IMG/VR virus record: IMGVR_UViG_641201351_000001
Span: 32,001-96,000 of that record
Direction: 5' to 3' (one strand)
DNA length: 64,000 nucleotides
DNA from: a virus
Lineage: Duplodnaviria; Caudoviricetes
The notes beneath the pieces are model-generated. The model saw only the letters and a program-made list of their open reading frames with translations. It was not told where the DNA came from and did not search any database. The translations under genes and the position numbers were made by a program. Numbering within the stretch: position 1 is the first letter of the stretch; each line of letters begins with the position of its first letter. Of this stretch, positions 1 to 64,000 are shown one piece after another.

Positions 1-498
1 GAGAAAAATAGCTTTAAAGACGCTGCAAAAATTTTTGGAATGGATGAACAAATGCTACAGCTAGCAATTTCTGCTTACGAAAAAACAAAGAAATTGGCTA
101 AGATTGCGAGAGAAGGACAAAATCACCCGATTCAAGCTACTTCTGCATCAATTACAAAAACAGCTATGGTTGATCTCTTAGAATACCTGTCAATGACAGG
201 GTATGGATATATGACTTTAACAGTTCATGACAGCATTTTCTTTGAAATCAAGAAAGAATTTATTTTTGATGCACTTCCAAAAATAAAAGAAATAATGGAA
301 CAAGCTGGTCCAAAAGTTGTTCCCGGAATTATAACTCCAGTTGATGTTGAGGTAGGAGAGAAAATATCGGTATATTGCAATTCTTGCGGTAAAGAAAACG
401 AGATTAATAGATACATGGTAAATCTAAATGAGAAGATAATTGTTGATTTTACTAAGGATCCTTATATTTGCGATGAATGCTTTAACAGGGTTATTTAA
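1..498 (+). CDS. polA: DNA polymerase family A, C-terminal part (5' partial), with a C-terminal Zn-ribbon-like tail
   Basis: Frame open from base 1. AREGQNHPIQATSA and motif C TVHDSIFFE are PolA palm motifs. Tail has CNSC...CDEC. Confidence 0.92.
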   Translation, partial: EKNSFKDAAKIFGMDEQMLQLAISAYEKTKKLAKIAREGQNHPIQATSASITKTAMVDLLEYLSMTGYGYMTLTVHDSIFFEIKKEFIFDALPKIKEIMEQAGPKVVPGIITPVDVEVGEKISVYCNSCGKENEINRYMVNLNEKIIVDFTKDPYICDECFNRVI

Positions 499-781
499 AA
501 TAGTTTCTTAACCAAAAATTCCAGAAGGGCATTAGGGATATTTCAAACGATGCTACTATAAAAACTTCTAACAAATCCAATTTTCTGCCAATCAAGTCTT
601 CAAATAGATTAGATATAATCCACAGAAATCCAGCTACTCCCCAAGAAATATCACGAAAACTCGGCTTTTGTTTAATTATGAAGCTTCCTATTAACACTAC
701 TAGTGAAAATGTAGCCCAGGAAGTTATTATCATTCCCAAGAAATTAACAAAGAGCCTCACTATGTCGCTATTTAGTTCCAT
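491..781 (-). CDS. Small membrane protein, possible lysis accessory
   Basis: 96 aa with 2-3 hydrophobic segments; overlaps the upstream holin-like genes. Confidence 0.55.
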   Translation of the reverse strand: MELNSDIVRLFVNFLGMIITSWATFSLVVLIGSFIIKQKPSFRDISWGVAGFLWIISNLFEDLIGRKLDLLEVFIVASFEISLMPFWNFWLRNYFK

Positions 782-1034
782 TGTCGTTCTTTACCCCCGT
801 CCTATCTTTTTTATCATCATCGTTCTCTTTTTCGTTGACATTATAGGAATTTCCTTTTAATCTGTGTGCGAGTTCACCTATACCTAATAGGGCACCCCAG
901 GCTGAGCCTATTAAAAATGCCCAACCTTGAGGTATATCCTCTCCCGTTAATAAACTGCGTATTAAGAGTGCTAGTGCAGTAACGGAGGTAATTGTTAATA
1001 AAGTTATTCTTATTATAGTGTTTTCTTGATTCAT
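768..1034 (-). CDS. Two-TM holin-like membrane protein
   Basis: Two hydrophobic helices (ITLLTITSVTALALLI; WAFLIGSAWGALLGI) and a charged C-tail; ATGA overlap with the upstream gene. Confidence 0.55.
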   Translation of the reverse strand: MNQENTIIRITLLTITSVTALALLIRSLLTGEDIPQGWAFLIGSAWGALLGIGELAHRLKGNSYNVNEKENDDDKKDRTGVKNDNGTK

Positions 1035-1309
1035 TTTTGCTTTTCATTTTCCCACGCATTCTTAAGGTTCAAGAAGGAAACTACAGCATCAATAAGACCA
1101 GAAACAAAATTAACAATTTCCTTTTGCTTTTCCTCGCTTAATGAAGTTATGTTTAGCGCTTCATCAAGAAGATCCATTGCAATTCTCTTCTTTTCTTTCC
1201 CGTCTTTTTCTTTATATAGACTTTCTACCTTTTGGACCACTTTTATAACTGTAGGGAGGTATTGAACAACTAGGTTTAGGAATGAGATTATTTTTAATAT
1301 AGCTACCAT
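1031..1309 (-). CDS. LL-H-family holin-like protein
   Basis: N-terminal hydrophobic stretch, then VVQKVE..DGKEKKRIA..LIDAVV resembling the LL-H holin pattern; AGGTGG SD 5 nt before ATG 1309. Confidence 0.55.
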   Translation of the reverse strand: MVAILKIISFLNLVVQYLPTVIKVVQKVESLYKEKDGKEKKRIAMDLLDEALNITSLSEEKQKEIVNFVSGLIDAVVSFLNLKNAWENEKQK

Positions 1310-1371
1310 GATTACCACCTTTATTTATTTTATTTAAATGTAGAGAAGAGTTTTATTTTTCCCGGTGCGTA

Positions 1372-1400
1372 TTGACAGCTATGCTGTTTTATGGTAATAT
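1372..1400 (+). promoter_or_regulatory. Sigma70/SigA-type promoter
   Basis: TTGACA-17 nt-TAATAT with TG extension. Confidence 0.8.
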
Positions 1401-1416
1401 TGAACAAGGGAGAAAC

Positions 1417-1746
1417 ATGCTAGGAGCAGTTTACATACTAGAAAAGAGGGGAAGGGGTTTTTACAAGGTTATAGAGAAGGTGGTTAATGAGTTTGTCAAT
1501 GATTCTGATTTAGAGAGTTTAACAATTAGTTTGGCGAATGATGTTTTTGCAAAAAATGGAGCAATTGGTAAAGTTGAACCAACAAATGAATTTTTTATGA
1601 GCGGTTCTGTAGAAATCGATGGAAAAAAATTTAAAACGAGAAGAGTAAAAACTTATAGAGTAAAGATAAATCACTCAAAACTGACAAAAGATGCGGAATT
1701 TTTTGTTGAATCTGTTATTTTAAGTGAGAATGGACAAGTGGCATAA
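1417..1746 (+). CDS. Hypothetical protein (109 aa)
   Basis: ATG 1417 follows the promoter and an AAGGGAG SD; the track start (TTG 1372) is the -35 box. Confidence 0.7.
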   Translation: MLGAVYILEKRGRGFYKVIEKVVNEFVNDSDLESLTISLANDVFAKNGAIGKVEPTNEFFMSGSVEIDGKKFKTRRVKTYRVKINHSKLTKDAEFFVESVILSENGQVA

Positions 1747-2158
1747 AAGATTCATTGAATTAGCAAAAACAATTGCTCAATATTCGAAGGATCCAAGAAC
1801 AAAAGTAGGTGCTGTAATTGTTGATAATGAAAGAAGAATTGTTTCTATGGGATATAATGGCTTCCCAAGAAAAGTTTTGGATTTAGAAGAAAGATTAAAT
1901 AACAGAAAAGAAAAACTCAAATATGTTGTTCATGCAGAGTTGAATGCTATTTTAAATGCTAAAAGAGATATAGAGGGAACAACAATTTATGTTTATCCTT
2001 ATTTTCCTTGCAATGAGTGTGCCAAAGCAATAATTCAGTCTGGTATAAAGAAGGTAATAACTACGGGAATAGTAGATGATAATTGGAAAGAATCAGTTGA
2101 AGCCTCAAAAAACATGTTTAATGAAGCTGGTATAATTGTGGAAATCTTTCAAGAATAA
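1730..2158 (+). CDS. dCMP deaminase
   Basis: HAELNAI and PCNECAKAI zinc motifs, plus SKDPRTKVGAVIV and MGYNG. Confidence 0.95.
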   Translation: MDKWHKRFIELAKTIAQYSKDPRTKVGAVIVDNERRIVSMGYNGFPRKVLDLEERLNNRKEKLKYVVHAELNAILNAKRDIEGTTIYVYPYFPCNECAKAIIQSGIKKVITTGIVDDNWKESVEASKNMFNEAGIIVEIFQE

Positions 2159-2187
2159 GATTTATTTTGTTTATTTAAAATAAGTGT

Positions 2188-2616
2188 ATGTATATTGATG
2201 TTATAAAATTAATCTTGCTTATAGTTTCTTTTACAAATGGTAAACCAGCTACAGAGGATATCGCTTGGCAAGTAGCTTTTAAATTTACACTACCAGAAAA
2301 TACGCCAATAGTTGAAGTTTCATTTGATTATGTGCCTATTTACTTTTCTTCTTTAAACGGAAATCTTTGCGGAATATCTTATGGAGCGTTTGTGATTATT
2401 GATCCAAACAATAAAGAAAAAGGTTGTGAAAATACATTGGAACACGAATTGGCGCATATTTGGCAATATAGGTCTTATGGGTTTATATTACCCATAACAT
2501 ATCCATTTATGAAAGACTTTTGGGAAACTGATGAACCATGGCACAAAATACCAGAAACACACAGAGTTTTAAACTTTCCCCTTATAAGATTTTATATACC
2601 GTTAACTTTTCCGTGA
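2188..2616 (+). CDS. Exported or membrane zincin-like metallopeptidase
   Basis: N-terminal hydrophobic leader; LEHELAHIWQ (HEXXH); TAAAAT 6 nt before ATG. Confidence 0.65.
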   Translation: MYIDVIKLILLIVSFTNGKPATEDIAWQVAFKFTLPENTPIVEVSFDYVPIYFSSLNGNLCGISYGAFVIIDPNNKEKGCENTLEHELAHIWQYRSYGFILPITYPFMKDFWETDEPWHKIPETHRVLNFPLIRFYIPLTFP

Positions 2617-2630
2617 TAACATAAAAACAA

Positions 2631-3155
2631 ATGAAGGATACTTTCAACATCTACATAGACGTAGCCTTAAGAAAATCTGGTGTTTTAATAACAAAAGGCA
2701 AACAACCGATAGAGCATTTTTTAATTAAGTATGACAAAGAATTTAATGTAGAAAACTTTGAAGCTATTGTTGCACACAAAAAATTTATAAAAAAGACATT
2801 TCAAAAAATAAAAGAAAAGTATAAAAAGTTTGATAAGGCATTTTTAGAAGCAGATGTTCTTGGTTATAGAAAAGGGGGTTTTAAGAATAAGGAATTAATG
2901 ACAATAGTAAGAATGAATTATAGCTTTTCTTTAAGTGAAGTTTTAGTTAAACCAAAAAATATTCACTTTATAACAGCGTCTGTATGGAAAAGAAAACTAC
3001 TAGGAAATGCCGCTTTAAAAAAAGCAGAGTACAAAGAAAGGTTGGTAAAATTGATTGAAAAGGAATTGCACATAGAAATTAGTGATATCAAAAGTATGGA
3101 TATATTGGATGCATACGGCATTTTCCTGTATTTCTTTAAATCAAATGTTGTGTAG
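2631..3155 (+). CDS. RuvC-like Holliday junction resolvase
   Basis: IYIDVALRKSG, FLEAD, ITASVWKR and DILDAYGI match the RuvC acidic residue pattern. Confidence 0.75.
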   Translation: MKDTFNIYIDVALRKSGVLITKGKQPIEHFLIKYDKEFNVENFEAIVAHKKFIKKTFQKIKEKYKKFDKAFLEADVLGYRKGGFKNKELMTIVRMNYSFSLSEVLVKPKNIHFITASVWKRKLLGNAALKKAEYKERLVKLIEKELHIEISDIKSMDILDAYGIFLYFFKSNVV

Positions 3156-3164
3156 ACTCAAGCG

Positions 3165-3193
3165 TTGACTTCTTTCTCTTCTTGTGTTATCAT
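3165..3193 (+). promoter_or_regulatory. Sigma70-type promoter, leaderless for the RNR gene
   Basis: TTGACT-17 nt-TATCAT with TG extension; ATG 3201 lies 7 nt after the -10 box. Confidence 0.75.
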
Positions 3194-3200
3194 AGAAGCC

Positions 3201-5594
3201 ATGACTGACCTAGCAAGATACAAGGAAGAGCTTTACGGATCTGAAGCCTTAAGGGTTCTTTTTGATAAGATAAAGAGTAATTTTGAAGAGGATGTTGATA
3301 CTTTTGAGAAATTTTTGGAATATGGAGAACCAGAAAATGCGCTAACAAAAGAAGAAATTAACAATGTATTTACTGAACTTGAAAAACTAGGATTAATTGA
3401 AGAAATTAAAGATGAGCTTTCTTCTTTCTACAAAGTAAAGAAAGAAGATTTGATTGACGGGTTTTTTGTTCAAAACATTTCTAGCGAAATCTACAAACAA
3501 AAATACCAACTGAAGGATGGAAAAAACAAAAATGAGCTAGTTGATTTAACGCCATACCACACATTTGTTCGTGTAGCACTAGCTGTAGCATTAGTTAATG
3601 CTAGATACTCAAAAAGATTAGAAAAGTATGGTTTAGATGCATTTAAGACTTTTGTTGACGATTTTCTTTCCTTCTTTTACATTTTGGCAACTGGAAGATC
3701 TACTGGTGCGGGTAGAGTAATGTCAAACGCTGGTTCTAAGTTATATAAGACTTACACGACACTAATAAACTGTACAGTAATGAGGCAAATTCCTGATAGC
3801 ATGCATGGAATAATGGAAACACTAACTGAAGCTAGTCTTACCTTAAAGGCTGGTGCGGGAACAGGATACGATTTTTCCTCTATTCGTCCTAAGGGCGCTT
3901 TTGTTCACGGTGCTGGTGCAGAAACTTCTGGTGTAGTTTCATTTGCTGAAATTTTTGACAAAATGTGTTCAACTATTATGTCTGCTGGTGGAAGAAGAGG
4001 AGCACAAATGCTTGTTATTGATGTAAGACATCCAGAAAGCATTGATCTATTTATGGCAAAAAGAAATGATGGGGTTCTTAGATATTTCAACATTTCTCTT
4101 CTTTTCCCCAATTCACTAATGGAAAAAGTTAAAAATGACGAAGAATTTGAGCAATGGTTCTGGACTTTTGAGATGACATTTACTCCTAGTGAGGTTATTG
4201 AAAAAAATGGTAACAATGTTTTCTTTATTGGAGATAAAGAAGTAGTAATTGTTGAAAATGGCAAACTTCCTTATGAGTACGAAGAATACGACTATTTTGC
4301 TTTTGGTGAAGATCATCAAGTAATGAAATATGAAAATTTTGGTAAAGATAAGTATAGAATTTACAAAAAAGAAGTATTTAAGAGAGTAAGAGCTAGGGAA
4401 ATTTATGATATCGTAATGCAATCTACCTACGACTATGCAGAACCAGGAATTATTTTTATTGATAATGTAAACAACAAAAATGTTTTGAAGGGAAAGGAAT
4501 ACATTAGGGCAACAAATCCATGTGGAGAACAGCCTTTGCCACCATACGGTTCTTGCAATTTAGGTTCTATTTTCCTTCACAGGTTTGTTAAGGAGCCCTT
4601 TAATTATGATTTGAAACCAGAAGAAAATTTTGATTTTGACAAACTTTTTGAGGTTTCCAGGTTAATGAATAGATTTCTTGATTTTGTTAATGACATAACA
4701 AATCTTCCGCTAGTTCAATTAAAAGAGGCCGCTTTTACTAAGAGAAGGCATGGGCTTGGAATTTCTGGTATTGCAGACACATTAATAATGGTTGGACTTA
4801 GATACGGTTCTGAGGAAGCTGCAAAGTTTTTAGAAAAAATAATGTATACGATACAACTTGCTTCTGCAGTAGAAAATGTTAGAATGGCCGATATTTATGG
4901 TCCTGCTCCCGTTGGCGTTACACTAAAAGAATGGGTAGATGTGTTTGGTCATTTAAAAGAGAAGCTTGAAGAGATTTACGGAGAAGACTTTTATAAACTA
5001 CCACTTAGATATTCTCACGCAATCTCTATTGCTCCAACTGGAACAATTTCTTTAACATTCGGAAACAATGTAGCTAACGGAATTGAGCCTACTTTTGCTT
5101 TGTCTTACATGAGGAACATTAGATTGCCTGGCAAAAAAACAAAAACTCAAGAAGAGGTCTATTCATTTGCTGCAATCCTTTTTAAGAATTACTTTGGACA
5201 CACAAATTACAATGAATATTTTGTTACTACAAACGATATTACTGTAGATGAACATATAAGGATGCAAGCTAGCGCACAGAAATATGTTGATAGCGCAATT
5301 TCAAAGACCTGCAATGTTCCTACTGATTATCCATTTGAGATGTTTAAAGAAGCTTATATTAAGGCATATGAATTGGGCCTTAAAGGATTTACCACATTCA
5401 GATTTAACCCCAAGTTTTCTGTAGGCGTTCTTGTAAAGAAAGATGACTTAGAGAACCTGTTAATTGAATTTGAAACAGATACTGGGGAGAAATATGTTGT
5501 AAAAGGTTCAGATATTGTTGTTTATGATGGTGAAGAACATGTGGCAGCCAATCTTTACGAGGCATTAAAAGAAGGCATTTACGGGCGCATGTAA
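3201..5594 (+). CDS. nrdJ: Class II (B12-dependent) ribonucleotide reductase, catalytic part (NrdJa-like)
   Basis: TLINC, RRGAQM, ATNPCGEQPL, SCNLGS, IAPTGTIS, GIEP motifs; no class I beta subunit nearby; next gene carries the NrdJ C-terminal part. Confidence 0.9.
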   Translation: MTDLARYKEELYGSEALRVLFDKIKSNFEEDVDTFEKFLEYGEPENALTKEEINNVFTELEKLGLIEEIKDELSSFYKVKKEDLIDGFFVQNISSEIYKQKYQLKDGKNKNELVDLTPYHTFVRVALAVALVNARYSKRLEKYGLDAFKTFVDDFLSFFYILATGRSTGAGRVMSNAGSKLYKTYTTLINCTVMRQIPDSMHGIMETLTEASLTLKAGAGTGYDFSSIRPKGAFVHGAGAETSGVVSFAEIFDKMCSTIMSAGGRRGAQMLVIDVRHPESIDLFMAKRNDGVLRYFNISLLFPNSLMEKVKNDEEFEQWFWTFEMTFTPSEVIEKNGNNVFFIGDKEVVIVENGKLPYEYEEYDYFAFGEDHQVMKYENFGKDKYRIYKKEVFKRVRAREIYDIVMQSTYDYAEPGIIFIDNVNNKNVLKGKEYIRATNPCGEQPLPPYGSCNLGSIFLHRFVKEPFNYDLKPEENFDFDKLFEVSRLMNRFLDFVNDITNLPLVQLKEAAFTKRRHGLGISGIADTLIMVGLRYGSEEAAKFLEKIMYTIQLASAVENVRMADIYGPAPVGVTLKEWVDVFGHLKEKLEEIYGEDFYKLPLRYSHAISIAPTGTISLTFGNNVANGIEPTFALSYMRNIRLPGKKTKTQEEVYSFAAILFKNYFGHTNYNEYFVTTNDITVDEHIRMQASAQKYVDSAISKTCNVPTDYPFEMFKEAYIKAYELGLKGFTTFRFNPKFSVGVLVKKDDLENLLIEFETDTGEKYVVKGSDIVVYDGEEHVAANLYEALKEGIYGRM

Positions 5595-5606
5595 AAGGAG
5601 GCCTAC

Positions 5607-6206
5607 ATGGTAGAGATAAAGGGAAAGATAATCGGATTTCGTCTTCTAGAAAACAAAGAAGATGATAAACAAAAACCCCTTATTAGAAATCAAGTGGTTC
5701 ATGGTTATACAATAAAAATTTCATACAACGATCACTCTCTCTATTTCACCTTAAATTTTGATGAGCAAGGAAATCTTTTAGAGCTTTTTGTTAACAGCTC
5801 CTCAACATCGTCTTCAACTAATGCTTATATACAAGCGATCGCTAGAATGGTAAGCAATCAATTAAAATATAGAATTCCAATAGAAAAGATTATCAAGCAC
5901 TTAGATAACCTTGATTCTGGAGAAACTTATTTGGTAAAGTTTCCTGGAATGAAGAAATCTAAATTCATTAAAAGTATTCCTGATTTAATAGCAAAAGTTT
6001 TGACATACTACAAAGATGAAGAAACGCTTAAAAAAATTTCCCAAGGAAATAATTTAGATGAAAAACCAGAAGAAAAATATAATGATGAAACAAAAATTGA
6101 AGTTAAGACCTCTTCTATAACTTGTCCCTCATGTGGAAGCAATAGCGTAAAAGTTGAAGAAGGATGCTTTACATGCTTGTCTTGCGGGTATTCTAAGTGT
6201 GGCTGA
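5607..6206 (+). CDS. Class II RNR C-terminal subunit (TSCPD domain plus Zn ribbon, NrdJb-like)
   Basis: AIARMVS, SIPD and C-terminal CPSCGS..EEGCFTCLSCGYSKCG; AGGAGG SD. Confidence 0.85.
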   Translation: MVEIKGKIIGFRLLENKEDDKQKPLIRNQVVHGYTIKISYNDHSLYFTLNFDEQGNLLELFVNSSSTSSSTNAYIQAIARMVSNQLKYRIPIEKIIKHLDNLDSGETYLVKFPGMKKSKFIKSIPDLIAKVLTYYKDEETLKKISQGNNLDEKPEEKYNDETKIEVKTSSITCPSCGSNSVKVEEGCFTCLSCGYSKCG

Positions 6207-6239
6207 GGCTTTTGTGGTATATTTAGGTTGGAGGTGTAC

Positions 6240-6446
6240 ATGAACCTTTCCTGGGTGGAAGAACTTAGAAAGGAAAGAGAAATGATCGAAAGCGAATATG
6301 CCTCTCTTGGACAAAAGATACAAGAACTAGAAGCTAGAAGGAAAATGTTAAGAGAACGGGCAATTTATTTGGAGGGTGTTTTAGATGCTGTAAAGAAGAT
6401 TCAAGAAGAAACACAAGCCAACGAAACAAGCCAAGAAGGTAACTAA
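6240..6446 (+). CDS. Small coiled-coil protein
   Basis: GGAGGTG SD before ATG 6240; heptad-rich sequence. Confidence 0.7.
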   Translation: MNLSWVEELRKEREMIESEYASLGQKIQELEARRKMLRERAIYLEGVLDAVKKIQEETQANETSQEGN

Positions 6447-6458
6447 AGGAGAGAAAAC

Positions 6459-6911
6459 ATGTTAGTAGATCAGGATGGAAAGCCACTAAGCAAGAAGGAG
6501 CTTAAGTATCTTCCTAATTTTTTGGGAATTGTTTCTGTTGTTACAAAGAAAAGCGTTGTGGAAACAAATGAACCACTTGAACCATACTTTATAATGTTTA
6601 TGCTTGTTACGCCTCAAAAAATGGAGCTTTATTCTCAGGCTGGTTCGTTGTTGCAGGAGGTAATACTTCACAATCTTCTTGACTCATATGTTAAGAAGGA
6701 ATACGGGAAAGAATTAAAGGAAATGGACGAAAAAGAAGCACAAAAAATGCTTTCCGAATTTTTGAGGAAATATCAAGTAAACATTCAGCCACAACCAATT
6801 CCTCTGGATTTTGTTGTTTTAGAAAACATTGACGAAGAAGAATTAAAGAAGCTAGTAGAGCAGGAAAAACTAAAGAGCGGCTTTTTGGTAAGCGGCAATG
6901 AACAAGGATAA
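6459..6911 (+). CDS. Hypothetical protein
   Basis: 150-aa ORF with AAGGAG SD, in operon. Confidence 0.75.
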   Translation: MLVDQDGKPLSKKELKYLPNFLGIVSVVTKKSVVETNEPLEPYFIMFMLVTPQKMELYSQAGSLLQEVILHNLLDSYVKKEYGKELKEMDEKEAQKMLSEFLRKYQVNIQPQPIPLDFVVLENIDEEELKKLVEQEKLKSGFLVSGNEQG

Positions 6912-7227
6912 AGTTCTTACAGTCAACTCGCTAATTGTTAGGGTTCAAAAGAGTGGAGAGAAGTATACTGATACTGGATTAGTTGTTGTGGAAGAAGAAA
7001 AGGCTGTAAATTTTGGAGAAGTTGTATCTTTACCCTTTCTAATTACAGAATCTCATAAAGAATACGAAGAACTTGTAAAACATATTTCGGTAGGAGATAC
7101 TGTAATATTTAATGCAAAAATGACATACAATATCATTAAGCTTGAAAATCAAAAACCAAACGAAGAATTTTTAATAATATCACTTGATAACATACACGCA
7201 ATTGTAAAGAAGAAGGAGGTGCAATGA
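6898..7227 (+). CDS. GroES/Cpn10-like co-chaperonin
   Basis: LIVRV..TDTGLVV (mobile loop)..GEVVS..VGDTVIF..EEFLIISLDNIHAIV aligns by eye with GroES. Confidence 0.8.
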   Translation: MNKDKVLTVNSLIVRVQKSGEKYTDTGLVVVEEEKAVNFGEVVSLPFLITESHKEYEELVKHISVGDTVIFNAKMTYNIIKLENQKPNEEFLIISLDNIHAIVKKKEVQ

Positions 7228-7439
7228 CAACAACCTTCTCTTTTAAAACGAAAAAAACATGTTCTTGTAAATTTTCTGACGAATATACACTTGTTTGCGA
7301 AAATGATAGCTGCAAATTGTATTCCAACGGTATTTTAGTAACAAAAGATAAAAATTACGCAAGAACACTAATAGAAAGTGTTAAGGATTCTTTAGAAGAA
7401 GAGGACTATAGAAAGGCATTGGAGCTTTTGGGGGGTTAG
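7224..7439 (+). CDS. Small Cys-containing hypothetical protein
   Basis: AGGAGGT SD, ATGA overlap, 4 Cys. Confidence 0.65.
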   Translation: MTTTFSFKTKKTCSCKFSDEYTLVCENDSCKLYSNGILVTKDKNYARTLIESVKDSLEEEDYRKALELLGG

Positions 7440-7440
7440 T

Positions 7441-7884
7441 ATGGACATTGTTTTGTTTTTCAAAACCTCTTTACTAACCTTCTTAATTTCTCATGTTTAT
7501 ATACGATACCTAAAGTATATACCCAAATTTCGTATCTTTAAGGGCATTTTTCAAGAATATTACTATTGTTATGCGTGTGTAGGTTTTTGGGTAGCGGCGC
7601 TTATTGTTGTGATTGTTCGTCCTGAAATAACTGATAAGCTTTTGTTTGCAATTTTAGGAACAATTGGATTTTTGTATAATTTTGATACAAGCGTCCTTTT
7701 TTCAAGAATTAGAGAAAATGGACTTTTTTCTTTTACCCCTGTTGTAAGTGCTGTAATCCTTGCTGCTTTTGTCTTTTTAATTTCCTTGAAAATTTCTGCA
7801 ATTTCTTTGCTATTAACAATATCGCTAACAAATGTTATTTACAAAGAACTCTATGAACGCTTTTTAGGAGGCTCCGATGCCTAA
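7441..7884 (+). CDS. Multi-TM membrane protein with CxxC (DUF1360-like)
   Basis: CYACVGFW at the start of a TM helix; about 4-5 hydrophobic segments. Confidence 0.6.
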   Translation: MDIVLFFKTSLLTFLISHVYIRYLKYIPKFRIFKGIFQEYYYCYACVGFWVAALIVVIVRPEITDKLLFAILGTIGFLYNFDTSVLFSRIRENGLFSFTPVVSAVILAAFVFLISLKISAISLLLTISLTNVIYKELYERFLGGSDA

Positions 7885-8185
7885 AAAGGTAAAAACAGAA
7901 GATATTTTGTCTTCTTTAATACAAACAAACTTTACACTTTCCAACAAAAAGGATTTTTTTCCAACAACCAAGAAGGAATTTTTAAAACTGAAAAAGTTTT
8001 TGGGAAAGTCATTAAACCTAGAAGGAAGATATGATTTTGATGCTATATATTTGCCTATAAATGAAATTATATCTTTAGTTTCACAGAAGGATTATTGGAC
8101 AACCAAAGAACTGAAACTACTTGATGAGCAGATTAAAGAGTATTCTCTTAGATATTTAGTAAAGACTGTAGCAAATATGATATAA
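7877..8185 (+). CDS. Hypothetical protein
   Basis: AGGAGG SD, overlaps the upstream stop. Confidence 0.7.
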   Translation: MPKKVKTEDILSSLIQTNFTLSNKKDFFPTTKKEFLKLKKFLGKSLNLEGRYDFDAIYLPINEIISLVSQKDYWTTKELKLLDEQIKEYSLRYLVKTVANMI

Positions 8186-8200
8186 TCTTTTTGAGGATAT

Positions 8201-8548
8201 ATGGACAGAAACAACACAAGACAAAAATTTCAAGAGGTAAGACAGGCAAAAATGCTTGCATTTTTGTCTAATACATGTAGTTTTTGTCAACAACTGTTAA
8301 ATGAATATGGTAATGTTTTAGATACTTTAGGTGTCGTAAGACTGTTTGTTGAAGAAGATAGAATTCTTTTCAACAAAGAGTATGTATATGTAAGAGAATG
8401 GCTAAAAAACAACAATCAAGAACTAGCAAAGTATCCATATATAACTCCGGTTCTTTTAGTTAGGGATGATAATTTGAACACAGTCGGAGTTTATCTTGGA
8501 TATATGAGTATAAAAACCTTTTTAGATCAATTAACAAATACGCAATAA
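8201..8548 (+). CDS. Thioredoxin/glutaredoxin-fold protein
   Basis: FLSNTCSFC (CxxC) and ITPVLLV (cis-Pro loop). Confidence 0.7.
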   Translation: MDRNNTRQKFQEVRQAKMLAFLSNTCSFCQQLLNEYGNVLDTLGVVRLFVEEDRILFNKEYVYVREWLKNNNQELAKYPYITPVLLVRDDNLNTVGVYLGYMSIKTFLDQLTNTQ

Positions 8549-8557
8549 AATGAAAGA

Positions 8558-9013
8558 ATGAGAGAAGTTATTTTACCTGAAATAAAAATTACCTATATAC
8601 CTGATAGAAAGGTCAGGTTTTATATTGATTTTGAAAAGCTTTTTAATCTTGGCCTTCATAAGTCAAACCTTGTTGTAAGTTTCCAAAACAAAAACTTTGA
8701 GTTTTCTGAAGAAAATATCTTTGAAAGACTACTTTTTAACCCCCCTCCTGAGGATAATATTGTTGAGGAATTTCAACTAATAGTTATAACTTTAGCAATA
8801 AAAGTCGTAGAAAAATTAATTGTTAGATTTCTGGAATCAAAAAGTGAATACGATGTTAACTATGAAGAATTAGAATCTAAATTTAACGAAATAAAATCAA
8901 AATATGAAAACCTTGGATTTATACTTGAATTTGAAACGACAGCATTAGTTCCCTTTTATCTGTTCGTGTTGGATGTTTTATTAGATGTATTTAAAATTGG
9001 GGAGGAGCAATGA
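8558..9013 (+). CDS. Hypothetical protein
   Basis: 151-aa ORF; TAAAAT 6 nt before ATG. Confidence 0.7.
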   Translation: MREVILPEIKITYIPDRKVRFYIDFEKLFNLGLHKSNLVVSFQNKNFEFSEENIFERLLFNPPPEDNIVEEFQLIVITLAIKVVEKLIVRFLESKSEYDVNYEELESKFNEIKSKYENLGFILEFETTALVPFYLFVLDVLLDVFKIGEEQ

Positions 9014-10482
9014 AATATCTAACTATAGCAAGTTCTGGGGCGGAAGATTTTATTTGTATTTCTGATTCTCCAGTAGATCAAACAACGAATAATCTCCCTG
9101 TTAATTCTAAATGTATAAGACTAAGAACAAAAGCATCTTCAATTGAAGGATTTTGCCCTCCATTAGGACAAAAAATACCAAAAGAAAATTATGTTGTGTA
9201 TAACGAATCGTCAAATTCAATTGATTATTACGAAGCAAGTGCGAATACAAATTGTTCTGTTGGATACACGAAAAAAACAATAGCTTTATATCAAAAACCC
9301 AAATTCAGATATTTCAGAGCTTTAATTTTATACGGATGGAGCATGAAGAATTATTCGTGTTGCGGATGGGACACTAGTGTAGCTCCAAATAGGTCCAAGC
9401 GTGGTTTAGTGCCGTTTAGATATGAAGTTTGGTATTTTGAGTTTGATTCCATAGAAGACGCATATGCCTGGAGGAATCCAAAGCCCTATAATCTGACACC
9501 AATGCACTTATCTACTGAGTCAAGTATATCTTCTACAACAAACTACCAAAGAGGGGTTGGTTATGCATCATCTGCAGATTATTCCTTTCTTGGTAGTTAC
9601 CTACATGGAACATATGGTCTTCAAAATATAGATGATGAAAATGGAACAAAAACAATTTTTATAACCACCGGAGGATCCACAAATTCTGTACATATATTGT
9701 CTGGCAACTACACAAAAGTAAGAATGTATGAAGGGGATTTTTACAATTACCTTTATAATCAAGCATACAATTCTTCCGGTTATCAAAACATACCACTTTG
9801 GCCTTTAAGACGGCAATTCACAACCAGCTATAATGACTATACAGATGAAGAAAAGGAATCTATAGAAACTTTTTCAAATCTTTATATTGCAGGAATAGAA
9901 TATGTTCTTCCAGATAGATATTTTAGACAAAATCCAATATACACAGGTGGAGGCGGATATTGGGTATATCATTATTCTCTTACTCCAAGCTTAGAAAAAT
10001 TAGATTCAACTAATACTATTGGTACAGATATAATGGGTTTTGCTGATTTAGAGATAAATTGGTATTTTGGTAGTAAAACATTTTTTACAAAGACAGACGG
10101 CGTTTACTTCTCCGGAGCTACTTCTTCATGTTCATTTCCTTTTGATCCTATTTTTGCCAATATTATGCAATATTATATGTCTAGAACCCTATATTATAAC
10201 CCATCGGGAGCTTCACTTTATGCGACAAAGAATAGCATTTCTGGATATACAACATCTCCACCAGATTCCAAACCACCAGTAATGTTTCCAATAATTGTAA
10301 CTATGAGAGGAGATATAGGAGGAGATAGGGTAAGACATGCAGCAATAAAACTTGGCATAAGTATCGTTTATGCTGTGCAATATGGTCAAAATGAAGATAA
10401 ACAAAACTTGCCTTCATATCAATTTCCTGACGTTTGTCCGCCAAACACCATACCTAATGCAAACTGGATTCTTAATCTGTAA
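9010..10482 (+). CDS. Tyr/Ser/Thr/Asn-rich protein, probable virion (fibre or baseplate) component
   Basis: 490 aa with beta-rich composition, several Cys and a GGAGG SD; function inferred from composition and neighbours. Confidence 0.55.
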   Translation: MKYLTIASSGAEDFICISDSPVDQTTNNLPVNSKCIRLRTKASSIEGFCPPLGQKIPKENYVVYNESSNSIDYYEASANTNCSVGYTKKTIALYQKPKFRYFRALILYGWSMKNYSCCGWDTSVAPNRSKRGLVPFRYEVWYFEFDSIEDAYAWRNPKPYNLTPMHLSTESSISSTTNYQRGVGYASSADYSFLGSYLHGTYGLQNIDDENGTKTIFITTGGSTNSVHILSGNYTKVRMYEGDFYNYLYNQAYNSSGYQNIPLWPLRRQFTTSYNDYTDEEKESIETFSNLYIAGIEYVLPDRYFRQNPIYTGGGGYWVYHYSLTPSLEKLDSTNTIGTDIMGFADLEINWYFGSKTFFTKTDGVYFSGATSSCSFPFDPIFANIMQYYMSRTLYYNPSGASLYATKNSISGYTTSPPDSKPPVMFPIIVTMRGDIGGDRVRHAAIKLGISIVYAVQYGQNEDKQNLPSYQFPDVCPPNTIPNANWILNL

Positions 10483-10535
10483 GATAGTTGATAAACTGTA
10501 AACGGTTTTCTTAATTTTTCTGATAATATAAAACT

Positions 10536-11408
10536 ATGGCAATATGTTATATAGGACAAGAAGAAGTTTATAGTACACCAAGCCATAATGACAGACTTGC
10601 TATTCTTGATGCAGAAAATGCTACATCATTAAAGGATGATTTAAACTTTATTAGAAGTGTAATTTTTAATATTTTGGGGTTAGATTTTGGAAATGCGGAT
10701 AATAAATGGTATAAAGTTCCTTTTTATAATTTGACTTTTCTTTTTGAAAAATATTCTTCACTAGAATCAGATTTTTCTGTAGAACACTACACATCTTCCG
10801 AAAATCCAAATTTAGCTGGGAAGCATAAAAATATCACAGCAACAGGAAACTTAAATGTTTCTGGATATGGTTTAATAGGACAAAATTTATCGGTTGGAAG
10901 CTATTTAGATGTTGGTACGACTTTAACGACAGGTTCTGACGCTACTATAGGTGGAAATCTAACAGTAAATCTTAGTGGTTCAATATTAATTGATTTGAGT
11001 GTAGGAAGAGATTTAAGTGTTGGACGAAATACCCAAATAGGAAATAATTTGTCTGTTAATAACAATGCAACTATTGTTAACAATACGAATATTGGTGGAA
11101 ATTTAACTGTAGGAGGGTTTGGAACATTTGGCAGCTATATAAATGTACAAGGTAATGCAACAATTCAAGGAGCCGCATCTATAGGACAAACTTTAACTGT
11201 AACTGGTGCTACAACTCTTCAAAGCACGCTTAGTGTTTATAACAACACAAGTATATCTGGAACTTTATCTGTTTTAGGTAATGCAACTTTTTCTGCTAAC
11301 GCAACAATATCAGGAAACCTTACTGTAAATGGACATACATCTACAGGTTCTTTGTATGTTGGAAAGCAGTATATAGCGTTATTAGGAACAGCAAATGTAA
11401 CCAATTAA
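10536..11408 (+). CDS. Beta-helix repeat protein (bactofilin-like or tail-fibre-like)
   Basis: C-terminal two thirds consist of 6/12-aa repeats such as GGNLTV, GRDLSV, GNATI, GTLSV. Confidence 0.7.
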   Translation: MAICYIGQEEVYSTPSHNDRLAILDAENATSLKDDLNFIRSVIFNILGLDFGNADNKWYKVPFYNLTFLFEKYSSLESDFSVEHYTSSENPNLAGKHKNITATGNLNVSGYGLIGQNLSVGSYLDVGTTLTTGSDATIGGNLTVNLSGSILIDLSVGRDLSVGRNTQIGNNLSVNNNATIVNNTNIGGNLTVGGFGTFGSYINVQGNATIQGAASIGQTLTVTGATTLQSTLSVYNNTSISGTLSVLGNATFSANATISGNLTVNGHTSTGSLYVGKQYIALLGTANVTN

Positions 11409-11410
11409 CC

Positions 11411-11938
11411 ATGAGAGTCATTATAGTTAATAAAAAATTAGAACAATACCTCTCAAAATCGTTTAAGTTGAGAGAAGATTTAATATTTGAGTATTATAGG
11501 GGAAGGTGGATTTACTATAACGACATTATTATTCCTCATATCTCTAATGACGATTTTGAAGGATTTTTCTTTTCTGGAGAAAATATTATAACGACAGACA
11601 AAGAACTTGAGGAGAATAAAATTTATTTTGTAAATGATTTTGAGGGTATTTTTACAAAGGAGGAGGCAGCTTTAACAAAGCTAAGGGTTGCCTACGAACT
11701 ATCTCCAACAGAGTACTTTGTTGTGTTGAGGAACAACAAATTTCTCGGCGTTCTGTACAAAAACAACCTCCCTTTAAGTTTGGTAGATTACATAATGTTA
11801 GAAACGAATAAAAGACCGAAATTTAAAGTTAATGTAGATAGATTTGAAATGAAAAAGAAGTTTGTACACATACTAAAAATGTCTAATATTGAAATTGATG
11901 AAGAAATGTTCTTTAGATTAGATGAAATTATAGAATGA
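11411..11938 (+). CDS. Hypothetical protein
   Basis: 175-aa ORF tightly packed in operon. Confidence 0.7.
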   Translation: MRVIIVNKKLEQYLSKSFKLREDLIFEYYRGRWIYYNDIIIPHISNDDFEGFFFSGENIITTDKELEENKIYFVNDFEGIFTKEEAALTKLRVAYELSPTEYFVVLRNNKFLGVLYKNNLPLSLVDYIMLETNKRPKFKVNVDRFEMKKKFVHILKMSNIEIDEEMFFRLDEIIE

Positions 11939-11939
11939 T

Positions 11940-12425
11940 ATGCCACGCTGGAATACATTGGCAATAAAAAATTTTGGTTTTATTGAAGATAATGTATTAT
12001 CTGTTTTTCAGGACTATAAAAATCAATTTAACTTCAAAAATCAAGAACAAACCATACCAAATGACATTAAACTAAATTATGAAGGGGACATAGATTTTTA
12101 CAACGATGATGTTGTTCTAGTATACAATCTAGAGGCATTTATTCAAAGACTTTATTTTTTCCTTATAACGAAAAAGGGAACCTTACCTGGAAACAATGAA
12201 TTTGGCGCATCGTTAGAAGATTACATCGGAACAGGAAGACCTAATCTTAACCTTCTTTTAAGAACCCTAGAGGAAGATTTAAAGACTTTTGATGAAATAG
12301 AGTTTATTAATGATATAAAGGCATCTTTAGTTTCAAATGAACAGACAGAAACTATAGAAATAAATCTGGACTTAAAAGTTAGGGGATTTAAATACAGGGC
12401 GTTTTTAGACTTGGAGCTTATTTAA
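11940..12425 (+). CDS. Baseplate wedge / sheath initiator (T4 gp25-like)
   Basis: QRLYFFLITKKGTLPGNNEFGASLEDYIG matches the gp25 L.T..G......FG..L pattern. Confidence 0.75.
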   Translation: MPRWNTLAIKNFGFIEDNVLSVFQDYKNQFNFKNQEQTIPNDIKLNYEGDIDFYNDDVVLVYNLEAFIQRLYFFLITKKGTLPGNNEFGASLEDYIGTGRPNLNLLLRTLEEDLKTFDEIEFINDIKASLVSNEQTETIEINLDLKVRGFKYRAFLDLELI

Positions 12426-13127
12426 TTAATCCTCGTACCACTTTCTGTTGTAGTCTATATCAAAGTCTTTCTTTAGGTTAAACTTGTGTCCATGAACAAC
12501 ACCTTCACCTATTGCAATAGAAAGCTTTCTACTTAAAACATCATTTCTCCATCTGGGATTAGCTAAATCTGCAACAACATAAGCCAAAACTTTTAGTTTT
12601 TCCCATTCATATTTTGGGTTTAGTTCTTTTATTCTCTTGTTGTATTCGTTTATGTGATCCTTTCTAGGAGCGCCGTTTTGAACAGCCACATCAAAACACA
12701 AGGCTAAGGCTCTTTCGCTTTCAAAATTTAATGCTTCACAAAGAAGTTGCGCCCTCCTAAAGTAGTTGTTTGCAGCCTTTTTAAAGGCTTCTACAGTTTC
12801 TTTTTCCTTAGCTAGGTTTTCAAACTTTATTGACCACTCTCTTTTTACTCCTTTTCCAACGAGAACATTTTTAAGAATGAAGTCTTTGAGTGTTCCGTTG
12901 TATAAAGCCTCTACAAACCCTTTTCCTAGGTATTTTTCTAAGGTTTCTTTGCTTATCATTTTCAATAGTCTTTGAAGTGTTCCTTGTCCTATGTTCCATT
13001 GAAGGGGGCCATATGAAAGTATTTGACCGTCAAAATTTCCTGCTACTCTACCCCAATCCCCACTTACTTCAAATAGGGAAACAAGTCTGAGTAGCTTTTC
13101 TTTTAGATCTTCTTTTATTTTCTTCAT
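12426..13127 (-). CDS. Lysozyme-fold peptidoglycan hydrolase (endolysin candidate)
   Basis: FE..G, GNFDGQILSYGPLQWN.GQGTL and FDVAVQNG are lysozyme/chitosanase-superfamily motifs. Confidence 0.7.
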   Translation of the reverse strand: MKKIKEDLKEKLLRLVSLFEVSGDWGRVAGNFDGQILSYGPLQWNIGQGTLQRLLKMISKETLEKYLGKGFVEALYNGTLKDFILKNVLVGKGVKREWSIKFENLAKEKETVEAFKKAANNYFRRAQLLCEALNFESERALALCFDVAVQNGAPRKDHINEYNKRIKELNPKYEWEKLKVLAYVVADLANPRWRNDVLSRKLSIAIGEGVVHGHKFNLKKDFDIDYNRKWYED

Positions 13128-13186
13128 ATAATATTAGTTTACAGTCTTTAATTGAACGAAAATTTTGTGATAATATAAAGTCAGCA

Positions 13187-14209
13187 ATGAAGACTAGAAC
13201 AATTGACGAAATTAGATATCTAAAAAGACTAGAAAACATCATAAAAGCTAGAATGCAAGATATTGTTAATAGCAATGATATCATTGAGTCTACCCCAGAA
13301 GATAAAGTAAGAATACGGATACCTATAATGGACGAACCGTATTTTAAACCTGTGTTTCCTGGTAGTGGTGCTGGGGCAGGATCTGGATCGGGGAGTGAAC
13401 CTGGAGAGGGTAGCGAGGAAGGTGATCACGAAATTGAAATTGAACTTACTGTTGAAGAACTTTCTGAACTTCTATTTGAATACCTAGGATTGCCCAAAAT
13501 AAAACCAAAAGGCTCTTCTGTAGAGAAAGAAGAATATTTAATTGAAGGAATTTCTAAGACTGGACCAAGATCTAGAATACACAGGAGGAAAACATATTAC
13601 GAAATTATGAAGTATGGTTATAAAGAAGATTCTATAAGGTACAAACACCTTAGGAAAAGAGAAGTACCAATATTTGATGCAATAGTTTATTTTGCAAGAG
13701 ATTACTCTGCATCAGTAGATGACAAGAAAAAATTTAAAATAAAATCAACAGCGTTTTGGATAAATAACTTCATTAAATACAATTACAAGAATGTAACAAC
13801 AAAGTTTGCTGTTCACGACACAAAGGCTAAATTTGTAAGCGAGCAAGATTTTTTTAAGTTGTCTGAAGGTGGAGCTACGCTTTGTTCTTCAGTTTTTGAG
13901 TTAATATATGAAGACTACAGAAGGTATTCAGTAGACGATTATAATTTTTACCTCTTTTACTTCTCTGATGGCGAAAATCTACCAGATGACAATCCTAAAC
14001 TTAGGGAATTAGTAGAAAAGCTATCAGAGGACTTTAACTTAATAGCTTATGGAGAGGTAAAAAGTACAGATGTTTATTACGGATATGGATCTAAAGAAAC
14101 TCTGGTTCCATTATTTATTTCAGTTGGAAAAGATAATGTATTTGCAGAAAAAATCTTTTCAGTAAAGGATTTTATATTGAGGCTTTTTGGTGAGAAAAAT
14201 GAAAGGTAG
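13187..14209 (+). CDS. YeaH/YhbH (DUF444) vWA-domain protein
   Basis: IPI.DEPYF, Gly-rich linker, ELT.EEL..LFE.LGLP, MIDAS residues DYSAS, GGAT and FSDGEN. Confidence 0.9.
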   Translation: MKTRTIDEIRYLKRLENIIKARMQDIVNSNDIIESTPEDKVRIRIPIMDEPYFKPVFPGSGAGAGSGSGSEPGEGSEEGDHEIEIELTVEELSELLFEYLGLPKIKPKGSSVEKEEYLIEGISKTGPRSRIHRRKTYYEIMKYGYKEDSIRYKHLRKREVPIFDAIVYFARDYSASVDDKKKFKIKSTAFWINNFIKYNYKNVTTKFAVHDTKAKFVSEQDFFKLSEGGATLCSSVFELIYEDYRRYSVDDYNFYLFYFSDGENLPDDNPKLRELVEKLSEDFNLIAYGEVKSTDVYYGYGSKETLVPLFISVGKDNVFAEKIFSVKDFILRLFGEKNER

Positions 14210-15536
14210 AAATTACGAAAAAGAAACCTTAGAAATTCTTGAATGGGTAAAAGATTTGGGTTTAGAACCGAAAGACACAATTTTTGTAGATGTAGATAGA
14301 GATAAGCTAATTTTTGCAATATCAAACCACTTTGTTAATGGAATTCCACATTGGACAAAAGGAAGAAATTTCATAAAATACAAAGAACATGAATTGCAAG
14401 GAGGAAAAGTATTTGAAGTTGTTTTTAATAGTACACCAGCAGTAGCCTATATGAGTCTGGCGTTGACAGAAGCTGATATATTGACGATTATTGCTCATGT
14501 TTACGGTCATACACACATTTTTGCAAATAATATTTTTGAATACAAGGATGACAACATATTAGAAAAACTTAACTATTCTCTCCAAGTTTACGAAGAAATG
14601 CTTTCTTATTATTCTTACGATGAGCTAGATGTAATTTATGACTACGCTTATACTGCTTGGAACCTTTTGGTTCCTGATGAAATTCGTGAGAATAAAATAG
14701 AAAACACAACTAAAGAAGAGTTTACTGAGAATAAAATATTTAACAAATTTTTGGGAAGGAAGCCAAAAGTAGAAGATTTTAGGGAAAAGTACAAAAAAGA
14801 GAAAGAAACGGAGTTTAAAAAGAAATATGGAATAGGTTCTGTGTATATACACGAATACATACTAGAACATTCACCCATTCCTGATTGGATGAAAACGCTT
14901 ATAAACAATGAAATTGATCTGCTTAAAGTAATAATGAGAAAGTCAAAATTAAAAATTCTCCACGAGGGGTTTGCTTCTTGGGTAGATACAAAATATCTGC
15001 TTGAAAAAATGGAGGGAAAAGAGTTTTTTAGTAGCTTAATTTCATCTACTCTTGTTGGTTATCCCAGTTTGAGAAATCCTTACTATATTGGATATAAGTT
15101 GTTAGAATTTGCAGAGAATTTTATGAATAAGAAAATACCAGAATATGTTAAATATGTTGATGATTTTGAGCTTATAGAGGAGGTGTTTAATGAAGACTTT
15201 TTTTATTGGCTTTTAAAGCAGTTTCCTCTAGATGAGGATGAGAAGAAAATTTTGTCTGACAGAGAATTGTTTGAAGAAGTTTTTGAGAATCAGAAACAAA
15301 AACTTTTATCAGAATGTCTAAATTATTATCCAATCATTTATATAGATGACTACCCAGATAACATTGAGGAGCCGTCATATGATTATCTAAAAGTATCTTC
15401 GTATTCGCAAAACAGAAAATTAAAGCTTACTTCACAAACCCCGTTGGACACTAGGTATGCTTACGAAACACTAAAAGTTTTAGAAAAAATTTGGATGGGA
15501 CCAATTGTGTTAAGATACAAAACGCTAAAAAAATAG
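14200..15536 (+). CDS. SpoVR/YcgB family protein
   Basis: PHWTKG, VFEVVFNS.P..AY, IAHVYGHTHIF, LHEGFASW and NPYYIG. Start uncertain (14187 or ATG 14200). Confidence 0.9.
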
Positions 15537-15563
15537 GCGAAAGTGCCGGGATATAATTAGATT

Positions 15564-17414
15564 ATGAACCTTGTGGATATTATAAGTTTCTTTGGAACTA
15601 CAGGATCACAACTTCCGTTTAACATAAAAGAAGAGGAAGGAAAATATTACCTAATAAACAACCCCAATAACAAAGTAAACAATATTCCGCTTTCAGATGG
15701 AATTTATTTTGAAGTAATTCAAGGTACGCTAGACAATCAAAACGGGCTAACTCAAAATTTGGTTGTTAAGCTAAGAAATCCAAACAATATACAAATAGCT
15801 TCCTCGTATGTTGTTAGACTTTACAACGCCCAAAACGGTGCTCTACTATTTGAAACTTATGTACCCACTTCCTTCGATGGTTTAGAAGTTTCTTTTTCAA
15901 CTAATGTAAATGTTCCACTTATTACGATTGAAGCAAACGGGTTAGTCCTCTACACAAGTTATGAATACTTAAATGGCTATATTCCTTTAGACCAAAGAAT
16001 TTATGCTTCTTTTAGAGATCCTAATAACATTGAAGTTTTTAGGGCTTTTTTTGTTAGAAAGGTAAACAACAAAAGATATTTCACTTCAACCTTCAGATCT
16101 GTTTACAACAAGTTTTTGAATTCGTCGGCAATTCCTTTTAGATTTTTAGACGCTTACCTAAACAATACAATAATAGGAAATTTCAATTATCAAATAATCA
16201 CAGAATTTAAATTTCCACAGCAGTATAGATTTATTTCAGAACAAGAGTCGCTTTCTATAAGCGCTTATTCAATAATGCTTTTAGCTTTCTATAAAGATTT
16301 TGTTGAAAAACTATCTGGATTTTTAGTAGATGAAGTAGACTTTTCACAACTAGATAAAGATTCAAGAAACTTTCCTTACAAAAAGTATTTTTACAACAAA
16401 AACACTTTGTCTTACGAAAAAGTATCCTCCTATGTGGACATAACAGAGCTTTTGCTTGCAATACTACTAGGAATAAAAATATATGGAATGCTAGATTCCA
16501 GCAAACAAATAATTGATAATTTGGTTAATGCGCTAAACACTTTTTCACCAACTGTTTATTATCCAGACGCATCAGTTGGTTCAAAGGCTTTAATACCTGA
16601 TATCATAAATTCAAATGTAGAAGAACAGTATTCTTTGTTTACAAATGTTTTATTTGCGCATATATTAAATCTTTTAGGAATTGATAATTCGACATTAATC
16701 GATGAAATAAACAGAGTATTTGTCAATAATAGCAAAAAAACAGAAAATAGGTCTTTAGGCACTATAAACTCTTTTACTCCTCTTGAAGCGGCAGTTATTT
16801 TAAAATTTGCACCCCAATATCTTGATACAAGTAACAATTATGTTTCTTCACTAATTTCTTCAGCAACCTCTCATCTCTATTCTGTAGAATATGTAAACTC
16901 TATAGCTTTAAATTCTGATGCAAATTCAGATTCTTACAACCCAATATATAGTGAAAATCTGTCTTCAGCTTTGCCATTTTACGACAAAAGAACTTATGTA
17001 AATCTAATTATAAATAGTCTGTTAGATAATCCGATAAACAACTTTAGAGCTTTTTCTTCTGACGAAGCAATATTGGATAGCTACAAATATTCTATTTACG
17101 AAGGTTTTTATATATTGCCTTCACTTAGAGCAAACCTGACATATTTCTTTTTGAGTATGGAGAATGCATTTGAAGGTAGGGTAGAAGAAAAATCTGAAGT
17201 TGTGCTTATAGATAGTGTTATAAGTGTTGGAACAAATCAGTTGATTGTGGAATTAATTTTTAATAAACCAGTAAAAATTTTGTCAATAATTTCTAATCAA
17301 GGAGTACCTACAGCTTACGCATCGTCAATGTCTGAAAGCGCTCACCATGTATTAACATTTTCTGTTATTAACACCTACTTAAATGGGGTTTTAGAAATTT
17401 ACGTTCTAAGTTAA
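15564..17414 (+). CDS. Hypothetical 616-aa protein, possibly structural
   Basis: Long Asn/Ser-rich ORF with TATAAT 6 nt before ATG. Confidence 0.7.
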   Translation: MNLVDIISFFGTTGSQLPFNIKEEEGKYYLINNPNNKVNNIPLSDGIYFEVIQGTLDNQNGLTQNLVVKLRNPNNIQIASSYVVRLYNAQNGALLFETYVPTSFDGLEVSFSTNVNVPLITIEANGLVLYTSYEYLNGYIPLDQRIYASFRDPNNIEVFRAFFVRKVNNKRYFTSTFRSVYNKFLNSSAIPFRFLDAYLNNTIIGNFNYQIITEFKFPQQYRFISEQESLSISAYSIMLLAFYKDFVEKLSGFLVDEVDFSQLDKDSRNFPYKKYFYNKNTLSYEKVSSYVDITELLLAILLGIKIYGMLDSSKQIIDNLVNALNTFSPTVYYPDASVGSKALIPDIINSNVEEQYSLFTNVLFAHILNLLGIDNSTLIDEINRVFVNNSKKTENRSLGTINSFTPLEAAVILKFAPQYLDTSNNYVSSLISSATSHLYSVEYVNSIALNSDANSDSYNPIYSENLSSALPFYDKRTYVNLIINSLLDNPINNFRAFSSDEAILDSYKYSIYEGFYILPSLRANLTYFFLSMENAFEGRVEEKSEVVLIDSVISVGTNQLIVELIFNKPVKILSIISNQGVPTAYASSMSESAHHVLTFSVINTYLNGVLEIYVLS

Positions 17415-17452
17415 CCTAAAGAACGGGAAGAAAGTGCTATAATATACTCAAG

Positions 17453-19312
17453 ATGAAGTTAAACAGGTTTTTCAAGGGTAAAACAGCGGAGAGCAGAAAA
17501 CTTTCATTTAAAGAATTTCTTGAGGAAAAATTTGTAAGAAACCCCGCAAAGTATTCTAGAAGTGCACATAAATACCTTTTTGATGCAATTACATATTTTG
17601 GGTTCGATGAGGAAAGAAAAATTCCAAAAATCTTTGCAGATGAGCTTTTTGGTGTTGACGATAAAATAAGAGAATTCATGACTATTTTAGAAGCGGGCGC
17701 AAATGGTCATGATGTAAGAAGAAGAATAATCCTTTTTGTTGGTCCAGTAGGAACGGCAAAAAGTACCTTTGTAAGCATTATTAAGAAGGCACTAGAAAGA
17801 TACTCCAAAACAGAAGAAGGAGAAATTTATGCTATAGAATTTTGTCCGATACATGAAGATCCACTAAATTTGATTCCAGAAGATACAAGAGATGATTTTT
17901 ATAAGGAGTTTGGAGTAAAAATAGATCAAGAACTTTGCCCAGTTTGCAGGCATAAATTAAAGGAACTGAAATATGAAGATGTTAGTACAGTACCAGTAGT
18001 TAGGTTTACTTTTTCTGAAGCCGAAAGAAGAGGAATTGCTACATTTGTTCCTGCAGATTGGACCTCACAAGATGTTTCTGTACTTGTTGGCTCAGAAAAT
18101 TTCAGAGCTGTGCAAGAGTTAGGTGATCCTTCACATCCTTTGGGTTGGAATTTTAATGGTTCATTATTTGTTGCAAACAGAGGAATTCATGAATTTATTG
18201 AGCTTCACAAAGCAAAACCAGACCTTCTTTTTCCTTTAATTACTGTTGCACAAGAAAGAAAAGTAAAAGTTGATAGGTTTGGTTTAATCGATGTTGATGA
18301 GGTCTTGATTGCGCATACAAACTATGCAGAATACAATAAATTCGTTAACAAAAAAGAAAATGAAGCGTTAAAAGATAGAACAAGAGAAATAAATTGGATT
18401 TACAATTTAAGATGGGACGATGAAGAAAAAATTTATAAAAAAATGTTGGGAGAAACTACATATCATTTGGCTCCTTGGACATTAAAGTTCATTTCGGGTA
18501 TTGCAATTATGTCTAGATTATCACCAGATAGAGATAAGAAGTATGACTTGTTAACTTCATTAAAACTTTACAACGGTGATTATGGTGCAATGTACTCTGA
18601 ATACCATGTAGACGAAATGAAACATCCTGACGATGGTAAGTTCGGCATTTCGCCAAGGGTAGCAGTAGATGCGCTAAGCTTTGCTTCAGTAGGAAACACT
18701 TGTGTTACTCCAATTAGAGCCTACGAAAAACTAGAAGAAATAATTAAATCTGGAAATGTTGACATACCTCATAAAGAATTTTTGGCGCTAAAAGATATGA
18801 TTTTAACAGAATACAACAAATTTATCAAAGATGCAGTCTTCAGAGCTTTCATCGGTTCTTCCTTTGCCACCGAAGCGCAAAAGTATGTGGATCGTTATAT
18901 TGAAAACGCCCAGGCGTTTATTAATGGAGAAAAAATAAAAGATCCATTTACAGGAAATTATGTAGAACCTGATGAAAAATTTTTAAGGTCAATTGAAGAG
19001 CTAGTTGGAATTTCTAAAGAAGCCGCAAAAGATTTTAGAATGAAAATTCTTGTTAAAGCAACAAATTTACTGAGAATGGGCAAAAAGATTACTTACGATA
19101 TTCATCCTCTGCTAAAAGAAGCGATTGAAAATAAAATCTTTGGCGATAGAGCAACATTTATAAGGGGCTCAATAACTTCTGTAGTAAAAACTGAAGAACA
19201 GGAAAAGCACATACAAGAAGCAGTTGAAGAACTTAAAAAGGTTGGATTTTGCGAAGTTTGTGCAAGAGAAGCTATAAGCTATGTAGCATACCTACTTGAT
19301 GTAGCAAGATAA
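17453..19312 (+). CDS. prkA: PrkA/YeaG family AAA+ ATPase (serine protein kinase annotation)
   Basis: Walker A GPVGTAKST, CPIHEDPL, QDVSVLVG, ANRGIHEFIE, IAHTN, EALKDR and GISPR. Confidence 0.93.
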   Translation: MKLNRFFKGKTAESRKLSFKEFLEEKFVRNPAKYSRSAHKYLFDAITYFGFDEERKIPKIFADELFGVDDKIREFMTILEAGANGHDVRRRIILFVGPVGTAKSTFVSIIKKALERYSKTEEGEIYAIEFCPIHEDPLNLIPEDTRDDFYKEFGVKIDQELCPVCRHKLKELKYEDVSTVPVVRFTFSEAERRGIATFVPADWTSQDVSVLVGSENFRAVQELGDPSHPLGWNFNGSLFVANRGIHEFIELHKAKPDLLFPLITVAQERKVKVDRFGLIDVDEVLIAHTNYAEYNKFVNKKENEALKDRTREINWIYNLRWDDEEKIYKKMLGETTYHLAPWTLKFISGIAIMSRLSPDRDKKYDLLTSLKLYNGDYGAMYSEYHVDEMKHPDDGKFGISPRVAVDALSFASVGNTCVTPIRAYEKLEEIIKSGNVDIPHKEFLALKDMILTEYNKFIKDAVFRAFIGSSFATEAQKYVDRYIENAQAFINGEKIKDPFTGNYVEPDEKFLRSIEELVGISKEAAKDFRMKILVKATNLLRMGKKITYDIHPLLKEAIENKIFGDRATFIRGSITSVVKTEEQEKHIQEAVEELKKVGFCEVCAREAISYVAYLLDVAR

Positions 19313-19371
19313 AAAAGAAGAATTTGAAATTTAAACTAACTTTTCCTTCCCTAACAATGGGAAGGACGACC

Positions 19372-19400
19372 TTGCTTTCCAAAACTTTTTGTGTTAAGAT
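19372..19400 (+). promoter_or_regulatory. Sigma70-type promoter for dNMP kinase
   Basis: TTGCTT-17 nt-TAAGAT with TG extension; ATG 9 nt downstream, no SD. Confidence 0.6.
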
Positions 19401-19409
19401 AGGTCTAGT

Positions 19410-19997
19410 ATGTACCTACCGAGTTTAATAGGGCTAGTGGGAAAAGCGGGTTCAGGAAAAGACAGATTCTACTATTCGGTTTTAGCGAAATATAATTATG
19501 TGAGAATAGCTTTTGGCGATCCTGTAAAAGTTCTGTCAGTAATTCACTTACTAAAAAGTTATCCTGGAATTCTGGAAAAAGAAGATCAATTGCTAAGAGT
19601 TTTTCCTTCTCTGTATATTGAACTATTTTCTAACCAAAAAACCTCTCTTTCTAGAACACTTCAACAATATATCGGAACTGACTTAGCAAGAAGATTTGAT
19701 GAAAATTATTGGATAAAAATAGCAGAAGAACTTATAAAGGAAAAACTAGAAAAAGGAATTCGAGTAGCAGTTACTGATGTCAGATTTTTGAATGAGGCAG
19801 AAAGCATTAAGAAGCTTGGTGGAATTTTAATTAAGATAGTTGGTAAAGGTTCCTACGATTATGGTAATTTGGAAGCAAAACATCAATCAGAAAGCGAATT
19901 GGAAAAAATAGTTTGCGATTATACAGAAAATGAGTTTACTTCTCTAATTAAAAAACACCAAATCCTCGCTTCGGAGGTAGAAGATACAGGACAGTAG
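19410..19997 (+). CDS. Deoxynucleoside monophosphate kinase
   Basis: GLVGKAGSGKD, FGDPVK, RTLQQYIGT, VTDVRFLNE and HQSE. Confidence 0.92.
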   Translation: MYLPSLIGLVGKAGSGKDRFYYSVLAKYNYVRIAFGDPVKVLSVIHLLKSYPGILEKEDQLLRVFPSLYIELFSNQKTSLSRTLQQYIGTDLARRFDENYWIKIAEELIKEKLEKGIRVAVTDVRFLNEAESIKKLGGILIKIVGKGSYDYGNLEAKHQSESELEKIVCDYTENEFTSLIKKHQILASEVEDTGQ

Positions 19998-20018
19998 AAT
20001 TACTGTCCCGTATTTTTT
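19984..20018 (+). terminator. Intrinsic terminator
   Basis: GGACAGTA-GAAT-TACTGTCC hairpin followed by a T run. Confidence 0.65.
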
Positions 20019-20022
20019 AGAC

Positions 20023-20051
20023 TTGACTCAAAACATGGAGTGTGGTATGAT
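20023..20051 (+). promoter_or_regulatory. Sigma70-type promoter for the tRNA
   Basis: TTGACT-17 nt-TATGAT with TG extension. Confidence 0.85.
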
Positions 20052-20067
20052 AGCTTTTGAGATGAGT

Positions 20068-20143
20068 GGCCTCGTAGCTCAACAGGAAGAGCACTCGCCT
20101 TGTAAGCGGGGGGTTGTGGGTTCAAATCCCACCGGGGCCTCCA
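20068..20143 (+). tRNA. tRNA-Thr (anticodon UGU), CCA encoded
   Basis: GGCCTCG/CGGGGCC acceptor, GCTC/GAGC D-stem, CTCGC-CT TGT AA-GCGGG anticodon arm, GTGGG-TTCAAAT-CCCAC T-arm, then T-CCA. Confidence 0.95.
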
Positions 20144-20148
20144 GAAAG

Positions 20149-20484
20149 ATGAAAAAAGTAAAAATAATAACCTCCTCAGAGCCTAATAAAGACTTTGTTA
20201 ATATAAACCTCCTAAATCGTAATGGAATTTTGAGGAAAAGCATTACCTATGGAGTTATGTTGAGAGAAACAAATTATGTATTTTTTGGAGTCAATGGAGA
20301 AACATACTTCAAAAACTATGTTAAAGATGTCTTTATAAGCGGAAAAAATAAACTTTTAGAAGAACTAAAAACAAAGGACACAATAAATCTTGTAACTATT
20401 GATGGAAAAGAAAATTTTTACAGCAAAATCTTAAAAGAAGTTTTATCTGATATCTTAAAAGAAGAAGGTTTTGAAGTCATTTAA
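20149..20484 (+). CDS. Hypothetical protein (111 aa)
   Basis: ATG 5 nt after the tRNA CCA; the upstream part of the track ORF is promoter plus tRNA. Confidence 0.65.
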   Translation: MKKVKIITSSEPNKDFVNINLLNRNGILRKSITYGVMLRETNYVFFGVNGETYFKNYVKDVFISGKNKLLEELKTKDTINLVTIDGKENFYSKILKEVLSDILKEEGFEVI

Positions 20485-22336
20485 GAATCTCATTATCAAC
20501 AATTTCACCAAAAACCCTTTTGGCAAATTTGGCTTCTTCTTCCCTAATAAGTTTATCAAATTTATCTATTATGCTTCTTTTTTTATCAACTTTAAATAAG
20601 TCATTTTCTAAATCTTTCGGAGTGCCAACTATTGAAATAGTCTGTAGAGGAAGGTTTACCAAAAGATAAGTAAGTATCGCAACGGTATCACTCATATCTT
20701 TTGATGTATCTGGTTTGTGATCAACTTTCTTTTTTTCTCTGTCTTCAATTAAATTAGACAACTCCCAAAACAAAATTGGATGATAATACAGATGTATGCC
20801 ACCATTGTCTAACCTATCTCCCTTCCCAGAAGATGGGGGCGCTTCACCAAAAATTCTTTCTCTTAACAATGCATAGTGTTCGTAGGTAACATATTTGTTG
20901 TAGGTAACTTTCATGTGTGGATATCGTCTTTTTAGCCATTGCGCTGTTGAAGCTGAGTTATATATGTCAAAAAATGTGTGTGTAATGTTAAACTTCCTTT
21001 CTTCTATAAGTTTTTCAATTAGATTGTGCACGGCGTTTATTTGAACCTCCTCTTCATCAAACATATATCCAGTAAATCTAAATACAAGGTCAACGACTGG
21101 CCTGGGAATTAATTTTCCTTCCTTTGAATAATAGAATTCTCTATGTCCGAGAGCTATTGCGTAAGCATCTCCCTCTGTAGAAACTCTACCTAAACCAGGA
21201 TCGGCTACAAGAACATATTCAACACCTTCTTTTCCATAAAACCAGTCTTTAAATTCTAGATTGTAGGGATCTATTTTTTCATATGAGCCATCTTCTTTTA
21301 GGGTGAAAGCTTCAAGTTTAGGATTATTGTAAAAATCTTCTGGTGGCAAAGGAAACTTTAGTGGATGAAGTTCCGAAGGTTTCATTGCGTTTTTTAATCT
21401 TTCCAAATCCGTAAACCAAGCGTCTATTGGCTGTTCTGGTGGATTACAAGCATAAATTGTTTCTGCTTCTACGGGATTTTTTTCAAACTCAGAGGCAAAG
21501 GTTTCTCTTGTTATCATTGGATTTGGATTAAATTCCCAAGTAGGATATTTTGCCACAAAAGAATGAGGTAGCCCCAAATGTTCCTTATATAGTTTCTGTA
21601 TCATTCCGTTTGATTCGCTGTAACGCATGTATGAAATAGCAAAAATTTTTTCTTTCCCATTAAATCTTGACCTAGAAGAAGACCTTAACATTGTCCACAT
21701 TTTTTCTGGATTTCTAAAAGACTTAGCATCTATTTCGTCTGCTACTGCTACAAGAATGTTTTTTCCTTCCAGAGAATCGCTTTCTGAGTGGCCGCTGACT
21801 AGATGAATATTTTTGGGAAAGATAATGTGTTTTTCCTTTATATCTGTGTCTGGATTAAAACCAAACTGTCTAAAGGCTTTTGGACCAGCGTTTCTTATGT
21901 AGTTCTTTAGTGGATCAAAAAATACACTTGTAGCTTGGTCAGCTGATGCTGCAACATTAAGAAAAGTGATAATTTCTGAACTTGGTATCCCAAAGTATTT
22001 ATGTGGAGAATACATGCAAAGTAGACGATAAACAAGCCTCATAAAAATTATTCTTGTAATAAAGTCCTTTCCGCCACCCTTTCCAACCCATAAGATTATA
22101 TAATTGATGCCGTTTTCAAAATCGTCTGCTATTTCTAAAACCTTCTTTTGAGGTTCAGAAAGACCATAAAGATTTATGCCTAAATAATCGTTACTCGTTA
22201 CAAAGGTAATAATGTCTACTGGTTCTATTTCATAAATATCTTTTGGATTAAGTTCTGCCTTAGCTTCGTAAGTTTTTTTCTCTATGAGAGAGTTTATGTC
22301 TTTAATTATTGAGAAACTTTCACTCTTCTTCGGCAT
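20477..22336 (-). CDS. Terminase large subunit
   Basis: Walker A WVGKGGGKD, Walker B VAVADEID, PTWEFNP, nuclease VADPG..GDAYA, FFDIYNS and VDH..SKDMSD. Confidence 0.9.
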   Translation of the reverse strand: MPKKSESFSIIKDINSLIEKKTYEAKAELNPKDIYEIEPVDIITFVTSNDYLGINLYGLSEPQKKVLEIADDFENGINYIILWVGKGGGKDFITRIIFMRLVYRLLCMYSPHKYFGIPSSEIITFLNVAASADQATSVFFDPLKNYIRNAGPKAFRQFGFNPDTDIKEKHIIFPKNIHLVSGHSESDSLEGKNILVAVADEIDAKSFRNPEKMWTMLRSSSRSRFNGKEKIFAISYMRYSESNGMIQKLYKEHLGLPHSFVAKYPTWEFNPNPMITRETFASEFEKNPVEAETIYACNPPEQPIDAWFTDLERLKNAMKPSELHPLKFPLPPEDFYNNPKLEAFTLKEDGSYEKIDPYNLEFKDWFYGKEGVEYVLVADPGLGRVSTEGDAYAIALGHREFYYSKEGKLIPRPVVDLVFRFTGYMFDEEEVQINAVHNLIEKLIEERKFNITHTFFDIYNSASTAQWLKRRYPHMKVTYNKYVTYEHYALLRERIFGEAPPSSGKGDRLDNGGIHLYYHPILFWELSNLIEDREKKKVDHKPDTSKDMSDTVAILTYLLVNLPLQTISIVGTPKDLENDLFKVDKKRSIIDKFDKLIREEEAKFAKRVFGEIVDNEILK

Positions 22337-23108
22337 AATCCACATCTAGTGCGTTTTTTTCGTTTAATTCTTTAATTCTGTTTCTTACGGCAGTTGTGTT
22401 AACAATGAGTGTAATAAAGTCTTCTAAAGAGTTGGCCTCTATTAATGCCCTAGCATACTCGTCTTGATAAAGCCTTTCTTGAAGCTTTATTGCTGTTTGA
22501 GGATCTAATTCTGATAAGATTTCGTACATTGCCTTTACAAAAGCAACTTCCCTTTGTCTATCAAGCACTTTTTCTATTAGGTTTAGATAAGTATTTGTTT
22601 GATCAACAGAAAGTTTCAATAGAACCTCAAATCTCCTTATGCTATCTTTCCAAGCGTTTAGGAGCTTTCTATTTTCAAGAACACCATCAATTCCTTTTTC
22701 TGCTAACAGGGAAGATATTTTTTCTCTTAATTTTTTAGAGATTATTGTATTGAATGTTATTTCCTTTGATAGTGCGCTTACTGAATTAAAAAAAGAATAT
22801 AAAACGCCAAAATGTGAGCTTGGATCTACAAAGCTGAGTTCCTGCAACTTCTTATCGTCAAAGTAGAAAAGATAAAAGTCTTGAAGAAGTTTGTGTATTA
22901 AGCTTGTGGATACGCCATAGCGGTTTGATATTTCATTTATGCTCAGTTTGTTTATGGAATAATCTTCTAAAACTTTGGCGATTAAATCTCTTCTTGATAG
23001 AGTTTTGTGGTTTTTGTGTGTTTCTTCTAAAGATTCAAACAAAGCAATTGCTTCTTGTAAATCCTTCTTTTCTGCTTCTTTTAATAGTTTAATGTTTATG
23101 TCCCTCAT
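22320..23108 (-). CDS. HTH protein, terminase small subunit candidate
   Basis: LSINEISNRYGVSTSLIHKLL HTH; helical; directly upstream of TerL. Confidence 0.55.
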   Translation of the reverse strand: MRDINIKLLKEAEKKDLQEAIALFESLEETHKNHKTLSRRDLIAKVLEDYSINKLSINEISNRYGVSTSLIHKLLQDFYLFYFDDKKLQELSFVDPSSHFGVLYSFFNSVSALSKEITFNTIISKKLREKISSLLAEKGIDGVLENRKLLNAWKDSIRRFEVLLKLSVDQTNTYLNLIEKVLDRQREVAFVKAMYEILSELDPQTAIKLQERLYQDEYARALIEANSLEDFITLIVNTTAVRNRIKELNEKNALDVDYAEEE

Positions 23109-23485
23109 GGTTCCTTGCAGCTATCCAAAGTTTCTGGCACAAAATGTCTTTCAGATTTTTTGTTTGCTTTCACAAAAAGCCAAACTATTTCACCAGCGAT
23201 TCTTGTTTTCTTTACTGCCTTGAAAATCGTTTCAGAGCTTTCACTCCAAGAAAAAGTATCTCCTTCCTTTAAACACTCAAATCCTTCGTAAGGAAATTCT
23301 ACATAATCTTTCTCACTTTCTATGTCATCTTCTTTTAGTCGTTGAAGTATGTATCTCCTCAAAGTGGAATAGGGAATATTGTATTTAACTGAAAGATCAT
23401 AATAACCAGCTTCTTTATCTCTAAGATACTCTTTATAGACCTCCTCTAATAGCTTTCGTTTTTCCTCAGAAATTTTTCTTGGCAT
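23105..23485 (-). CDS. HTH DNA-binding protein
   Basis: YYDLSVKYNIPYSTLRRYI HTH motif. Confidence 0.65.
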   Translation of the reverse strand: MPRKISEEKRKLLEEVYKEYLRDKEAGYYDLSVKYNIPYSTLRRYILQRLKEDDIESEKDYVEFPYEGFECLKEGDTFSWSESSETIFKAVKKTRIAGEIVWLFVKANKKSERHFVPETLDSCKEP

Positions 23486-24017
23486 ATTCTTTAAAATCCT
23501 CTGGATCTAATTCTTTTATTTCTTGAGGTAACATATCAAAGTCTTTTGATAAACCGTATTTGTTTAGAATAAAGTAGATTTTGTTAATTAAAACATTTTT
23601 TTGTTTTGTTATTGATTCTATATCTTCTGTTAATTCGCTTTTTGTTTCTGGTGTATCAATTGAACCTTTTTCACAAAAATCCAAATATTTTTCCTTAAAT
23701 ATTTCTGGTGGAAGCTTTCTTAAAGACTCATCAAGACTGTAAAAATTGTTTTTGCATCTAATGACAAAAAAAGACCTATTTTCTAACTCTATTAAATTTT
23801 CTTGATTAATTACAGAATTTTTGTCGTAATCTTTTTCTTCCTGAACCAGAGATGTTTTTCCTTCTGGAGTGTCTGTATCCTCCTTTCTCTGTTTAACATC
23901 TTCAAAATTTTTTTGATTGCTTAATTCCCCTATCGCTTTTAACAAATTTGCTAATAGTGATAAAATTTGAATAAGTGTTGGAAAGATTAAAAATAAAGAC
24001 TTTATAAGCCCAAACAT
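23466..24017 (-). CDS. Hypothetical protein with N-terminal hydrophobic helix
   Basis: 183-aa ORF. Confidence 0.65.
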   Translation of the reverse strand: MFGLIKSLFLIFPTLIQILSLLANLLKAIGELSNQKNFEDVKQRKEDTDTPEGKTSLVQEEKDYDKNSVINQENLIELENRSFFVIRCKNNFYSLDESLRKLPPEIFKEKYLDFCEKGSIDTPETKSELTEDIESITKQKNVLINKIYFILNKYGLSKDFDMLPQEIKELDPEDFKEYAKKNF

Positions 24018-24048
24018 AGTTCACTCACAAAAATGATAAAATGTATGT

Positions 24049-24315
24049 GTGGAAAAGCTCATTCATATTTATTATATCAAATCTGCAATTTCTGAAGACA
24101 AGAAAATAAAATTTCTCAGATTAAAAGATTTATGCGTTCAACTAGACGACATTTCTATAAAATCTTGTAATAAAGATGTATTAAATAAAATGTTTATCAA
24201 AGAACATATAGTGAACTCGCCTTACTCTGATGAAATGACTTTGATAAAATTTGCAGAAAAATTAACTGCTTTAAGAAAAATTTATGGCGACAACAAGATA
24301 CTTGAAATAATTTAA
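24049..24315 (+). CDS. Hypothetical protein
   Basis: TGATAAAAT 6 nt before GTG; ends at a hairpin. Confidence 0.6.
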   Translation: MEKLIHIYYIKSAISEDKKIKFLRLKDLCVQLDDISIKSCNKDVLNKMFIKEHIVNSPYSDEMTLIKFAEKLTALRKIYGDNKILEII

Positions 24316-24358
24316 CCCCCCCCACGAAAAATAAGCTTTTAATTGCGTGGGGGGTTTT
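24314..24358. terminator. Hairpin between convergent genes (probable bidirectional terminator)
   Basis: AACCCCCC..CACG and CGTGGGGGGTT inverted repeat with a T run. Confidence 0.65.
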
Positions 24359-24361
24359 CGT

Positions 24362-25102
24362 TTATAGCTTGTGCGGATCAGAATATATGTAACCGAAGGA
24401 AGCACCTGTGTTGAATGTATCTGCAAGAACTTGATACCAACCGCTATTGTATAGCGGCCTTGCCAAGGCAGTAATATTTTCTAGAATAATAGCGTTCTCA
24501 GAAGAATACGAAACAGAAAAATCTCTTAACATTGCAAGGTAAAGACCAGCATTTCTACTAACTTCATTTAAAACCTTATCTTTCAATGCAACAACAAAAA
24601 GAAACCCAGGAATGTATTTTTCATTATATTCAAATTCTCTTCCGCTTACATAATAAAAAGTAGTGTTTGAGGAAAGAAAATCATTAGGTAAGGGAGTACC
24701 ATTTACATCACTAGGAAGTTCAACTCTCTTAATTCCTCTAGCTTCGGGCATATATATTTCGGAACTGTAAGCGAGGAGAGGGTTTATATTTACTCCGTTT
24801 TTAAAGGATTGCAAAAGTATTGTAGCTCTTTCCATTGTTATTGAACCATCATAGAAGCCTGGAACAAAAATAGGTATTGGCGTTCCTATAACAGTTCTCG
24901 TTCTTGATCCCATTGACTCGTTGATTCTTAAGTTAGTTGCTAAACCAATTTTTTCTACACCAACAGAAAATTTTTGTTCATCTTCACTAACTAGAGTTAC
25001 TTTGTCGTTATTTAGTAAGTCATTTGTTTCATTGGTACCTGTTGTTTTTACTCCAATTAAATAAATTTCGGCAAATTGAGAAGTTTTAATAGGTACTCCC
25101 AT
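24362..25102 (-). CDS. Tail tube-like protein 2
   Basis: IGLATNLRINES.G..VIG..P..YDGSITMER resembles myovirus tube proteins; follows the sheath. Confidence 0.7.
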   Translation of the reverse strand: MGVPIKTSQFAEIYLIGVKTTGTNETNDLLNNDKVTLVSEDEQKFSVGVEKIGLATNLRINESMGSRTRTVIGTPIPIFVPGFYDGSITMERATILLQSFKNGVNINPLLAYSSEIYMPEARGIKRVELPSDVNGTPLPNDFLSSNTTFYYVSGREFEYNEKYIPGFLFVVALKDKVLNEVSRNAGLYLAMLRDFSVSYSSENAIILENITALARPLYNSGWYQVLADTFNTGASFGYIYSDPHKL

Positions 25103-25103
25103 T

Positions 25104-25754
25104 TTATCCTCCTAATAAAGCATTTGCGAGGTTTTCTATTAGTCCTCTGAGGTTAACGAGTTTTCCTGTTCCCCTTACATCAGTCATTATAATTGTGTCA
25201 TCGCCGCTAATTCTTGTTGAATACTCAGAGGGCATGAAAACATATAAAGATCTATTAAGAAAAGGTTGTACTATGTCAGAAAAACCAATATCAGGTGTTT
25301 CAACAGAAGTTATAGATATGAAAGTATAGAATGGATAATCTAAGAAATCCCTACCAGTAACTGGTCCTAAAAATTCTTCAACCCGTCTTTGAAGTGTAGG
25401 TACATACCAGTAATCTGGTAGTGTTGTGAAATCTCTTACAGAAAGAGTATCTAATGTCATTCTAGAGATAGAGATTGTAGCAGAATAGTTATTGGGAACA
25501 ACAATTGGGTTTGTAGGCTCACCAATTCCCCAAACTGGTCTAGAGTTATAAGATTCATCTATAGAAACATTGTTTGCGATACCGATTGGTTTAAACAAGG
25601 CGAAATTTCCTTCTAGTGCGCCCCAAATATTATTTGAATTGTTAAGAATGTTTAGCAGCGCTAAACCTAAATCAGCAGGTGATTGCCCTGCTTGAAGTAA
25701 TGTGTTGAAGGATAGTGTTTTTATTATTGCGTAAGGACTAAATCTTGGTGTCAT
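25104..25754 (-). CDS. Tail tube-like protein 1
   Basis: IGIANNVSIDESY..VWGIG..P..YSATISISR; immediately after the sheath gene. Confidence 0.7.
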   Translation of the reverse strand: MTPRFSPYAIIKTLSFNTLLQAGQSPADLGLALLNILNNSNNIWGALEGNFALFKPIGIANNVSIDESYNSRPVWGIGEPTNPIVVPNNYSATISISRMTLDTLSVRDFTTLPDYWYVPTLQRRVEEFLGPVTGRDFLDYPFYTFISITSVETPDIGFSDIVQPFLNRSLYVFMPSEYSTRISGDDTIIMTDVRGTGKLVNLRGLIENLANALLGG

Positions 25755-25774
25755 TTTTTATCCTCCAACTTAGT

Positions 25775-27721
25775 TTACTCCAAATCGAATGTTACTTTCA
25801 TTGTAACTAGGATAAACTTAATTTCGGTTACTGGTTGATAGAAGAATTCTACATAGTAAACAGTTTTGTCTTCATTAGAAGTAACTTTTACATCTTTATA
25901 GGCAACGATTTGTTTGCCAACAAGATTAGATAGAAGTGCTTCTGTGTATACCTTGATGTCGTTTTCAGTTTTGCGCCCGTAGCTTTTTCTTCCAATGAAT
26001 TGTTCTTGTAGGTTTTTGTAAACATACGATTGTAGGAAATCATCAATTCTTCTAAGAACAAATTCTTGGAAGCCTTGAGTTACAGGACCAAGCCAAGTTG
26101 TTGGATTGTGATGAATACGATAAACGATGCCACCAAAAGAAGTTTTTACTTTTTCTACAAATAAAACTCTGTTAGAAATAAGATCGTCCTTTTGAGTATA
26201 GGTCCAATTGTAGAGAGGTTCAGCACCAATGCCGCTTATTGGTAGGAATGTAATAGAATCCTGGGGTTCTCTGTTGGCGTGCATGCCTGCAACATAAGAT
26301 GCAAAGAATTCTCCACCAAGAAGTTCAACCTTTCCTTCATCGTTAAATACGTTGCTGTAGAAAGGAAATACGACAGCTTGTGCTCTATCTGTGCCACCAA
26401 ACATTGCAGAAATTGTATTTAAAATATTTCTGTTATAAAGGTACTCAGATGCAGTTACAGATTCATTTGGAGAAGGCGCTGGTAAACCAAACACGCCAAC
26501 TCTAGCCTTTCGTCTGTTAACTTGGGACATTGTTTGTACGTGAGAAAGGAAAGTAGAAGCAATTCCCTTAAATATTGTTAAACGATCGTTAAGTTGTGTT
26601 ACATTTGTAAACTTGTAAGCTGGAATGACAAAGTTAACTTCTTCCTCTTCTAAAGTTGCCAATCCTTGGGACCAAATGTTTATGTAGTTAGATACAGCAG
26701 TTTGATAATATCCTGTGCCATCGTCGCCGTTTGTTCCACCAGAAAGGCTAAAGATTCTTGTGGCTAGTATGTGTGGGTTTATTGTTGTATCTACAAGGTG
26801 ATTGATTGTGTAAGCGTCTTTAGCGAACCAGTTTGCGGGATCAGAAAGAGATGTATAGTCTTGATAATCACTCCCATCAAAGAATGGTGTTGCTGAAAGG
26901 TTGAATAGTAGCGGGTTAGAGAGAAGATCATCAACTGTTCCAAAGCTAGTTTTTACTAGCCTAGACTTTGTAAAACCAAAGAGTCCACCATAAAGCACCT
27001 CATATACAAAAAGTCCAAGAGGTATATCTACTGGATTTGTATCACTAGCATCAAAAATTTGAACAACATCAGTAGGTTGAAGTTGTTCCTTAAGCAGATT
27101 AATTAGTGCAGTTTGGAAAGCTGGTCCTGCTGCTAGCGCTGCGTTTACTATAGATCTATCCACAAAAAATAGAGTGCTTCCTCTTTTTACTAAAACAGTA
27201 GGTGTTGTAAACTTTCTTGGAAAAGTAAAAGTTTCTCTGGTTACTGAAAAATCTGGATGCTTTTGGTAAATGGTAAAGATTATAGTATCATCAGCTTCAT
27301 TTGCAGAAGTGAAGTTTTCATCTAAATCAAAAGAAACATAAATCTGATTGGAACGTGTAGAAGCTTCATAAGAAACAAAATTTAAGTTTGCTGGTGATGT
27401 ATCAGAAGTATTTTGTGCTACAGGAATAGAAACACTAGCGGTTGTTGGGTTGCCTATTCTTACAGCAACAACCTCACCAGCACCACCAATAAAAGCGGCC
27501 TTAATATGTTCAAGAAGTGGCCCACCCTTAAAGATGCTGACAGCTTCAGCAAAGGAAGTCAGTCTATAGGGTTTATAAGTTTCGCCTCCCTCAGCTAAAC
27601 CTAGTAGAGCAACAATTCCTGTTCCTACTCCGTTGATTTGCTTAACAGCGCTTAGGTCAGTTTTTACATATGCGCCAAGTTGCTTTATTAACTTTCCATC
27701 AAAATATACGGAAATAGCCAT
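25775..27721 (-). CDS. Contractile tail sheath protein
   Basis: VALLGLAEGG, F.GG.L, LSGGTNG, RRIDDF, F.G.K and PVTEIKFI; strong AGGAGGT SD. Confidence 0.92.
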   Translation of the reverse strand: MAISVYFDGKLIKQLGAYVKTDLSAVKQINGVGTGIVALLGLAEGGETYKPYRLTSFAEAVSIFKGGPLLEHIKAAFIGGAGEVVAVRIGNPTTASVSIPVAQNTSDTSPANLNFVSYEASTRSNQIYVSFDLDENFTSANEADDTIIFTIYQKHPDFSVTRETFTFPRKFTTPTVLVKRGSTLFFVDRSIVNAALAAGPAFQTALINLLKEQLQPTDVVQIFDASDTNPVDIPLGLFVYEVLYGGLFGFTKSRLVKTSFGTVDDLLSNPLLFNLSATPFFDGSDYQDYTSLSDPANWFAKDAYTINHLVDTTINPHILATRIFSLSGGTNGDDGTGYYQTAVSNYINIWSQGLATLEEEEVNFVIPAYKFTNVTQLNDRLTIFKGIASTFLSHVQTMSQVNRRKARVGVFGLPAPSPNESVTASEYLYNRNILNTISAMFGGTDRAQAVVFPFYSNVFNDEGKVELLGGEFFASYVAGMHANREPQDSITFLPISGIGAEPLYNWTYTQKDDLISNRVLFVEKVKTSFGGIVYRIHHNPTTWLGPVTQGFQEFVLRRIDDFLQSYVYKNLQEQFIGRKSYGRKTENDIKVYTEALLSNLVGKQIVAYKDVKVTSNEDKTVYYVEFFYQPVTEIKFILVTMKVTFDLE

Positions 27722-27781
27722 GTTTTTTACCTCCTTCCCCCATTTTACAGAAGCTATTTTGTTTTTTTAGGAACTAAAAAT

Positions 27782-28492
27782 TTATGTTTCTACGGGCATT
27801 TTTATACAAACCTTTTTAAAGGAGCCGTCCTCATTGATTATTATTGCTTCGTAATCTTCGCAATCTTCGTTAGGAAGAACATCTCTTATTATGCCAAAAT
27901 AAGCTTCTTCTCTTGGAATTTTTTTACCAAATATCAACCTTTTTCCGCTTGCATATACCTCTCTGTAAAAAAGTGGATGATTAGCTATGATTTTTTCGTC
28001 TTGGCTATCGTTATATCTTTCAATTACAAAATCTGGAATTCCTCTTTTTAAGAGGTAAAAAGATTCTTGCGCTTCAAGCAAAAGGCGCAAAACAAAATCC
28101 CCTAACACATCTCTGTCAATAGGATCAAAAGACCAAATGAAGAAAGAAACTTTGAATTCTTCTATGAAACCATAAATGTCTTTTTTCAAAACATTACCTA
28201 TAAATCTTTTACTTCCTTGATTATCTAAGGCGATGTTTATGCCTCTTTTAAATAAAAATTCATTATCAGTATTGGCATTTTTTAAGGTTGTGAAGTATGT
28301 AGCAGATGGAAAAGAAGTTGTTATACTAAGTGGGTTTCTTAAGTTTAGCTGATTAAAAATGTTCTTAAAATAATCTACAAAAACTAATTTTGGATTAGGA
28401 TAAGAAGGTATAGGTAAATCGCTATTTGGAACATAGTTTTGAGCAATGCTCAAAAACTCTAAATCATTTGTCAAATCGCTAAAGGTTGACAT
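27782..28492 (-). CDS. Neck / tail terminator-like protein
   Basis: Position before the sheath; FFIWSFDPIDRD motif. Confidence 0.55.
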   Translation of the reverse strand: MSTFSDLTNDLEFLSIAQNYVPNSDLPIPSYPNPKLVFVDYFKNIFNQLNLRNPLSITTSFPSATYFTTLKNANTDNEFLFKRGINIALDNQGSKRFIGNVLKKDIYGFIEEFKVSFFIWSFDPIDRDVLGDFVLRLLLEAQESFYLLKRGIPDFVIERYNDSQDEKIIANHPLFYREVYASGKRLIFGKKIPREEAYFGIIRDVLPNEDCEDYEAIIINEDGSFKKVCIKMPVET

Positions 28493-28494
28493 AA

Positions 28495-29157
28495 TTAGTT
28501 CTCCTTGTTAATTGCGTCAATAAAAATGTTCTTTAAAATATCTTCTATTTCCTCGTTTTTTGCGCCTACAAAATTAACTGATTCTACGACTTCTGTGTAA
28601 TTTGAATTTTCAAAATTAGCGTTTTCTTTGCCAAGAGCAATTCTTTCAGATAGATAATGAGTTGCTACTTTAAAAGATTTGTATAGCATTCCAGCTAACC
28701 AAATATCTTTAGGCTCAGAATCAACATAAACGCTTGTGTAGAGCGTTCCATCGGAAGAATAAATATCAAACCTATCTCTTATAAAAAACAATCCCCCTTC
28801 TTCTTGAAGTTTTAGAAGTTTTACTGGAACTTCTGGTTTAGTTACCATTCTAAAAGTATCTGTAAAAAATACGCCTTCACGCCTTCTTTGTGGAGTGTCA
28901 GAATTGTCTATAACTATGGCTATAGTTTCTATTGGGTTCTTATAAACAACACCGCTACCGCCACAAACAGGACAATTTATTGAAGGATTTAGCGTTCTTT
29001 TATCAAAACAAGTTTTGCCATCTGGAAAACGATAATTGCAAAGTTCAGCTTCGTAATATAAAACTTTATATCCGCCCATAAAAAAGGCTTTCTCTACTAT
29101 GTTTTTCGCTATAGAATATAGCCTTGTTGAAGGATATTCGTTAAATTTGAATTTCAT
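28495..29157 (-). CDS. Neck / head-closure-like protein with Zn finger
   Basis: C..C and CPVCGGSG; lies between capsid and sheath genes. Confidence 0.6.
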   Translation of the reverse strand: MKFKFNEYPSTRLYSIAKNIVEKAFFMGGYKVLYYEAELCNYRFPDGKTCFDKRTLNPSINCPVCGGSGVVYKNPIETIAIVIDNSDTPQRRREGVFFTDTFRMVTKPEVPVKLLKLQEEGGLFFIRDRFDIYSSDGTLYTSVYVDSEPKDIWLAGMLYKSFKVATHYLSERIALGKENANFENSNYTEVVESVNFVGAKNEEIEDILKNIFIDAINKEN

Positions 29158-29166
29158 TTTCTTTAT

Positions 29167-29682
29167 TCAGAATACATCAATTTTTTCAAGATTTCTTATG
29201 TAAGAAATTTGCTGAAGCTCACCTAAAATCTTTTCCTCAAAAATGCCATTTCCCATCTTAGATATATAGAGTTCGTTTTTCCTGAAATTTAACAAATCCT
29301 CTCTTTTAAAGAAAATTATTGTTTGCGAAAAAGAATAGCTTCCTTTGGGAAATAAGTTGTAATTGTATATTCTGTATACATTCGTTAGGTAAATTGTTTT
29401 TTCATGTATTAGCTGTTTTAGTGTTTCCATTGATATATTAAATGATTTTTTGCTATACCTAAATAAAGAAATTTTTATCATAGAATTTTCACCAGCAAAG
29501 ATAATTTCATCAGCGTCCAAAAACTTTAAAAAATCATTAGTACTTACATAGAAGACATTTGTTGAAATCTTTTTTCTTCCCAAATTAATGGAACACTTCA
29601 AGTTAAACTCTCTGAAGTTGAAGTTTTTTTGGAGATATTCTTCATAACGCTTTACAGTTTTTACTTTATTCAAATGGCTCAT
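29167..29682 (-). CDS. Hypothetical protein
   Basis: TGTTATAAT 9 nt before ATG; ends KIDVF. Confidence 0.65.
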   Translation of the reverse strand: MSHLNKVKTVKRYEEYLQKNFNFREFNLKCSINLGRKKISTNVFYVSTNDFLKFLDADEIIFAGENSMIKISLFRYSKKSFNISMETLKQLIHEKTIYLTNVYRIYNYNLFPKGSYSFSQTIIFFKREDLLNFRKNELYISKMGNGIFEEKILGELQQISYIRNLEKIDVF

Positions 29683-29700
29683 GCTAGCTACATTATAACA

Positions 29701-29740
29701 AAAAAGAAAATGCCCCCCAACAAATGGGAGGCATTTTTTT
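29701..29740 (-). terminator. Terminator after the major capsid gene
   Basis: AAAATGCCCCCCA/TGGGAGGCATTTT inverted repeat flanked by A and T runs. Confidence 0.8.
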
Positions 29741-29755
29741 AGCTTACTTCAATCT

Positions 29756-31168
29756 TTATACAATTGGTTCTTGACCAACGTTGACGATGAGGAAGTTAAA
29801 TTCTGGGGCTCTAGAGAATACAGAAGCTACCTTCCATATGACGTAATCATGAGTAAGTGCAGGAGGTAGTCTGTAAAGTTCCATACCAATCCAGACAGCC
29901 ATAGTAGTTACATTAGGATCTATTCCTACAACTACACCAGTTCCAGGAATTTTCTTCCATCTATAAACGCCGGAAGGAGTAGTTACTGTTTCATGACCAT
30001 CATCTATCCAAGTAAAGTCGCCGTTTACAGTAGACACCTTAACACGCTTATAGAACTTGTATTCTTGAGAACCAGGATCCTTTCTGTAAACATCAAGCCA
30101 CTTTACATTGACAAGACCATGGAATTGGAACCGAACACCTTTACCAGCTTCAGTAGAGTCGATATAGACATCTATATACTTGGCAGCACTTTCTCCATAG
30201 AAGTTGGCTGCCTTGAAAGCATAGCTGTAAACTGTTGTATTAGCAGGATCGCCAAGACCGCTGTTGTAAGGCAGAGTTACGAAATTATCTGTAGTGCTAA
30301 CAGTCCAAGAGTTAGAAGGAGCAGCGAAATCACCTACCTCAGCACCGAAACGAGCAGGGTTAAACTTGTGGAAATCACCGAGGAACTGAGAAGGATAGAG
30401 AGAATGTTCGCCACGAACGCCGATATAGGACTGAGCATCTGCACCAAGCAGACCAGCCCTTCTATCGGCAGTAGTCATTACTCTAGAGATTTGGTAGAAA
30501 GAAGCTTGTAAGTTAAGCTTATCAACATAGCTAATGAATACAGCAGTAGGATTAGCGAAAGCTTGTGTAGATACTACACGGCTTTCAGCTTCCCAAAGCA
30601 GGTCAATGGAAAGAGGTCTACCTCCAGCATCAAGAACATTTTGAGGAGCGCCCCTCTTAATTATATTGATGATGCCATCCTGTTGAAGATTATTTGGGCT
30701 ACCAGGAACATCATCGCCAAGAAGGTTATCTCCATAGAAAGCCAAATACTCAAATTCGTTGGCAACAGCGATCATCTTTTCACGCTTAACCAACTCGTCA
30801 ATCTGCATAACGCCATTTTGGGTAGTCCTGGTAGCTAGCTCGGTAACTGTAATCCTGTGTCCAACTAGCATTGGCCTAATGCGTCTACGGACAACATTGA
30901 CCTCTACAGTCCTAGGAAGACCGCCTTCTCTGAAAGCAGCATAACCAATCTTATCGTGCCTAGCAGTTACAACATTGTATTCGTGTTCATAAGCTTTTGC
31001 CTTTACAGCGTTCTTTGAAAGAAGATCAGTAAGCGGAGTGTCAAGAACATTGAGTTGAGTTACTTCAGGTTCTAGGTCTTCTCTTTCTAAAGACTCTGCA
31101 ACTTGACCAGCTGCATTAAGCGCTTTTAGTGTTGCTTCATCCAAGTGCTTTAAATGTTCGTATGGCAT
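29756..31168 (-). CDS. Major capsid protein
   Basis: LERE.LE, HEYNV, EGGLP, A..FEY..FYGD, QDGI and LDAGG pattern of large-myovirus HK97-fold capsids; AGGAGGT SD; terminator follows. Confidence 0.92.
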   Translation of the reverse strand: MPYEHLKHLDEATLKALNAAGQVAESLEREDLEPEVTQLNVLDTPLTDLLSKNAVKAKAYEHEYNVVTARHDKIGYAAFREGGLPRTVEVNVVRRRIRPMLVGHRITVTELATRTTQNGVMQIDELVKREKMIAVANEFEYLAFYGDNLLGDDVPGSPNNLQQDGIINIIKRGAPQNVLDAGGRPLSIDLLWEAESRVVSTQAFANPTAVFISYVDKLNLQASFYQISRVMTTADRRAGLLGADAQSYIGVRGEHSLYPSQFLGDFHKFNPARFGAEVGDFAAPSNSWTVSTTDNFVTLPYNSGLGDPANTTVYSYAFKAANFYGESAAKYIDVYIDSTEAGKGVRFQFHGLVNVKWLDVYRKDPGSQEYKFYKRVKVSTVNGDFTWIDDGHETVTTPSGVYRWKKIPGTGVVVGIDPNVTTMAVWIGMELYRLPPALTHDYVIWKVASVFSRAPEFNFLIVNVGQEPIV

Positions 31169-31203
31169 ATTTGTTTTACCTCCTCTTCAAATCATATAAT
31201 AGC

Positions 31204-32838
31204 TTATTGGCTAATTTTGCGATTATTCTTATATTGTCTGTAAATAAGCTCAAATTCCTCTGGTTCTAAACCAAATTCTTCTTTTGCAAAGTTATAAAGC
31301 TCCATTTTCTTCTCATTAAGCTGAATTGGTGTTCCCTTATAAGTTAGGTATTCTTTTATTTTTTCTTCTAAGCTTTTCAGCTTAGCCTTGTTAGCTAGAA
31401 CAGACTTTAGCTTTTCTTGAAAGTTGCTTTCAAATGTTCCTGCTTGAGGGTGAACTTCAGTATTTACGCCAAGCCTAGGAGCGATATTGACACTATTTAA
31501 AGACTTGGTTGTAGATTCTAGTTTTTCATTAACTTCCTTGTAAAGGTCTTCAAACGAAGAAAGAGATTTTTCTACGCTTTCAATTTTTTCGTTATAAGAT
31601 TCAAGCTTGCTAATAACAGACTTTAGCTCTGCGAATTTTTCAAGGCTAGCTTCAACAATGTCAACAACATAATTAACTCTGTTTTCTAAGGAAGCCAATT
31701 TAGATTCAACAAAAGATTTTAGCTCTGCTAGAGAACTAGAAACAACTGCATCTTCGCTTTCTTCTTGCGGCGCTTTAGAAGAAAGCATAGAAAGAACCCC
31801 AGAAAGCTTTTCTTCTAGAAAGTCTAGCTTATCAAGGATGTAATTGAAAGTTTCTTCATCTTCCTTTTCGTGTTCTTCTACTTCTTCTTGAACCAAAGCA
31901 ACTTTGTCCTGTGTTTCTTCATTTTGACCTTCTAAAGCGCCCTCTTCTTTATCTTCTTCAGAAGGTTCTTCAGAAGCTTCTCCTTGTAGATCGCCTAAGT
32001 CTAAAACCTGAGCTTCATCTTGCTTCATTTCTTGTTTTTCTTCAGAAGCATCTTCTGAAGCGTCTGCTTGAACCTCCTCTTCCAAGGCCTCAAGAACTCC
32101 TTCTTGCTTTTCTTCTTCTGGGTTTTTTAGGTCTTTCGCCATAGTATCTTCCTCCATAGCTTTTTCTACACCATTATAAACTAGGCTTTTTAAAACTTTA
32201 ACGAAAGTATCAATATTTATAGGTTGACCAGTAATAGAAACTTCATATAAGCGCATTTTGGGAGGAACATTTACATATACTCCATTGATAACCTTTGTCT
32301 GAGGTTTGCCAATAGGTATAGCTCCTATAGACAAACCAATTTTACTAGTAAACCTATCATCTGCAGATTGAAGATGCTTGTAAACTTTTTGCGCAAGCTC
32401 ATGATTTTTATCTAACAATATCCAAACAAAAAGCTTGTTGTCATAAATTTCTGCCGCAATGGGAATTCCAATAGGAACATCTATATCTGGATGCTTTGAA
32501 GGATTTCCAGCGTGCTTATAGCCATGCTCATAGAAAATTCTTCCTGAATTTACAAATTCTTCTAAAGAATCTCCAAAAGTGTATTTAACATCTAAAATCG
32601 CATCATTAACTAAATCAATGCTAGGCGTAGAAGCTACGCCAAATATTACCCAATCACCAGGTTTTAGTTCAAGATTTTTTCTTTTTACAAAAAATTCGCC
32701 TTTGATAGGTTTTATTTCTGGAACCTTATCAGAAAAAAATTCTGCTCCACTAGGCGTTGTGTAAACATTTGTGCTTTTTATTACTTCAAACTTTGTTTCT
32801 AGTGGAATATTAAGCACTTCTTTCATAGCTTTACTCAT
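31204..32838 (-). CDS. Prohead protease fused to acidic scaffold
   Basis: GVAST..D..ND, FYEHG (His), GLSIG (Ser), YEVSIT..P.N, then a Glu-rich coiled coil. Confidence 0.85.
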   Translation of the reverse strand: MSKAMKEVLNIPLETKFEVIKSTNVYTTPSGAEFFSDKVPEIKPIKGEFFVKRKNLELKPGDWVIFGVASTPSIDLVNDAILDVKYTFGDSLEEFVNSGRIFYEHGYKHAGNPSKHPDIDVPIGIPIAAEIYDNKLFVWILLDKNHELAQKVYKHLQSADDRFTSKIGLSIGAIPIGKPQTKVINGVYVNVPPKMRLYEVSITGQPINIDTFVKVLKSLVYNGVEKAMEEDTMAKDLKNPEEEKQEGVLEALEEEVQADASEDASEEKQEMKQDEAQVLDLGDLQGEASEEPSEEDKEEGALEGQNEETQDKVALVQEEVEEHEKEDEETFNYILDKLDFLEEKLSGVLSMLSSKAPQEESEDAVVSSSLAELKSFVESKLASLENRVNYVVDIVEASLEKFAELKSVISKLESYNEKIESVEKSLSSFEDLYKEVNEKLESTTKSLNSVNIAPRLGVNTEVHPQAGTFESNFQEKLKSVLANKAKLKSLEEKIKEYLTYKGTPIQLNEKKMELYNFAKEEFGLEPEEFELIYRQYKNNRKISQ

Positions 32839-33098
32839 TATAGTTTTTCGTTATAGAATTTTTTAGCTTCTTGCAAAAGAAGCTCAAAAAACCAGCCTTC
32901 AAAGGTATCAAGGTGAAAATAATCTAAAATTTCTTCTTCTTTAATGTCAAACAATTTTATTGTGTCAATAAAAGCTTTTACTGCTTCATCAATAAGTCTT
33001 TGTTTTTCTTCTTTGTCGTCTGTGTTTTCAGCTTCTTGAAGTCTAGATTTCATAAATAGCGTTGTGATGGCTGCAATAAGTTGTTTACTCAGCTTCAT
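32838..33098 (-). CDS. Hypothetical head-module protein
   Basis: 86 aa, coupled to both neighbours. Confidence 0.65.
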   Translation of the reverse strand: MKLSKQLIAAITTLFMKSRLQEAENTDDKEEKQRLIDEAVKAFIDTIKLFDIKEEEILDYFHLDTFEGWFFELLLQEAKKFYNEKL

Positions 33099-36000
33099 TT
33101 TCTTTCTCCTTTTTCAAAGCGAGTTTATAATCTTCTATTAGTCTTTTTATTATCGGGTAGTAAGTTGGATACTTGTTTTTGAATTCTTCTTCGCCATAAA
33201 GGAAGTAAAATTCTAAAGAAGTTGAAGGTACTTCAATGATATTAAAGAAAGAATAAAAGTTCATTATCTCATACTCTTTCATCATTTCTTCTAATTTTGA
33301 TTCAAATTCTTCGCCCATTTCTGATATTTTTTTCTGGGCATCTTTTAGAAAGCTGTAGTAATTCGAGTAAAGAACTTGAAGATCGCTACTTAAACTTGTT
33401 GATGTTAGTTGGATTTTACCTAGAATGTTTTTATCTAATCCTAATTCTTCTGATGCTCTTTTTGTAAACTCAACTATTCTTGGCCTTTGATGTCTAAGGA
33501 AAGTCAAAACAATAAATTCTGGGATTTCTTCAGACAACTTTTTGATTTCGCTAGAATCAAAATTTTTTCTTTCAATTTCCTTTTCAATAATATTTTCTAT
33601 TGTATCATATTCGTCTATTTCTACATCATAGTCTTCTGATGAGTAGTTTTCTGTTGTGTCATCTTTTCTTTGTACCAAATCTTTTATATGACGATATGCA
33701 CTCGCTAACGCATGTCCTATTTCGTGCATCAAAGTAGCAGTAAAAGGCGTAACTACTTTTATATACCTATCTTTTTCTTTTTTCTCTAGTGATATTTCTT
33801 TTTTATCCTCAATAATTGCGTCAATTGTTCCTTTTTTATCTAAAGAAGCACTTTCAAGCGATCTCAACATCATGCTAATAGACGGCCTTTGAAGATGTTG
33901 TTTTAATAGGTAGGCTATAGGATTGATATTAATTGTGTTTCCTGACGCATAATACCAACCATTTGGATTAATGACGACATTGATATACTTTTCAGATATT
34001 TCTTTAACAAAATTAAACCAATCTTCGCCTAATATAGGCTTCACTTTGTCTAAAAACTTACTAAACATTAGAGAAGACATTGGTGTATCAAAAGGAGAGT
34101 AGTATCCTACCATGGAATCTACAAGGTTTTGCGCATTGACAGATTCTGGAGGTGGAGGAGTTGTTCTTATACTTTCTTCATCAGATAAAGCGATTGAGCT
34201 TTTTCCTTCTGCTGAAAGTTCAATTGCATTTTTTATTAGAAGTTCTACGAAACGATTTTTTTCTATTTTTCCTTCAAACCACTTAAAAAATTTGTTGAAA
34301 GTTAATCTTTCTTTTAAATTTCCTTTTGTTTCTTCTATGAAGTAGTTAAAGGATTCCAATTCCTGAATAATTTCTTTTTCGCTTTTTCCAATTGAATAGA
34401 AATATTCAACAAGCGCATGCATGTATACATGAAAACCTAAATCTCTTACTGAAACTTTATAGACATTTTTTCCGATTCTAACTTTTGCTGACAATTCTAG
34501 TCCTCTTATGTCGTCATTAGCAGAATAGTCAACAACTTCAAAATCTTGCAAAGACAGCCTTATTTTGTCTAAGGTTTTCATCTTTTCTTTTGATGAAAGC
34601 GCCTTTCTTAGCTCATGAATTTTGCTTGAAACAAAGCCTTCTAAAGCCTTGCTTATAGCGCTCTTATCTCCTGATAGAAAATAAGCTCCTCCTCTACCGA
34701 TGAAAGCTAAGGTCATCGCTTGAAGATCGCTTGGAGTCAAGAAATTTGGACTGTTTAACTTGTGAGTAAATATATGATCCAAACTTCTTAAAGCAAGCTC
34801 CTTAGGAAGAATTTCTAAAAGTCCATATGTTTCAGGAGTTCTTTTATCTAAAAGTTCTTCAAGCGTTTTTTCAAAGAAAAATTCCTTCATTTCTTCAATG
34901 TCAATTAGATTATAAAAATCCTCAGAATTCTTTCTTGAAGAAAACTCAGGAGAAGAAATTCTCACTTTTAATACAGGTTTTCCTAATAGATTTACAACTC
35001 TTATAAAGTCTAATTTTTGATCGTTACTAATAAAGCTAGTTTCATTAGCGCTGTAAAGTGAAAAGATGTTCTTTTCTTCTTTTTCTGCGTAAATCAAGTC
35101 AGAGTTTTCTGATAGTCTTCTCATCGCATCAACAATAATCGCTTTGTATCTAGAAGTTAAGAATGCAGGAAACCTTTTTGGTTTTTCTTTTTCAAAAATT
35201 CCAACCAAGGAGTTTGCAATCAGATTATTTCTCATAGCAAACAAAGATGTGTAGATTTTTTTGTATTCTTTTTGTATCTTACTTATCTCTTCGCTAAAAG
35301 TTTCTAAAGCATTTTTTTCGCTTTCAAAAAGATACATTAAATCTTCTCGTATGAAATATTCTAAGTAATACATCATTGATTCTAGTGATGCGATAGTTCT
35401 TTTTGTAATTCTTCTTTTTGCGTTAATGTCGTTTAACATTTTGTTTATTGACGATACAACATTTTCTATACCTTTTAGAATATCTGCTTTTTGTTCTACT
35501 GAAAGAGATGAAATACTTCTGAGTAGATCAGTAATATTTTGATAAGAATTTAGAATCGCCTCAAAATGTTCACCAGAAGTAATCTTAAAATATTCAGCTA
35601 GTGTTGAAGGATTTGCTAAGTGTGTAAGAAGATTTGCAGCAGCTATTCTATACATCAACTTCTTTTCGCCTGAAGAATTAACTTCTTTTTCAATAATTTT
35701 ATCGTATGCGTAAATCATGTAATCTGTAAAGTCTGCTACTGCACTAATTGCACTAAGATTATTTGGTTCTGCAACATAAGACAAATTTTTTGTAGAAATA
35801 TCTGTAAGAAACTCAACAAATCCTTTTATAAAATCAGCTATCTCAAAAAGCTTCTCTGGATAATCTTCATATTTTTCTAAAAGCGCTTTTATTATTGGAA
35901 AAACTTTTTCTGTTACAAGAGAATCGCTTTTGTTATGATACCTGCTCAATAGTGTGTTTATTATGTCTACAACAAATTTAAGCTCTTGTATATCTTCTGA

Positions 36001-37662
36001 AGGTTTTCTTTGAGAAAATATTTCTAAAACTCTATAAAGATTGTTGTCTTCAAGCATTTCTTTTATTTCTTCAGGATTAAACTGTATTTCTCTAGCCAAA
36101 AGAGAAGTGTCAGTATATTTAGCTAGCTCTGGAGAAATTAAAGTTAAAGCTTTTGCGTCTGCAAGAAGATCAGCTAAATCTGAAGCAACATTGCGATCGC
36201 TGTAAAGATCAAGAAAAAATCTTCTTAGATAGGTTGATGCAGGTATATTTTCTGAAAGTAAGTTTATTTCTTCAGAAAATACATGTTCTATAAAAGTTTC
36301 TTTGTAAGCATTTTCGCTAGGCAGGAAGAAAGACAAAAATAGAATTAGACTATGCACATCATCTTCTTTTAATAAAGGCTCCTTAGAAACAAACGAAATG
36401 ACTTGCTCAGTTGCGAAGTCTAAAAGTTTGTCTAAAGATTCTTTATATCTTGCCTCATGTATTGCTATTTCAACATCGTCAGAAGAGTCGTATAATTCTT
36501 CTAACGAACTTAGATTTTCAATAGCTTTTACTATCAAGTCTTTTAGCTTAAAATAAGAACTTTCTTCTGAAAATTTATCTAAGGACGCAAACAAAACGAG
36601 CGCAGACATTATAACTTCTTCTTTAGAATTTGCAAATTCCTTAAAGGCTTTTTGAATAGTAAGAGGAGCCAATATAGCTTTATCTAGTCTAGGTGTTACT
36701 TCTAGAAGAACTTCAAAAAAAGAACTCAGATAGTTTTTTATGTTTTCTGGAGAATAAAGGTCAAATCCATAAAATTCTTTTCGCAAAAAATTGTTTACAT
36801 CAAGCATTACTTTTATTAGGCTTTTTTTAGACATTAACTCTTCTACTGTAAGCTCTGTGAGCGCTTTTGGAGATAAAGCGTAAATTAAATTTCTCTCTAT
36901 GTCGTAGAGGTCTATGTTAGCTTTTGAAAAGTATATTCCTTTTAACCTGTCTTTGTAGAGGTTATAAAAGGACAAAAACCAGTTAGCGTCAACATCTAAT
37001 TGAGCGCCGTTATATTTTGAAATAACTAAATAAGTGAGAACATTTAAAGCGCCATCAGAAATATCTTTTAAGTAGTTAGACAAAAATTTCTTTAGCTCCT
37101 GAAAAGCGCCTTCCTTCTTAAATACAAATGTTATATCTTCTTGACCTATAAAATCGTACTTATTTAAATAGCCCCTTTCTAGCAAAAATCCGATTGCTAA
37201 AGAAGTCATTAAAGTGAAAAATCCTGATATCTGTTTAGTTCCACTAGGAACTTCCCAATTTTCATCAATTCCTAAAATATTGTTCAATTCAATTAGATTG
37301 CCTTCGCTAGCGTCTATGTCAAAGATGCTTTCGTCTAGCTTTTCTATAAATTCTTCCAAATAGCTGCTTTCTTCTTCTTTTTCAGGTTCCTGAAAACTTT
37401 CTTCTCTGTAGCTTTCATAGACTTGTTGTTTTTGCGCAATTTGATATTTTTGCGCATATTTTTCGTATTCTTCGAGTATCCAATTTGAATCAGGTTGATT
37501 AACGATAACGCCGTTCTTAGGTTTAATTACTTGTCCTTCAAAAAATACAAAAGTAGTAGGATAGTCTTTGTGATAAAGAACAAATCCTTCAGGAACTCTT
37601 TTTACAACATCATAATCTTTTTCTGTTGTAATAGGACCAGTTATTGAATAAAAAGTGCCCAT
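33085..37662 (-). CDS. Giant protein (about 1525 aa) with C-terminal zincin motif
   Basis: TLMHEIGHAL plus downstream E..S..LEFY..YP..Y. Start at TTG 37668 or ATG 37662. Confidence 0.8.
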   Translation of the reverse strand: MGTFYSITGPITTEKDYDVVKRVPEGFVLYHKDYPTTFVFFEGQVIKPKNGVIVNQPDSNWILEEYEKYAQKYQIAQKQQVYESYREESFQEPEKEEESSYLEEFIEKLDESIFDIDASEGNLIELNNILGIDENWEVPSGTKQISGFFTLMTSLAIGFLLERGYLNKYDFIGQEDITFVFKKEGAFQELKKFLSNYLKDISDGALNVLTYLVISKYNGAQLDVDANWFLSFYNLYKDRLKGIYFSKANIDLYDIERNLIYALSPKALTELTVEELMSKKSLIKVMLDVNNFLRKEFYGFDLYSPENIKNYLSSFFEVLLEVTPRLDKAILAPLTIQKAFKEFANSKEEVIMSALVLFASLDKFSEESSYFKLKDLIVKAIENLSSLEELYDSSDDVEIAIHEARYKESLDKLLDFATEQVISFVSKEPLLKEDDVHSLILFLSFFLPSENAYKETFIEHVFSEEINLLSENIPASTYLRRFFLDLYSDRNVASDLADLLADAKALTLISPELAKYTDTSLLAREIQFNPEEIKEMLEDNNLYRVLEIFSQRKPSEDIQELKFVVDIINTLLSRYHNKSDSLVTEKVFPIIKALLEKYEDYPEKLFEIADFIKGFVEFLTDISTKNLSYVAEPNNLSAISAVADFTDYMIYAYDKIIEKEVNSSGEKKLMYRIAAANLLTHLANPSTLAEYFKITSGEHFEAILNSYQNITDLLRSISSLSVEQKADILKGIENVVSSINKMLNDINAKRRITKRTIASLESMMYYLEYFIREDLMYLFESEKNALETFSEEISKIQKEYKKIYTSLFAMRNNLIANSLVGIFEKEKPKRFPAFLTSRYKAIIVDAMRRLSENSDLIYAEKEEKNIFSLYSANETSFISNDQKLDFIRVVNLLGKPVLKVRISSPEFSSRKNSEDFYNLIDIEEMKEFFFEKTLEELLDKRTPETYGLLEILPKELALRSLDHIFTHKLNSPNFLTPSDLQAMTLAFIGRGGAYFLSGDKSAISKALEGFVSSKIHELRKALSSKEKMKTLDKIRLSLQDFEVVDYSANDDIRGLELSAKVRIGKNVYKVSVRDLGFHVYMHALVEYFYSIGKSEKEIIQELESFNYFIEETKGNLKERLTFNKFFKWFEGKIEKNRFVELLIKNAIELSAEGKSSIALSDEESIRTTPPPPESVNAQNLVDSMVGYYSPFDTPMSSLMFSKFLDKVKPILGEDWFNFVKEISEKYINVVINPNGWYYASGNTININPIAYLLKQHLQRPSISMMLRSLESASLDKKGTIDAIIEDKKEISLEKKEKDRYIKVVTPFTATLMHEIGHALASAYRHIKDLVQRKDDTTENYSSEDYDVEIDEYDTIENIIEKEIERKNFDSSEIKKLSEEIPEFIVLTFLRHQRPRIVEFTKRASEELGLDKNILGKIQLTSTSLSSDLQVLYSNYYSFLKDAQKKISEMGEEFESKLEEMMKEYEIMNFYSFFNIIEVPSTSLEFYFLYGEEEFKNKYPTYYPIIKRLIEDYKLALKKEKENEAE

Positions 37663-37683
37663 ATTCAAAATTTATTTTATCAT

Positions 37684-40600
37684 CTACCTTGTTATCTCTA
37701 CAAAAGCCTTTATAAGTTCGTCTAAAATGAAGGACTCAGAAGCTTCTATGCCAACTCTAGACAAAGCGTCTTTTACTATTTTCTTGAAATCTTCAACGAC
37801 TGAAGTTGATAGGTTGTTTTTATTTATTTTGTATTGATAGGCATCTATCTTGTCAGGAAAATCTAAGCCTTCAATCAAGGAAGACAAGTCTTCTTCGCTT
37901 AAATCATACACAGCAACAATTTTAGGTATTAGCGATTTCGCAAGCTTTTCTTTAAATTTGTTTCCAGAATAACTTTTTATAACATCTTTAGCAAGAACTC
38001 TAAGCTCTTTGTCTTCAGGTCTTTCTTGAAGCACGAATTCTAAAAGCGCATCAAGAATTTCATTTGTATCAGAATAGTAAATTAACCTCTTGTCTTCTGA
38101 AACTCTAGCTTTTTCTTTTTCAATGTTTTCTGCAATTTTTTCAGCTTCTTTGAGGAGTTCTTCATCTTTTTCATAAGGAAGAATAGGAAGGTTGAACTTT
38201 TTTAGCACACGATTTGTCAGACTAACAATCGCTTTATCAGGTGAAATGTTAACCTTTTCTTGTTGTATAAATCCTTGCTCATCTTCTGTCTGAATTGTTG
38301 TTTGTATTCCTTCTTCTGTTACATTCACATCTACAACATCTTTTTTGCCTTTAGGTTTTTTCTTAGATTTTGATTTCTTTTTTTCTTTCTTTCGATTTTC
38401 TTTTTTTGCTTCGCTAGATTTTTGTTGCTCTTCTTGTTGAGCTTCAGTTGTTTCTTCTTCTTGTATAGATTCAGCTTCTGTATTAGGACGCAAAGTATCA
38501 ACAATTGCAAATGCTTCTGCTAAGAAATCTGAAGTCCTAGAATACACCTTTGTCTTTTCGCCTTCTCTGATATAATAAAATCCTCTCTCTCCTAAAGATT
38601 TTTTGCCAAAAGAAAAGTTTTCTAGTGAAAACTCAAAATCGCTTTCAAAAAGCATTCTTGAAAAGTAAGGAAGATAGCCTTCAACATTAGGATTTTCTAA
38701 AGCTGCATAAATAATGAGAAGATTGTTTGAAAACAGAGGATTATCAGTATCGTCTAAAGCTAAATAGTGTTCGTTTTCTTCGCTTTCTGCAAACTTGAAA
38801 GTAGCTACTTCTGGTTTGCCCTTTTCGTCTGTGATGACTTCAAGCGATATCTTATCAGTTAAAGGCATTTCAATATATTCGTTAGATTTTGATATTTTCT
38901 TAAAAAGTTCTGCATATGTTTCGCTTCTAATTTTTCTTTTAATTCTATCGCTAATGTAGCTTTCATCAGAAGTTCTTTGAAGTATTGTTTGAGCAACGCT
39001 TCTAGCTAAAGGATTTTTTGATTGCTTGAAAACTTTTTCAGCAGTTGCACGCAAAGATTCTTTCTTTGTTGAAGATGAATACTCATCTAGAATTTCATAA
39101 GAAACATCAACTAAGCTTTTAAAATCTTCGTCTTCATTGTAAGCTTTTTCAAAATCTACTAGATAAGCGTATGCGTTATCTATACTTACAAAGTAAGGCG
39201 ACACTTTGTCTAAGTTTTTAGGATTAAAGATGCCAAAGTAAATTAAACCTTTTATGTCCTTTTCTACTTCAGGATCAAAATCAACAGCTTGTTGAATCGC
39301 CTCAGCAACATAAGAAATTGTTGAAGGCGAAGAAAAAAGATTTATTAAACTAGAGTAGTACTCTTCTTTTTCATCAGAAAGACTTTTTTCAACTTCTTCA
39401 ACAGCTTCTTTATTTTCTTCTACTAAAACAACCTCGCTAGCTTGTTGTTCAAGGTTTTCTTTAGCGAATTCTTTAGCTTTTTCTCTTTGCTTATCAGAAG
39501 ATGTCTTTTTTGTCTTGTCGGATTTAGCTTTTTTGCTAGAGGCTCTTGTTTCAGTTTTTCTAGCTTCTTCAGAAGCTTCTTCAACTGAAGGAGTAGCTTC
39601 AGGAACTTCCTCAGTTTGAGAAGCTGTTTCAACAGCTTCTTCTGCTCTTGTTTCTTCAGAAGGTGTTTCTTCTTTTTCTTTAATTTTCTTTTTAGCTTTC
39701 TTTTTAGACTTCTTTTTCTCTTTTATTGCCTTGTTAAGTTGTTCAATAGACGAATTTAGAAGCTTTTCTTGCGAAGTTGCTTCAGAAATAGTTTCAAAAG
39801 CTTCATCAACTGCTTTTTTAAACTCTTTTCCTAACTTCTTTAAATCCTCTAGCTGAAGAGTTCCTATAATTTTATCGTTAGATTTAAATGCAAAAGATAG
39901 CTTATTGCCTATCTTTTTAATTTCAACTTCTTTATCTTCGTCTACATAAAGAGTCAAAAATTCGCCCTTATCTAGTGTTTTCTCAAGATTTTCTAGGTCT
40001 TCAAAGGCAACTTCTTTATAACTTACTTTTTCCAAAGGAGCTTCAGGTATTGAAGATGTTTCCTCAGTTAAAGAAGGCTGCTCTTCTTCGCCAATAGCAG
40101 GAATTTCTTCTTCAAAGACAATTGGAGGAGTTTGTGTGTGTATTACATTAGGTGAAAAGTCGTCAAAGAGATATAAAAGATTTTCTTTCGGTACTTTTGT
40201 CTTTAAAATGTTGAAAATCGCATCTTCATAATCTTCAAACTCACTATAAGGTACTATGTCTTCAAACTTATTGGAGAAAGAATACTCTTTTGTGCCGTCA
40301 TATTTACCAAAAACTTCTTTCATGAAGGTATTGATTTTGTAAACATAAGGCGCTGTGCCAAATACAAGTGTGTCTAGGTCTTCTTTTGTTGTTATGTCAG
40401 TAAATATGCTTGAAATTTCTCTCAAAACTTCATTTAATCTTACATTGTCTTCTACGCCTTCAATTTCTTGTTCAAGATAAGTTTCAAGAGGCATTCCTTT
40501 GGCTTGCTCTATCTCGCTAATTTTCTTAGATAGTTCTTCAACATTTGGATTATATTGATCAAAAAGATGATAAGCAACAATTGAGGAAGCTAAATCTCTA

Positions 40601-42918
40601 AATCTGTTTACAAAGCTGTCTAAATAAGATTCTATTTCCCACTCCTTGTTTGGTTCTGAGTGATTTTCGTAGACTATGTTTCCAAACTCATCAGTTTTTA
40701 AATTTTGCGCATTAAAAAGTTTTCCTTCTTTAGGTAGAAAAGCTAAATTTCTAACAGACTCCTTGACTTTACTTAAAAGTGTTGCGTTAAGTCTGTTCGT
40801 GCAAGCTTCTTTAGATTCTCCTTCAGCGCAAACATAGCTATCTATTAATACCTTCAAAGCTTCTGCAAAAACTTGTTTATCAAAATCTCTAACGCTTTCT
40901 GATTTTGCTTTCAGTTGCGTTGAATACCTTTCTTTAACTGCATCTAAGTAAGTTGAAGCTTGATATAAGAGGCCGCTTAATGCACGATCTGTGTCGTCAT
41001 TTAAAACTACCTTTAAAGTTCCATCAAACCTATCAAACATTCCTGCAAGTAGCGCTAAGTTTGCTAGGTTTTCTTCTACATCACCTATTCCTATTTTTGT
41101 TTCAGGTGAGTGATTAATAAGTTCTCTTATAGCAGAAGGAAGATCTTCAAATATTTCTTCTAGTTTTTCTGGTAATCTTATGCTTTTTGATAGTTCTTTG
41201 ATTTGCTGTTCTTCAATTTGTCTTTGTATTTCAGCTTGATTTAAGAGTTCTTCATACTCCTTTTCTTTTTCTGCTAACATTCGCTTGATAAGCGAAGATC
41301 TTACTAAAGGATTAAAGATTTGTTTAGGAAGGTCTTTTTGATCAGCAAGCTTTATTAATTCACTTGTTGTGTGTTGTAAAACTTTGTTTATATTTGGTAC
41401 AAATCTAAAGTAGCCGTGAACAAGCTGAGTTTCGTATTGGGGAAGAAAAGCGTCAATAAAGAAAGCTAAACCCCCTAGCTTATTTTCACAAAGGCTTGAT
41501 GCGCTTCTTGCCTCCTCTTTAAAGGATTGATATCCTCTTTTGGAGTATTCTAAGTCCATGCTGTAAGAAATGCAAAGGTCTTGAAGAATTTCATAAGTCT
41601 TGCCTCTTTTAGAAAAGTCTTTCATTAACTCTAGTGCTTGATAGATATCTAAAGGTTCAAGGCTGTTGTTTAAAGCCAAAAGGCCTGCAAATGTATTTGC
41701 TAAAGCAGTAAGCGTACGCTCAAAGCCTAAAGATTCTACATTTTTCATTAAGGAAGAAAAATTGAAATCAGCAAAAGATTGTCCCAAGAAAAATTGTGTT
41801 ATCTTGTCAATGTGCTCTTTGTAGTCTTCTTGGCTTTTGTCTAGATACTCTATGCTTTCTTGATAAAGTTTTTCAGGCGAAGTTTCTTTTGGTTCTAAAA
41901 CTTTATCAAGCGCTTCATCAATTAACTCTTCTTTAATTTCTTCAGACAAGTCTTGTGCGCTAGCAAAGGTTTCTTTAAATTCATCAAATTTTTCTTTGGC
42001 GAGGTTAACAAGTTTTCCTAAATCTTCTTCATTAAAAAGTCCTCTTAATTCAAATAAAGCTTCTTTTACTTTGTCTAACGCATTTTCTAACTTTTCTAGA
42101 TTGCTTTCTTTGTCTTCATCTAAATCGTTAGGAAAGAATTGCTCTACAAATTCATCAAATTTGCTTTCTATTAACTTTTTATTCGCCTCAGAAATTAGGT
42201 CTTCTAAAGTAAAAAATTCTTTAAGCTCATCTAAGATTTCTTTTGATTTTTTATCAAGGCTTTCATAAAGATCTTTTGCTTCTGAAAGCTTTAGAGGATT
42301 GCCTTCTTTTAATCTTTCTTCTGCTAACTGAGAAATTGCTTCAAGAAGATCATTTTTTATCGCTTGTATTTCTAGCTGCCTTTGATTTTCTAAAACCTCA
42401 GCTTCTTTTGTAGAAATTTCTTTGCTTTCTAGTTCCTCTGATATTTCTTCTAAAGCTTCTGAACCTTCTTTAAGCTGTTCCTCTAAAACATCTACTACTT
42501 CTTCAGTTTTTTCTTCTGCTAACTCTTGTTGTAATTCTTTAATTTCTTCTTGGCGCTCAACAGAAACTTCTTCTTTTTGCTCAGTAGTTTTTTCTTCTAT
42601 CTTTGTTTCTTCTGGTGAAATTTCTTCTTGTTGCAGGTATTGAGAAATGTCTATATTGTATATCTTCGAAATAGTGTTTAATTGTTCCTCATCTAGCGCA
42701 TTACCAAATCTGTTTAAGTATTCTTCAACATCTACTAAGTGCCAACCGTTTTCAGTTTCTATTGCGATACCATGTTTTGTAGTTTTTTGTCCTTGAAAAT
42801 AGACGCTTCTAGTAGGATTAGACTCCTTATATAAAACCTTTCCTTCAGGTACTACCTTTACCTTATCAAAAGGTGAGTTATCAGTATAGGTATTATTGTA
42901 ATCGTATACAAGGCCCAT
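37684..42918 (-). CDS. Giant acidic helical protein (1744 aa), probable internal virion protein
   Basis: Glu-rich coiled coils with Lys-rich patches; TAGAAT 6 nt before ATG. Function inferred. Confidence 0.75.
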   Translation of the reverse strand: MGLVYDYNNTYTDNSPFDKVKVVPEGKVLYKESNPTRSVYFQGQKTTKHGIAIETENGWHLVDVEEYLNRFGNALDEEQLNTISKIYNIDISQYLQQEEISPEETKIEEKTTEQKEEVSVERQEEIKELQQELAEEKTEEVVDVLEEQLKEGSEALEEISEELESKEISTKEAEVLENQRQLEIQAIKNDLLEAISQLAEERLKEGNPLKLSEAKDLYESLDKKSKEILDELKEFFTLEDLISEANKKLIESKFDEFVEQFFPNDLDEDKESNLEKLENALDKVKEALFELRGLFNEEDLGKLVNLAKEKFDEFKETFASAQDLSEEIKEELIDEALDKVLEPKETSPEKLYQESIEYLDKSQEDYKEHIDKITQFFLGQSFADFNFSSLMKNVESLGFERTLTALANTFAGLLALNNSLEPLDIYQALELMKDFSKRGKTYEILQDLCISYSMDLEYSKRGYQSFKEEARSASSLCENKLGGLAFFIDAFLPQYETQLVHGYFRFVPNINKVLQHTTSELIKLADQKDLPKQIFNPLVRSSLIKRMLAEKEKEYEELLNQAEIQRQIEEQQIKELSKSIRLPEKLEEIFEDLPSAIRELINHSPETKIGIGDVEENLANLALLAGMFDRFDGTLKVVLNDDTDRALSGLLYQASTYLDAVKERYSTQLKAKSESVRDFDKQVFAEALKVLIDSYVCAEGESKEACTNRLNATLLSKVKESVRNLAFLPKEGKLFNAQNLKTDEFGNIVYENHSEPNKEWEIESYLDSFVNRFRDLASSIVAYHLFDQYNPNVEELSKKISEIEQAKGMPLETYLEQEIEGVEDNVRLNEVLREISSIFTDITTKEDLDTLVFGTAPYVYKINTFMKEVFGKYDGTKEYSFSNKFEDIVPYSEFEDYEDAIFNILKTKVPKENLLYLFDDFSPNVIHTQTPPIVFEEEIPAIGEEEQPSLTEETSSIPEAPLEKVSYKEVAFEDLENLEKTLDKGEFLTLYVDEDKEVEIKKIGNKLSFAFKSNDKIIGTLQLEDLKKLGKEFKKAVDEAFETISEATSQEKLLNSSIEQLNKAIKEKKKSKKKAKKKIKEKEETPSEETRAEEAVETASQTEEVPEATPSVEEASEEARKTETRASSKKAKSDKTKKTSSDKQREKAKEFAKENLEQQASEVVLVEENKEAVEEVEKSLSDEKEEYYSSLINLFSSPSTISYVAEAIQQAVDFDPEVEKDIKGLIYFGIFNPKNLDKVSPYFVSIDNAYAYLVDFEKAYNEDEDFKSLVDVSYEILDEYSSSTKKESLRATAEKVFKQSKNPLARSVAQTILQRTSDESYISDRIKRKIRSETYAELFKKISKSNEYIEMPLTDKISLEVITDEKGKPEVATFKFAESEENEHYLALDDTDNPLFSNNLLIIYAALENPNVEGYLPYFSRMLFESDFEFSLENFSFGKKSLGERGFYYIREGEKTKVYSRTSDFLAEAFAIVDTLRPNTEAESIQEEETTEAQQEEQQKSSEAKKENRKKEKKKSKSKKKPKGKKDVVDVNVTEEGIQTTIQTEDEQGFIQQEKVNISPDKAIVSLTNRVLKKFNLPILPYEKDEELLKEAEKIAENIEKEKARVSEDKRLIYYSDTNEILDALLEFVLQERPEDKELRVLAKDVIKSYSGNKFKEKLAKSLIPKIVAVYDLSEEDLSSLIEGLDFPDKIDAYQYKINKNNLSTSVVEDFKKIVKDALSRVGIEASESFILDELIKAFVEITR

Positions 42919-42930
42919 ATCTGTATTCTA

Positions 42931-43308
42931 CTATTCGCCTTTTTCTTCTTCTGGTATACAGTAGATTTCTCTTAAAGCAGTAAGTGGATCTTCATCTACG
43001 CCATATTTGCTTAGATATTTGATAGCCAAATCTAAGTGATAACAAGACTGAAACTTATCATCATTTTGCTCAAATTCTACCAAAGCGCTTAGGCCGCTAA
43101 GATATTCAGCGAATTTTTTACCGCTATAATCTTCCTCTAAAGACGGTGTTTTTTCATACAAAACATTAGCCCATTCCCAAGATAAATGTGGTAAAAACAG
43201 CGATAAAAATTTTCCTACATATTCTTTTCTTCTTTCAGTATCCATTTCTTTGCACATTTCAAGAAGTTCTTTGGGCATTTGTTCTTCGTTTGTCATGTTA
43301 TCCTCCAA
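42931..43308 (-). CDS. Hypothetical protein
   Basis: About 120 aa; GGAGG SD favours the second Met (MTNEEQ). Confidence 0.7.
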   Translation of the reverse strand: MEDNMTNEEQMPKELLEMCKEMDTERRKEYVGKFLSLFLPHLSWEWANVLYEKTPSLEEDYSGKKFAEYLSGLSALVEFEQNDDKFQSCYHLDLAIKYLSKYGVDEDPLTALREIYCIPEEEKGE

Positions 43309-46300
43309 CTACTTAACATCTATCTTAACAGGAGTAATGATGTTAGATAAAGCATCGACTACTTTTCTATAGAAGGCTTCTTCCCTTTCTCTCATAATAG
43401 CCTCATATTCTTCTTCCTCGCCTTGTTCAAGAATAGGTGTATTTTGAGCAAGAAGTTTTTGTGTATCAAAGAGTTTTTTAACTTCAAACGACTTCAATCC
43501 TAAAACAGATGCAACACTTTGAGGAAGAATAATTGACGCATCTACTTTACCTTTTTGTTTTCCACCGGGGCGAAAAGCTCTACCTAGCATTTGCAAAATA
43601 GTTTCGTAAGAGAAAGTAGCACCATGAACAACGATTTTTTGTGAAGGCATGTTTACGCCTCTAGCTAACGCTCTTGAGAGAACAGTTATAGAAGGCTTGT
43701 TGTTAGCGTTATGACTTTCAATGATTTTCATTCTATCAGCCATGTCAGTTTCACCAGTAACTGCTCCATTGTAATACCTCTTAAGCGCCTCAACAATGCC
43801 CTTATCGCCAAATAACGGTATCAAATTTCTAAACATTTTTCCTAAAGGCGTATTTTTTCTAATATTGTCAAAAACATAGTCTAAAGACTTTACAAAAGCT
43901 GTGCTAGGAGAAGTAATTAGAATTTTTCGGCCTAAATCTTGAGAAGTTTTACTTGATGTTGCGAATGGCTTCAAAGCTTCTTCTACTACTCTTTTAAATT
44001 GTTCTGTAGTTGCGATTGCGTTGTAAGAAGCTTTATCAAGCTCTTTACCAATCTGTTCGCCAATTGTATCTAGTGTAACATCGTTACCTTCGCTTTGTTT
44101 AATTTGGAAATTTTCATTTAGTGTTCCATCTTCATTTAAAAAAGGCGCTGCCTTAGGATCGTTTCTATCAACAAGTGTTTTTACACCTGTTTGAAGGTCT
44201 TGCTTAGCTAAGCGAATTCTAAACTCACCTTGGGCTGTGTTTTCAATTACTGGATAGTAGAGGTGTTTATCGTCAGAAAGCATAGGTGTAATAAAGAAAG
44301 TGTATTTCATCATTTTGTTTCTCGTTTCAATAGAAATCTTTCTTTCGCTTCCTGTTTTTTGTTTCCTTTGCTCCAATAAGCCGCTAACGCCTGTCCTTCT
44401 TTTCAAGGTTCCAGACATTTCTTGTTCTTTATCAACCTTTTTATTCCAAGCATAACCAGGAAATCTAATCTTAAATCCCTTTTTAAACTTTTGTTGTCTA
44501 TTTTCTCTTGAAGCATTAACATCTACATCAAACTCAATTTCAGCAGAACCAAGGCCGTGAGTTACTACATTTTCAAATCCTAAACTAAGCAAATCAGCAA
44601 ATGTATATTGTGTGTTGCCCAAAGAAATTACAGGAACTTTTGTTGCCAATTCAAGAATTTCTTTCTTTAACTTTGTTTTCTTTTCACCTTCAGCTGTCTT
44701 GTATTCCTTTATTTTGGGAATTATGTGTTTTAAGATGTTGTTGCTGCCAAATCTGTCTAAAATATTTGGACTAACTGACGATAAAGTGTCAACCAAGCTT
44801 CTTATAGCAATTTCTCTAACTGAGGCATTTTTAGGTTTATTTTCTTCGTCAACAATTATGAATGGACCTTCTTCATCAAAGCTAGTAAAACCGTATTCTA
44901 ATGCACGTTCCCAGGTAAAAGCACCACCTTGTACATAACTAAATAAGGTAGCAAAACCAGGCACATACATTTCATAGAACAACTTAGAATCTACTGATTT
45001 TTTTGATCGTGTAACAGGATCATAAATTGTTGTATCTACAGGTCTGTCTTCTTTATATAACTTAGCTATTTGATAAATAGTTGAAGCTACAGTTAAGAAC
45101 ATGTCTTCAAACTTTTGTTTTGCTTTTTCTGGTTCTCTAACTAAAGGATCATCAGAAGATAGTTTTTGTGGATCAGCGGATGAAGTAGGCCATGCTAAAG
45201 GATCATCAGTTTTTATATCAAGAGTAATTCCTTTAAGTTCAAGGTTAGTAGCACCAACAACATCAAGATAAGTTGCAGTAGTTTTAAGCATGTCTTCATT
45301 GATTATTGGTCCACTAGGTGTTTTAATTACAGGATCTCCAAGAATTCTTTTAAATAAATGTCCTTGATAGAACAGCATTTCCATTGCTGAAGAAAAATCT
45401 TTAGGGCTGTTAGACATTGCAGTAGCGTTAAGTAGTAATGTATAACCACGATTTGCGTCAGAAGTTATAGAATCTGATAAATCTTCAATGTGTCTTCTTC
45501 TAGCAGAACTTTTTGAGAAAATTGTAGAAGCTTCGTCTACTAACAACATTCCAAACATTCCGAAAGGAACTGCAAGTCTTTGTCCTTTGTGAGAAATAAT
45601 AGAAGGACCAGAAAGAAGGTTTAAGAAATATTTGTCAGCTTCATCCTCTGCACTAGCAGATTCCATTTTTTGGAATGTAGAAAGCTTCATGATTACCATT
45701 TTGGGAAGATTTACTTTTTCTCCCCTGTTTGCTCTGGCCCACAAATCTAGCAGTTGACTCCATTTTTCTCTTCTTTGCTGAGGATTGCCTTCTATGACAA
45801 ATATTTCTTGACCCACTTTCCAGCCAAACAATGTTTCAGCGTCATCAATCCAGCCTTTTGCAATGGATTCAGGCATTACTGCTAAGGCTGGTCTTTGGTC
45901 AAAAGTAATTGTTTTGTTGTCCCTATTATAAGAAACTGTATGAAGTCCGAGATTTGTTGCTAGTGCGTACGCTAAAAGTCCAGTAAAAGTTTTTCCTAGA
46001 CCAGTAGCGTGCGCAATAAACATTCCTACTTTCTGTAAGTTTTCTAACTTAGAAGTGTGTCTTAGATAATGAGGATGTAAAAACTTAAGAAGCGCTTGAA
46101 CTTGATAAGGCTGCAAAGAAATTTTAGAATTTGCGAACTTTATTCTTTCGTTGTAGGAAATTGGACCAAGTTTAGGAGAATTATATCCTATAATGCCAAA
46201 TTTCTGAAGCAGTAGCGGCATCCACATTAAAGGAAACTTTTCGCCAAAGTTTCCTTTAGGAACAGGTAAAATTTCTTTTTTGTTGCCGTCAATTCTTATT

Positions 46301-47883
46301 AGATTTCCTTTAGCATCTTTTTGTATGTTTAATAAAGACCACAAATCATCAAGTTCTTCTTTAAACTTGCCCCCTTTAACGAAAAGAGAAAATAGCTTTC
46401 TATGATAATCTCTTTCCTCCTCAGGAAATAGTGTGTTAATAACATTAGGATCTTCTTCAGCGCTAGGAATATTTTCTCTTTTACCTCTTTCAAAAACTCT
46501 TGCAGAAATGTCTTTTTTAAGAATTTTTGCGGCCTCTTCAATCGTAGAAGAACTAACTTCTTGATAAAGGGGATGAAGATATTTTTGTTTACCAATAGGA
46601 AGACCAAATATTTTTGCAGTATCATCATCTAGCTTAATGATGTTTCCTGTTGGTATATCTAAAACACCAGCAGGTATTATTGCATTACTGCCTAAAATTT
46701 CTGCCACTAATATATCGATATCTCTTTGTGCAGCGCCTCTTTTGTTTAAAAGTTTTGGATTTTGTATTATTTCGGTGAGAAGATTATCAAGAGCTCTTTC
46801 GTATTCTTCACTATCAATTTTCAACAATCTTTTCAATTCAGTAAACAACGCTTCATTACTAGCACCTTGAGAACGGAGTTTGAGGAGGTTGTCAGAGAAG
46901 AAAACCTCTTTTCCAGAAAACTGATCTTTTGTAGCTAGATAGGTTGAAAGGTTTGTAAGATACTTATTCTCTGGATCGTACACATAAACATAATCAAGGT
47001 TGTTTTTTTGATTTTGTGCAGAAAGTTTCTTTTCTTGTTGCAGATACTTATTTGCATCAGAATCTACTGCTTGAAGCAAGTCTTTCAAGAGCTTTTTCTT
47101 AGCCTCTGTAATTCCTCTAAAATAAACACCTTCTTTTAAAATTTCGTCAATAATGCCTTCGTCTTTTTTATTTTTTTGAAGAGAAGCTTCAATTAGTCCA
47201 GCAACATCTTCTTTGCTAGCCTTTCCTGCTTGAACCTTAGCTAGCGCTTGTGCTGTATTTTTGTTTGCAGGTATGAGCATCCAAGGTTTACCTTCTTCTA
47301 GTTGTTCTACTTTTACACCTAAAAATTTTCCTCCAACTAAAACACGCCCATCCTCAACATTGTAAGCAATATAACCTGCAGGAACTTTTTCTACAACGCC
47401 TTTTTCGTTAGCGAATTGAGAATAGTTGATAGACTTAGTAGTAGCTAAAAGAAGAATATCTTTGCTTCTTTCCTGAAAGCTAAATAGAATGTCCTCAATA
47501 GACTTTATGTAATTTTGCATATTCACACCTTCCTCTTCTGTTTCCAATTTTATATCTTCTAATAGTGAGAGAGATTTTAGCGTTCTGTCTGAAATTTTCT
47601 CTACTTTTTCTATTTTAAATCCGTGCCAAACAAGAATTTGAGGCAAGATAAAAAGCGCCTCTTCTGTTTTTAATTCTACGCCAACAAAAACTTGAATACT
47701 AAAGTGTTTGTTTCTTTTCGCTACAGAATAAAAAATCTCTCTTTCCAATATCTGTTCTAACGCAAACTTAATGTTTTCATTGATTGCCTTAATGTAATAA
47801 TCTTGTATTTTGTTTTTTGCTAGTATAAAGTGAATTTCTGCTTCGTTATCTCCTTGAGAAAGATGATATACAATTTTCTTCAT
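43309..47883 (-). CDS. Giant SF2 (SNF2-like) helicase/ATPase
   Basis: LQPYQ, AHATGLGKT, LLVDEAS, LNAT..SNSP, ARGVNMP and QMLGRAFR. Confidence 0.88.
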   Translation of the reverse strand: MKKIVYHLSQGDNEAEIHFILAKNKIQDYYIKAINENIKFALEQILEREIFYSVAKRNKHFSIQVFVGVELKTEEALFILPQILVWHGFKIEKVEKISDRTLKSLSLLEDIKLETEEEGVNMQNYIKSIEDILFSFQERSKDILLLATTKSINYSQFANEKGVVEKVPAGYIAYNVEDGRVLVGGKFLGVKVEQLEEGKPWMLIPANKNTAQALAKVQAGKASKEDVAGLIEASLQKNKKDEGIIDEILKEGVYFRGITEAKKKLLKDLLQAVDSDANKYLQQEKKLSAQNQKNNLDYVYVYDPENKYLTNLSTYLATKDQFSGKEVFFSDNLLKLRSQGASNEALFTELKRLLKIDSEEYERALDNLLTEIIQNPKLLNKRGAAQRDIDILVAEILGSNAIIPAGVLDIPTGNIIKLDDDTAKIFGLPIGKQKYLHPLYQEVSSSTIEEAAKILKKDISARVFERGKRENIPSAEEDPNVINTLFPEEERDYHRKLFSLFVKGGKFKEELDDLWSLLNIQKDAKGNLIRIDGNKKEILPVPKGNFGEKFPLMWMPLLLQKFGIIGYNSPKLGPISYNERIKFANSKISLQPYQVQALLKFLHPHYLRHTSKLENLQKVGMFIAHATGLGKTFTGLLAYALATNLGLHTVSYNRDNKTITFDQRPALAVMPESIAKGWIDDAETLFGWKVGQEIFVIEGNPQQRREKWSQLLDLWARANRGEKVNLPKMVIMKLSTFQKMESASAEDEADKYFLNLLSGPSIISHKGQRLAVPFGMFGMLLVDEASTIFSKSSARRRHIEDLSDSITSDANRGYTLLLNATAMSNSPKDFSSAMEMLFYQGHLFKRILGDPVIKTPSGPIINEDMLKTTATYLDVVGATNLELKGITLDIKTDDPLAWPTSSADPQKLSSDDPLVREPEKAKQKFEDMFLTVASTIYQIAKLYKEDRPVDTTIYDPVTRSKKSVDSKLFYEMYVPGFATLFSYVQGGAFTWERALEYGFTSFDEEGPFIIVDEENKPKNASVREIAIRSLVDTLSSVSPNILDRFGSNNILKHIIPKIKEYKTAEGEKKTKLKKEILELATKVPVISLGNTQYTFADLLSLGFENVVTHGLGSAEIEFDVDVNASRENRQQKFKKGFKIRFPGYAWNKKVDKEQEMSGTLKRRTGVSGLLEQRKQKTGSERKISIETRNKMMKYTFFITPMLSDDKHLYYPVIENTAQGEFRIRLAKQDLQTGVKTLVDRNDPKAAPFLNEDGTLNENFQIKQSEGNDVTLDTIGEQIGKELDKASYNAIATTEQFKRVVEEALKPFATSSKTSQDLGRKILITSPSTAFVKSLDYVFDNIRKNTPLGKMFRNLIPLFGDKGIVEALKRYYNGAVTGETDMADRMKIIESHNANNKPSITVLSRALARGVNMPSQKIVVHGATFSYETILQMLGRAFRPGGKQKGKVDASIILPQSVASVLGLKSFEVKKLFDTQKLLAQNTPILEQGEEEEYEAIMREREEAFYRKVVDALSNIITPVKIDVK

Positions 47884-48743
47884 AAATCCTCCAAAAACTT
47901 TTCAAGGTTTCTCATGTATGCAAAGACTTTGGGAAACTGCTGCAGATAGTTTCTATGAAAAAAGTAAAAAACAAAAGCTTCTATGAAATCTTCTTTTGGC
48001 CCAAGTGTAGATTCTAAGCTGATAATTTCATCGTTTTCATGGTATAAATTTTTACTCAAATTTAGGCCAAAAAACTCTCCAACCTTCAAATCTTCGTCAG
48101 AAAGTTTTTCTCTTTTCCAGCCCCTCAAAGATATAAATCTTTCAATTTGTTCTGGAAAAGAAGAAGAAAGCTTTTGAAAGGTTATATTTGCAATTTCTCT
48201 TGCAGTAGCCAAAGAAGCTACTGAAATGCCCTGAGTAAAGTTAGGTACTCTTCTAACTACAGGTACAGTCAAGTAAAGGTAGTAAGGTTGAAAGACATGA
48301 AGATAAATTTTGTCATGGGAAAAACTAGAACCTATAATAGCTAAATCAGGATCAAAGTCTACAAGTTCTCTAATCTCACTTTTCTTATGCCAATAAACTT
48401 TTGTGATTTTAAAGAGATTAAACACTACTTCTACTTGCTTAAAAACAGCACGAAGATTTAAAAGCGCATAAAAAGGAATTACATTATCTACTACTAGCGC
48501 CGCAAAACTCAAAAGTTCTTCTTTGTTTAGCCTAGCAACTTTGTTTTCATCAATGTTTCCTTCGTCATCATAAATATCAATAGTAGGATCATAAAACAAA
48601 CCTTGGTCTTTTGCTTCTAATAGCCTTAGCGCTGATAATGTGGAATCGCTAGGCGAATATTGTCCTACTTCATAAAGGTTATTTGAAAAAGGAACTGGGT
48701 AATTGGGGGCTATTAAAGGATTATCTTCACTAATTCTTGCCAC
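47880..48743 (-). CDS. Hypothetical protein with degenerate zincin-like C-terminus
   Basis: AREIAN...PKEDFIEAFVFY...FPKVFAYM; TGTTAAAAT 6 nt before GTG. Confidence 0.65.
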   Translation of the reverse strand: MARISEDNPLIAPNYPVPFSNNLYEVGQYSPSDSTLSALRLLEAKDQGLFYDPTIDIYDDEGNIDENKVARLNKEELLSFAALVVDNVIPFYALLNLRAVFKQVEVVFNLFKITKVYWHKKSEIRELVDFDPDLAIIGSSFSHDKIYLHVFQPYYLYLTVPVVRRVPNFTQGISVASLATAREIANITFQKLSSSFPEQIERFISLRGWKREKLSDEDLKVGEFFGLNLSKNLYHENDEIISLESTLGPKEDFIEAFVFYFFHRNYLQQFPKVFAYMRNLEKFLEDL

Positions 48744-48787
48744 AAGACTATTTTAACACAAGTTAAAAAGGTTTATTTTGCAAGAAA

Positions 48788-50740
48788 TTAAGGAGGATAT
48801 ACACTATTTATGTCTTTAAAGTACAAAAACATAAAATTTTCCACAAAATCCGATTCGGCAAACATTTGGCGCAAAACAATAGAATTTCTTCTGTTGAAGT
48901 AGTTATCTTGATAATATTCATTCGACGAATCAATTGTGTATAACTTACCAGCATCTAAAATTTTTACTTTAACTTCGTTTGATGGATCGTTTGTATCTAC
49001 ATATAAAGCAACAGTAATGTAAAATTCATCTACGAGAATACTTCCGTATCTTTCTTGGTTTTGATTACCTTGAAGACCAGGATTTCTAGCTACAGGAATA
49101 GTAAAAACAATTCCAACAATACAATCTTTATAAAATTCTACAAAACCAACAGAAAAATCATTACTTGTTGTGTATATAGATTTGTAAAAATGATAAGACA
49201 AACACCCTGTATAATCAATATCTGGATGTTTAGAAGATAAAATTGAGCAAATGTCTTCATTAAATTCTTGTTTTACAACTAAACCTGGTGGGTTTCCAGG
49301 AGAAGAAGACTGCTTTTTGTCTTCAAATAACGGAAGTTCGCTGTTGTGAATTTCTATGTTTCCTGAAGTTGCCATGAATGTAAAGCAACCGCTCTTTTTA
49401 GCCGCATTTAAAATATACTCACTATTATCTCTTGTAAAAATTAACACACTAGGCAGGGAAGGACAGAAATCCAAGTAAGAATTTCCCCTTAGAACAGAAT
49501 TTGTTGATCCACCATAAGAAGACGTGTCAAAAATATCACTAAATCTTGGATATGCAAAAATAACTAACTTATTATTTTTTTCTTTTGCAAAGAACAAATT
49601 TTTCTTATAATAAAGCTCAGAGTGCAATGTGTCATCATAAATATTTACATTATTAGTGTATGTACTATTTGAACCAAGAGAGGCCAAATAAGAAAATTTG
49701 TAAAATTCTTTTGGATTTTCTCTTACAAATGGAATATAATTTGAAAAAGAAAAATTAAAATTGTCATCAAGACTAACAACTCTGATGTACCCCAAGTAAA
49801 GAGTTATAGATTTTCTGTTAACAGAGGTAGAAACATAAAGAGAATATGGTTCTAAAAACTTTGTTTCATTTGAATATATCTTGCGAATATATGTGTTGTT
49901 AACAAAATATGTATATACAGAATAGTAATTATTGTCATAAACATCCAAGTTAATAGAAAAATTTTCCAAAAGATAGGAAGTGTCTTTAAGATGATTTTCC
50001 GTTCTTGTTTCTACCTTAATCGGTGTTATACTTGGTTGCCCATTTGAAAGACCAATAGAAAAAACATGATAAGTATAATCTAAAGTAAAACTTTCACTAT
50101 TATAATCACCATGCAAATATGAAGCCAAAAATACATTATCTTTTAAGTGAGTAATCCCCATAAAATTTCCGTGAGGTACTTGCGGATACAGAGAAAGAGG
50201 ATGATAAATCCCCTCTAAAGTAATACTACTTGAAGTTATTTTGTAAATAAAATAAATGTCATCGTAGAATAAATAAATAGAAGTTGAACCACCTTGCTTT
50301 TCAGCGTAAATAAGGCCCTTTTCAACATAATAAAAACCATCCTCAGTTTTAAATATTATCTTTTGAGTGTCATCATTTGTATAGTAATACTTTACAATAA
50401 AACCTGTTTCATTTGAAAAAAATGGGTGGGAATAAAAATTGGTTATGACGCTCAGTAAATCGTTAATGGGATTGTATACAGCAACAGCTTCAAGACAATC
50501 ATTTCCTTCTGATGTTGTACATCCATCAATAAGTTTGTATAGCTTTAATCTGTAATTAACGCCACCTATATTAGATAGATAATTTAAGTATTCAGTTTGC
50601 AATAAATAAATTTCACCATTTTTTTCTAAAAACGCTCCTGTCTGATAAAATGGGTTCCAAAACCCTTCTTCAGAAACTCGCCAATAAGTTAATTCTGTAT
50701 TTTTTTGTTCACTTTGTTTTTGTATACAATCTGTAGCCAT
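48788..50740 (-). CDS. Tyr-rich beta protein, probable virion / receptor-binding protein
   Basis: 650 aa; paralogue of 50771..52609. Confidence 0.6.
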   Translation of the reverse strand: MATDCIQKQSEQKNTELTYWRVSEEGFWNPFYQTGAFLEKNGEIYLLQTEYLNYLSNIGGVNYRLKLYKLIDGCTTSEGNDCLEAVAVYNPINDLLSVITNFYSHPFFSNETGFIVKYYYTNDDTQKIIFKTEDGFYYVEKGLIYAEKQGGSTSIYLFYDDIYFIYKITSSSITLEGIYHPLSLYPQVPHGNFMGITHLKDNVFLASYLHGDYNSESFTLDYTYHVFSIGLSNGQPSITPIKVETRTENHLKDTSYLLENFSINLDVYDNNYYSVYTYFVNNTYIRKIYSNETKFLEPYSLYVSTSVNRKSITLYLGYIRVVSLDDNFNFSFSNYIPFVRENPKEFYKFSYLASLGSNSTYTNNVNIYDDTLHSELYYKKNLFFAKEKNNKLVIFAYPRFSDIFDTSSYGGSTNSVLRGNSYLDFCPSLPSVLIFTRDNSEYILNAAKKSGCFTFMATSGNIEIHNSELPLFEDKKQSSSPGNPPGLVVKQEFNEDICSILSSKHPDIDYTGCLSYHFYKSIYTTSNDFSVGFVEFYKDCIVGIVFTIPVARNPGLQGNQNQERYGSILVDEFYITVALYVDTNDPSNEVKVKILDAGKLYTIDSSNEYYQDNYFNRRNSIVLRQMFAESDFVENFMFLYFKDINSVYPP

Positions 50741-50770
50741 ATCGGTTTTTATTATACAAGGAAAATATTG

Positions 50771-52609
50771 TTACGCAGCAACGCCACCTCCATCTCCTTG
50801 AGGTAGTTCGCTGTAAACATACACAGAATAGTGTAATCTTTTTTGATTATCAAAGAAAATTTGTGGAATATGTACAGAAGCTCCTCTATTAGTATAAGTA
50901 TCACTAGGAGAAGCTACATAAAGCGGTGCAGCGTCTAGTATTTTATATTCTTTTATAAGATTACCTTGTTCATCAAAAGAAAATCTGAACAAAACGATAA
51001 CTAAATATTCTTCTATTGGGGATTCGTTTGGAGCAGATTTTAAATCGTTTTGCGTATTCAAAAGCCTAAAAGCACCTACTATCGATAAACTACACCCATC
51101 ACTAAAACTTTGAACTGCATTTAATAGCTGAATAAAATAACCAATAATGTTTACGAAATAAAACCCTAGAGAAGAACAATCAGAGATTGCATATTTGTAA
51201 GATAGAATTTGACATATATCTGACTTCGCTGAGTTATTTACAAATACTCCATAAGGAGTTGTTGGATTTGTTGTTTTTTCTTCGAAAATTGGCAAAGCAC
51301 TATTAAAAAACTTATAGTAAAAATCCAAATTGTTGTCTTCACTTACACCAGTAAAATAATTTTCATTAAAAACAAATTTTAGATTTGCTTCATCAAAGTC
51401 ATAGATAACAAAGGTTGCTGGAATTCTAACAAAAGTATAGTGCGACATTGCTACATTTGTTTTACCAATATCTGGTAAATCTTCTATCGTTAAGTAATCA
51501 ATCATTCCCACCAGAACAACTTTGTTGCCAATTTTGAAAAACTTACCATTAATAAAATCGATATGGTTAACATATGTATTACTTACATTAAGTAGATTTG
51601 TAAGAAGAGTGTTCAGATCACTATAAAAGGCTGGAGTGTAAAAATCAGATATTGTTAAACCATCTCGATTGGAAAATTTAATAACTTTTAATAGTAATGG
51701 TTCAAGTTCGACACCAAACCCACTAGTATCATCGTAAAAATAAAAGTAAAGATACGTTCCTAGAACAAACAAATCATCAGAATTATGCACAGCCTGCAAA
51801 AAGTAGCTGTTTACTTGAAATGTATATGGATCCAAAGTGCTTATTCCATAATCTGAAGGGTTTGTAGAAAATGACAACTGATGTTGTGCAAGTATACTCT
51901 TTTGACCACTTTGCGTATCTAATGAATACATCAAAAGTTTAGGCATAAGGTAGAGATCTGACGTAGAGCTTACTCCTGCATATAAAAATAAGCTATTTCC
52001 TTTATACTTCAAAAATCCTTGTTCATATGTTGCGCTATCTGGTAGACAACCTCCAAGGGCTGCATGTTCCAAAATTGGAATTTCTATTCTTTCTAAAGTC
52101 ATTGAATTAGAAGAGATTCTAAAAATAAGATAGATATCGAAGGAAGATAAAATGTAGGTGTTATAATAACCCGTAGTTCTAAACAGGGAATTTTCTACTT
52201 TAATAACCGCCAAATATTCATCAGAACCTACTTGTTGCAGATCATAAAAATTTATAGGATAAATATTAAGAAGCTTGTAAATTTGCTCACCACCTTGAAC
52301 GCTGCATAAATACTGTGAAAGAGCGTTAAAAATTTCACTATCTACATAAGTTAAGTCAATTGATGATACAACGCTGCAGGTATCTTCATAACAACTTGTT
52401 TCATCTACAAGTTTTGCCTCAACTACATAGTTTTGAATTACTTCATCATATCTTCTTGCAAAATAAAAAAGATAGTTTCTTCCGTTTATAGGAAACTTAA
52501 ACGAGGAATAAAGATTATTTTGATTATAATAGTAAGGTAGCAACTCATCAATAAATCCGTTAAAGTTTGGTTCTTGAGTTCTGTTTATGTTTGCGCAATC
52601 TATTCCCAT
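50771..52609 (-). CDS. Tyr-rich beta protein, probable virion / receptor-binding protein
   Basis: 612 aa; shares NS.LP.FE.K, DIC.ILS.K and KILDA..LY with its neighbour. Confidence 0.6.
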   Translation of the reverse strand: MGIDCANINRTQEPNFNGFIDELLPYYYNQNNLYSSFKFPINGRNYLFYFARRYDEVIQNYVVEAKLVDETSCYEDTCSVVSSIDLTYVDSEIFNALSQYLCSVQGGEQIYKLLNIYPINFYDLQQVGSDEYLAVIKVENSLFRTTGYYNTYILSSFDIYLIFRISSNSMTLERIEIPILEHAALGGCLPDSATYEQGFLKYKGNSLFLYAGVSSTSDLYLMPKLLMYSLDTQSGQKSILAQHQLSFSTNPSDYGISTLDPYTFQVNSYFLQAVHNSDDLFVLGTYLYFYFYDDTSGFGVELEPLLLKVIKFSNRDGLTISDFYTPAFYSDLNTLLTNLLNVSNTYVNHIDFINGKFFKIGNKVVLVGMIDYLTIEDLPDIGKTNVAMSHYTFVRIPATFVIYDFDEANLKFVFNENYFTGVSEDNNLDFYYKFFNSALPIFEEKTTNPTTPYGVFVNNSAKSDICQILSYKYAISDCSSLGFYFVNIIGYFIQLLNAVQSFSDGCSLSIVGAFRLLNTQNDLKSAPNESPIEEYLVIVLFRFSFDEQGNLIKEYKILDAAPLYVASPSDTYTNRGASVHIPQIFFDNQKRLHYSVYVYSELPQGDGGGVAA

Positions 52610-52817
52610 AAGTACTATTTTAATCAGAATGTTTTAGCAATAATTTAAATTTGAAAAAGCGTTTACTTACATTTCGCTCTCACTACATATATAAACTTAT
52701 TCCTATTTCGCACTTTATCCAAAACAAAATCCGTTTCAAGTTATTGCCAAAAAACGCAATATATATGGATAGCGTTTAGCTCTTTTTTGTATGGAGTTTG
52801 TGATAAGAATGTTTCTC

Positions 52818-52850
52818 AAAAAATAATTAGGGGGGCTTGTTTGGCCCCCC
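52818..52850 (-). terminator. Intrinsic terminator
   Basis: GGGGGGC/GCCCCCC hairpin with T-rich tail on the minus strand. Confidence 0.7.
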
Positions 52851-52866
52851 ACACCCCTTTCCTCCC

Positions 52867-53073
52867 TTACTTTAGCCTATAGGCATATTCTGTTGCGTAA
52901 GGGAGAAAGGGCACCTCCCAAACCTCAATGTATTCTGCACCCCTTTTCTTAACGATAAGGGCTTCTGCATGGCGATTTATGCCGATAGTCTTGAGAATGT
53001 TCTTGACAAGCATGGGGTTAAGAACAAGAACATACCCCTTTTCGTCCCAAAATTGTCCAATGGGCTTCTTCAT
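52867..53073 (-). CDS. Small early protein (68 aa), paralogue of 53328..53534
   Basis: GGAGGTGA SD before ATG 53073; GAEYIEVW..AYRLK. Confidence 0.8.
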   Translation of the reverse strand: MKKPIGQFWDEKGYVLVLNPMLVKNILKTIGINRHAEALIVKKRGAEYIEVWEVPFLPYATEYAYRLK

Positions 53074-53092
53074 CCCACTCACCTCCACCTTC

Positions 53093-53121
53093 ATAATACC
53101 CTACTTAATCCTTTTTGTCAA
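53093..53121 (-). promoter_or_regulatory. Sigma70-type promoter
   Basis: TTGACA-17 nt-TATTAT. Confidence 0.85.
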
Positions 53122-53280
53122 GCCCCAACACTTAATCACCATGCGTATCATGCGTGTATTCGGCATATAGGGAGGGCGCATAAGCTTGAGTGAGAGTGTG
53201 TTAGGAAAATTTACACGCTGAAACGCTAATGCACAAAATGTAACTTTTTTATTTTTCCCCTAGCGTTTAATTTTGTTTTA

Positions 53281-53314
53281 AAAAAAGATTAAGGGGGGCC
53301 AAGTTAGCCCCCCC
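53281..53314 (-). terminator. Intrinsic terminator
   Basis: GGGGGGC/GCCCCCC hairpin plus T tail on the minus strand. Confidence 0.7.
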
Positions 53315-53327
53315 ACTACGCCTATCG

Positions 53328-53534
53328 CTACTTCAAGCGATAGGCAATATCGTAAAGCTTCCACCCAAAGGTACCCCACACCTCGGCGTAATCGGCCCCA
53401 GAAGAATCAAGCTTTACAAGAAGATAGGGGAAGCGCTCACAAGTACCAATATACTCAAGTACGGACTTCACATCCTGAGAATCTTGCAAGAAAATGTAGC
53501 TATCGTCAAAGTCCCTGAGAAGCTTCTTTTCCAT
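53328..53534 (-). CDS. Small early protein (68 aa), paralogue of 52867..53073
   Basis: GGAGGTGA SD; GADYAEVW..AYRLK. Confidence 0.8.
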   Translation of the reverse strand: MEKKLLRDFDDSYIFLQDSQDVKSVLEYIGTCERFPYLLVKLDSSGADYAEVWGTFGWKLYDIAYRLK

Positions 53535-53553
53535 CCTACTCACCTCCACCTTC

Positions 53554-53582
53554 ATCATAACCCATTAATGACTATTTGTCAA
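53554..53582 (-). promoter_or_regulatory. Sigma70-type promoter
   Basis: TTGACA-17 nt-TATGAT. Confidence 0.85.
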
Positions 53583-53766
53583 GCCTATCTGCCAATAGCG
53601 TGCACCTAACGTTGAGGTAAGTATGAAGTTTGTGTTGGGGAAAATTGCTTAAAGCGTAAACGCATAAACGCTAAACGCAAAGCCACAGAATTTTGTCTGT
53701 TGGAGATATTAATGGATAGCGTTTAATTGTTTTTGTATGCCCCCCTTCAACGGGGGGGCGTGCAAG

Positions 53767-53919
53767 CTAACCTTCTATGACCTCTCCTCCGATGAGGAGG
53801 AATACTATTTTCCCGCCCCTTTTATCCATAGCTTCTAGGGCGAATCCTGACAACCTTATTTCCTCAGCGTACCTGATGAAGTGTAGAAGATTTTCAATGA
53901 ACCTGATGACTTTGCTCAT
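53767..53919 (-). CDS. 50-aa early protein not in the ORF track
   Basis: MSKVIRFIENLLHFIRYAEEIRLSGFALEAMDKRGGKIVFLLIGGEVIEG; own promoter, GGAGGTGA SD and a downstream G/C hairpin. Confidence 0.75.
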   Translation of the reverse strand: MSKVIRFIENLLHFIRYAEEIRLSGFALEAMDKRGGKIVFLLIGGEVIEG

Positions 53920-53937
53920 GGTTCACCTCCCAACACT

Positions 53938-53966
53938 AAGATACCTCTTTTAGTACATTTTGTCAA
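53938..53966 (-). promoter_or_regulatory. Sigma70-type promoter
   Basis: TTGACA-17 nt-TATCTT. Confidence 0.8.
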
Positions 53967-53975
53967 GGGGGGAGT

Positions 53976-54005
53976 AAAAAGAAAAACCTCCCCTTTACGG
54001 GGAGG
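53976..54005 (-). terminator. Repeated terminator CCTCCCC-loop-GGGGAGG
   Basis: Hairpin followed by TTTTTCTTTTT on the minus strand. Confidence 0.85.
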
Positions 54006-54021
54006 TTAAGGTTAGGGGGGC

Positions 54022-54252
54022 TTACTTAAACTCCTTCACATAAGGAGCTTGCAAGCCCCTCTGCCTTATTAACAAAACCCTATCAGGAAACACAGCGAGA
54101 GAGTGATGAACAAAGTCAAGCTTGCTTAGAGTTTCGGAGAAGTCCAAAAGAAGGACTTCACCAAAGTTTTCATCCTCCAAGATTTTTACCGAGATTCCGA
54201 GATTGAGGGATTCAAGGAACTCTTTCAACGCTTCTTTCTCTTGCCTAGTCAT
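54022..54252 (-). CDS. Small early protein (76 aa)
   Basis: GGAGGTGA SD before ATG 54252. Confidence 0.75.
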   Translation of the reverse strand: MTRQEKEALKEFLESLNLGISVKILEDENFGEVLLLDFSETLSKLDFVHHSLAVFPDRVLLIRQRGLQAPYVKEFK

Positions 54253-54271
54253 GCTCATCACCTCCACCCTC

Positions 54272-54300
54272 ATCTTAGCACCAGAAAATAAGTGCGTCAA
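54272..54300 (-). promoter_or_regulatory. Sigma70-type promoter
   Basis: TTGACG-17 nt-TAAGAT with TG extension. Confidence 0.8.
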
Positions 54301-54327
54301 GAGGCATTAGCGTTTACTTAGCGTTTT

Positions 54328-54357
54328 AAAAAAGAAAAACCTCCCCGAAAGGGGAGG
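54328..54357 (-). terminator. Repeated terminator CCTCCCC-loop-GGGGAGG
   Basis: Hairpin plus T run. Confidence 0.85.
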
Positions 54358-54381
54358 CTACACTTCCTCTACCATTTCCAC

Positions 54382-54618
54382 TCAGGATCGGATATACATC
54401 ACGCTATCCCCGTAGTACCATGCACTAAGTACTTTATCTTTGTCAGTAACTACCACGGCCACTCCAGTTGGATTGTGAAGATTAAAGTAGATGTCGTGTG
54501 TTAGACCATACTCATCTTCAGCGATGATGTGTAAGAGATCGCCGTCTGTATAGACTTCCTTTACTTTTTTCCTGACCAAAGACCCGTTTAGTAAGATGTT
54601 TAGTACCTTTCCGACCAT
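54382..54618 (-). CDS. Small early protein (78 aa)
   Basis: AAGGAGGTGA SD before ATG 54618. Confidence 0.75.
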   Translation of the reverse strand: MVGKVLNILLNGSLVRKKVKEVYTDGDLLHIIAEDEYGLTHDIYFNLHNPTGVAVVVTDKDKVLSAWYYGDSVMYIRS

Positions 54619-54656
54619 CTTCTTCACCTCCTTGAGCCTTCCTCAGGCTCACATCT

Positions 54657-54685
54657 ATCTTAATACCTCAGCACCTCAAAGTCAA
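54657..54685 (-). promoter_or_regulatory. Sigma70-type promoter
   Basis: TTGACT-17 nt-TAAGAT. Confidence 0.75.
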
Positions 54686-54863
54686 GGCTCCATAGCGTGT
54701 ACATTATCTATTTCTAGGTGCGTATGCTTGCGATTTGCGATTTATTTACGCTAAAAGCGTAATACACGCTAAAAGCAAAATAAAAACTATCTCCAAAATA
54801 CTTTTTCCACTTAGCTTTATCAAAACACTATAGGTTATCTTTTGCGTTTACTTAGCACATCTT

Positions 54864-54892
54864 AAAAGAAAAGACCTCCCCTTTCGGGGAGG
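54864..54892 (-). terminator. Repeated terminator CCTCCCC-loop-GGGGAGG
   Basis: Hairpin plus T-rich tail. Confidence 0.85.
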
Positions 54893-54908
54893 TATCCTTG
54901 TAGGGATT

Positions 54909-55154
54909 TTACTCTACAAGGATCTTACGAATCTTGCCCTTTCTTTCCTCTATGCGCACTTTTCCAAAGGGGCTGTCCTCAAAGCCAACAAGCCTCCAGC
55001 TACTAGCACTAGTAACGCGGCATTGATCGCACCTCTTGGGTGGTTTGGTCTTAGCTTCAGCCACAAACTCCTTTCCACACTTCTCGCAAACGAGGACGAT
55101 CTTTTTAGGTGTCGGGCTCCTTTTCGTCATGCTAGCCTTTGTGCTCTTTCCCAT
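54909..55154 (-). CDS. Basic Zn-ribbon protein, paralogue of 59036..59266
   Basis: CEKCGKEF..PPKRCDQCR; AAGGAGGT SD. Confidence 0.85.
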   Translation of the reverse strand: MGKSTKASMTKRSPTPKKIVLVCEKCGKEFVAEAKTKPPKRCDQCRVTSASSWRLVGFEDSPFGKVRIEERKGKIRKILVE

Positions 55155-55190
55155 CTTTTACCTCCTTTGTCCCCTTGCGGGGACACCTTC

Positions 55191-55219
55191 ACTATACCTC
55201 ATATCCCCCTTTTTGTCAA
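55191..55219 (-). promoter_or_regulatory. Sigma70-type promoter
   Basis: TTGACA-17 nt-TATAGT. Confidence 0.85.
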
Positions 55220-55504
55220 GACCTATCTTGTGGGGTTTATTAGGGGGGGCGCTCAAAGCGTGTAGATTTGAAGATTGTCGTGAGATTTTGAAGATAGTTA
55301 AATGTAAACGCTAAAGCAGAGATTAGGGAGAGTTTTATGAAAATAAACGCTAGGATAATAAAAGTTTTGATTTTGAGATTTTTATTTTTGGGGTTTTTGT
55401 TTTTGAGATTTTTTGATCATTGGGTTTGTTTTGGGCGCTTGTTTTAAAATCTATTGAAAGCGTTTACTTGTTTTTGCGCAAAATAAAAAACAAAACATTT
55501 TCTT

Positions 55505-55990
55505 TTAATCTTCGTAAACAATCAAAATAGCATTCTTTGATATTCCTAGTTTAATAGCTTTCTCGTAAGTATCAACTACTATATCTGCAGATTTTATGTA
55601 TCTGGAGTTCATTGTGTCGTAGACAATACCTTCAAAAATTCCTAAATCTGAGATGATTTTTACTTTTTTGCCGCAAAGATGTTTTTTACGATTTTTGTCA
55701 AAGAATAAATCTTGTGATAGCGCTATGATTGTTTCTTTAACTCTTTCTATTGGGCCACAAGAGGCAACATATGGATCATCATCAGTTTGCTGAGGAACTA
55801 AGTTATAGAAGGATAATCTATTTAGCTTTTTGGCTAGAATAATATTAAAGTCTTCTTTGCTTTTGTCTTTTATGTAAAAATTCTTTGCGATTTGATATCT
55901 TTTATGGGCGATTTTTTCTTTGATCACAAAATATTGATCAATCATTAGAGGATTGAACAAAAACAGGAAAATGGTAAAAAGTTTTTTCAT
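55505..55990 (-). CDS. Exported 3D-domain / RlpA-like lytic transglycosylase-type protein
   Basis: Hydrophobic N-terminus; YN..PQQTDDDPYVASCG, IIALSQDL and VYDTMN..ADI. Confidence 0.7.
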   Translation of the reverse strand: MKKLFTIFLFLFNPLMIDQYFVIKEKIAHKRYQIAKNFYIKDKSKEDFNIILAKKLNRLSFYNLVPQQTDDDPYVASCGPIERVKETIIALSQDLFFDKNRKKHLCGKKVKIISDLGIFEGIVYDTMNSRYIKSADIVVDTYEKAIKLGISKNAILIVYED

Positions 55991-56023
55991 CTTGTTCCTC
56001 CTTTGCGTTTAGTTACCGAGCCT

Positions 56024-56051
56024 AAAGAAAAAACCTCCCCGAAAGGGGAGG
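56024..56051 (-). terminator. Repeated terminator CCTCCCC-loop-GGGGAGG
   Basis: Hairpin plus T run. Confidence 0.85.
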
Positions 56052-56073
56052 TTTTCTTCTTCAGGTATGCAGG

Positions 56074-56439
56074 TTAACTGACATACCTGAAGAATGGCAA
56101 CACCTTGGGGTGAGGAACTACCTCAATGATTAGTTTTTTTCCGTCAAAGCTAGAGATGATTAGCCCATCGTCAAGATATAGGTAGACATTCCTATCCCCC
56201 CTCGGAACGACAAAGAAGTTAGCAAAACCATTGTAACCCTCAGGAACCCCCCTAAGTGAAGCACCAGCGTACTCTACAAAGATGCGCCTAAGGTTAGAAA
56301 CCTCTACAAAGGCCCTAACGCTAAGCGCATCTTCACCCTTCTTCACATTCCCACCGATTTTTACATCGGTAGGCAGACCCCACTTCTCAAGGTACCTCTT
56401 GACCTCTTCCACGATCTTGTTCTGGAGTTTTTCTTCCAT
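56074..56439 (-). CDS. Early hypothetical protein (121 aa)
   Basis: AGGAGGTG SD before ATG 56439. Confidence 0.8.
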   Translation of the reverse strand: MEEKLQNKIVEEVKRYLEKWGLPTDVKIGGNVKKGEDALSVRAFVEVSNLRRIFVEYAGASLRGVPEGYNGFANFFVVPRGDRNVYLYLDDGLIISSFDGKKLIIEVVPHPKVLPFFRYVS

Positions 56440-56479
56440 CTTACACCTCCTCGCCTGAGGATTTACCCCAGGCACCTTC

Positions 56480-56508
56480 ATCCTACCACACCTTTCGTCT
56501 TGTGTCAA
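56480..56508 (-). promoter_or_regulatory. Sigma70-type promoter
   Basis: TTGACA-17 nt-TAGGAT with TG extension. Confidence 0.8.
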
Positions 56509-56641
56509 GCCCTCCCCCTCTCCGAGCATTGACTTGAGATTTTCGTGCGCTTTTGCGAGAAAGCTAAAATGTAAACGCTTTGGGAGAAATGAACGCTGAA
56601 ACGCTTAAGCAAAGAATGGTGTGTCTTGTTTTGTGGTAATA

Positions 56642-57250
56642 TTAAAAGTTTTCTTCTATTTCAAAGAGAACGCAAATATAACTCCTAGAAACGACAATGC
56701 TTTCTGTTTTCTTTGATAGTGAAACTTGGGAGATTAAAGGAAAGTATATTTCTTTTTCTTTGGCAAAATCTTCTTCTTTTGCCGGATAAAAGAAAATGTT
56801 TTTGCTTTCTATTGTTTGATAGGATCTCGTTATTGGGCTGTAAAATTTTTGTTGTGTTGTTTTTATCTTCATGAGAAAAGGTTTTGTTGAGTTGATGAGA
56901 TATCTCTTTTCGTCATCATTAACATAGTTTAAATACATGCTTTCAAAAAGCAAATCTAAAAAGTCTTCTAAGCCGCTTTCTAAATCTTCTTTATTTGGAA
57001 ACATGTCAAAAGTTTTTCTGAGGTAAAAGAAAGATTTATTTACAGCTTCTAGATGAGAGAAGGGGTTATCTAGTCTTCTTTCTTTTAACTGAAAAAGTAT
57101 TGATCTGCTAAAAAACTTTGGTTTTCTAAGAAAAAGAAGCTCTTTGTTTTGTTCAAGGATTTTTTCAACTGCTTCATAAATCATTGACTTAACTTTGTTT
57201 TGGTCAAATTTTTTGCTATCTAGCAAAATTAGTTTTTTCTCTAGCCTCAT
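56642..57250 (-). CDS. Hypothetical protein, C-terminal EENF
   Basis: Leaderless behind the promoter at 57257-57285. Confidence 0.8.
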   Translation of the reverse strand: MRLEKKLILLDSKKFDQNKVKSMIYEAVEKILEQNKELLFLRKPKFFSRSILFQLKERRLDNPFSHLEAVNKSFFYLRKTFDMFPNKEDLESGLEDFLDLLFESMYLNYVNDDEKRYLINSTKPFLMKIKTTQQKFYSPITRSYQTIESKNIFFYPAKEEDFAKEKEIYFPLISQVSLSKKTESIVVSRSYICVLFEIEENF

Positions 57251-57256
57251 GTTTTT

Positions 57257-57285
57257 AGGTTAGCAAAGCGCTAAAGCGTTGTCAA
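57257..57285 (-). promoter_or_regulatory. Sigma70-type promoter (leaderless)
   Basis: TTGACA-17 nt-TAACCT, then 6 nt and ATG. Confidence 0.8.
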
Positions 57286-57348
57286 GCGTTATATATTTGA
57301 GATGACAGCGTTTACTTATTTTTTCGTTAGAAAAAACTAAAAATTTTC

Positions 57349-57783
57349 TCAAAACACTTCTCTTAATATCACAAACTCAACTTCTCCAAAGCACAAATAT
57401 AGCGAACTATTTTTATCATAAACTCCAAAAATTGGTTTGTATATTGAATATGATCGGTGCGCATAATCCTTTTCAGACTTTTCTTTTAAGTAATATCTAA
57501 TCAAATCTTCATAATCTTCTATTTGTATAATGTCAAGAAGTTCTAATGTTATTCTTCTTTTGAAATCCTCCACGCTTGCATGTTCTTTTAAAGCAAACAT
57601 TCTTTTTTCTTTCCAGCGATTTAAAGCGTGTTTGTAATTTTTAAAATTCTCTTTGTATTTTGAATACGCTTTCTCAAAATCTTTGTAGTAAGTAATTTTG
57701 TGAGCATAATGCTTTAGAGAAATCATCGGGCTGTAGTGAGGTTGTGCAAAAAAGTATTTTTTGGCCTTTACTTCAAAAATCAT
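57349..57783 (-). CDS. Hypothetical protein, paralogue of 57796..58221 (ends REVF)
   Basis: EVK.KKYF..P.Y.P.I.LK.Y and YEDLI..YL shared with the neighbour. Confidence 0.85.
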   Translation of the reverse strand: MIFEVKAKKYFFAQPHYSPMISLKHYAHKITYYKDFEKAYSKYKENFKNYKHALNRWKEKRMFALKEHASVEDFKRRITLELLDIIQIEDYEDLIRYYLKEKSEKDYAHRSYSIYKPIFGVYDKNSSLYLCFGEVEFVILREVF

Positions 57784-57795
57784 AATTAAACCCCT

Positions 57796-58221
57796 TCAAA
57801 ACACTTCATGAATTTTCACATATTCAACTTCTCCGAAAAATACATAAGCTAGATTACTTTTATCGTGAAACCCCAAAATCGGTTTATGTATCAAAAAGAG
57901 ATTTCTTTTAAACTTCCCATTCAAATATGAAGTTATCAAATCTTCGTAAGTTTCCATTGGAAACATATAAAGAACTTCTGATGTTCTTAAATTTTCAAAG
58001 TATTCTATAGGTTTTAATTCTTCCTCTAAAACAAACATTTTTATTCCCTCCCAACGATTAAATGCAACTTTGTAATTACGAAATTCTTTTTTGTAGGCTT
58101 CAAAAGCATTTTCAAAGGTTTTGTAATAGTAAATTTTGTAAGTATATCTCTTTAAGTGTATCTTTGGATTGTAGTAGGGTTTTACATAGAAATATTTTTT
58201 ACCCTTGACCTCCAATGTCAT
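57796..58221 (-). CDS. Hypothetical protein, paralogue of 57349..57783 (ends HEVF)
   Basis: AGGAGGTGA SD; colinear similarity to the neighbour. Confidence 0.85.
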   Translation of the reverse strand: MTLEVKGKKYFYVKPYYNPKIHLKRYTYKIYYYKTFENAFEAYKKEFRNYKVAFNRWEGIKMFVLEEELKPIEYFENLRTSEVLYMFPMETYEDLITSYLNGKFKRNLFLIHKPILGFHDKSNLAYVFFGEVEYVKIHEVF

Positions 58222-58239
58222 GACTCACCTCCTAGCATC

Positions 58240-58268
58240 AGGCTAACACAAGGGGTGCTAAAAGGCAA
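58240..58268 (-). promoter_or_regulatory. Sigma70-type promoter
   Basis: TTGCCT-17 nt-TAGCCT with TG extension. Confidence 0.6.
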
Positions 58269-58369
58269 GAAGGGCTTTGGTGTGGAAAAGGGTATTAAAA
58301 TAGGGGGCCCAAAAATATGTGGATAGCGTTTACTTAGTTTTGGCAAAAATAAAAACAAAAAATAATTTC

Positions 58370-58479
58370 CTAGAAAATCTCTAGTGGAAAAATTTCAAAA
58401 ACTTCTATATCTCCGAACAAAAGATTTCTCTATGTACTATTGGTCTAGTTTTCATTACAAACGGAATGTTTATGTTCAC
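58370..58479 (-). pseudogene. Frameshifted 3' remnant of the 57349/57796 family
   Basis: MKTRPIV in one frame and RNLLFGDIEVFEIFPLEIF-stop in another; compare HKPILG..FGEVEYVKIHEVF. Confidence 0.45.
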
Positions 58480-58480
58480 C

Positions 58481-58927
58481 TCAAAAGTAAGGAAAATAGT
58501 CAGGGAAAAATATTAAGTCTACAAGTATTCTCTTCTTCGGATTATATCTATGTGTACTTTCGGCAAAAGACAATATGATTGTATCAGGAACTAAACCTTT
58601 CCTATACGCAGATATTACCTTTTTGTGAATAAAAGGATGTGGGTTTTTAATAAATTCAAAAATGTTTTTGGATTTTCTATAGTTAAGCCTGAAGTTATAG
58701 GGTGTAAAGGTAAAATATTGGTTTAGCATTAAAAACGCCTTAATACCAATATCTACAGGAATATCTGTACTTACATACTTGTATCCGCTATATTTGTGGT
58801 CTTCCTTTAATCCGTATCCTTGAGGATTAAGAAATTCATTTACATCTTGAGCATACTTTTCTAAAATTTTCTTAAAGTGCGAACTTTTTACAATATAAAG
58901 TTTTGCGTAAGTGCTGCTTGCAACCAT
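58481..58927 (-). CDS. Hypothetical protein (ends FPYF)
   Basis: Leaderless behind the promoter at 58934-58962. Confidence 0.75.
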   Translation of the reverse strand: MVASSTYAKLYIVKSSHFKKILEKYAQDVNEFLNPQGYGLKEDHKYSGYKYVSTDIPVDIGIKAFLMLNQYFTFTPYNFRLNYRKSKNIFEFIKNPHPFIHKKVISAYRKGLVPDTIILSFAESTHRYNPKKRILVDLIFFPDYFPYF

Positions 58928-58933
58928 GCTTGT

Positions 58934-58962
58934 ACCCTATCACACACCAGGGGAATAGTCAA
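58934..58962 (-). promoter_or_regulatory. Sigma70-type promoter (leaderless)
   Basis: TTGACT-17 nt-TAGGGT with TG extension, then 6 nt and ATG. Confidence 0.65.
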
Positions 58963-58992
58963 GGGGGGCTTAGCGTTTACTTAATTTTGGGT

Positions 58993-59020
58993 AAAAGAAA
59001 AACCTCCCCTTTCGGGGAGG
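58993..59020 (-). terminator. Repeated terminator CCTCCCC-loop-GGGGAGG
   Basis: Hairpin plus T run. Confidence 0.85.
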
Positions 59021-59035
59021 CTTGTATTCTTCTTG

Positions 59036-59266
59036 CTATTCAACCAAGATTTTCCTCACTTTACCATTCCTTTCCTCAACCCTAACCTTACCATATTTAG
59101 TATCCTCGTAGCCAATCACTTTCCATGTAGTATTCTTGCGGCAATCTTCACAATATTTAGGAGGACGGGTTTTGCTTTCGGTAACAAACTCCTTTTGGCA
59201 CTTTTGGCACACAATCAAGACCTTCTTTACATGAACATTACGGACCTTCTTTTCGTTCTTGCCCAT
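59036..59266 (-). CDS. Basic Zn-ribbon protein, paralogue of 54909..55154
   Basis: CQKCQKEF..PPKYCEDCR; GGAGGTGA SD before ATG 59266. Confidence 0.85.
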   Translation of the reverse strand: MGKNEKKVRNVHVKKVLIVCQKCQKEFVTESKTRPPKYCEDCRKNTTWKVIGYEDTKYGKVRVEERNGKVRKILVE

Positions 59267-59285
59267 CTTCTTCACCTCCACCCCC

Positions 59286-59314
59286 AAGATACCACAAAGA
59301 AAGATGATTGTCAA
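59286..59314 (-). promoter_or_regulatory. Sigma70-type promoter
   Basis: TTGACA-17 nt-TATCTT with TG extension. Confidence 0.85.
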
Positions 59315-59416
59315 GGGGGGATTGAGAAGATTGACCTCGGTTGGGCTGGTTTTGCGTGAACTTCAGACTGCAAAGTTGCGAAGTTTGGAAGGGGATTGTT
59401 AAAAATAAACGCTTAA

Positions 59417-59824
59417 TCATAAATTGTCAGTTTCTTTATTTTCTTCTAGTTCCCTCAACTTTTTAGCATAAAACCACTCTAAGAAGATGATAAAAAGTGT
59501 GTTAAATAGGAGATAAAGAACTAAGTCATTTGTATAAATCTTTTTTGTTATCATTTCTGTGGCAAAAAGAAAAATAAATTGAATTACAATGAAAGCTAAT
59601 ATTAAAATCCTTAAAAGGGGAATATCTTTGAAATCTGGATAAGTTTTCAAATAAGAGTCCTCAGCTTTTTTGCCAAAATTCATCATGAATATCGCAAACA
59701 AAATATAAAATTCCTTTTCGCTTAAAGCTAATAATTTTGCAACAATAAAAGAAAATGCGTTATAAATTAAATAGAAAAACATTGACATTCTTATTGATTG
59801 TATTTGTGCTTCATGCTTGTTCAC
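59417..59824 (-). CDS. Four-TM membrane protein
   Basis: GAGGTG SD, GTG start, four hydrophobic segments. Confidence 0.75.
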   Translation of the reverse strand: MNKHEAQIQSIRMSMFFYLIYNAFSFIVAKLLALSEKEFYILFAIFMMNFGKKAEDSYLKTYPDFKDIPLLRILILAFIVIQFIFLFATEMITKKIYTNDLVLYLLFNTLFIIFLEWFYAKKLRELEENKETDNL

Positions 59825-59834
59825 TTTTCACCTC

Positions 59835-60380
59835 TCAGAAAGAAATGTTCTTTTTAACAAGGTAAGCGTTAGCGTACACTCTGAAAATATCTTCTCTTTC
59901 ACCTTTAAACTCTACTTCTAACCTAAAAATTTTTATTGGCACAAAAAGATACGCTGGTATTCTTTGTAGAATTTGCAAATCATTACATGCTTTAAAAAGC
60001 TCTTTAAAGGACTTAAAGAAAAATGCATGGTTTTCTACTCTTTTTAAATTTCTTGAAATTTCTAAAAAAAACTCAGAATCAGCAGATCCTTTTACTGCAA
60101 GTGTTCTTGCTACACTAGCGGGATAAAGAAGCCAATATATGTCTTTCAAATCCACACTTTCTACCGAAACAAGTTTAAGATTTTTTAGTTTTAATATTTG
60201 CGGCCCTAACCCTTCATTTAGCATTTTAAAATCTTTTTCTATTTGAGAAAAATCATCTATGAAAACAACTTTGTTGCTAACGATTGAAGCCAATTTTTCA
60301 GACATTTTTTGAATATAGTCTTTTTCATTAAAGACTGCATATCGTTTATGTAAAACATCTAAGAATGGTGGTACTTCCAT
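59835..60380 (-). CDS. Hypothetical protein (ends NISF)
   Basis: GGAGGTGA SD behind a promoter. Confidence 0.8.
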   Translation of the reverse strand: MEVPPFLDVLHKRYAVFNEKDYIQKMSEKLASIVSNKVVFIDDFSQIEKDFKMLNEGLGPQILKLKNLKLVSVESVDLKDIYWLLYPASVARTLAVKGSADSEFFLEISRNLKRVENHAFFFKSFKELFKACNDLQILQRIPAYLFVPIKIFRLEVEFKGEREDIFRVYANAYLVKKNISF

Positions 60381-60405
60381 TTAGGTTCACCTCCCCCCAA
60401 GAGGG

Positions 60406-60434
60406 AGTGTAACACAAGCCTAGGCGCTTGTCAA
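60406..60434 (-). promoter_or_regulatory. Sigma70-type promoter
   Basis: TTGACA-17 nt-TACACT with TG extension. Confidence 0.85.
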
Positions 60435-60502
60435 GAGCGCTTGATAAATGTGTATATATTTTGATAGCGTTTATTTGTTTTATGACAAAACAAAAAAATT
60501 CC

Positions 60503-61045
60503 TTAAAATATCTCGTTAAGGCTATACAAATACATCTTTCCTAGCATTGCAGAAACCTCTATTTTTAGAGAGGTTTCTTCAGGTTTTGTATTTTCAAAGG
60601 TTATGTAATAATCGGGAATAAAGATTTGACCTTTTTTAAAATCAAAGATGTTGTCAATAGCGTAAAAGTATTTTTTGCTTACAACTTTAACTCTTATTTT
60701 GTCGCTATAAATTCCATTTATTCCATTTGCTGGAACAGCATAATCTGCTATGTAAAAAGCTATATCGTTTTTAAAAGTTTTTATTTTTCTTGGCGCAAAT
60801 TTGTCAAGTAGCGATTCAAAAGGTGCGGATCTATAGTGATAAAGATTTTTAACAAATAAAGTTCCCAAATCAAGAATTGTGTCTATATCATATTTGTCTT
60901 CCTCAAAAATCATCATTGGAAGCCTTTTCTTTTCATTAAAGTCAAACTTTTTACCATTCTGAGTAATGTAGTATCTGAAGATAACAAGAACTTCATCAGA
61001 AAATTTTTTCTCAAAAACTTCAGTATTTACGATGTTTCTAATCAT
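60503..61045 (-). CDS. Hypothetical protein (ends NEIF)
   Basis: TAATG coupling; AGGAGGTG SD inside the upstream gene. Confidence 0.8.
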   Translation of the reverse strand: MIRNIVNTEVFEKKFSDEVLVIFRYYITQNGKKFDFNEKKRLPMMIFEEDKYDIDTILDLGTLFVKNLYHYRSAPFESLLDKFAPRKIKTFKNDIAFYIADYAVPANGINGIYSDKIRVKVVSKKYFYAIDNIFDFKKGQIFIPDYYITFENTKPEETSLKIEVSAMLGKMYLYSLNEIF

Positions 61046-61575
61046 TAAAACACCTCCTCTATTTTGTATTCATACAAAACTCCAATTAATCCTTCTATCA
61101 TTCCAGAAAGTTCATCTGTATCTTTCAAAAGTATTTTCCTTTGTGCAACAAATAAAGTATCGCCTTCTATTACTTCTTTTAAATCTTTTATCTCTTCTAT
61201 TTGAGAAGGCCTAAGATAAACAATAGACATTGTGTAGTCATCAATAACATGTTCGCTATAATCATCAATAAAAACCGAGAAATACTTTTTTTCAATAGCT
61301 TTGCTACAAACAACCTTTGTGCTGAAAGTCTTCAACAAATCTCTCTCAAGAGATAAACATGACAAGTTGTTGTAAAAATACTCAATTGATCTGTAAAAAG
61401 TTTTGTTGTCTACGAAATCAGAAATAATGAAAGATTTGTACAAAGAAAACTCTCCTACTATTTCGTCAGCAAAGCGATTGTTTTCGCTAGGATAATAGTC
61501 TAGTTCTAGATACGCTTTATATCTCTTCAAGATTTTAAAGGACTTTGACTCCAAGAAACCTTCTACTGCTTTCAT
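61045..61575 (-). CDS. Hypothetical protein, paralogue of 62337..62867 (ends EEVF)
   Basis: YKAYLEL.YYP..NRFADEIV and GMIEGL.GVLYEYKIEEVF; likely start MKAVEG. Confidence 0.85.
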   Translation of the reverse strand: MKAVEGFLESKSFKILKRYKAYLELDYYPSENNRFADEIVGEFSLYKSFIISDFVDNKTFYRSIEYFYNNLSCLSLERDLLKTFSTKVVCSKAIEKKYFSVFIDDYSEHVIDDYTMSIVYLRPSQIEEIKDLKEVIEGDTLFVAQRKILLKDTDELSGMIEGLIGVLYEYKIEEVF

Positions 61576-61618
61576 TCTAATCCCCCCCTTCTTAAAGACA
61601 TAATCATAGCAATGAAAC

Positions 61619-62131
61619 TTAAAAAATCTCTTCACGATGCTTTACTCTATATATTCTTCCAACAAAACATTTTTCAATTAATTCTACCCTTTTAAACCAT
61701 CTGCCTTCTCTAAATGACTCAACAACAGAATCAACAATAAGCAAGTAAACTGCAGGATAAAGCATTTCTAAATCTGTTATTCTCTCTCTTATGTAATTCA
61801 CTTCTGAAATCTTCATTCTATCGTAAACATAAGTTGTGTGAATTACTCTTTTGTTAGAAATAACCTTTTTCTCACTACCACTATGAGCTATAATATAGCA
61901 ATCATACTCAGGGTCAAGAACTTGGTAAAAATAAATGTATTTGCGTCCTATCTTGTCAGTTGTTAGCTTAGATATCTTTTTCAAGTATTCCTCTTTGTTC
62001 AAAATCTTCACTTCTCTAGATATGCCGCTATTAGAGAAAAAGTAGTTGGCATCTAAGATTTCTAAAAAAGGCAAAAAGTTTTTGAGGCTTTTGTAATCTT
62101 CTAGTTCTTTAATAATGCTTTCCCCCACCAT
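61619..62131 (-). CDS. Hypothetical protein, paralogue of 63510..64000 (ends EEIF)
   Basis: FLPFLEI, KEEY, DK.GRKY.YF, YDR, YP.VYLL and GRIY shared. Confidence 0.85.
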   Translation of the reverse strand: MVGESIIKELEDYKSLKNFLPFLEILDANYFFSNSGISREVKILNKEEYLKKISKLTTDKIGRKYIYFYQVLDPEYDCYIIAHSGSEKKVISNKRVIHTTYVYDRMKISEVNYIRERITDLEMLYPAVYLLIVDSVVESFREGRWFKRVELIEKCFVGRIYRVKHREEIF

Positions 62132-62148
62132 GACACCTCCCCTCTTAA

Positions 62149-62177
62149 AGGCTACTGCTAAGGCCCTATAAAGTCAA
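62149..62177 (-). promoter_or_regulatory. Sigma70-type promoter
   Basis: TTGACT-17 nt-TAGCCT. Confidence 0.65.
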
Positions 62178-62268
62178 GAAGAGAGAGGCAAGGCTTTATG
62201 AAGCACAAAAGCTAGGGGGGGGAAGATATATTTAGGATAGCGTTTACTTGTTTTTAACGAAACAAAAA

Positions 62269-62337
62269 TCAAAAAGCTTCATTTGGAGTGTGGAAATGTC
62301 TATAAAACGGGGGACTATTTACTATGTCTTTAATCAT
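62269..62337 (-). CDS. 22-aa mini-ORF, internally deleted copy of 60503..61045
   Basis: MIKDIVNSPPFYRHFHTPNEAF; same SD and TGATG coupling as the paralogous junction at 61045. Confidence 0.55.
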   Translation of the reverse strand: MIKDIVNSPPFYRHFHTPNEAF

Positions 62338-62867
62338 CAAAACACCTCCTCTATTTTGTATTCATATAAAACTCCAGCCAATCCTTCTATCATTCCAGGA
62401 AAATCGCTAACATCATCAAGTAATATTTCTCTTTCAGCAACAAATAGTTGGTAGTTTCCTACTAGTTCTCTTAAGCTTTTTACTTCTTCTATTTGTGAAG
62501 GTTTGAGATATGAAACGACTATTGAGCTAACTTCATTGCTATAATCAACATATTCGTCAATAAAAAGCGAATAATATTTTTTGGCAATTCTCTTGCCACT
62601 AATAACTTTCGTATCAAAAGTTTTAAATAAATCTCTTTCTAATGTTAAACCAGACATAACATTGTAGTAATACTCAATGGCCTTGTAAAAGATTTTGTTG
62701 CTTACATAGTCAGAAATAATAAAAGCCTTACAACGAGAAAATTCTTCAACTATTTCGTCTGCAAAACGATTGCTATTGTTTGGATAGTAATTAAGTTCTA
62801 AGTAAGCTTTGTATATCTTTAATGCTTTAAAGTTAGCCGATTTTAAAAATTCCTCTAAAACTTTCAC
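62337..62867 (-). CDS. Hypothetical protein, paralogue of 61045..61575 (ends EEVF)
   Basis: AAGGAGG SD; high colinear similarity. Start 62867-62876. Confidence 0.85.
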   Translation of the reverse strand: MKVLEEFLKSANFKALKIYKAYLELNYYPNNSNRFADEIVEEFSRCKAFIISDYVSNKIFYKAIEYYYNVMSGLTLERDLFKTFDTKVISGKRIAKKYYSLFIDEYVDYSNEVSSIVVSYLKPSQIEEVKSLRELVGNYQLFVAEREILLDDVSDFPGMIEGLAGVLYEYKIEEVF

Positions 62868-62884
62868 CTGCATCACCTCCTTTC

Positions 62885-63373
62885 TCAGAACATGTAATCA
62901 TAGGTCAATAAAAACCCCAGACCTAAAATATTGTGTGTTTCTTTCAATTTTCTAAAGCCTGCATTTAACACAAAAAACTCATCGTACTCCATAATAGGAA
63001 GAAACATAAAGTCTGTAAAATAATCTTCAATATGTGGCTTTACGAATGAGAAAATATTTTCCTCGTTTATTTCTTTAAATAAGATTTTTCCGTTTTCATC
63101 GTTAGTTACAAAAAATAGCTTTTCTTCATCGTAAAACTTAATATTTTTCACTTTTCTATCAGCGTCTTGATCTAAGGAAGCTTTTATTGCAGTATTTAAA
63201 AAATGTTCAAAATTTTTTCCTCCCAGATCAGTTTCGTATATGTGAGAAATCGTTGAAGCCACATCATTATCAAAATAATAGTATTTGATAGTTACTATTG
63301 AAAAGTGTCTTGCTTTAAACATTCCACTAATCTTCTTGATTTTTTCGTTTACTAAGCGAATGTATTCTTTCAT
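62885..63373 (-). CDS. Hypothetical protein (ends DYMF)
   Basis: GGGGGTGA SD before ATG 63373. Confidence 0.8.
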   Translation of the reverse strand: MKEYIRLVNEKIKKISGMFKARHFSIVTIKYYYFDNDVASTISHIYETDLGGKNFEHFLNTAIKASLDQDADRKVKNIKFYDEEKLFFVTNDENGKILFKEINEENIFSFVKPHIEDYFTDFMFLPIMEYDEFFVLNAGFRKLKETHNILGLGFLLTYDYMF

Positions 63374-63392
63374 CTCTTCACCCCCTCGCCTT

Positions 63393-63421
63393 AGTTTAAA
63401 GGACAAAACGCCTTAGGTCAA
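63393..63421 (-). promoter_or_regulatory. Sigma70-type promoter
   Basis: TTGACC-17 nt-TAAACT. Confidence 0.7.
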
Positions 63422-63509
63422 GTAGCGTGCAAGCGCTCAGTTGTCTATATATAGAGGATAGCGTTTATCTAACCTTTCACAAAAAAGAAAAAAATAAAAA
63501 ACAATAATC

Positions 63510-64000
63510 TTAGAATACTTCTTTGCGATATTTGATCTTATATATTCGTCCTAAAGTTGACTCCTCAACTATTTCTATTCTTTTTGTAAACATATTTTCT
63601 TTATAAGACGCAATCCTGTAATCAAGTACCAATAAGTAAACATTTGGATAAATGTTACTAACAAACTCTACTTCTCTTTGGAAGCTTTTTATTTTAATGG
63701 GAGAAGAATTATTAAATCTATCATATATGTAAGAAGGAAAACGCTTTCTAACATTAGATAATATATTGCTTTCTTCCCATTCGTGATAAACTAGATAGTA
63801 TTTCGTTTCAGGGCGAAAAATTTGGTGGAAATATAAATACTTCCTGCCTTTTTTGTCAACTACTAGGCGAGATAAAATTCTAATATATTCTTCTTTTTCT
63901 ATCATTTTTATTTCATTAGAAACTTTCCACCCAGAACGAAAGTATTGTGATTTAATTATCTCAAGGAAAGGAAGAAAAGGTTTAATATCTTGAAAATCAT
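63510..64000 (-). CDS. Hypothetical protein, 5' partial, paralogue of 61619..62131 (ends KEVF)
   Basis: Frame stays open to the window edge (DFQDIKPFLPFLEII..). Confidence 0.85.
   Translation of the reverse strand, partial: DFQDIKPFLPFLEIIKSQYFRSGWKVSNEIKMIEKEEYIRILSRLVVDKKGRKYLYFHQIFRPETKYYLVYHEWEESNILSNVRKRFPSYIYDRFNNSSPIKIKSFQREVEFVSNIYPNVYLLVLDYRIASYKENMFTKRIEIVEESTLGRIYKIKYRKEVF

Follow-up and report, generated by a model that had tools for sequence, protein, structure and literature searches.

Bacterial SSB and the T7 proteins gp2.5 and gp4 carry acidic C-terminal tails ending in Phe. Gram-negative outer-membrane β-barrels have a C-terminal Phe 'β-signal', and T4 internal proteins share a short terminal peptide that targets them to the capsid. 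Large viruses contain lineage-specific expansions of tandem paralogs with a common terminal adaptor motif, such as the poxvirus ankyrin/F-box-like proteins. In bacteria, C-terminal residues also direct proteolysis. The conserved tail of SSB has been described as a site of interaction (PMC3973332).

The DNA analyzed here, called the window, is a stretch of 64,000 nucleotides (positions 32,001–96,000 of IMG/VR record IMGVR_UViG_641201351_000001) from a phiYS40-type Thermus (hot-spring) myophage with a genome of 152,372 bp. A preliminary description of positions 56,642–64,000 reported eleven otherwise divergent proteins ending in Phe, mostly as E-[VI]-F and usually preceded by a G-x-hydrophobic-Y strand. 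The eleven C-termini are all present as quoted, all on the minus strand, and so are the strands; E-[VI]-F holds for seven of the eleven. On balance, we favor the explanation that these proteins belong to a single family of paralogs, restricted to one lineage, that was amplified in tandem, has diverged extremely far, and carries a C-terminal latch of the form x-[E/D]-hydrophobic-Phe.

Phe-Terminal Genes at the End of the Window

All ORFs described in this section lie on the minus strand. The ORF at 56642..57250 (202 aa, ending EIEENF; cluster k02) has no match in Pfam or PHROG; its orthologs end in Phe in all four phages, and its dN/dS is 0.20 against YS40_Isch. Cluster k03 is represented by two tandem paralogs, 57349..57783 (144 aa, ILREVF) and 57796..58221 (141 aa, KIHEVF). 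The latter belongs to phrog_24400, of unknown function, and its orthologs in three other phages end in DVY, with Tyr replacing Phe. The ORF at 58481..58927 (148 aa, DYFPYF; k04) is a singleton that has no ortholog in the compared stretches of three other phages and no PHROG match below E 0.03, and its standing as a genuine gene is uncertain. The only non-Phe ORF of at least 130 aa, at 59417..59824 (135 aa), is hydrophobic, ends in TDNL and is not counted in the family.

The ORF at 59835..60380 (181 aa, KKNISF; k06) matches phrog_29441, and its TMA ortholog ends in NIFF. That at 60503..61045 (180 aa, SLNEIF; k07; phrog_35511) overlaps, by 1 nt at its start, the stop of the gene upstream. This neighbor, 61045..61635 (KIEEVF; k08), measures 196 aa from the first GTG, but its true length is probably 176 aa, from an internal ATG start. 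The ORF at 61619..62131 (170 aa, HREEIF; k09; phrog_17563) has three paralogs in the source genome. The second k08 member, 62337..62876 (179 aa, KIEEVF), likewise has three paralogs (99, 60, and 42% identity), and only seven relatives were found among 5.8 billion proteins. Relatives of the protein encoded at 62885..63406 (173 aa, TYDYMF; k10; phrog_35976) end in DYTF or DYKF, so position −2 varies while the Phe (position −1) is kept. The last ORF, 63510..64000 (YRKEVF; k09), is cut by the end of the window and encodes 171 aa in the genome.

A Block of Tandem Phe-Terminal Genes

Of the minus-strand ORFs that reach 130 aa at positions 56,642–64,000, 11 of 12 are Phe-terminal (P = 1.4e-11 at the rate outside the block defined below), as are eight of nine BLAST-independent clusters (P = 1.8e-8). 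By the favored explanation, these proteins form the left end of a family that occupies a block of about 30 kb, at 88.6–118.1 kb of the genome, in which 34 of 48 ORFs are Phe-terminal, compared with 10 of 121 outside (Fisher p = 7.4e-16; greedy longest-ORF set, ORFs of at least 50 aa). An F-ending member is present in 25 of the 32 BLAST clusters of the block, and 28 of the 34 Phe-ending proteins are 140–200 aa long. The genes are tandem, co-oriented, and contiguous, recent duplications are evident, and tandem copy number differs between strains. The diversified family first proposed from eleven proteins is thus borne out and, with 34 genes in the source genome, is much larger than was noted. 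A tabulation of terminal residues, which the preliminary description had called for, confirms that terminal Phe is rare elsewhere: besides the low count outside the block, phiLo, another large Thermus myophage, is not enriched (10 of 203).

When 1.84 billion representatives were searched with a profile, 10 proteins were returned; of the nine examined, seven end in Phe and two are N-terminal fragments. In members of the wider family, the last residue is another hydrophobic one (I, V, L, Y, or M), as expected of a packing position. Leaders in the block carry Shine–Dalgarno sequences, and TTGACA-type promoter-like sites number 50 on the coding strand versus 35 ± 6.2 in shuffles. The early timing that the preliminary description gives to the eleven proteins is putative.

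Also encoded in the block are an AAA+ ATPase of 347 aa and a protein of 562 aa with HEILH (an HExxH motif) and a VWA-like domain with DTSGS; their dN/dS values, 0.03 and 0.06, are the lowest in the block. The restriction of the tail to a single contiguous block of co-oriented genes, with an ATPase and an HExxH-motif protein among those encoded there, would suit a C-terminal stability tag: a protease or unfoldase that recognizes C-termini would use Phe-COOH to remove the products of this gene class at a set time, or else to spare them, C-terminal residues being known to direct proteolysis in bacteria. However, a tail in so structured a setting would be an unusual degron, and nothing ties it to any protease; we consider this explanation improbable.

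Selection on the C-Terminal Phe

The tail could also be a by-product of constraint on DNA, if the 3′ ends of the genes were held as Shine–Dalgarno sequences, termination contexts, or cassette boundaries. As the preliminary description stated, GAGGAGGTG is present in both EEVF genes; the codons GAG GAG GTG double as the Shine–Dalgarno sequence of the next gene in k08, as at 61045..61635, and AAG GAG GTG ATT does so in k14. The tails are rich in G- and C-ending codons (TTC 41% versus 19% genome-wide, GAG 46% versus 21%), and a DNA motif does account for the tails in NSVP[ST] that three further ORFs carry. However, the 116 F-ending genes of four related phages use both Phe codons (TTT 68, TTC 48), which occur together within 14 of 27 clusters, all three stops (TGA 50, TAA 43, TAG 23), and 23 different codons at position −2; outside the EEVF genes, the corresponding tail codons in the window are GAA GTG, GAA GTA, GAG ATA, and GAG ATT. 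No gene lies within 46 nt downstream of 18 of the 33 minus-strand F genes, and in most coupled pairs the Shine–Dalgarno sequence follows the stop codon. A nucleotide-level cause is largely refuted by the codon data, and we give it almost no credence. The constraint acts on the protein, not on the DNA, in agreement with the earlier proposal.

Median dN/dS is 0.18–0.23 over four comparisons. Among relatives, identity is about 95% at the terminal residue, versus a protein mean of 74%. Conservation peaks at position −1 (+0.21 over the mean identity of 0.74), compared with +0.04 at −2 and +0.07 at −3.

Homology and Predicted Fold

Profile comparison with hhalign joins c24 to c26 (E 2.3e-4 over 145 columns) and c22 to c23 (E 4e-3 over 131 columns). 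Five clusters unrelated by BLAST were merged into one alignment, which contains a common [YL]-x-[LI]-[ED]-E motif and has no invariant columns other than Met1 and the terminal Phe; when more clusters were added to the merged profile, no further recruits appeared at E < 0.01. With this alignment as input (12 rows, five clusters), AF2 yields a confident 149-aa α/β model (pLDDT 80.7, pTM 0.78) in which helices span residues 28–51 and 94–108, and strands 114–127 and 131–145 are followed by DELF, the last strand ending at −5. Nowhere in the model does pLDDT stay below 50 for three or more residues in succession; its final block (141–149) averages 76, so that the tail could be less certain.

A Foldseek search of BFVD with this model recovered an independent model of the same protein (TM 0.96) and 14 other matches at E ≤ 1e-3, 13 of which are unnamed accessions. 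Judged from accession series and exact length, these would be phage-group proteins of k21, k27, and k24, which are in the alignment, and of k14, k15, k16, and probably k13, k23, and k29, which are outside it; TM-scores to non-alignment clusters are modest, at 0.36–0.55. Against the PDB, the 149-aa model gave nothing convincing. For the 179-aa protein encoded at 62337..62876, AF2 reaches a pLDDT of only 36.9, and Foldseek with this low-confidence model gave nothing at E ≤ 1e-3. Simple paralogy within a shared fold, which the preliminary description had set against its own interpretation, thus holds in part, for the five clusters that co-fold in the prediction and, by the assignment above, putatively for about five more; the eight clusters represented in the window may share the family fold. 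TMA_110/111 and YS40_114 are annotated as glycosyltransferases in the record, but no such Pfam family was detected at E ≤ 0.1 in the three paralogs, and this annotation is not supported.

Unrelated proteins might instead have gained the same tail independently under a common selective demand. When tails are removed, most clusters show no detectable sequence similarity: profile–profile scores between F clusters have a median of 13.5 versus 12.8 to decoys, and only 5 of the 351 pairs score above the best decoy, although the control is uneven, the decoys being single sequences. Such convergence is very improbable, however, given the strand register common over 13 residues (see below), the similar lengths, the tandem arrangement with its evident recent duplications, and the predicted fold, which is common to five clusters and linked to more by Foldseek.

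In the favored explanation, about 30 kb of the phiYS40-type genome would have been filled by 34 Phe-ending genes, in 25 BLAST-unrelated clusters, that descend from a small α/β domain with the order β-β-α-β-β-α-β-β, closed by a β-hairpin and x-[E/D]-hydrophobic-Phe-COOH. Since the members would descend from one domain, the tail would be inherited rather than independently acquired, and it would be kept by strong protein-level selection while the remaining surface was free to diverge. As no polar residue is invariant, the proteins look like non-enzymatic binders. The changes in tandem copy number from strain to strain would fit a role in host takeover or counter-defense.

Structure and Possible Roles of the Tail

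The C-terminal register was analyzed in 27 cluster representatives, one per cluster, including those of the window. Hydrophobic residues occupy 89 of 135 sites at −5/−7/−9/−11/−13 and 44 of 135 at −4/−6/−8/−10/−12 (p = 6.5e-8), an alternation that is absent from the rest of the proteome (241 versus 255 of 595). Gly or a polar residue stands at −12. This pattern corresponds to an amphipathic β-hairpin, its register fixed relative to the C-terminus across the 27 clusters, with the tail two residues beyond the strand. Position −2 is hydrophobic in 22 of the 27 clusters, −3 acidic in 18, −4 acidic in eight and basic in nine, and −5 hydrophobic in 15. Pro occurs at −2 in one of the 27 representatives, and its codons CCT or CCA in 5 of the 116 genes.

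The four-residue tail may be viewed as a short latch contiguous with the fold, in which the Phe ring, the free carboxylate, and the acidic −3 residue would fasten the last strand, at its end, to the domain or to a neighboring subunit, an effect that would matter at the growth temperature of the host. In this arrangement, the terminal Phe would be buried. A plain core residue would not obviously need to be the very last one in 116 genes, and a Phe that is strictly last and unvarying while other core positions drift also fits a pocket recognizing Phe-COOH.

Such a pocket is central to a docking explanation akin to that of the preliminary description: an [E/D]-hydrophobic-Phe-COOH tail would dock every member into one host or phage partner, to which the variable bodies would bring different targets. 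We regard this as possible, though unlikely. Besides Met1, the Phe is the sole invariant column of the merged alignment, and in some clusters position −2 tolerates K, T, S, N, or M while the Phe stays; the predominance of acidic residues at −3 is likewise in keeping with docking. Phe-terminal proteins outside the block include a primase (...EESEFTF), a Cas4-like exonuclease (...DSELWF), and a UvsY-like protein (...NERKIF), so that docking through Phe-COOH may exist in the phage. The AAA+ ATPase and the HExxH/VWA protein, encoded inside the block and with the lowest dN/dS there, are a candidate partner, because MIDAS sites bind carboxylates. It is doubtful, however, that some 34 diversified binders plug through a Phe-COOH handle into one machine, whether this pair or a host hub. 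The tail has no flexible linker (G/P/S/Q make up 12.2% of the last 30 aa versus 12.8% overall), and searches of the phage for PDZ, β-clamp, gp45-type clamp, and bacterial SSB families gave no match; for the SSB family PF00436, this holds for the genome at E ≤ 1. Pfam scanning of 31 block ORFs below 260 aa gave nothing above cut-off except for one dCMP-deaminase ORF, which is not of the family. The lack of enrichment in phiLo, which has the same host, indicates that a host hub favoring such tails is not generally exploited. If a universal handle did exist, the block would be a modular adaptor arsenal bringing many host targets to one remodeling or degrading engine.

The same tail positions allow a further interpretation. 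A hydrophobic-x-Glu sequence followed by two residues resembles a T4-type prohead-protease site, the hydrophobic −5 and acidic −3 positions agree with it in many clusters, and the phage encodes a head maturation protease; the tail might thus mark internal head proteins for virion targeting or cleavage. This is extremely improbable, as the Shine–Dalgarno leaders and sigma-70-like promoter sites do not suggest late genes and removal of a dipeptide has no evident purpose.

Comparison with Known Systems

In SSB and in T7 gp2.5 and gp4, the key element is a terminal Phe with its free carboxylate, closely preceded by acidic residues. The phage proteins have the terminal Phe, and in many clusters an acidic residue at −3, but −4 is acidic in about as many clusters as it is basic. 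The analogy with SSB and gp2.5 drawn in the preliminary description nevertheless fails in its structural context: their tail closes a long flexible segment of an OB-fold DNA-binding protein, whereas the phage tail lies two residues after a β-strand of a small α/β domain, according to the model, and lacks a linker composition. An amphipathic last strand with a terminal Phe recalls the β-signal of outer-membrane proteins. These proteins were rejected as a match, since N-termini resembling signal peptides are absent (read by eye) and the model is α/β with long helices and no barrel. T4 internal proteins offer another case of divergent proteins with a common short terminal signature, but theirs is N-terminal, encoded by late genes, and cleaved off, whereas the phage signature is C-terminal, in genes with Shine–Dalgarno leaders and sigma-70-type promoter sites.

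The poxvirus ankyrin/F-box-like families resemble the block: in both, numerous diverged paralogs lie together, copy number changes from strain to strain, and a short C-terminal element is conserved. They differ in that what is conserved in the phage proteins spans three or four residues, not a whole domain, and its partner is a candidate only. Should the universal handle exist, bacterial viruses would have, in the block, an equivalent of the F-box-type multigene families found in large eukaryotic viruses.

Phage and Genome Context

The virus record is 152,372 bp in length, of which the window covers bases 32,001–96,000, and the GC content is about 31–39%. Because the region at window positions 56,642–64,000 shares about 90% identity with Thermus phages TMA and YS40_Isch, the virus is a phiYS40-type myophage of Thermus thermophilus. 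The window contains a terminase-like gene and genes for the tail sheath, major head protein, and head maturation protease, as well as three minus-strand proteins of about 1,500–1,750 amino acids (aa). Large paralog pairs at 33085–42918 (1527 and 1744 aa) and 48788–52609 (650 and 612 aa) have no assigned function. The relation among YS40_Isch, TMA, and phiLo is given in a part of PMC6452258, and, according to an excerpt of PMC4124052, no transcription factors emerged when YS40 was analyzed; PMC5683454 gave nothing on YS40.

Extent and Enrichment of Terminal Phe

The eleven Phe-ending C-termini listed in the preliminary description are all present in the sequence. Between 56,642 and 64,000, 11 of the 12 minus-strand ORFs of at least 130 aa end in Phe (P = 1.4e-11; 8 of 9 when counted by independent clusters, P = 1.8e-8), the sole exception being a hydrophobic 135-aa ORF at 59417–59824 (minus strand). 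The run extends beyond the window end to about 118.1 kb of the genome, forming a block of about 30 kb (88.6–118.1 kb). The whole-genome ORF set was built as greedy longest ORFs of at least 50 aa, with no gene finder; the few entries that probably do not represent genes only dilute the signal. Phe, which makes up 6.7% of all residues, terminates 34 of 48 ORFs in the block vs. 10 of 121 outside it (Fisher's test, p = 7.4e-16), and terminal Phe is thus not equally common elsewhere in the genome. The block ORFs of 120–260 aa fall into 32 clusters (BLAST, E 1e-4), 25 of which include a Phe-ending member. In phiLo, a second large myophage that shares this host, Phe-ending ORFs are at background only (10/203).

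Counting back from the C-terminus, Phe occupies position −1 in all 34 block tails (by selection), Val, Leu, or Ile position −2 in 25, and Glu or Asp position −3 in 21. The ten Phe-ending proteins outside the block include a primase (…EESEFTF; genome 19944–21620), a Cas4-like exonuclease (…DSELWF; 22975–23901), and a UvsY-like protein (…NERKIF; 10816–11331), whose C-termini may truly serve for docking in the replisome. The block's right end carries a 143-aa dCMP/cytidine deaminase-like ORF (genome 116271–116702, minus strand; PF00383, 25.4 bits with a cut-off of 25), which ends in …KDYT and lies outside the family.

Constraint on Protein Rather Than DNA

The constraint had been proposed to act on the protein, and the codons agree: the final codons vary widely and all three stop codons occur. 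Among 116 Phe-ending genes of 27 clusters in four related phages (the present phage, TMA, YS40_Isch, and one IMG/VR record), TTT is used 68 times and TTC 48 times, both codons are found inside 14 of the 27 clusters, and position −2 uses 23 different codons. For 33 minus-strand genes ending in Phe, the next ORF lies within 20 nt in 15 cases and beyond a gap of at least 46 nt in 18, and in coupled pairs the Shine-Dalgarno sequence is mostly located 3′ of the stop codon. Given this codon variety, the 18 uncoupled genes of 33, and the position of most Shine-Dalgarno sequences after the stop, translational coupling is rejected as the cause of the tails for the family as a whole. Tail codons ending in G or C are somewhat enriched, and in genes of the BLAST clusters k08 and k14 the tail codons do serve also as a Shine-Dalgarno sequence, as previously noticed for two genes, which indicates a nucleotide layer in a minority of genes. 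Shine-Dalgarno demand probably shapes the KEVI, REVI, and KGVF tails of three tandem k14 genes.

The median dN/dS of family genes, compared with the three other phages, is 0.18–0.23 (0.13–0.29 for neighboring non-family genes), and on this basis the Phe-tail genes are real genes. No other column within the clusters is conserved as well as the last one, which has about 0.95 identity vs. a mean of 0.74; conservation at −2 and −3 is near average.

The genome contains eight copies of a roughly 28-nt DNA motif, CTTCCAGACTTnnnTAATAGTGTACCAAC, seven at 105330–115187 (minus strand) and one at 25336; the motif is probably a promoter-like element. Three other block ORFs share NSVP[ST] tails because this motif overlaps their 3′ ends; in YS40_Isch and the IMG/VR phage, the ortholog of an NSVP[ST]-tailed protein terminates sooner, with D-[VI]-L.

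Sequence Relatedness of Family Members

The members had been described as otherwise divergent, and BLAST, HMM, and tail-stripped profile comparison all show scant similarity. No Pfam family scores above its cut-off in the 31 scanned block ORFs shorter than 260 aa, apart from the non-member deaminase-like ORF, and each PHROG matched is confined to one cluster. Iterative HMM searches within the genome, seeded from four subfamilies, recruited nothing new. For the 179-aa protein of cluster k08 (62337–62876), only 7 relatives were found among 5.8 billion proteins. For the family, a profile run against 1.84 billion representatives brought up just 10 proteins (9 retrieved: 7 Phe-ending and 2 N-terminal fragments); deep alignments are therefore unobtainable. 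Four metagenome relatives of 62337–62876 (P0003–P0006) carry six extra residues past the Phe (EEVFWWLE[KN][WL]). In 62337–62876 itself, TGA TGA directly follows the Phe codon, and the extensions look like gene calls that read TGA as Trp, an annotation artefact. A PDB search with profile A1 gave nothing under E 0.86, and the ESM Atlas, which contains the 170-aa protein (61619–62131) but no model of it, gave no usable match.

With the last four residues removed, hhalign scores of Phe-cluster pairs have a median of 13.5 vs. 12.8 for decoys (20 proteins as single sequences), and 5 of 351 Phe-cluster pairs beat the best of 540 decoy pairs. A few pairs nevertheless align colinearly over long stretches, as seen in alignments of 145 columns (E 2.3e-4) and 131 columns (E 4e-3). 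Growth of the merged profile halted at five clusters.

C-Terminal Strand and Predicted Fold

In 27 cluster representatives, which include all window clusters, the last 13 residues form an amphipathic strand whose register is fixed from the chain end. Between −5 and −13, hydrophobic residues occupy 89 of 135 odd positions vs. 44 of 135 even positions (p = 6.5e-8); in the same test on the remaining proteome, the numbers are 241 vs. 255 of 595. At −12 there is Gly or a polar residue, resembling a hairpin turn.

The merged alignment of five clusters (12 rows, two phages) has only two invariant columns, Met1 and the final Phe. The lack of any invariant polar residue suggests that the proteins are binders and not enzymes. 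The AlphaFold2 model of a 149-aa member from this alignment (pLDDT 80.7, pTM 0.78) has strands 7–16 and 21–25 and helix 28–51 in the N-terminal part, strands 56–67 and 80–84 and helices 86–90 and 94–108 in the middle, and strands 114–127 and 131–145 in the C-terminal part. No regular structure is assigned to the tail DELF, and nowhere do three or more consecutive residues of the model have pLDDT below 50. A publicly available, independently made model of this protein matches it with a TM-score of 0.96.

In a Foldseek search of BFVD (E ≤ 1e-3), 13 of the 14 other matches are unnamed accessions; from the accession series and exact length, these appear to be proteins of this phage group. They would cover clusters outside the alignment, namely k14, k15, and k16, and probably also k13, k23, and k29, at modest TM-scores of 0.36–0.55. 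A tandem paralog trio at genome 102531–104107, annotated as glycosyltransferase in public records (TMA_110/111, YS40_114), has no glycosyltransferase Pfam family at E ≤ 0.1, and Foldseek tentatively groups it with the Phe-tail fold. The only PDB matches, kinesin motor domains (TM 0.29–0.39, rmsd 7–9 Å or worse), were dismissed as generic α/β resemblance.

For the window's own 179-aa protein, AlphaFold2 on a shallow 9-row alignment gave only a poor model (pLDDT 36.9), and with this model, too poor a query, Foldseek gave no match at E ≤ 1e-3. A common predicted fold is supported for five clusters, which share one confident model; the window's own eight clusters may have it as well.

Duplication and Promoter-Like Signals

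Copy number varies among the four phages in at least ten clusters. Downstream of 62337–62876 lies a degenerate duplicate of the start of the following gene (62290–62336): the post-stop sequence TGATTAAAGACATAGTAAATA… resembles the start TGATTAGAAACATCGTAAATA… of the gene after the paralog 61045–61635. This copy reaches a stop after five codons and is therefore seen as the decayed remnant of a duplicated multi-gene unit; together with the copy-number differences, the degenerate gene start indicates recent tandem duplication. Two further paralogous minus-strand ORFs, 54909–55154 (81 aa) and 59036–59314 (92 aa), have CxxC…CxxC spacing and both end in …KILVE; one lies within the Phe-tail run.

The motif AAGTAAACGCT(ATCC) occurs at about 14 minus-strand intergenic sites after T-rich tracts, from about 52671 to 64000 in the window and beyond (genome 84671–102101). 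Several copies have a TTGAC −35-like hexamer 8–45 nt downstream, and the motif may function as an upstream promoter element or as the site of a regulator for the Phe-tail gene class. On the minus strand of 52500–56600, near-consensus TTGACA-17-TATxxT sites and CCTCCCC-loop-GGGGAGG terminators are densely spaced among very small ORFs.

Proposed Structural Latch or Possible Docking Handle

The long colinear alignments, the fixed strand register, and the merged-alignment model point to common descent. Inheritance of the tail within one hyper-diverged family is the simplest account, and the reading that we hold with slightly better than even confidence is that such a family exists and that its x-[E/D]-hydrophobic-Phe-COOH end acts as a structural latch. 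Family members that do not end in Phe end in Ile, Val, Leu, Tyr, or Met, as expected of a packing position. In the main rival explanation, which we consider rather unlikely, the tails share one docking pocket. What keeps this rival in play is that the Phe is always the very last residue and stays invariant as all other core positions drift; a search of the phage for an encoded receptor (PDZ_2, T4-type clamp, β-clamp, or SSB) found none. Within the block, two proteins together make up a candidate docking partner: a 347-aa AAA+ ATPase (Pfam AAA and AAA_5) and a 562-aa protein in which a HEILH motif, a low-complexity stretch rich in Q and N, and a VWA-like domain (DUF2201, with DTSGS) are present. 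These are encoded in mid-block outside the window (genome 97575–100323, minus strand) and have the block's lowest dN/dS (0.03 and 0.06).

About one fifth of the phage genome would belong to one hidden family that ordinary annotation labels as "hypothetical," and the lone residue that survives total divergence offers a simple experimental handle on the role of the whole block. The block genes are presumably early. Searches of the available literature gave no account of the family or of the terminal Phe; the phiYS40 and TMA genome papers may mention paralog families and virion or timing data. If the tail is a docking handle, it would represent a new way of organizing host takeover by a phage; if it is a structural latch, it would clearly exemplify a fold that depends, at high temperature, on a C-terminal residue as its keystone. 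Since the proteins come from a thermophile, they should be convenient material for structural work.

Among solved structures, the fold of the 149-aa model has no convincing counterpart (best TM about 0.39). As a route to the host genome and the host SSB tail, relatives of the TMA transposase were sought, and none was found. Conserved C-terminal tails of Thermus SSB are described in an excerpt of PMC3973332. The suggested likeness of the phage tails to the docking peptides of bacterial SSB and T7 gp2.5 does not extend to the way the tail is built: in contrast to SSB and gp2.5, the phage family has no linker, its tail lies only two residues past a strand, and its body is not an OB fold.
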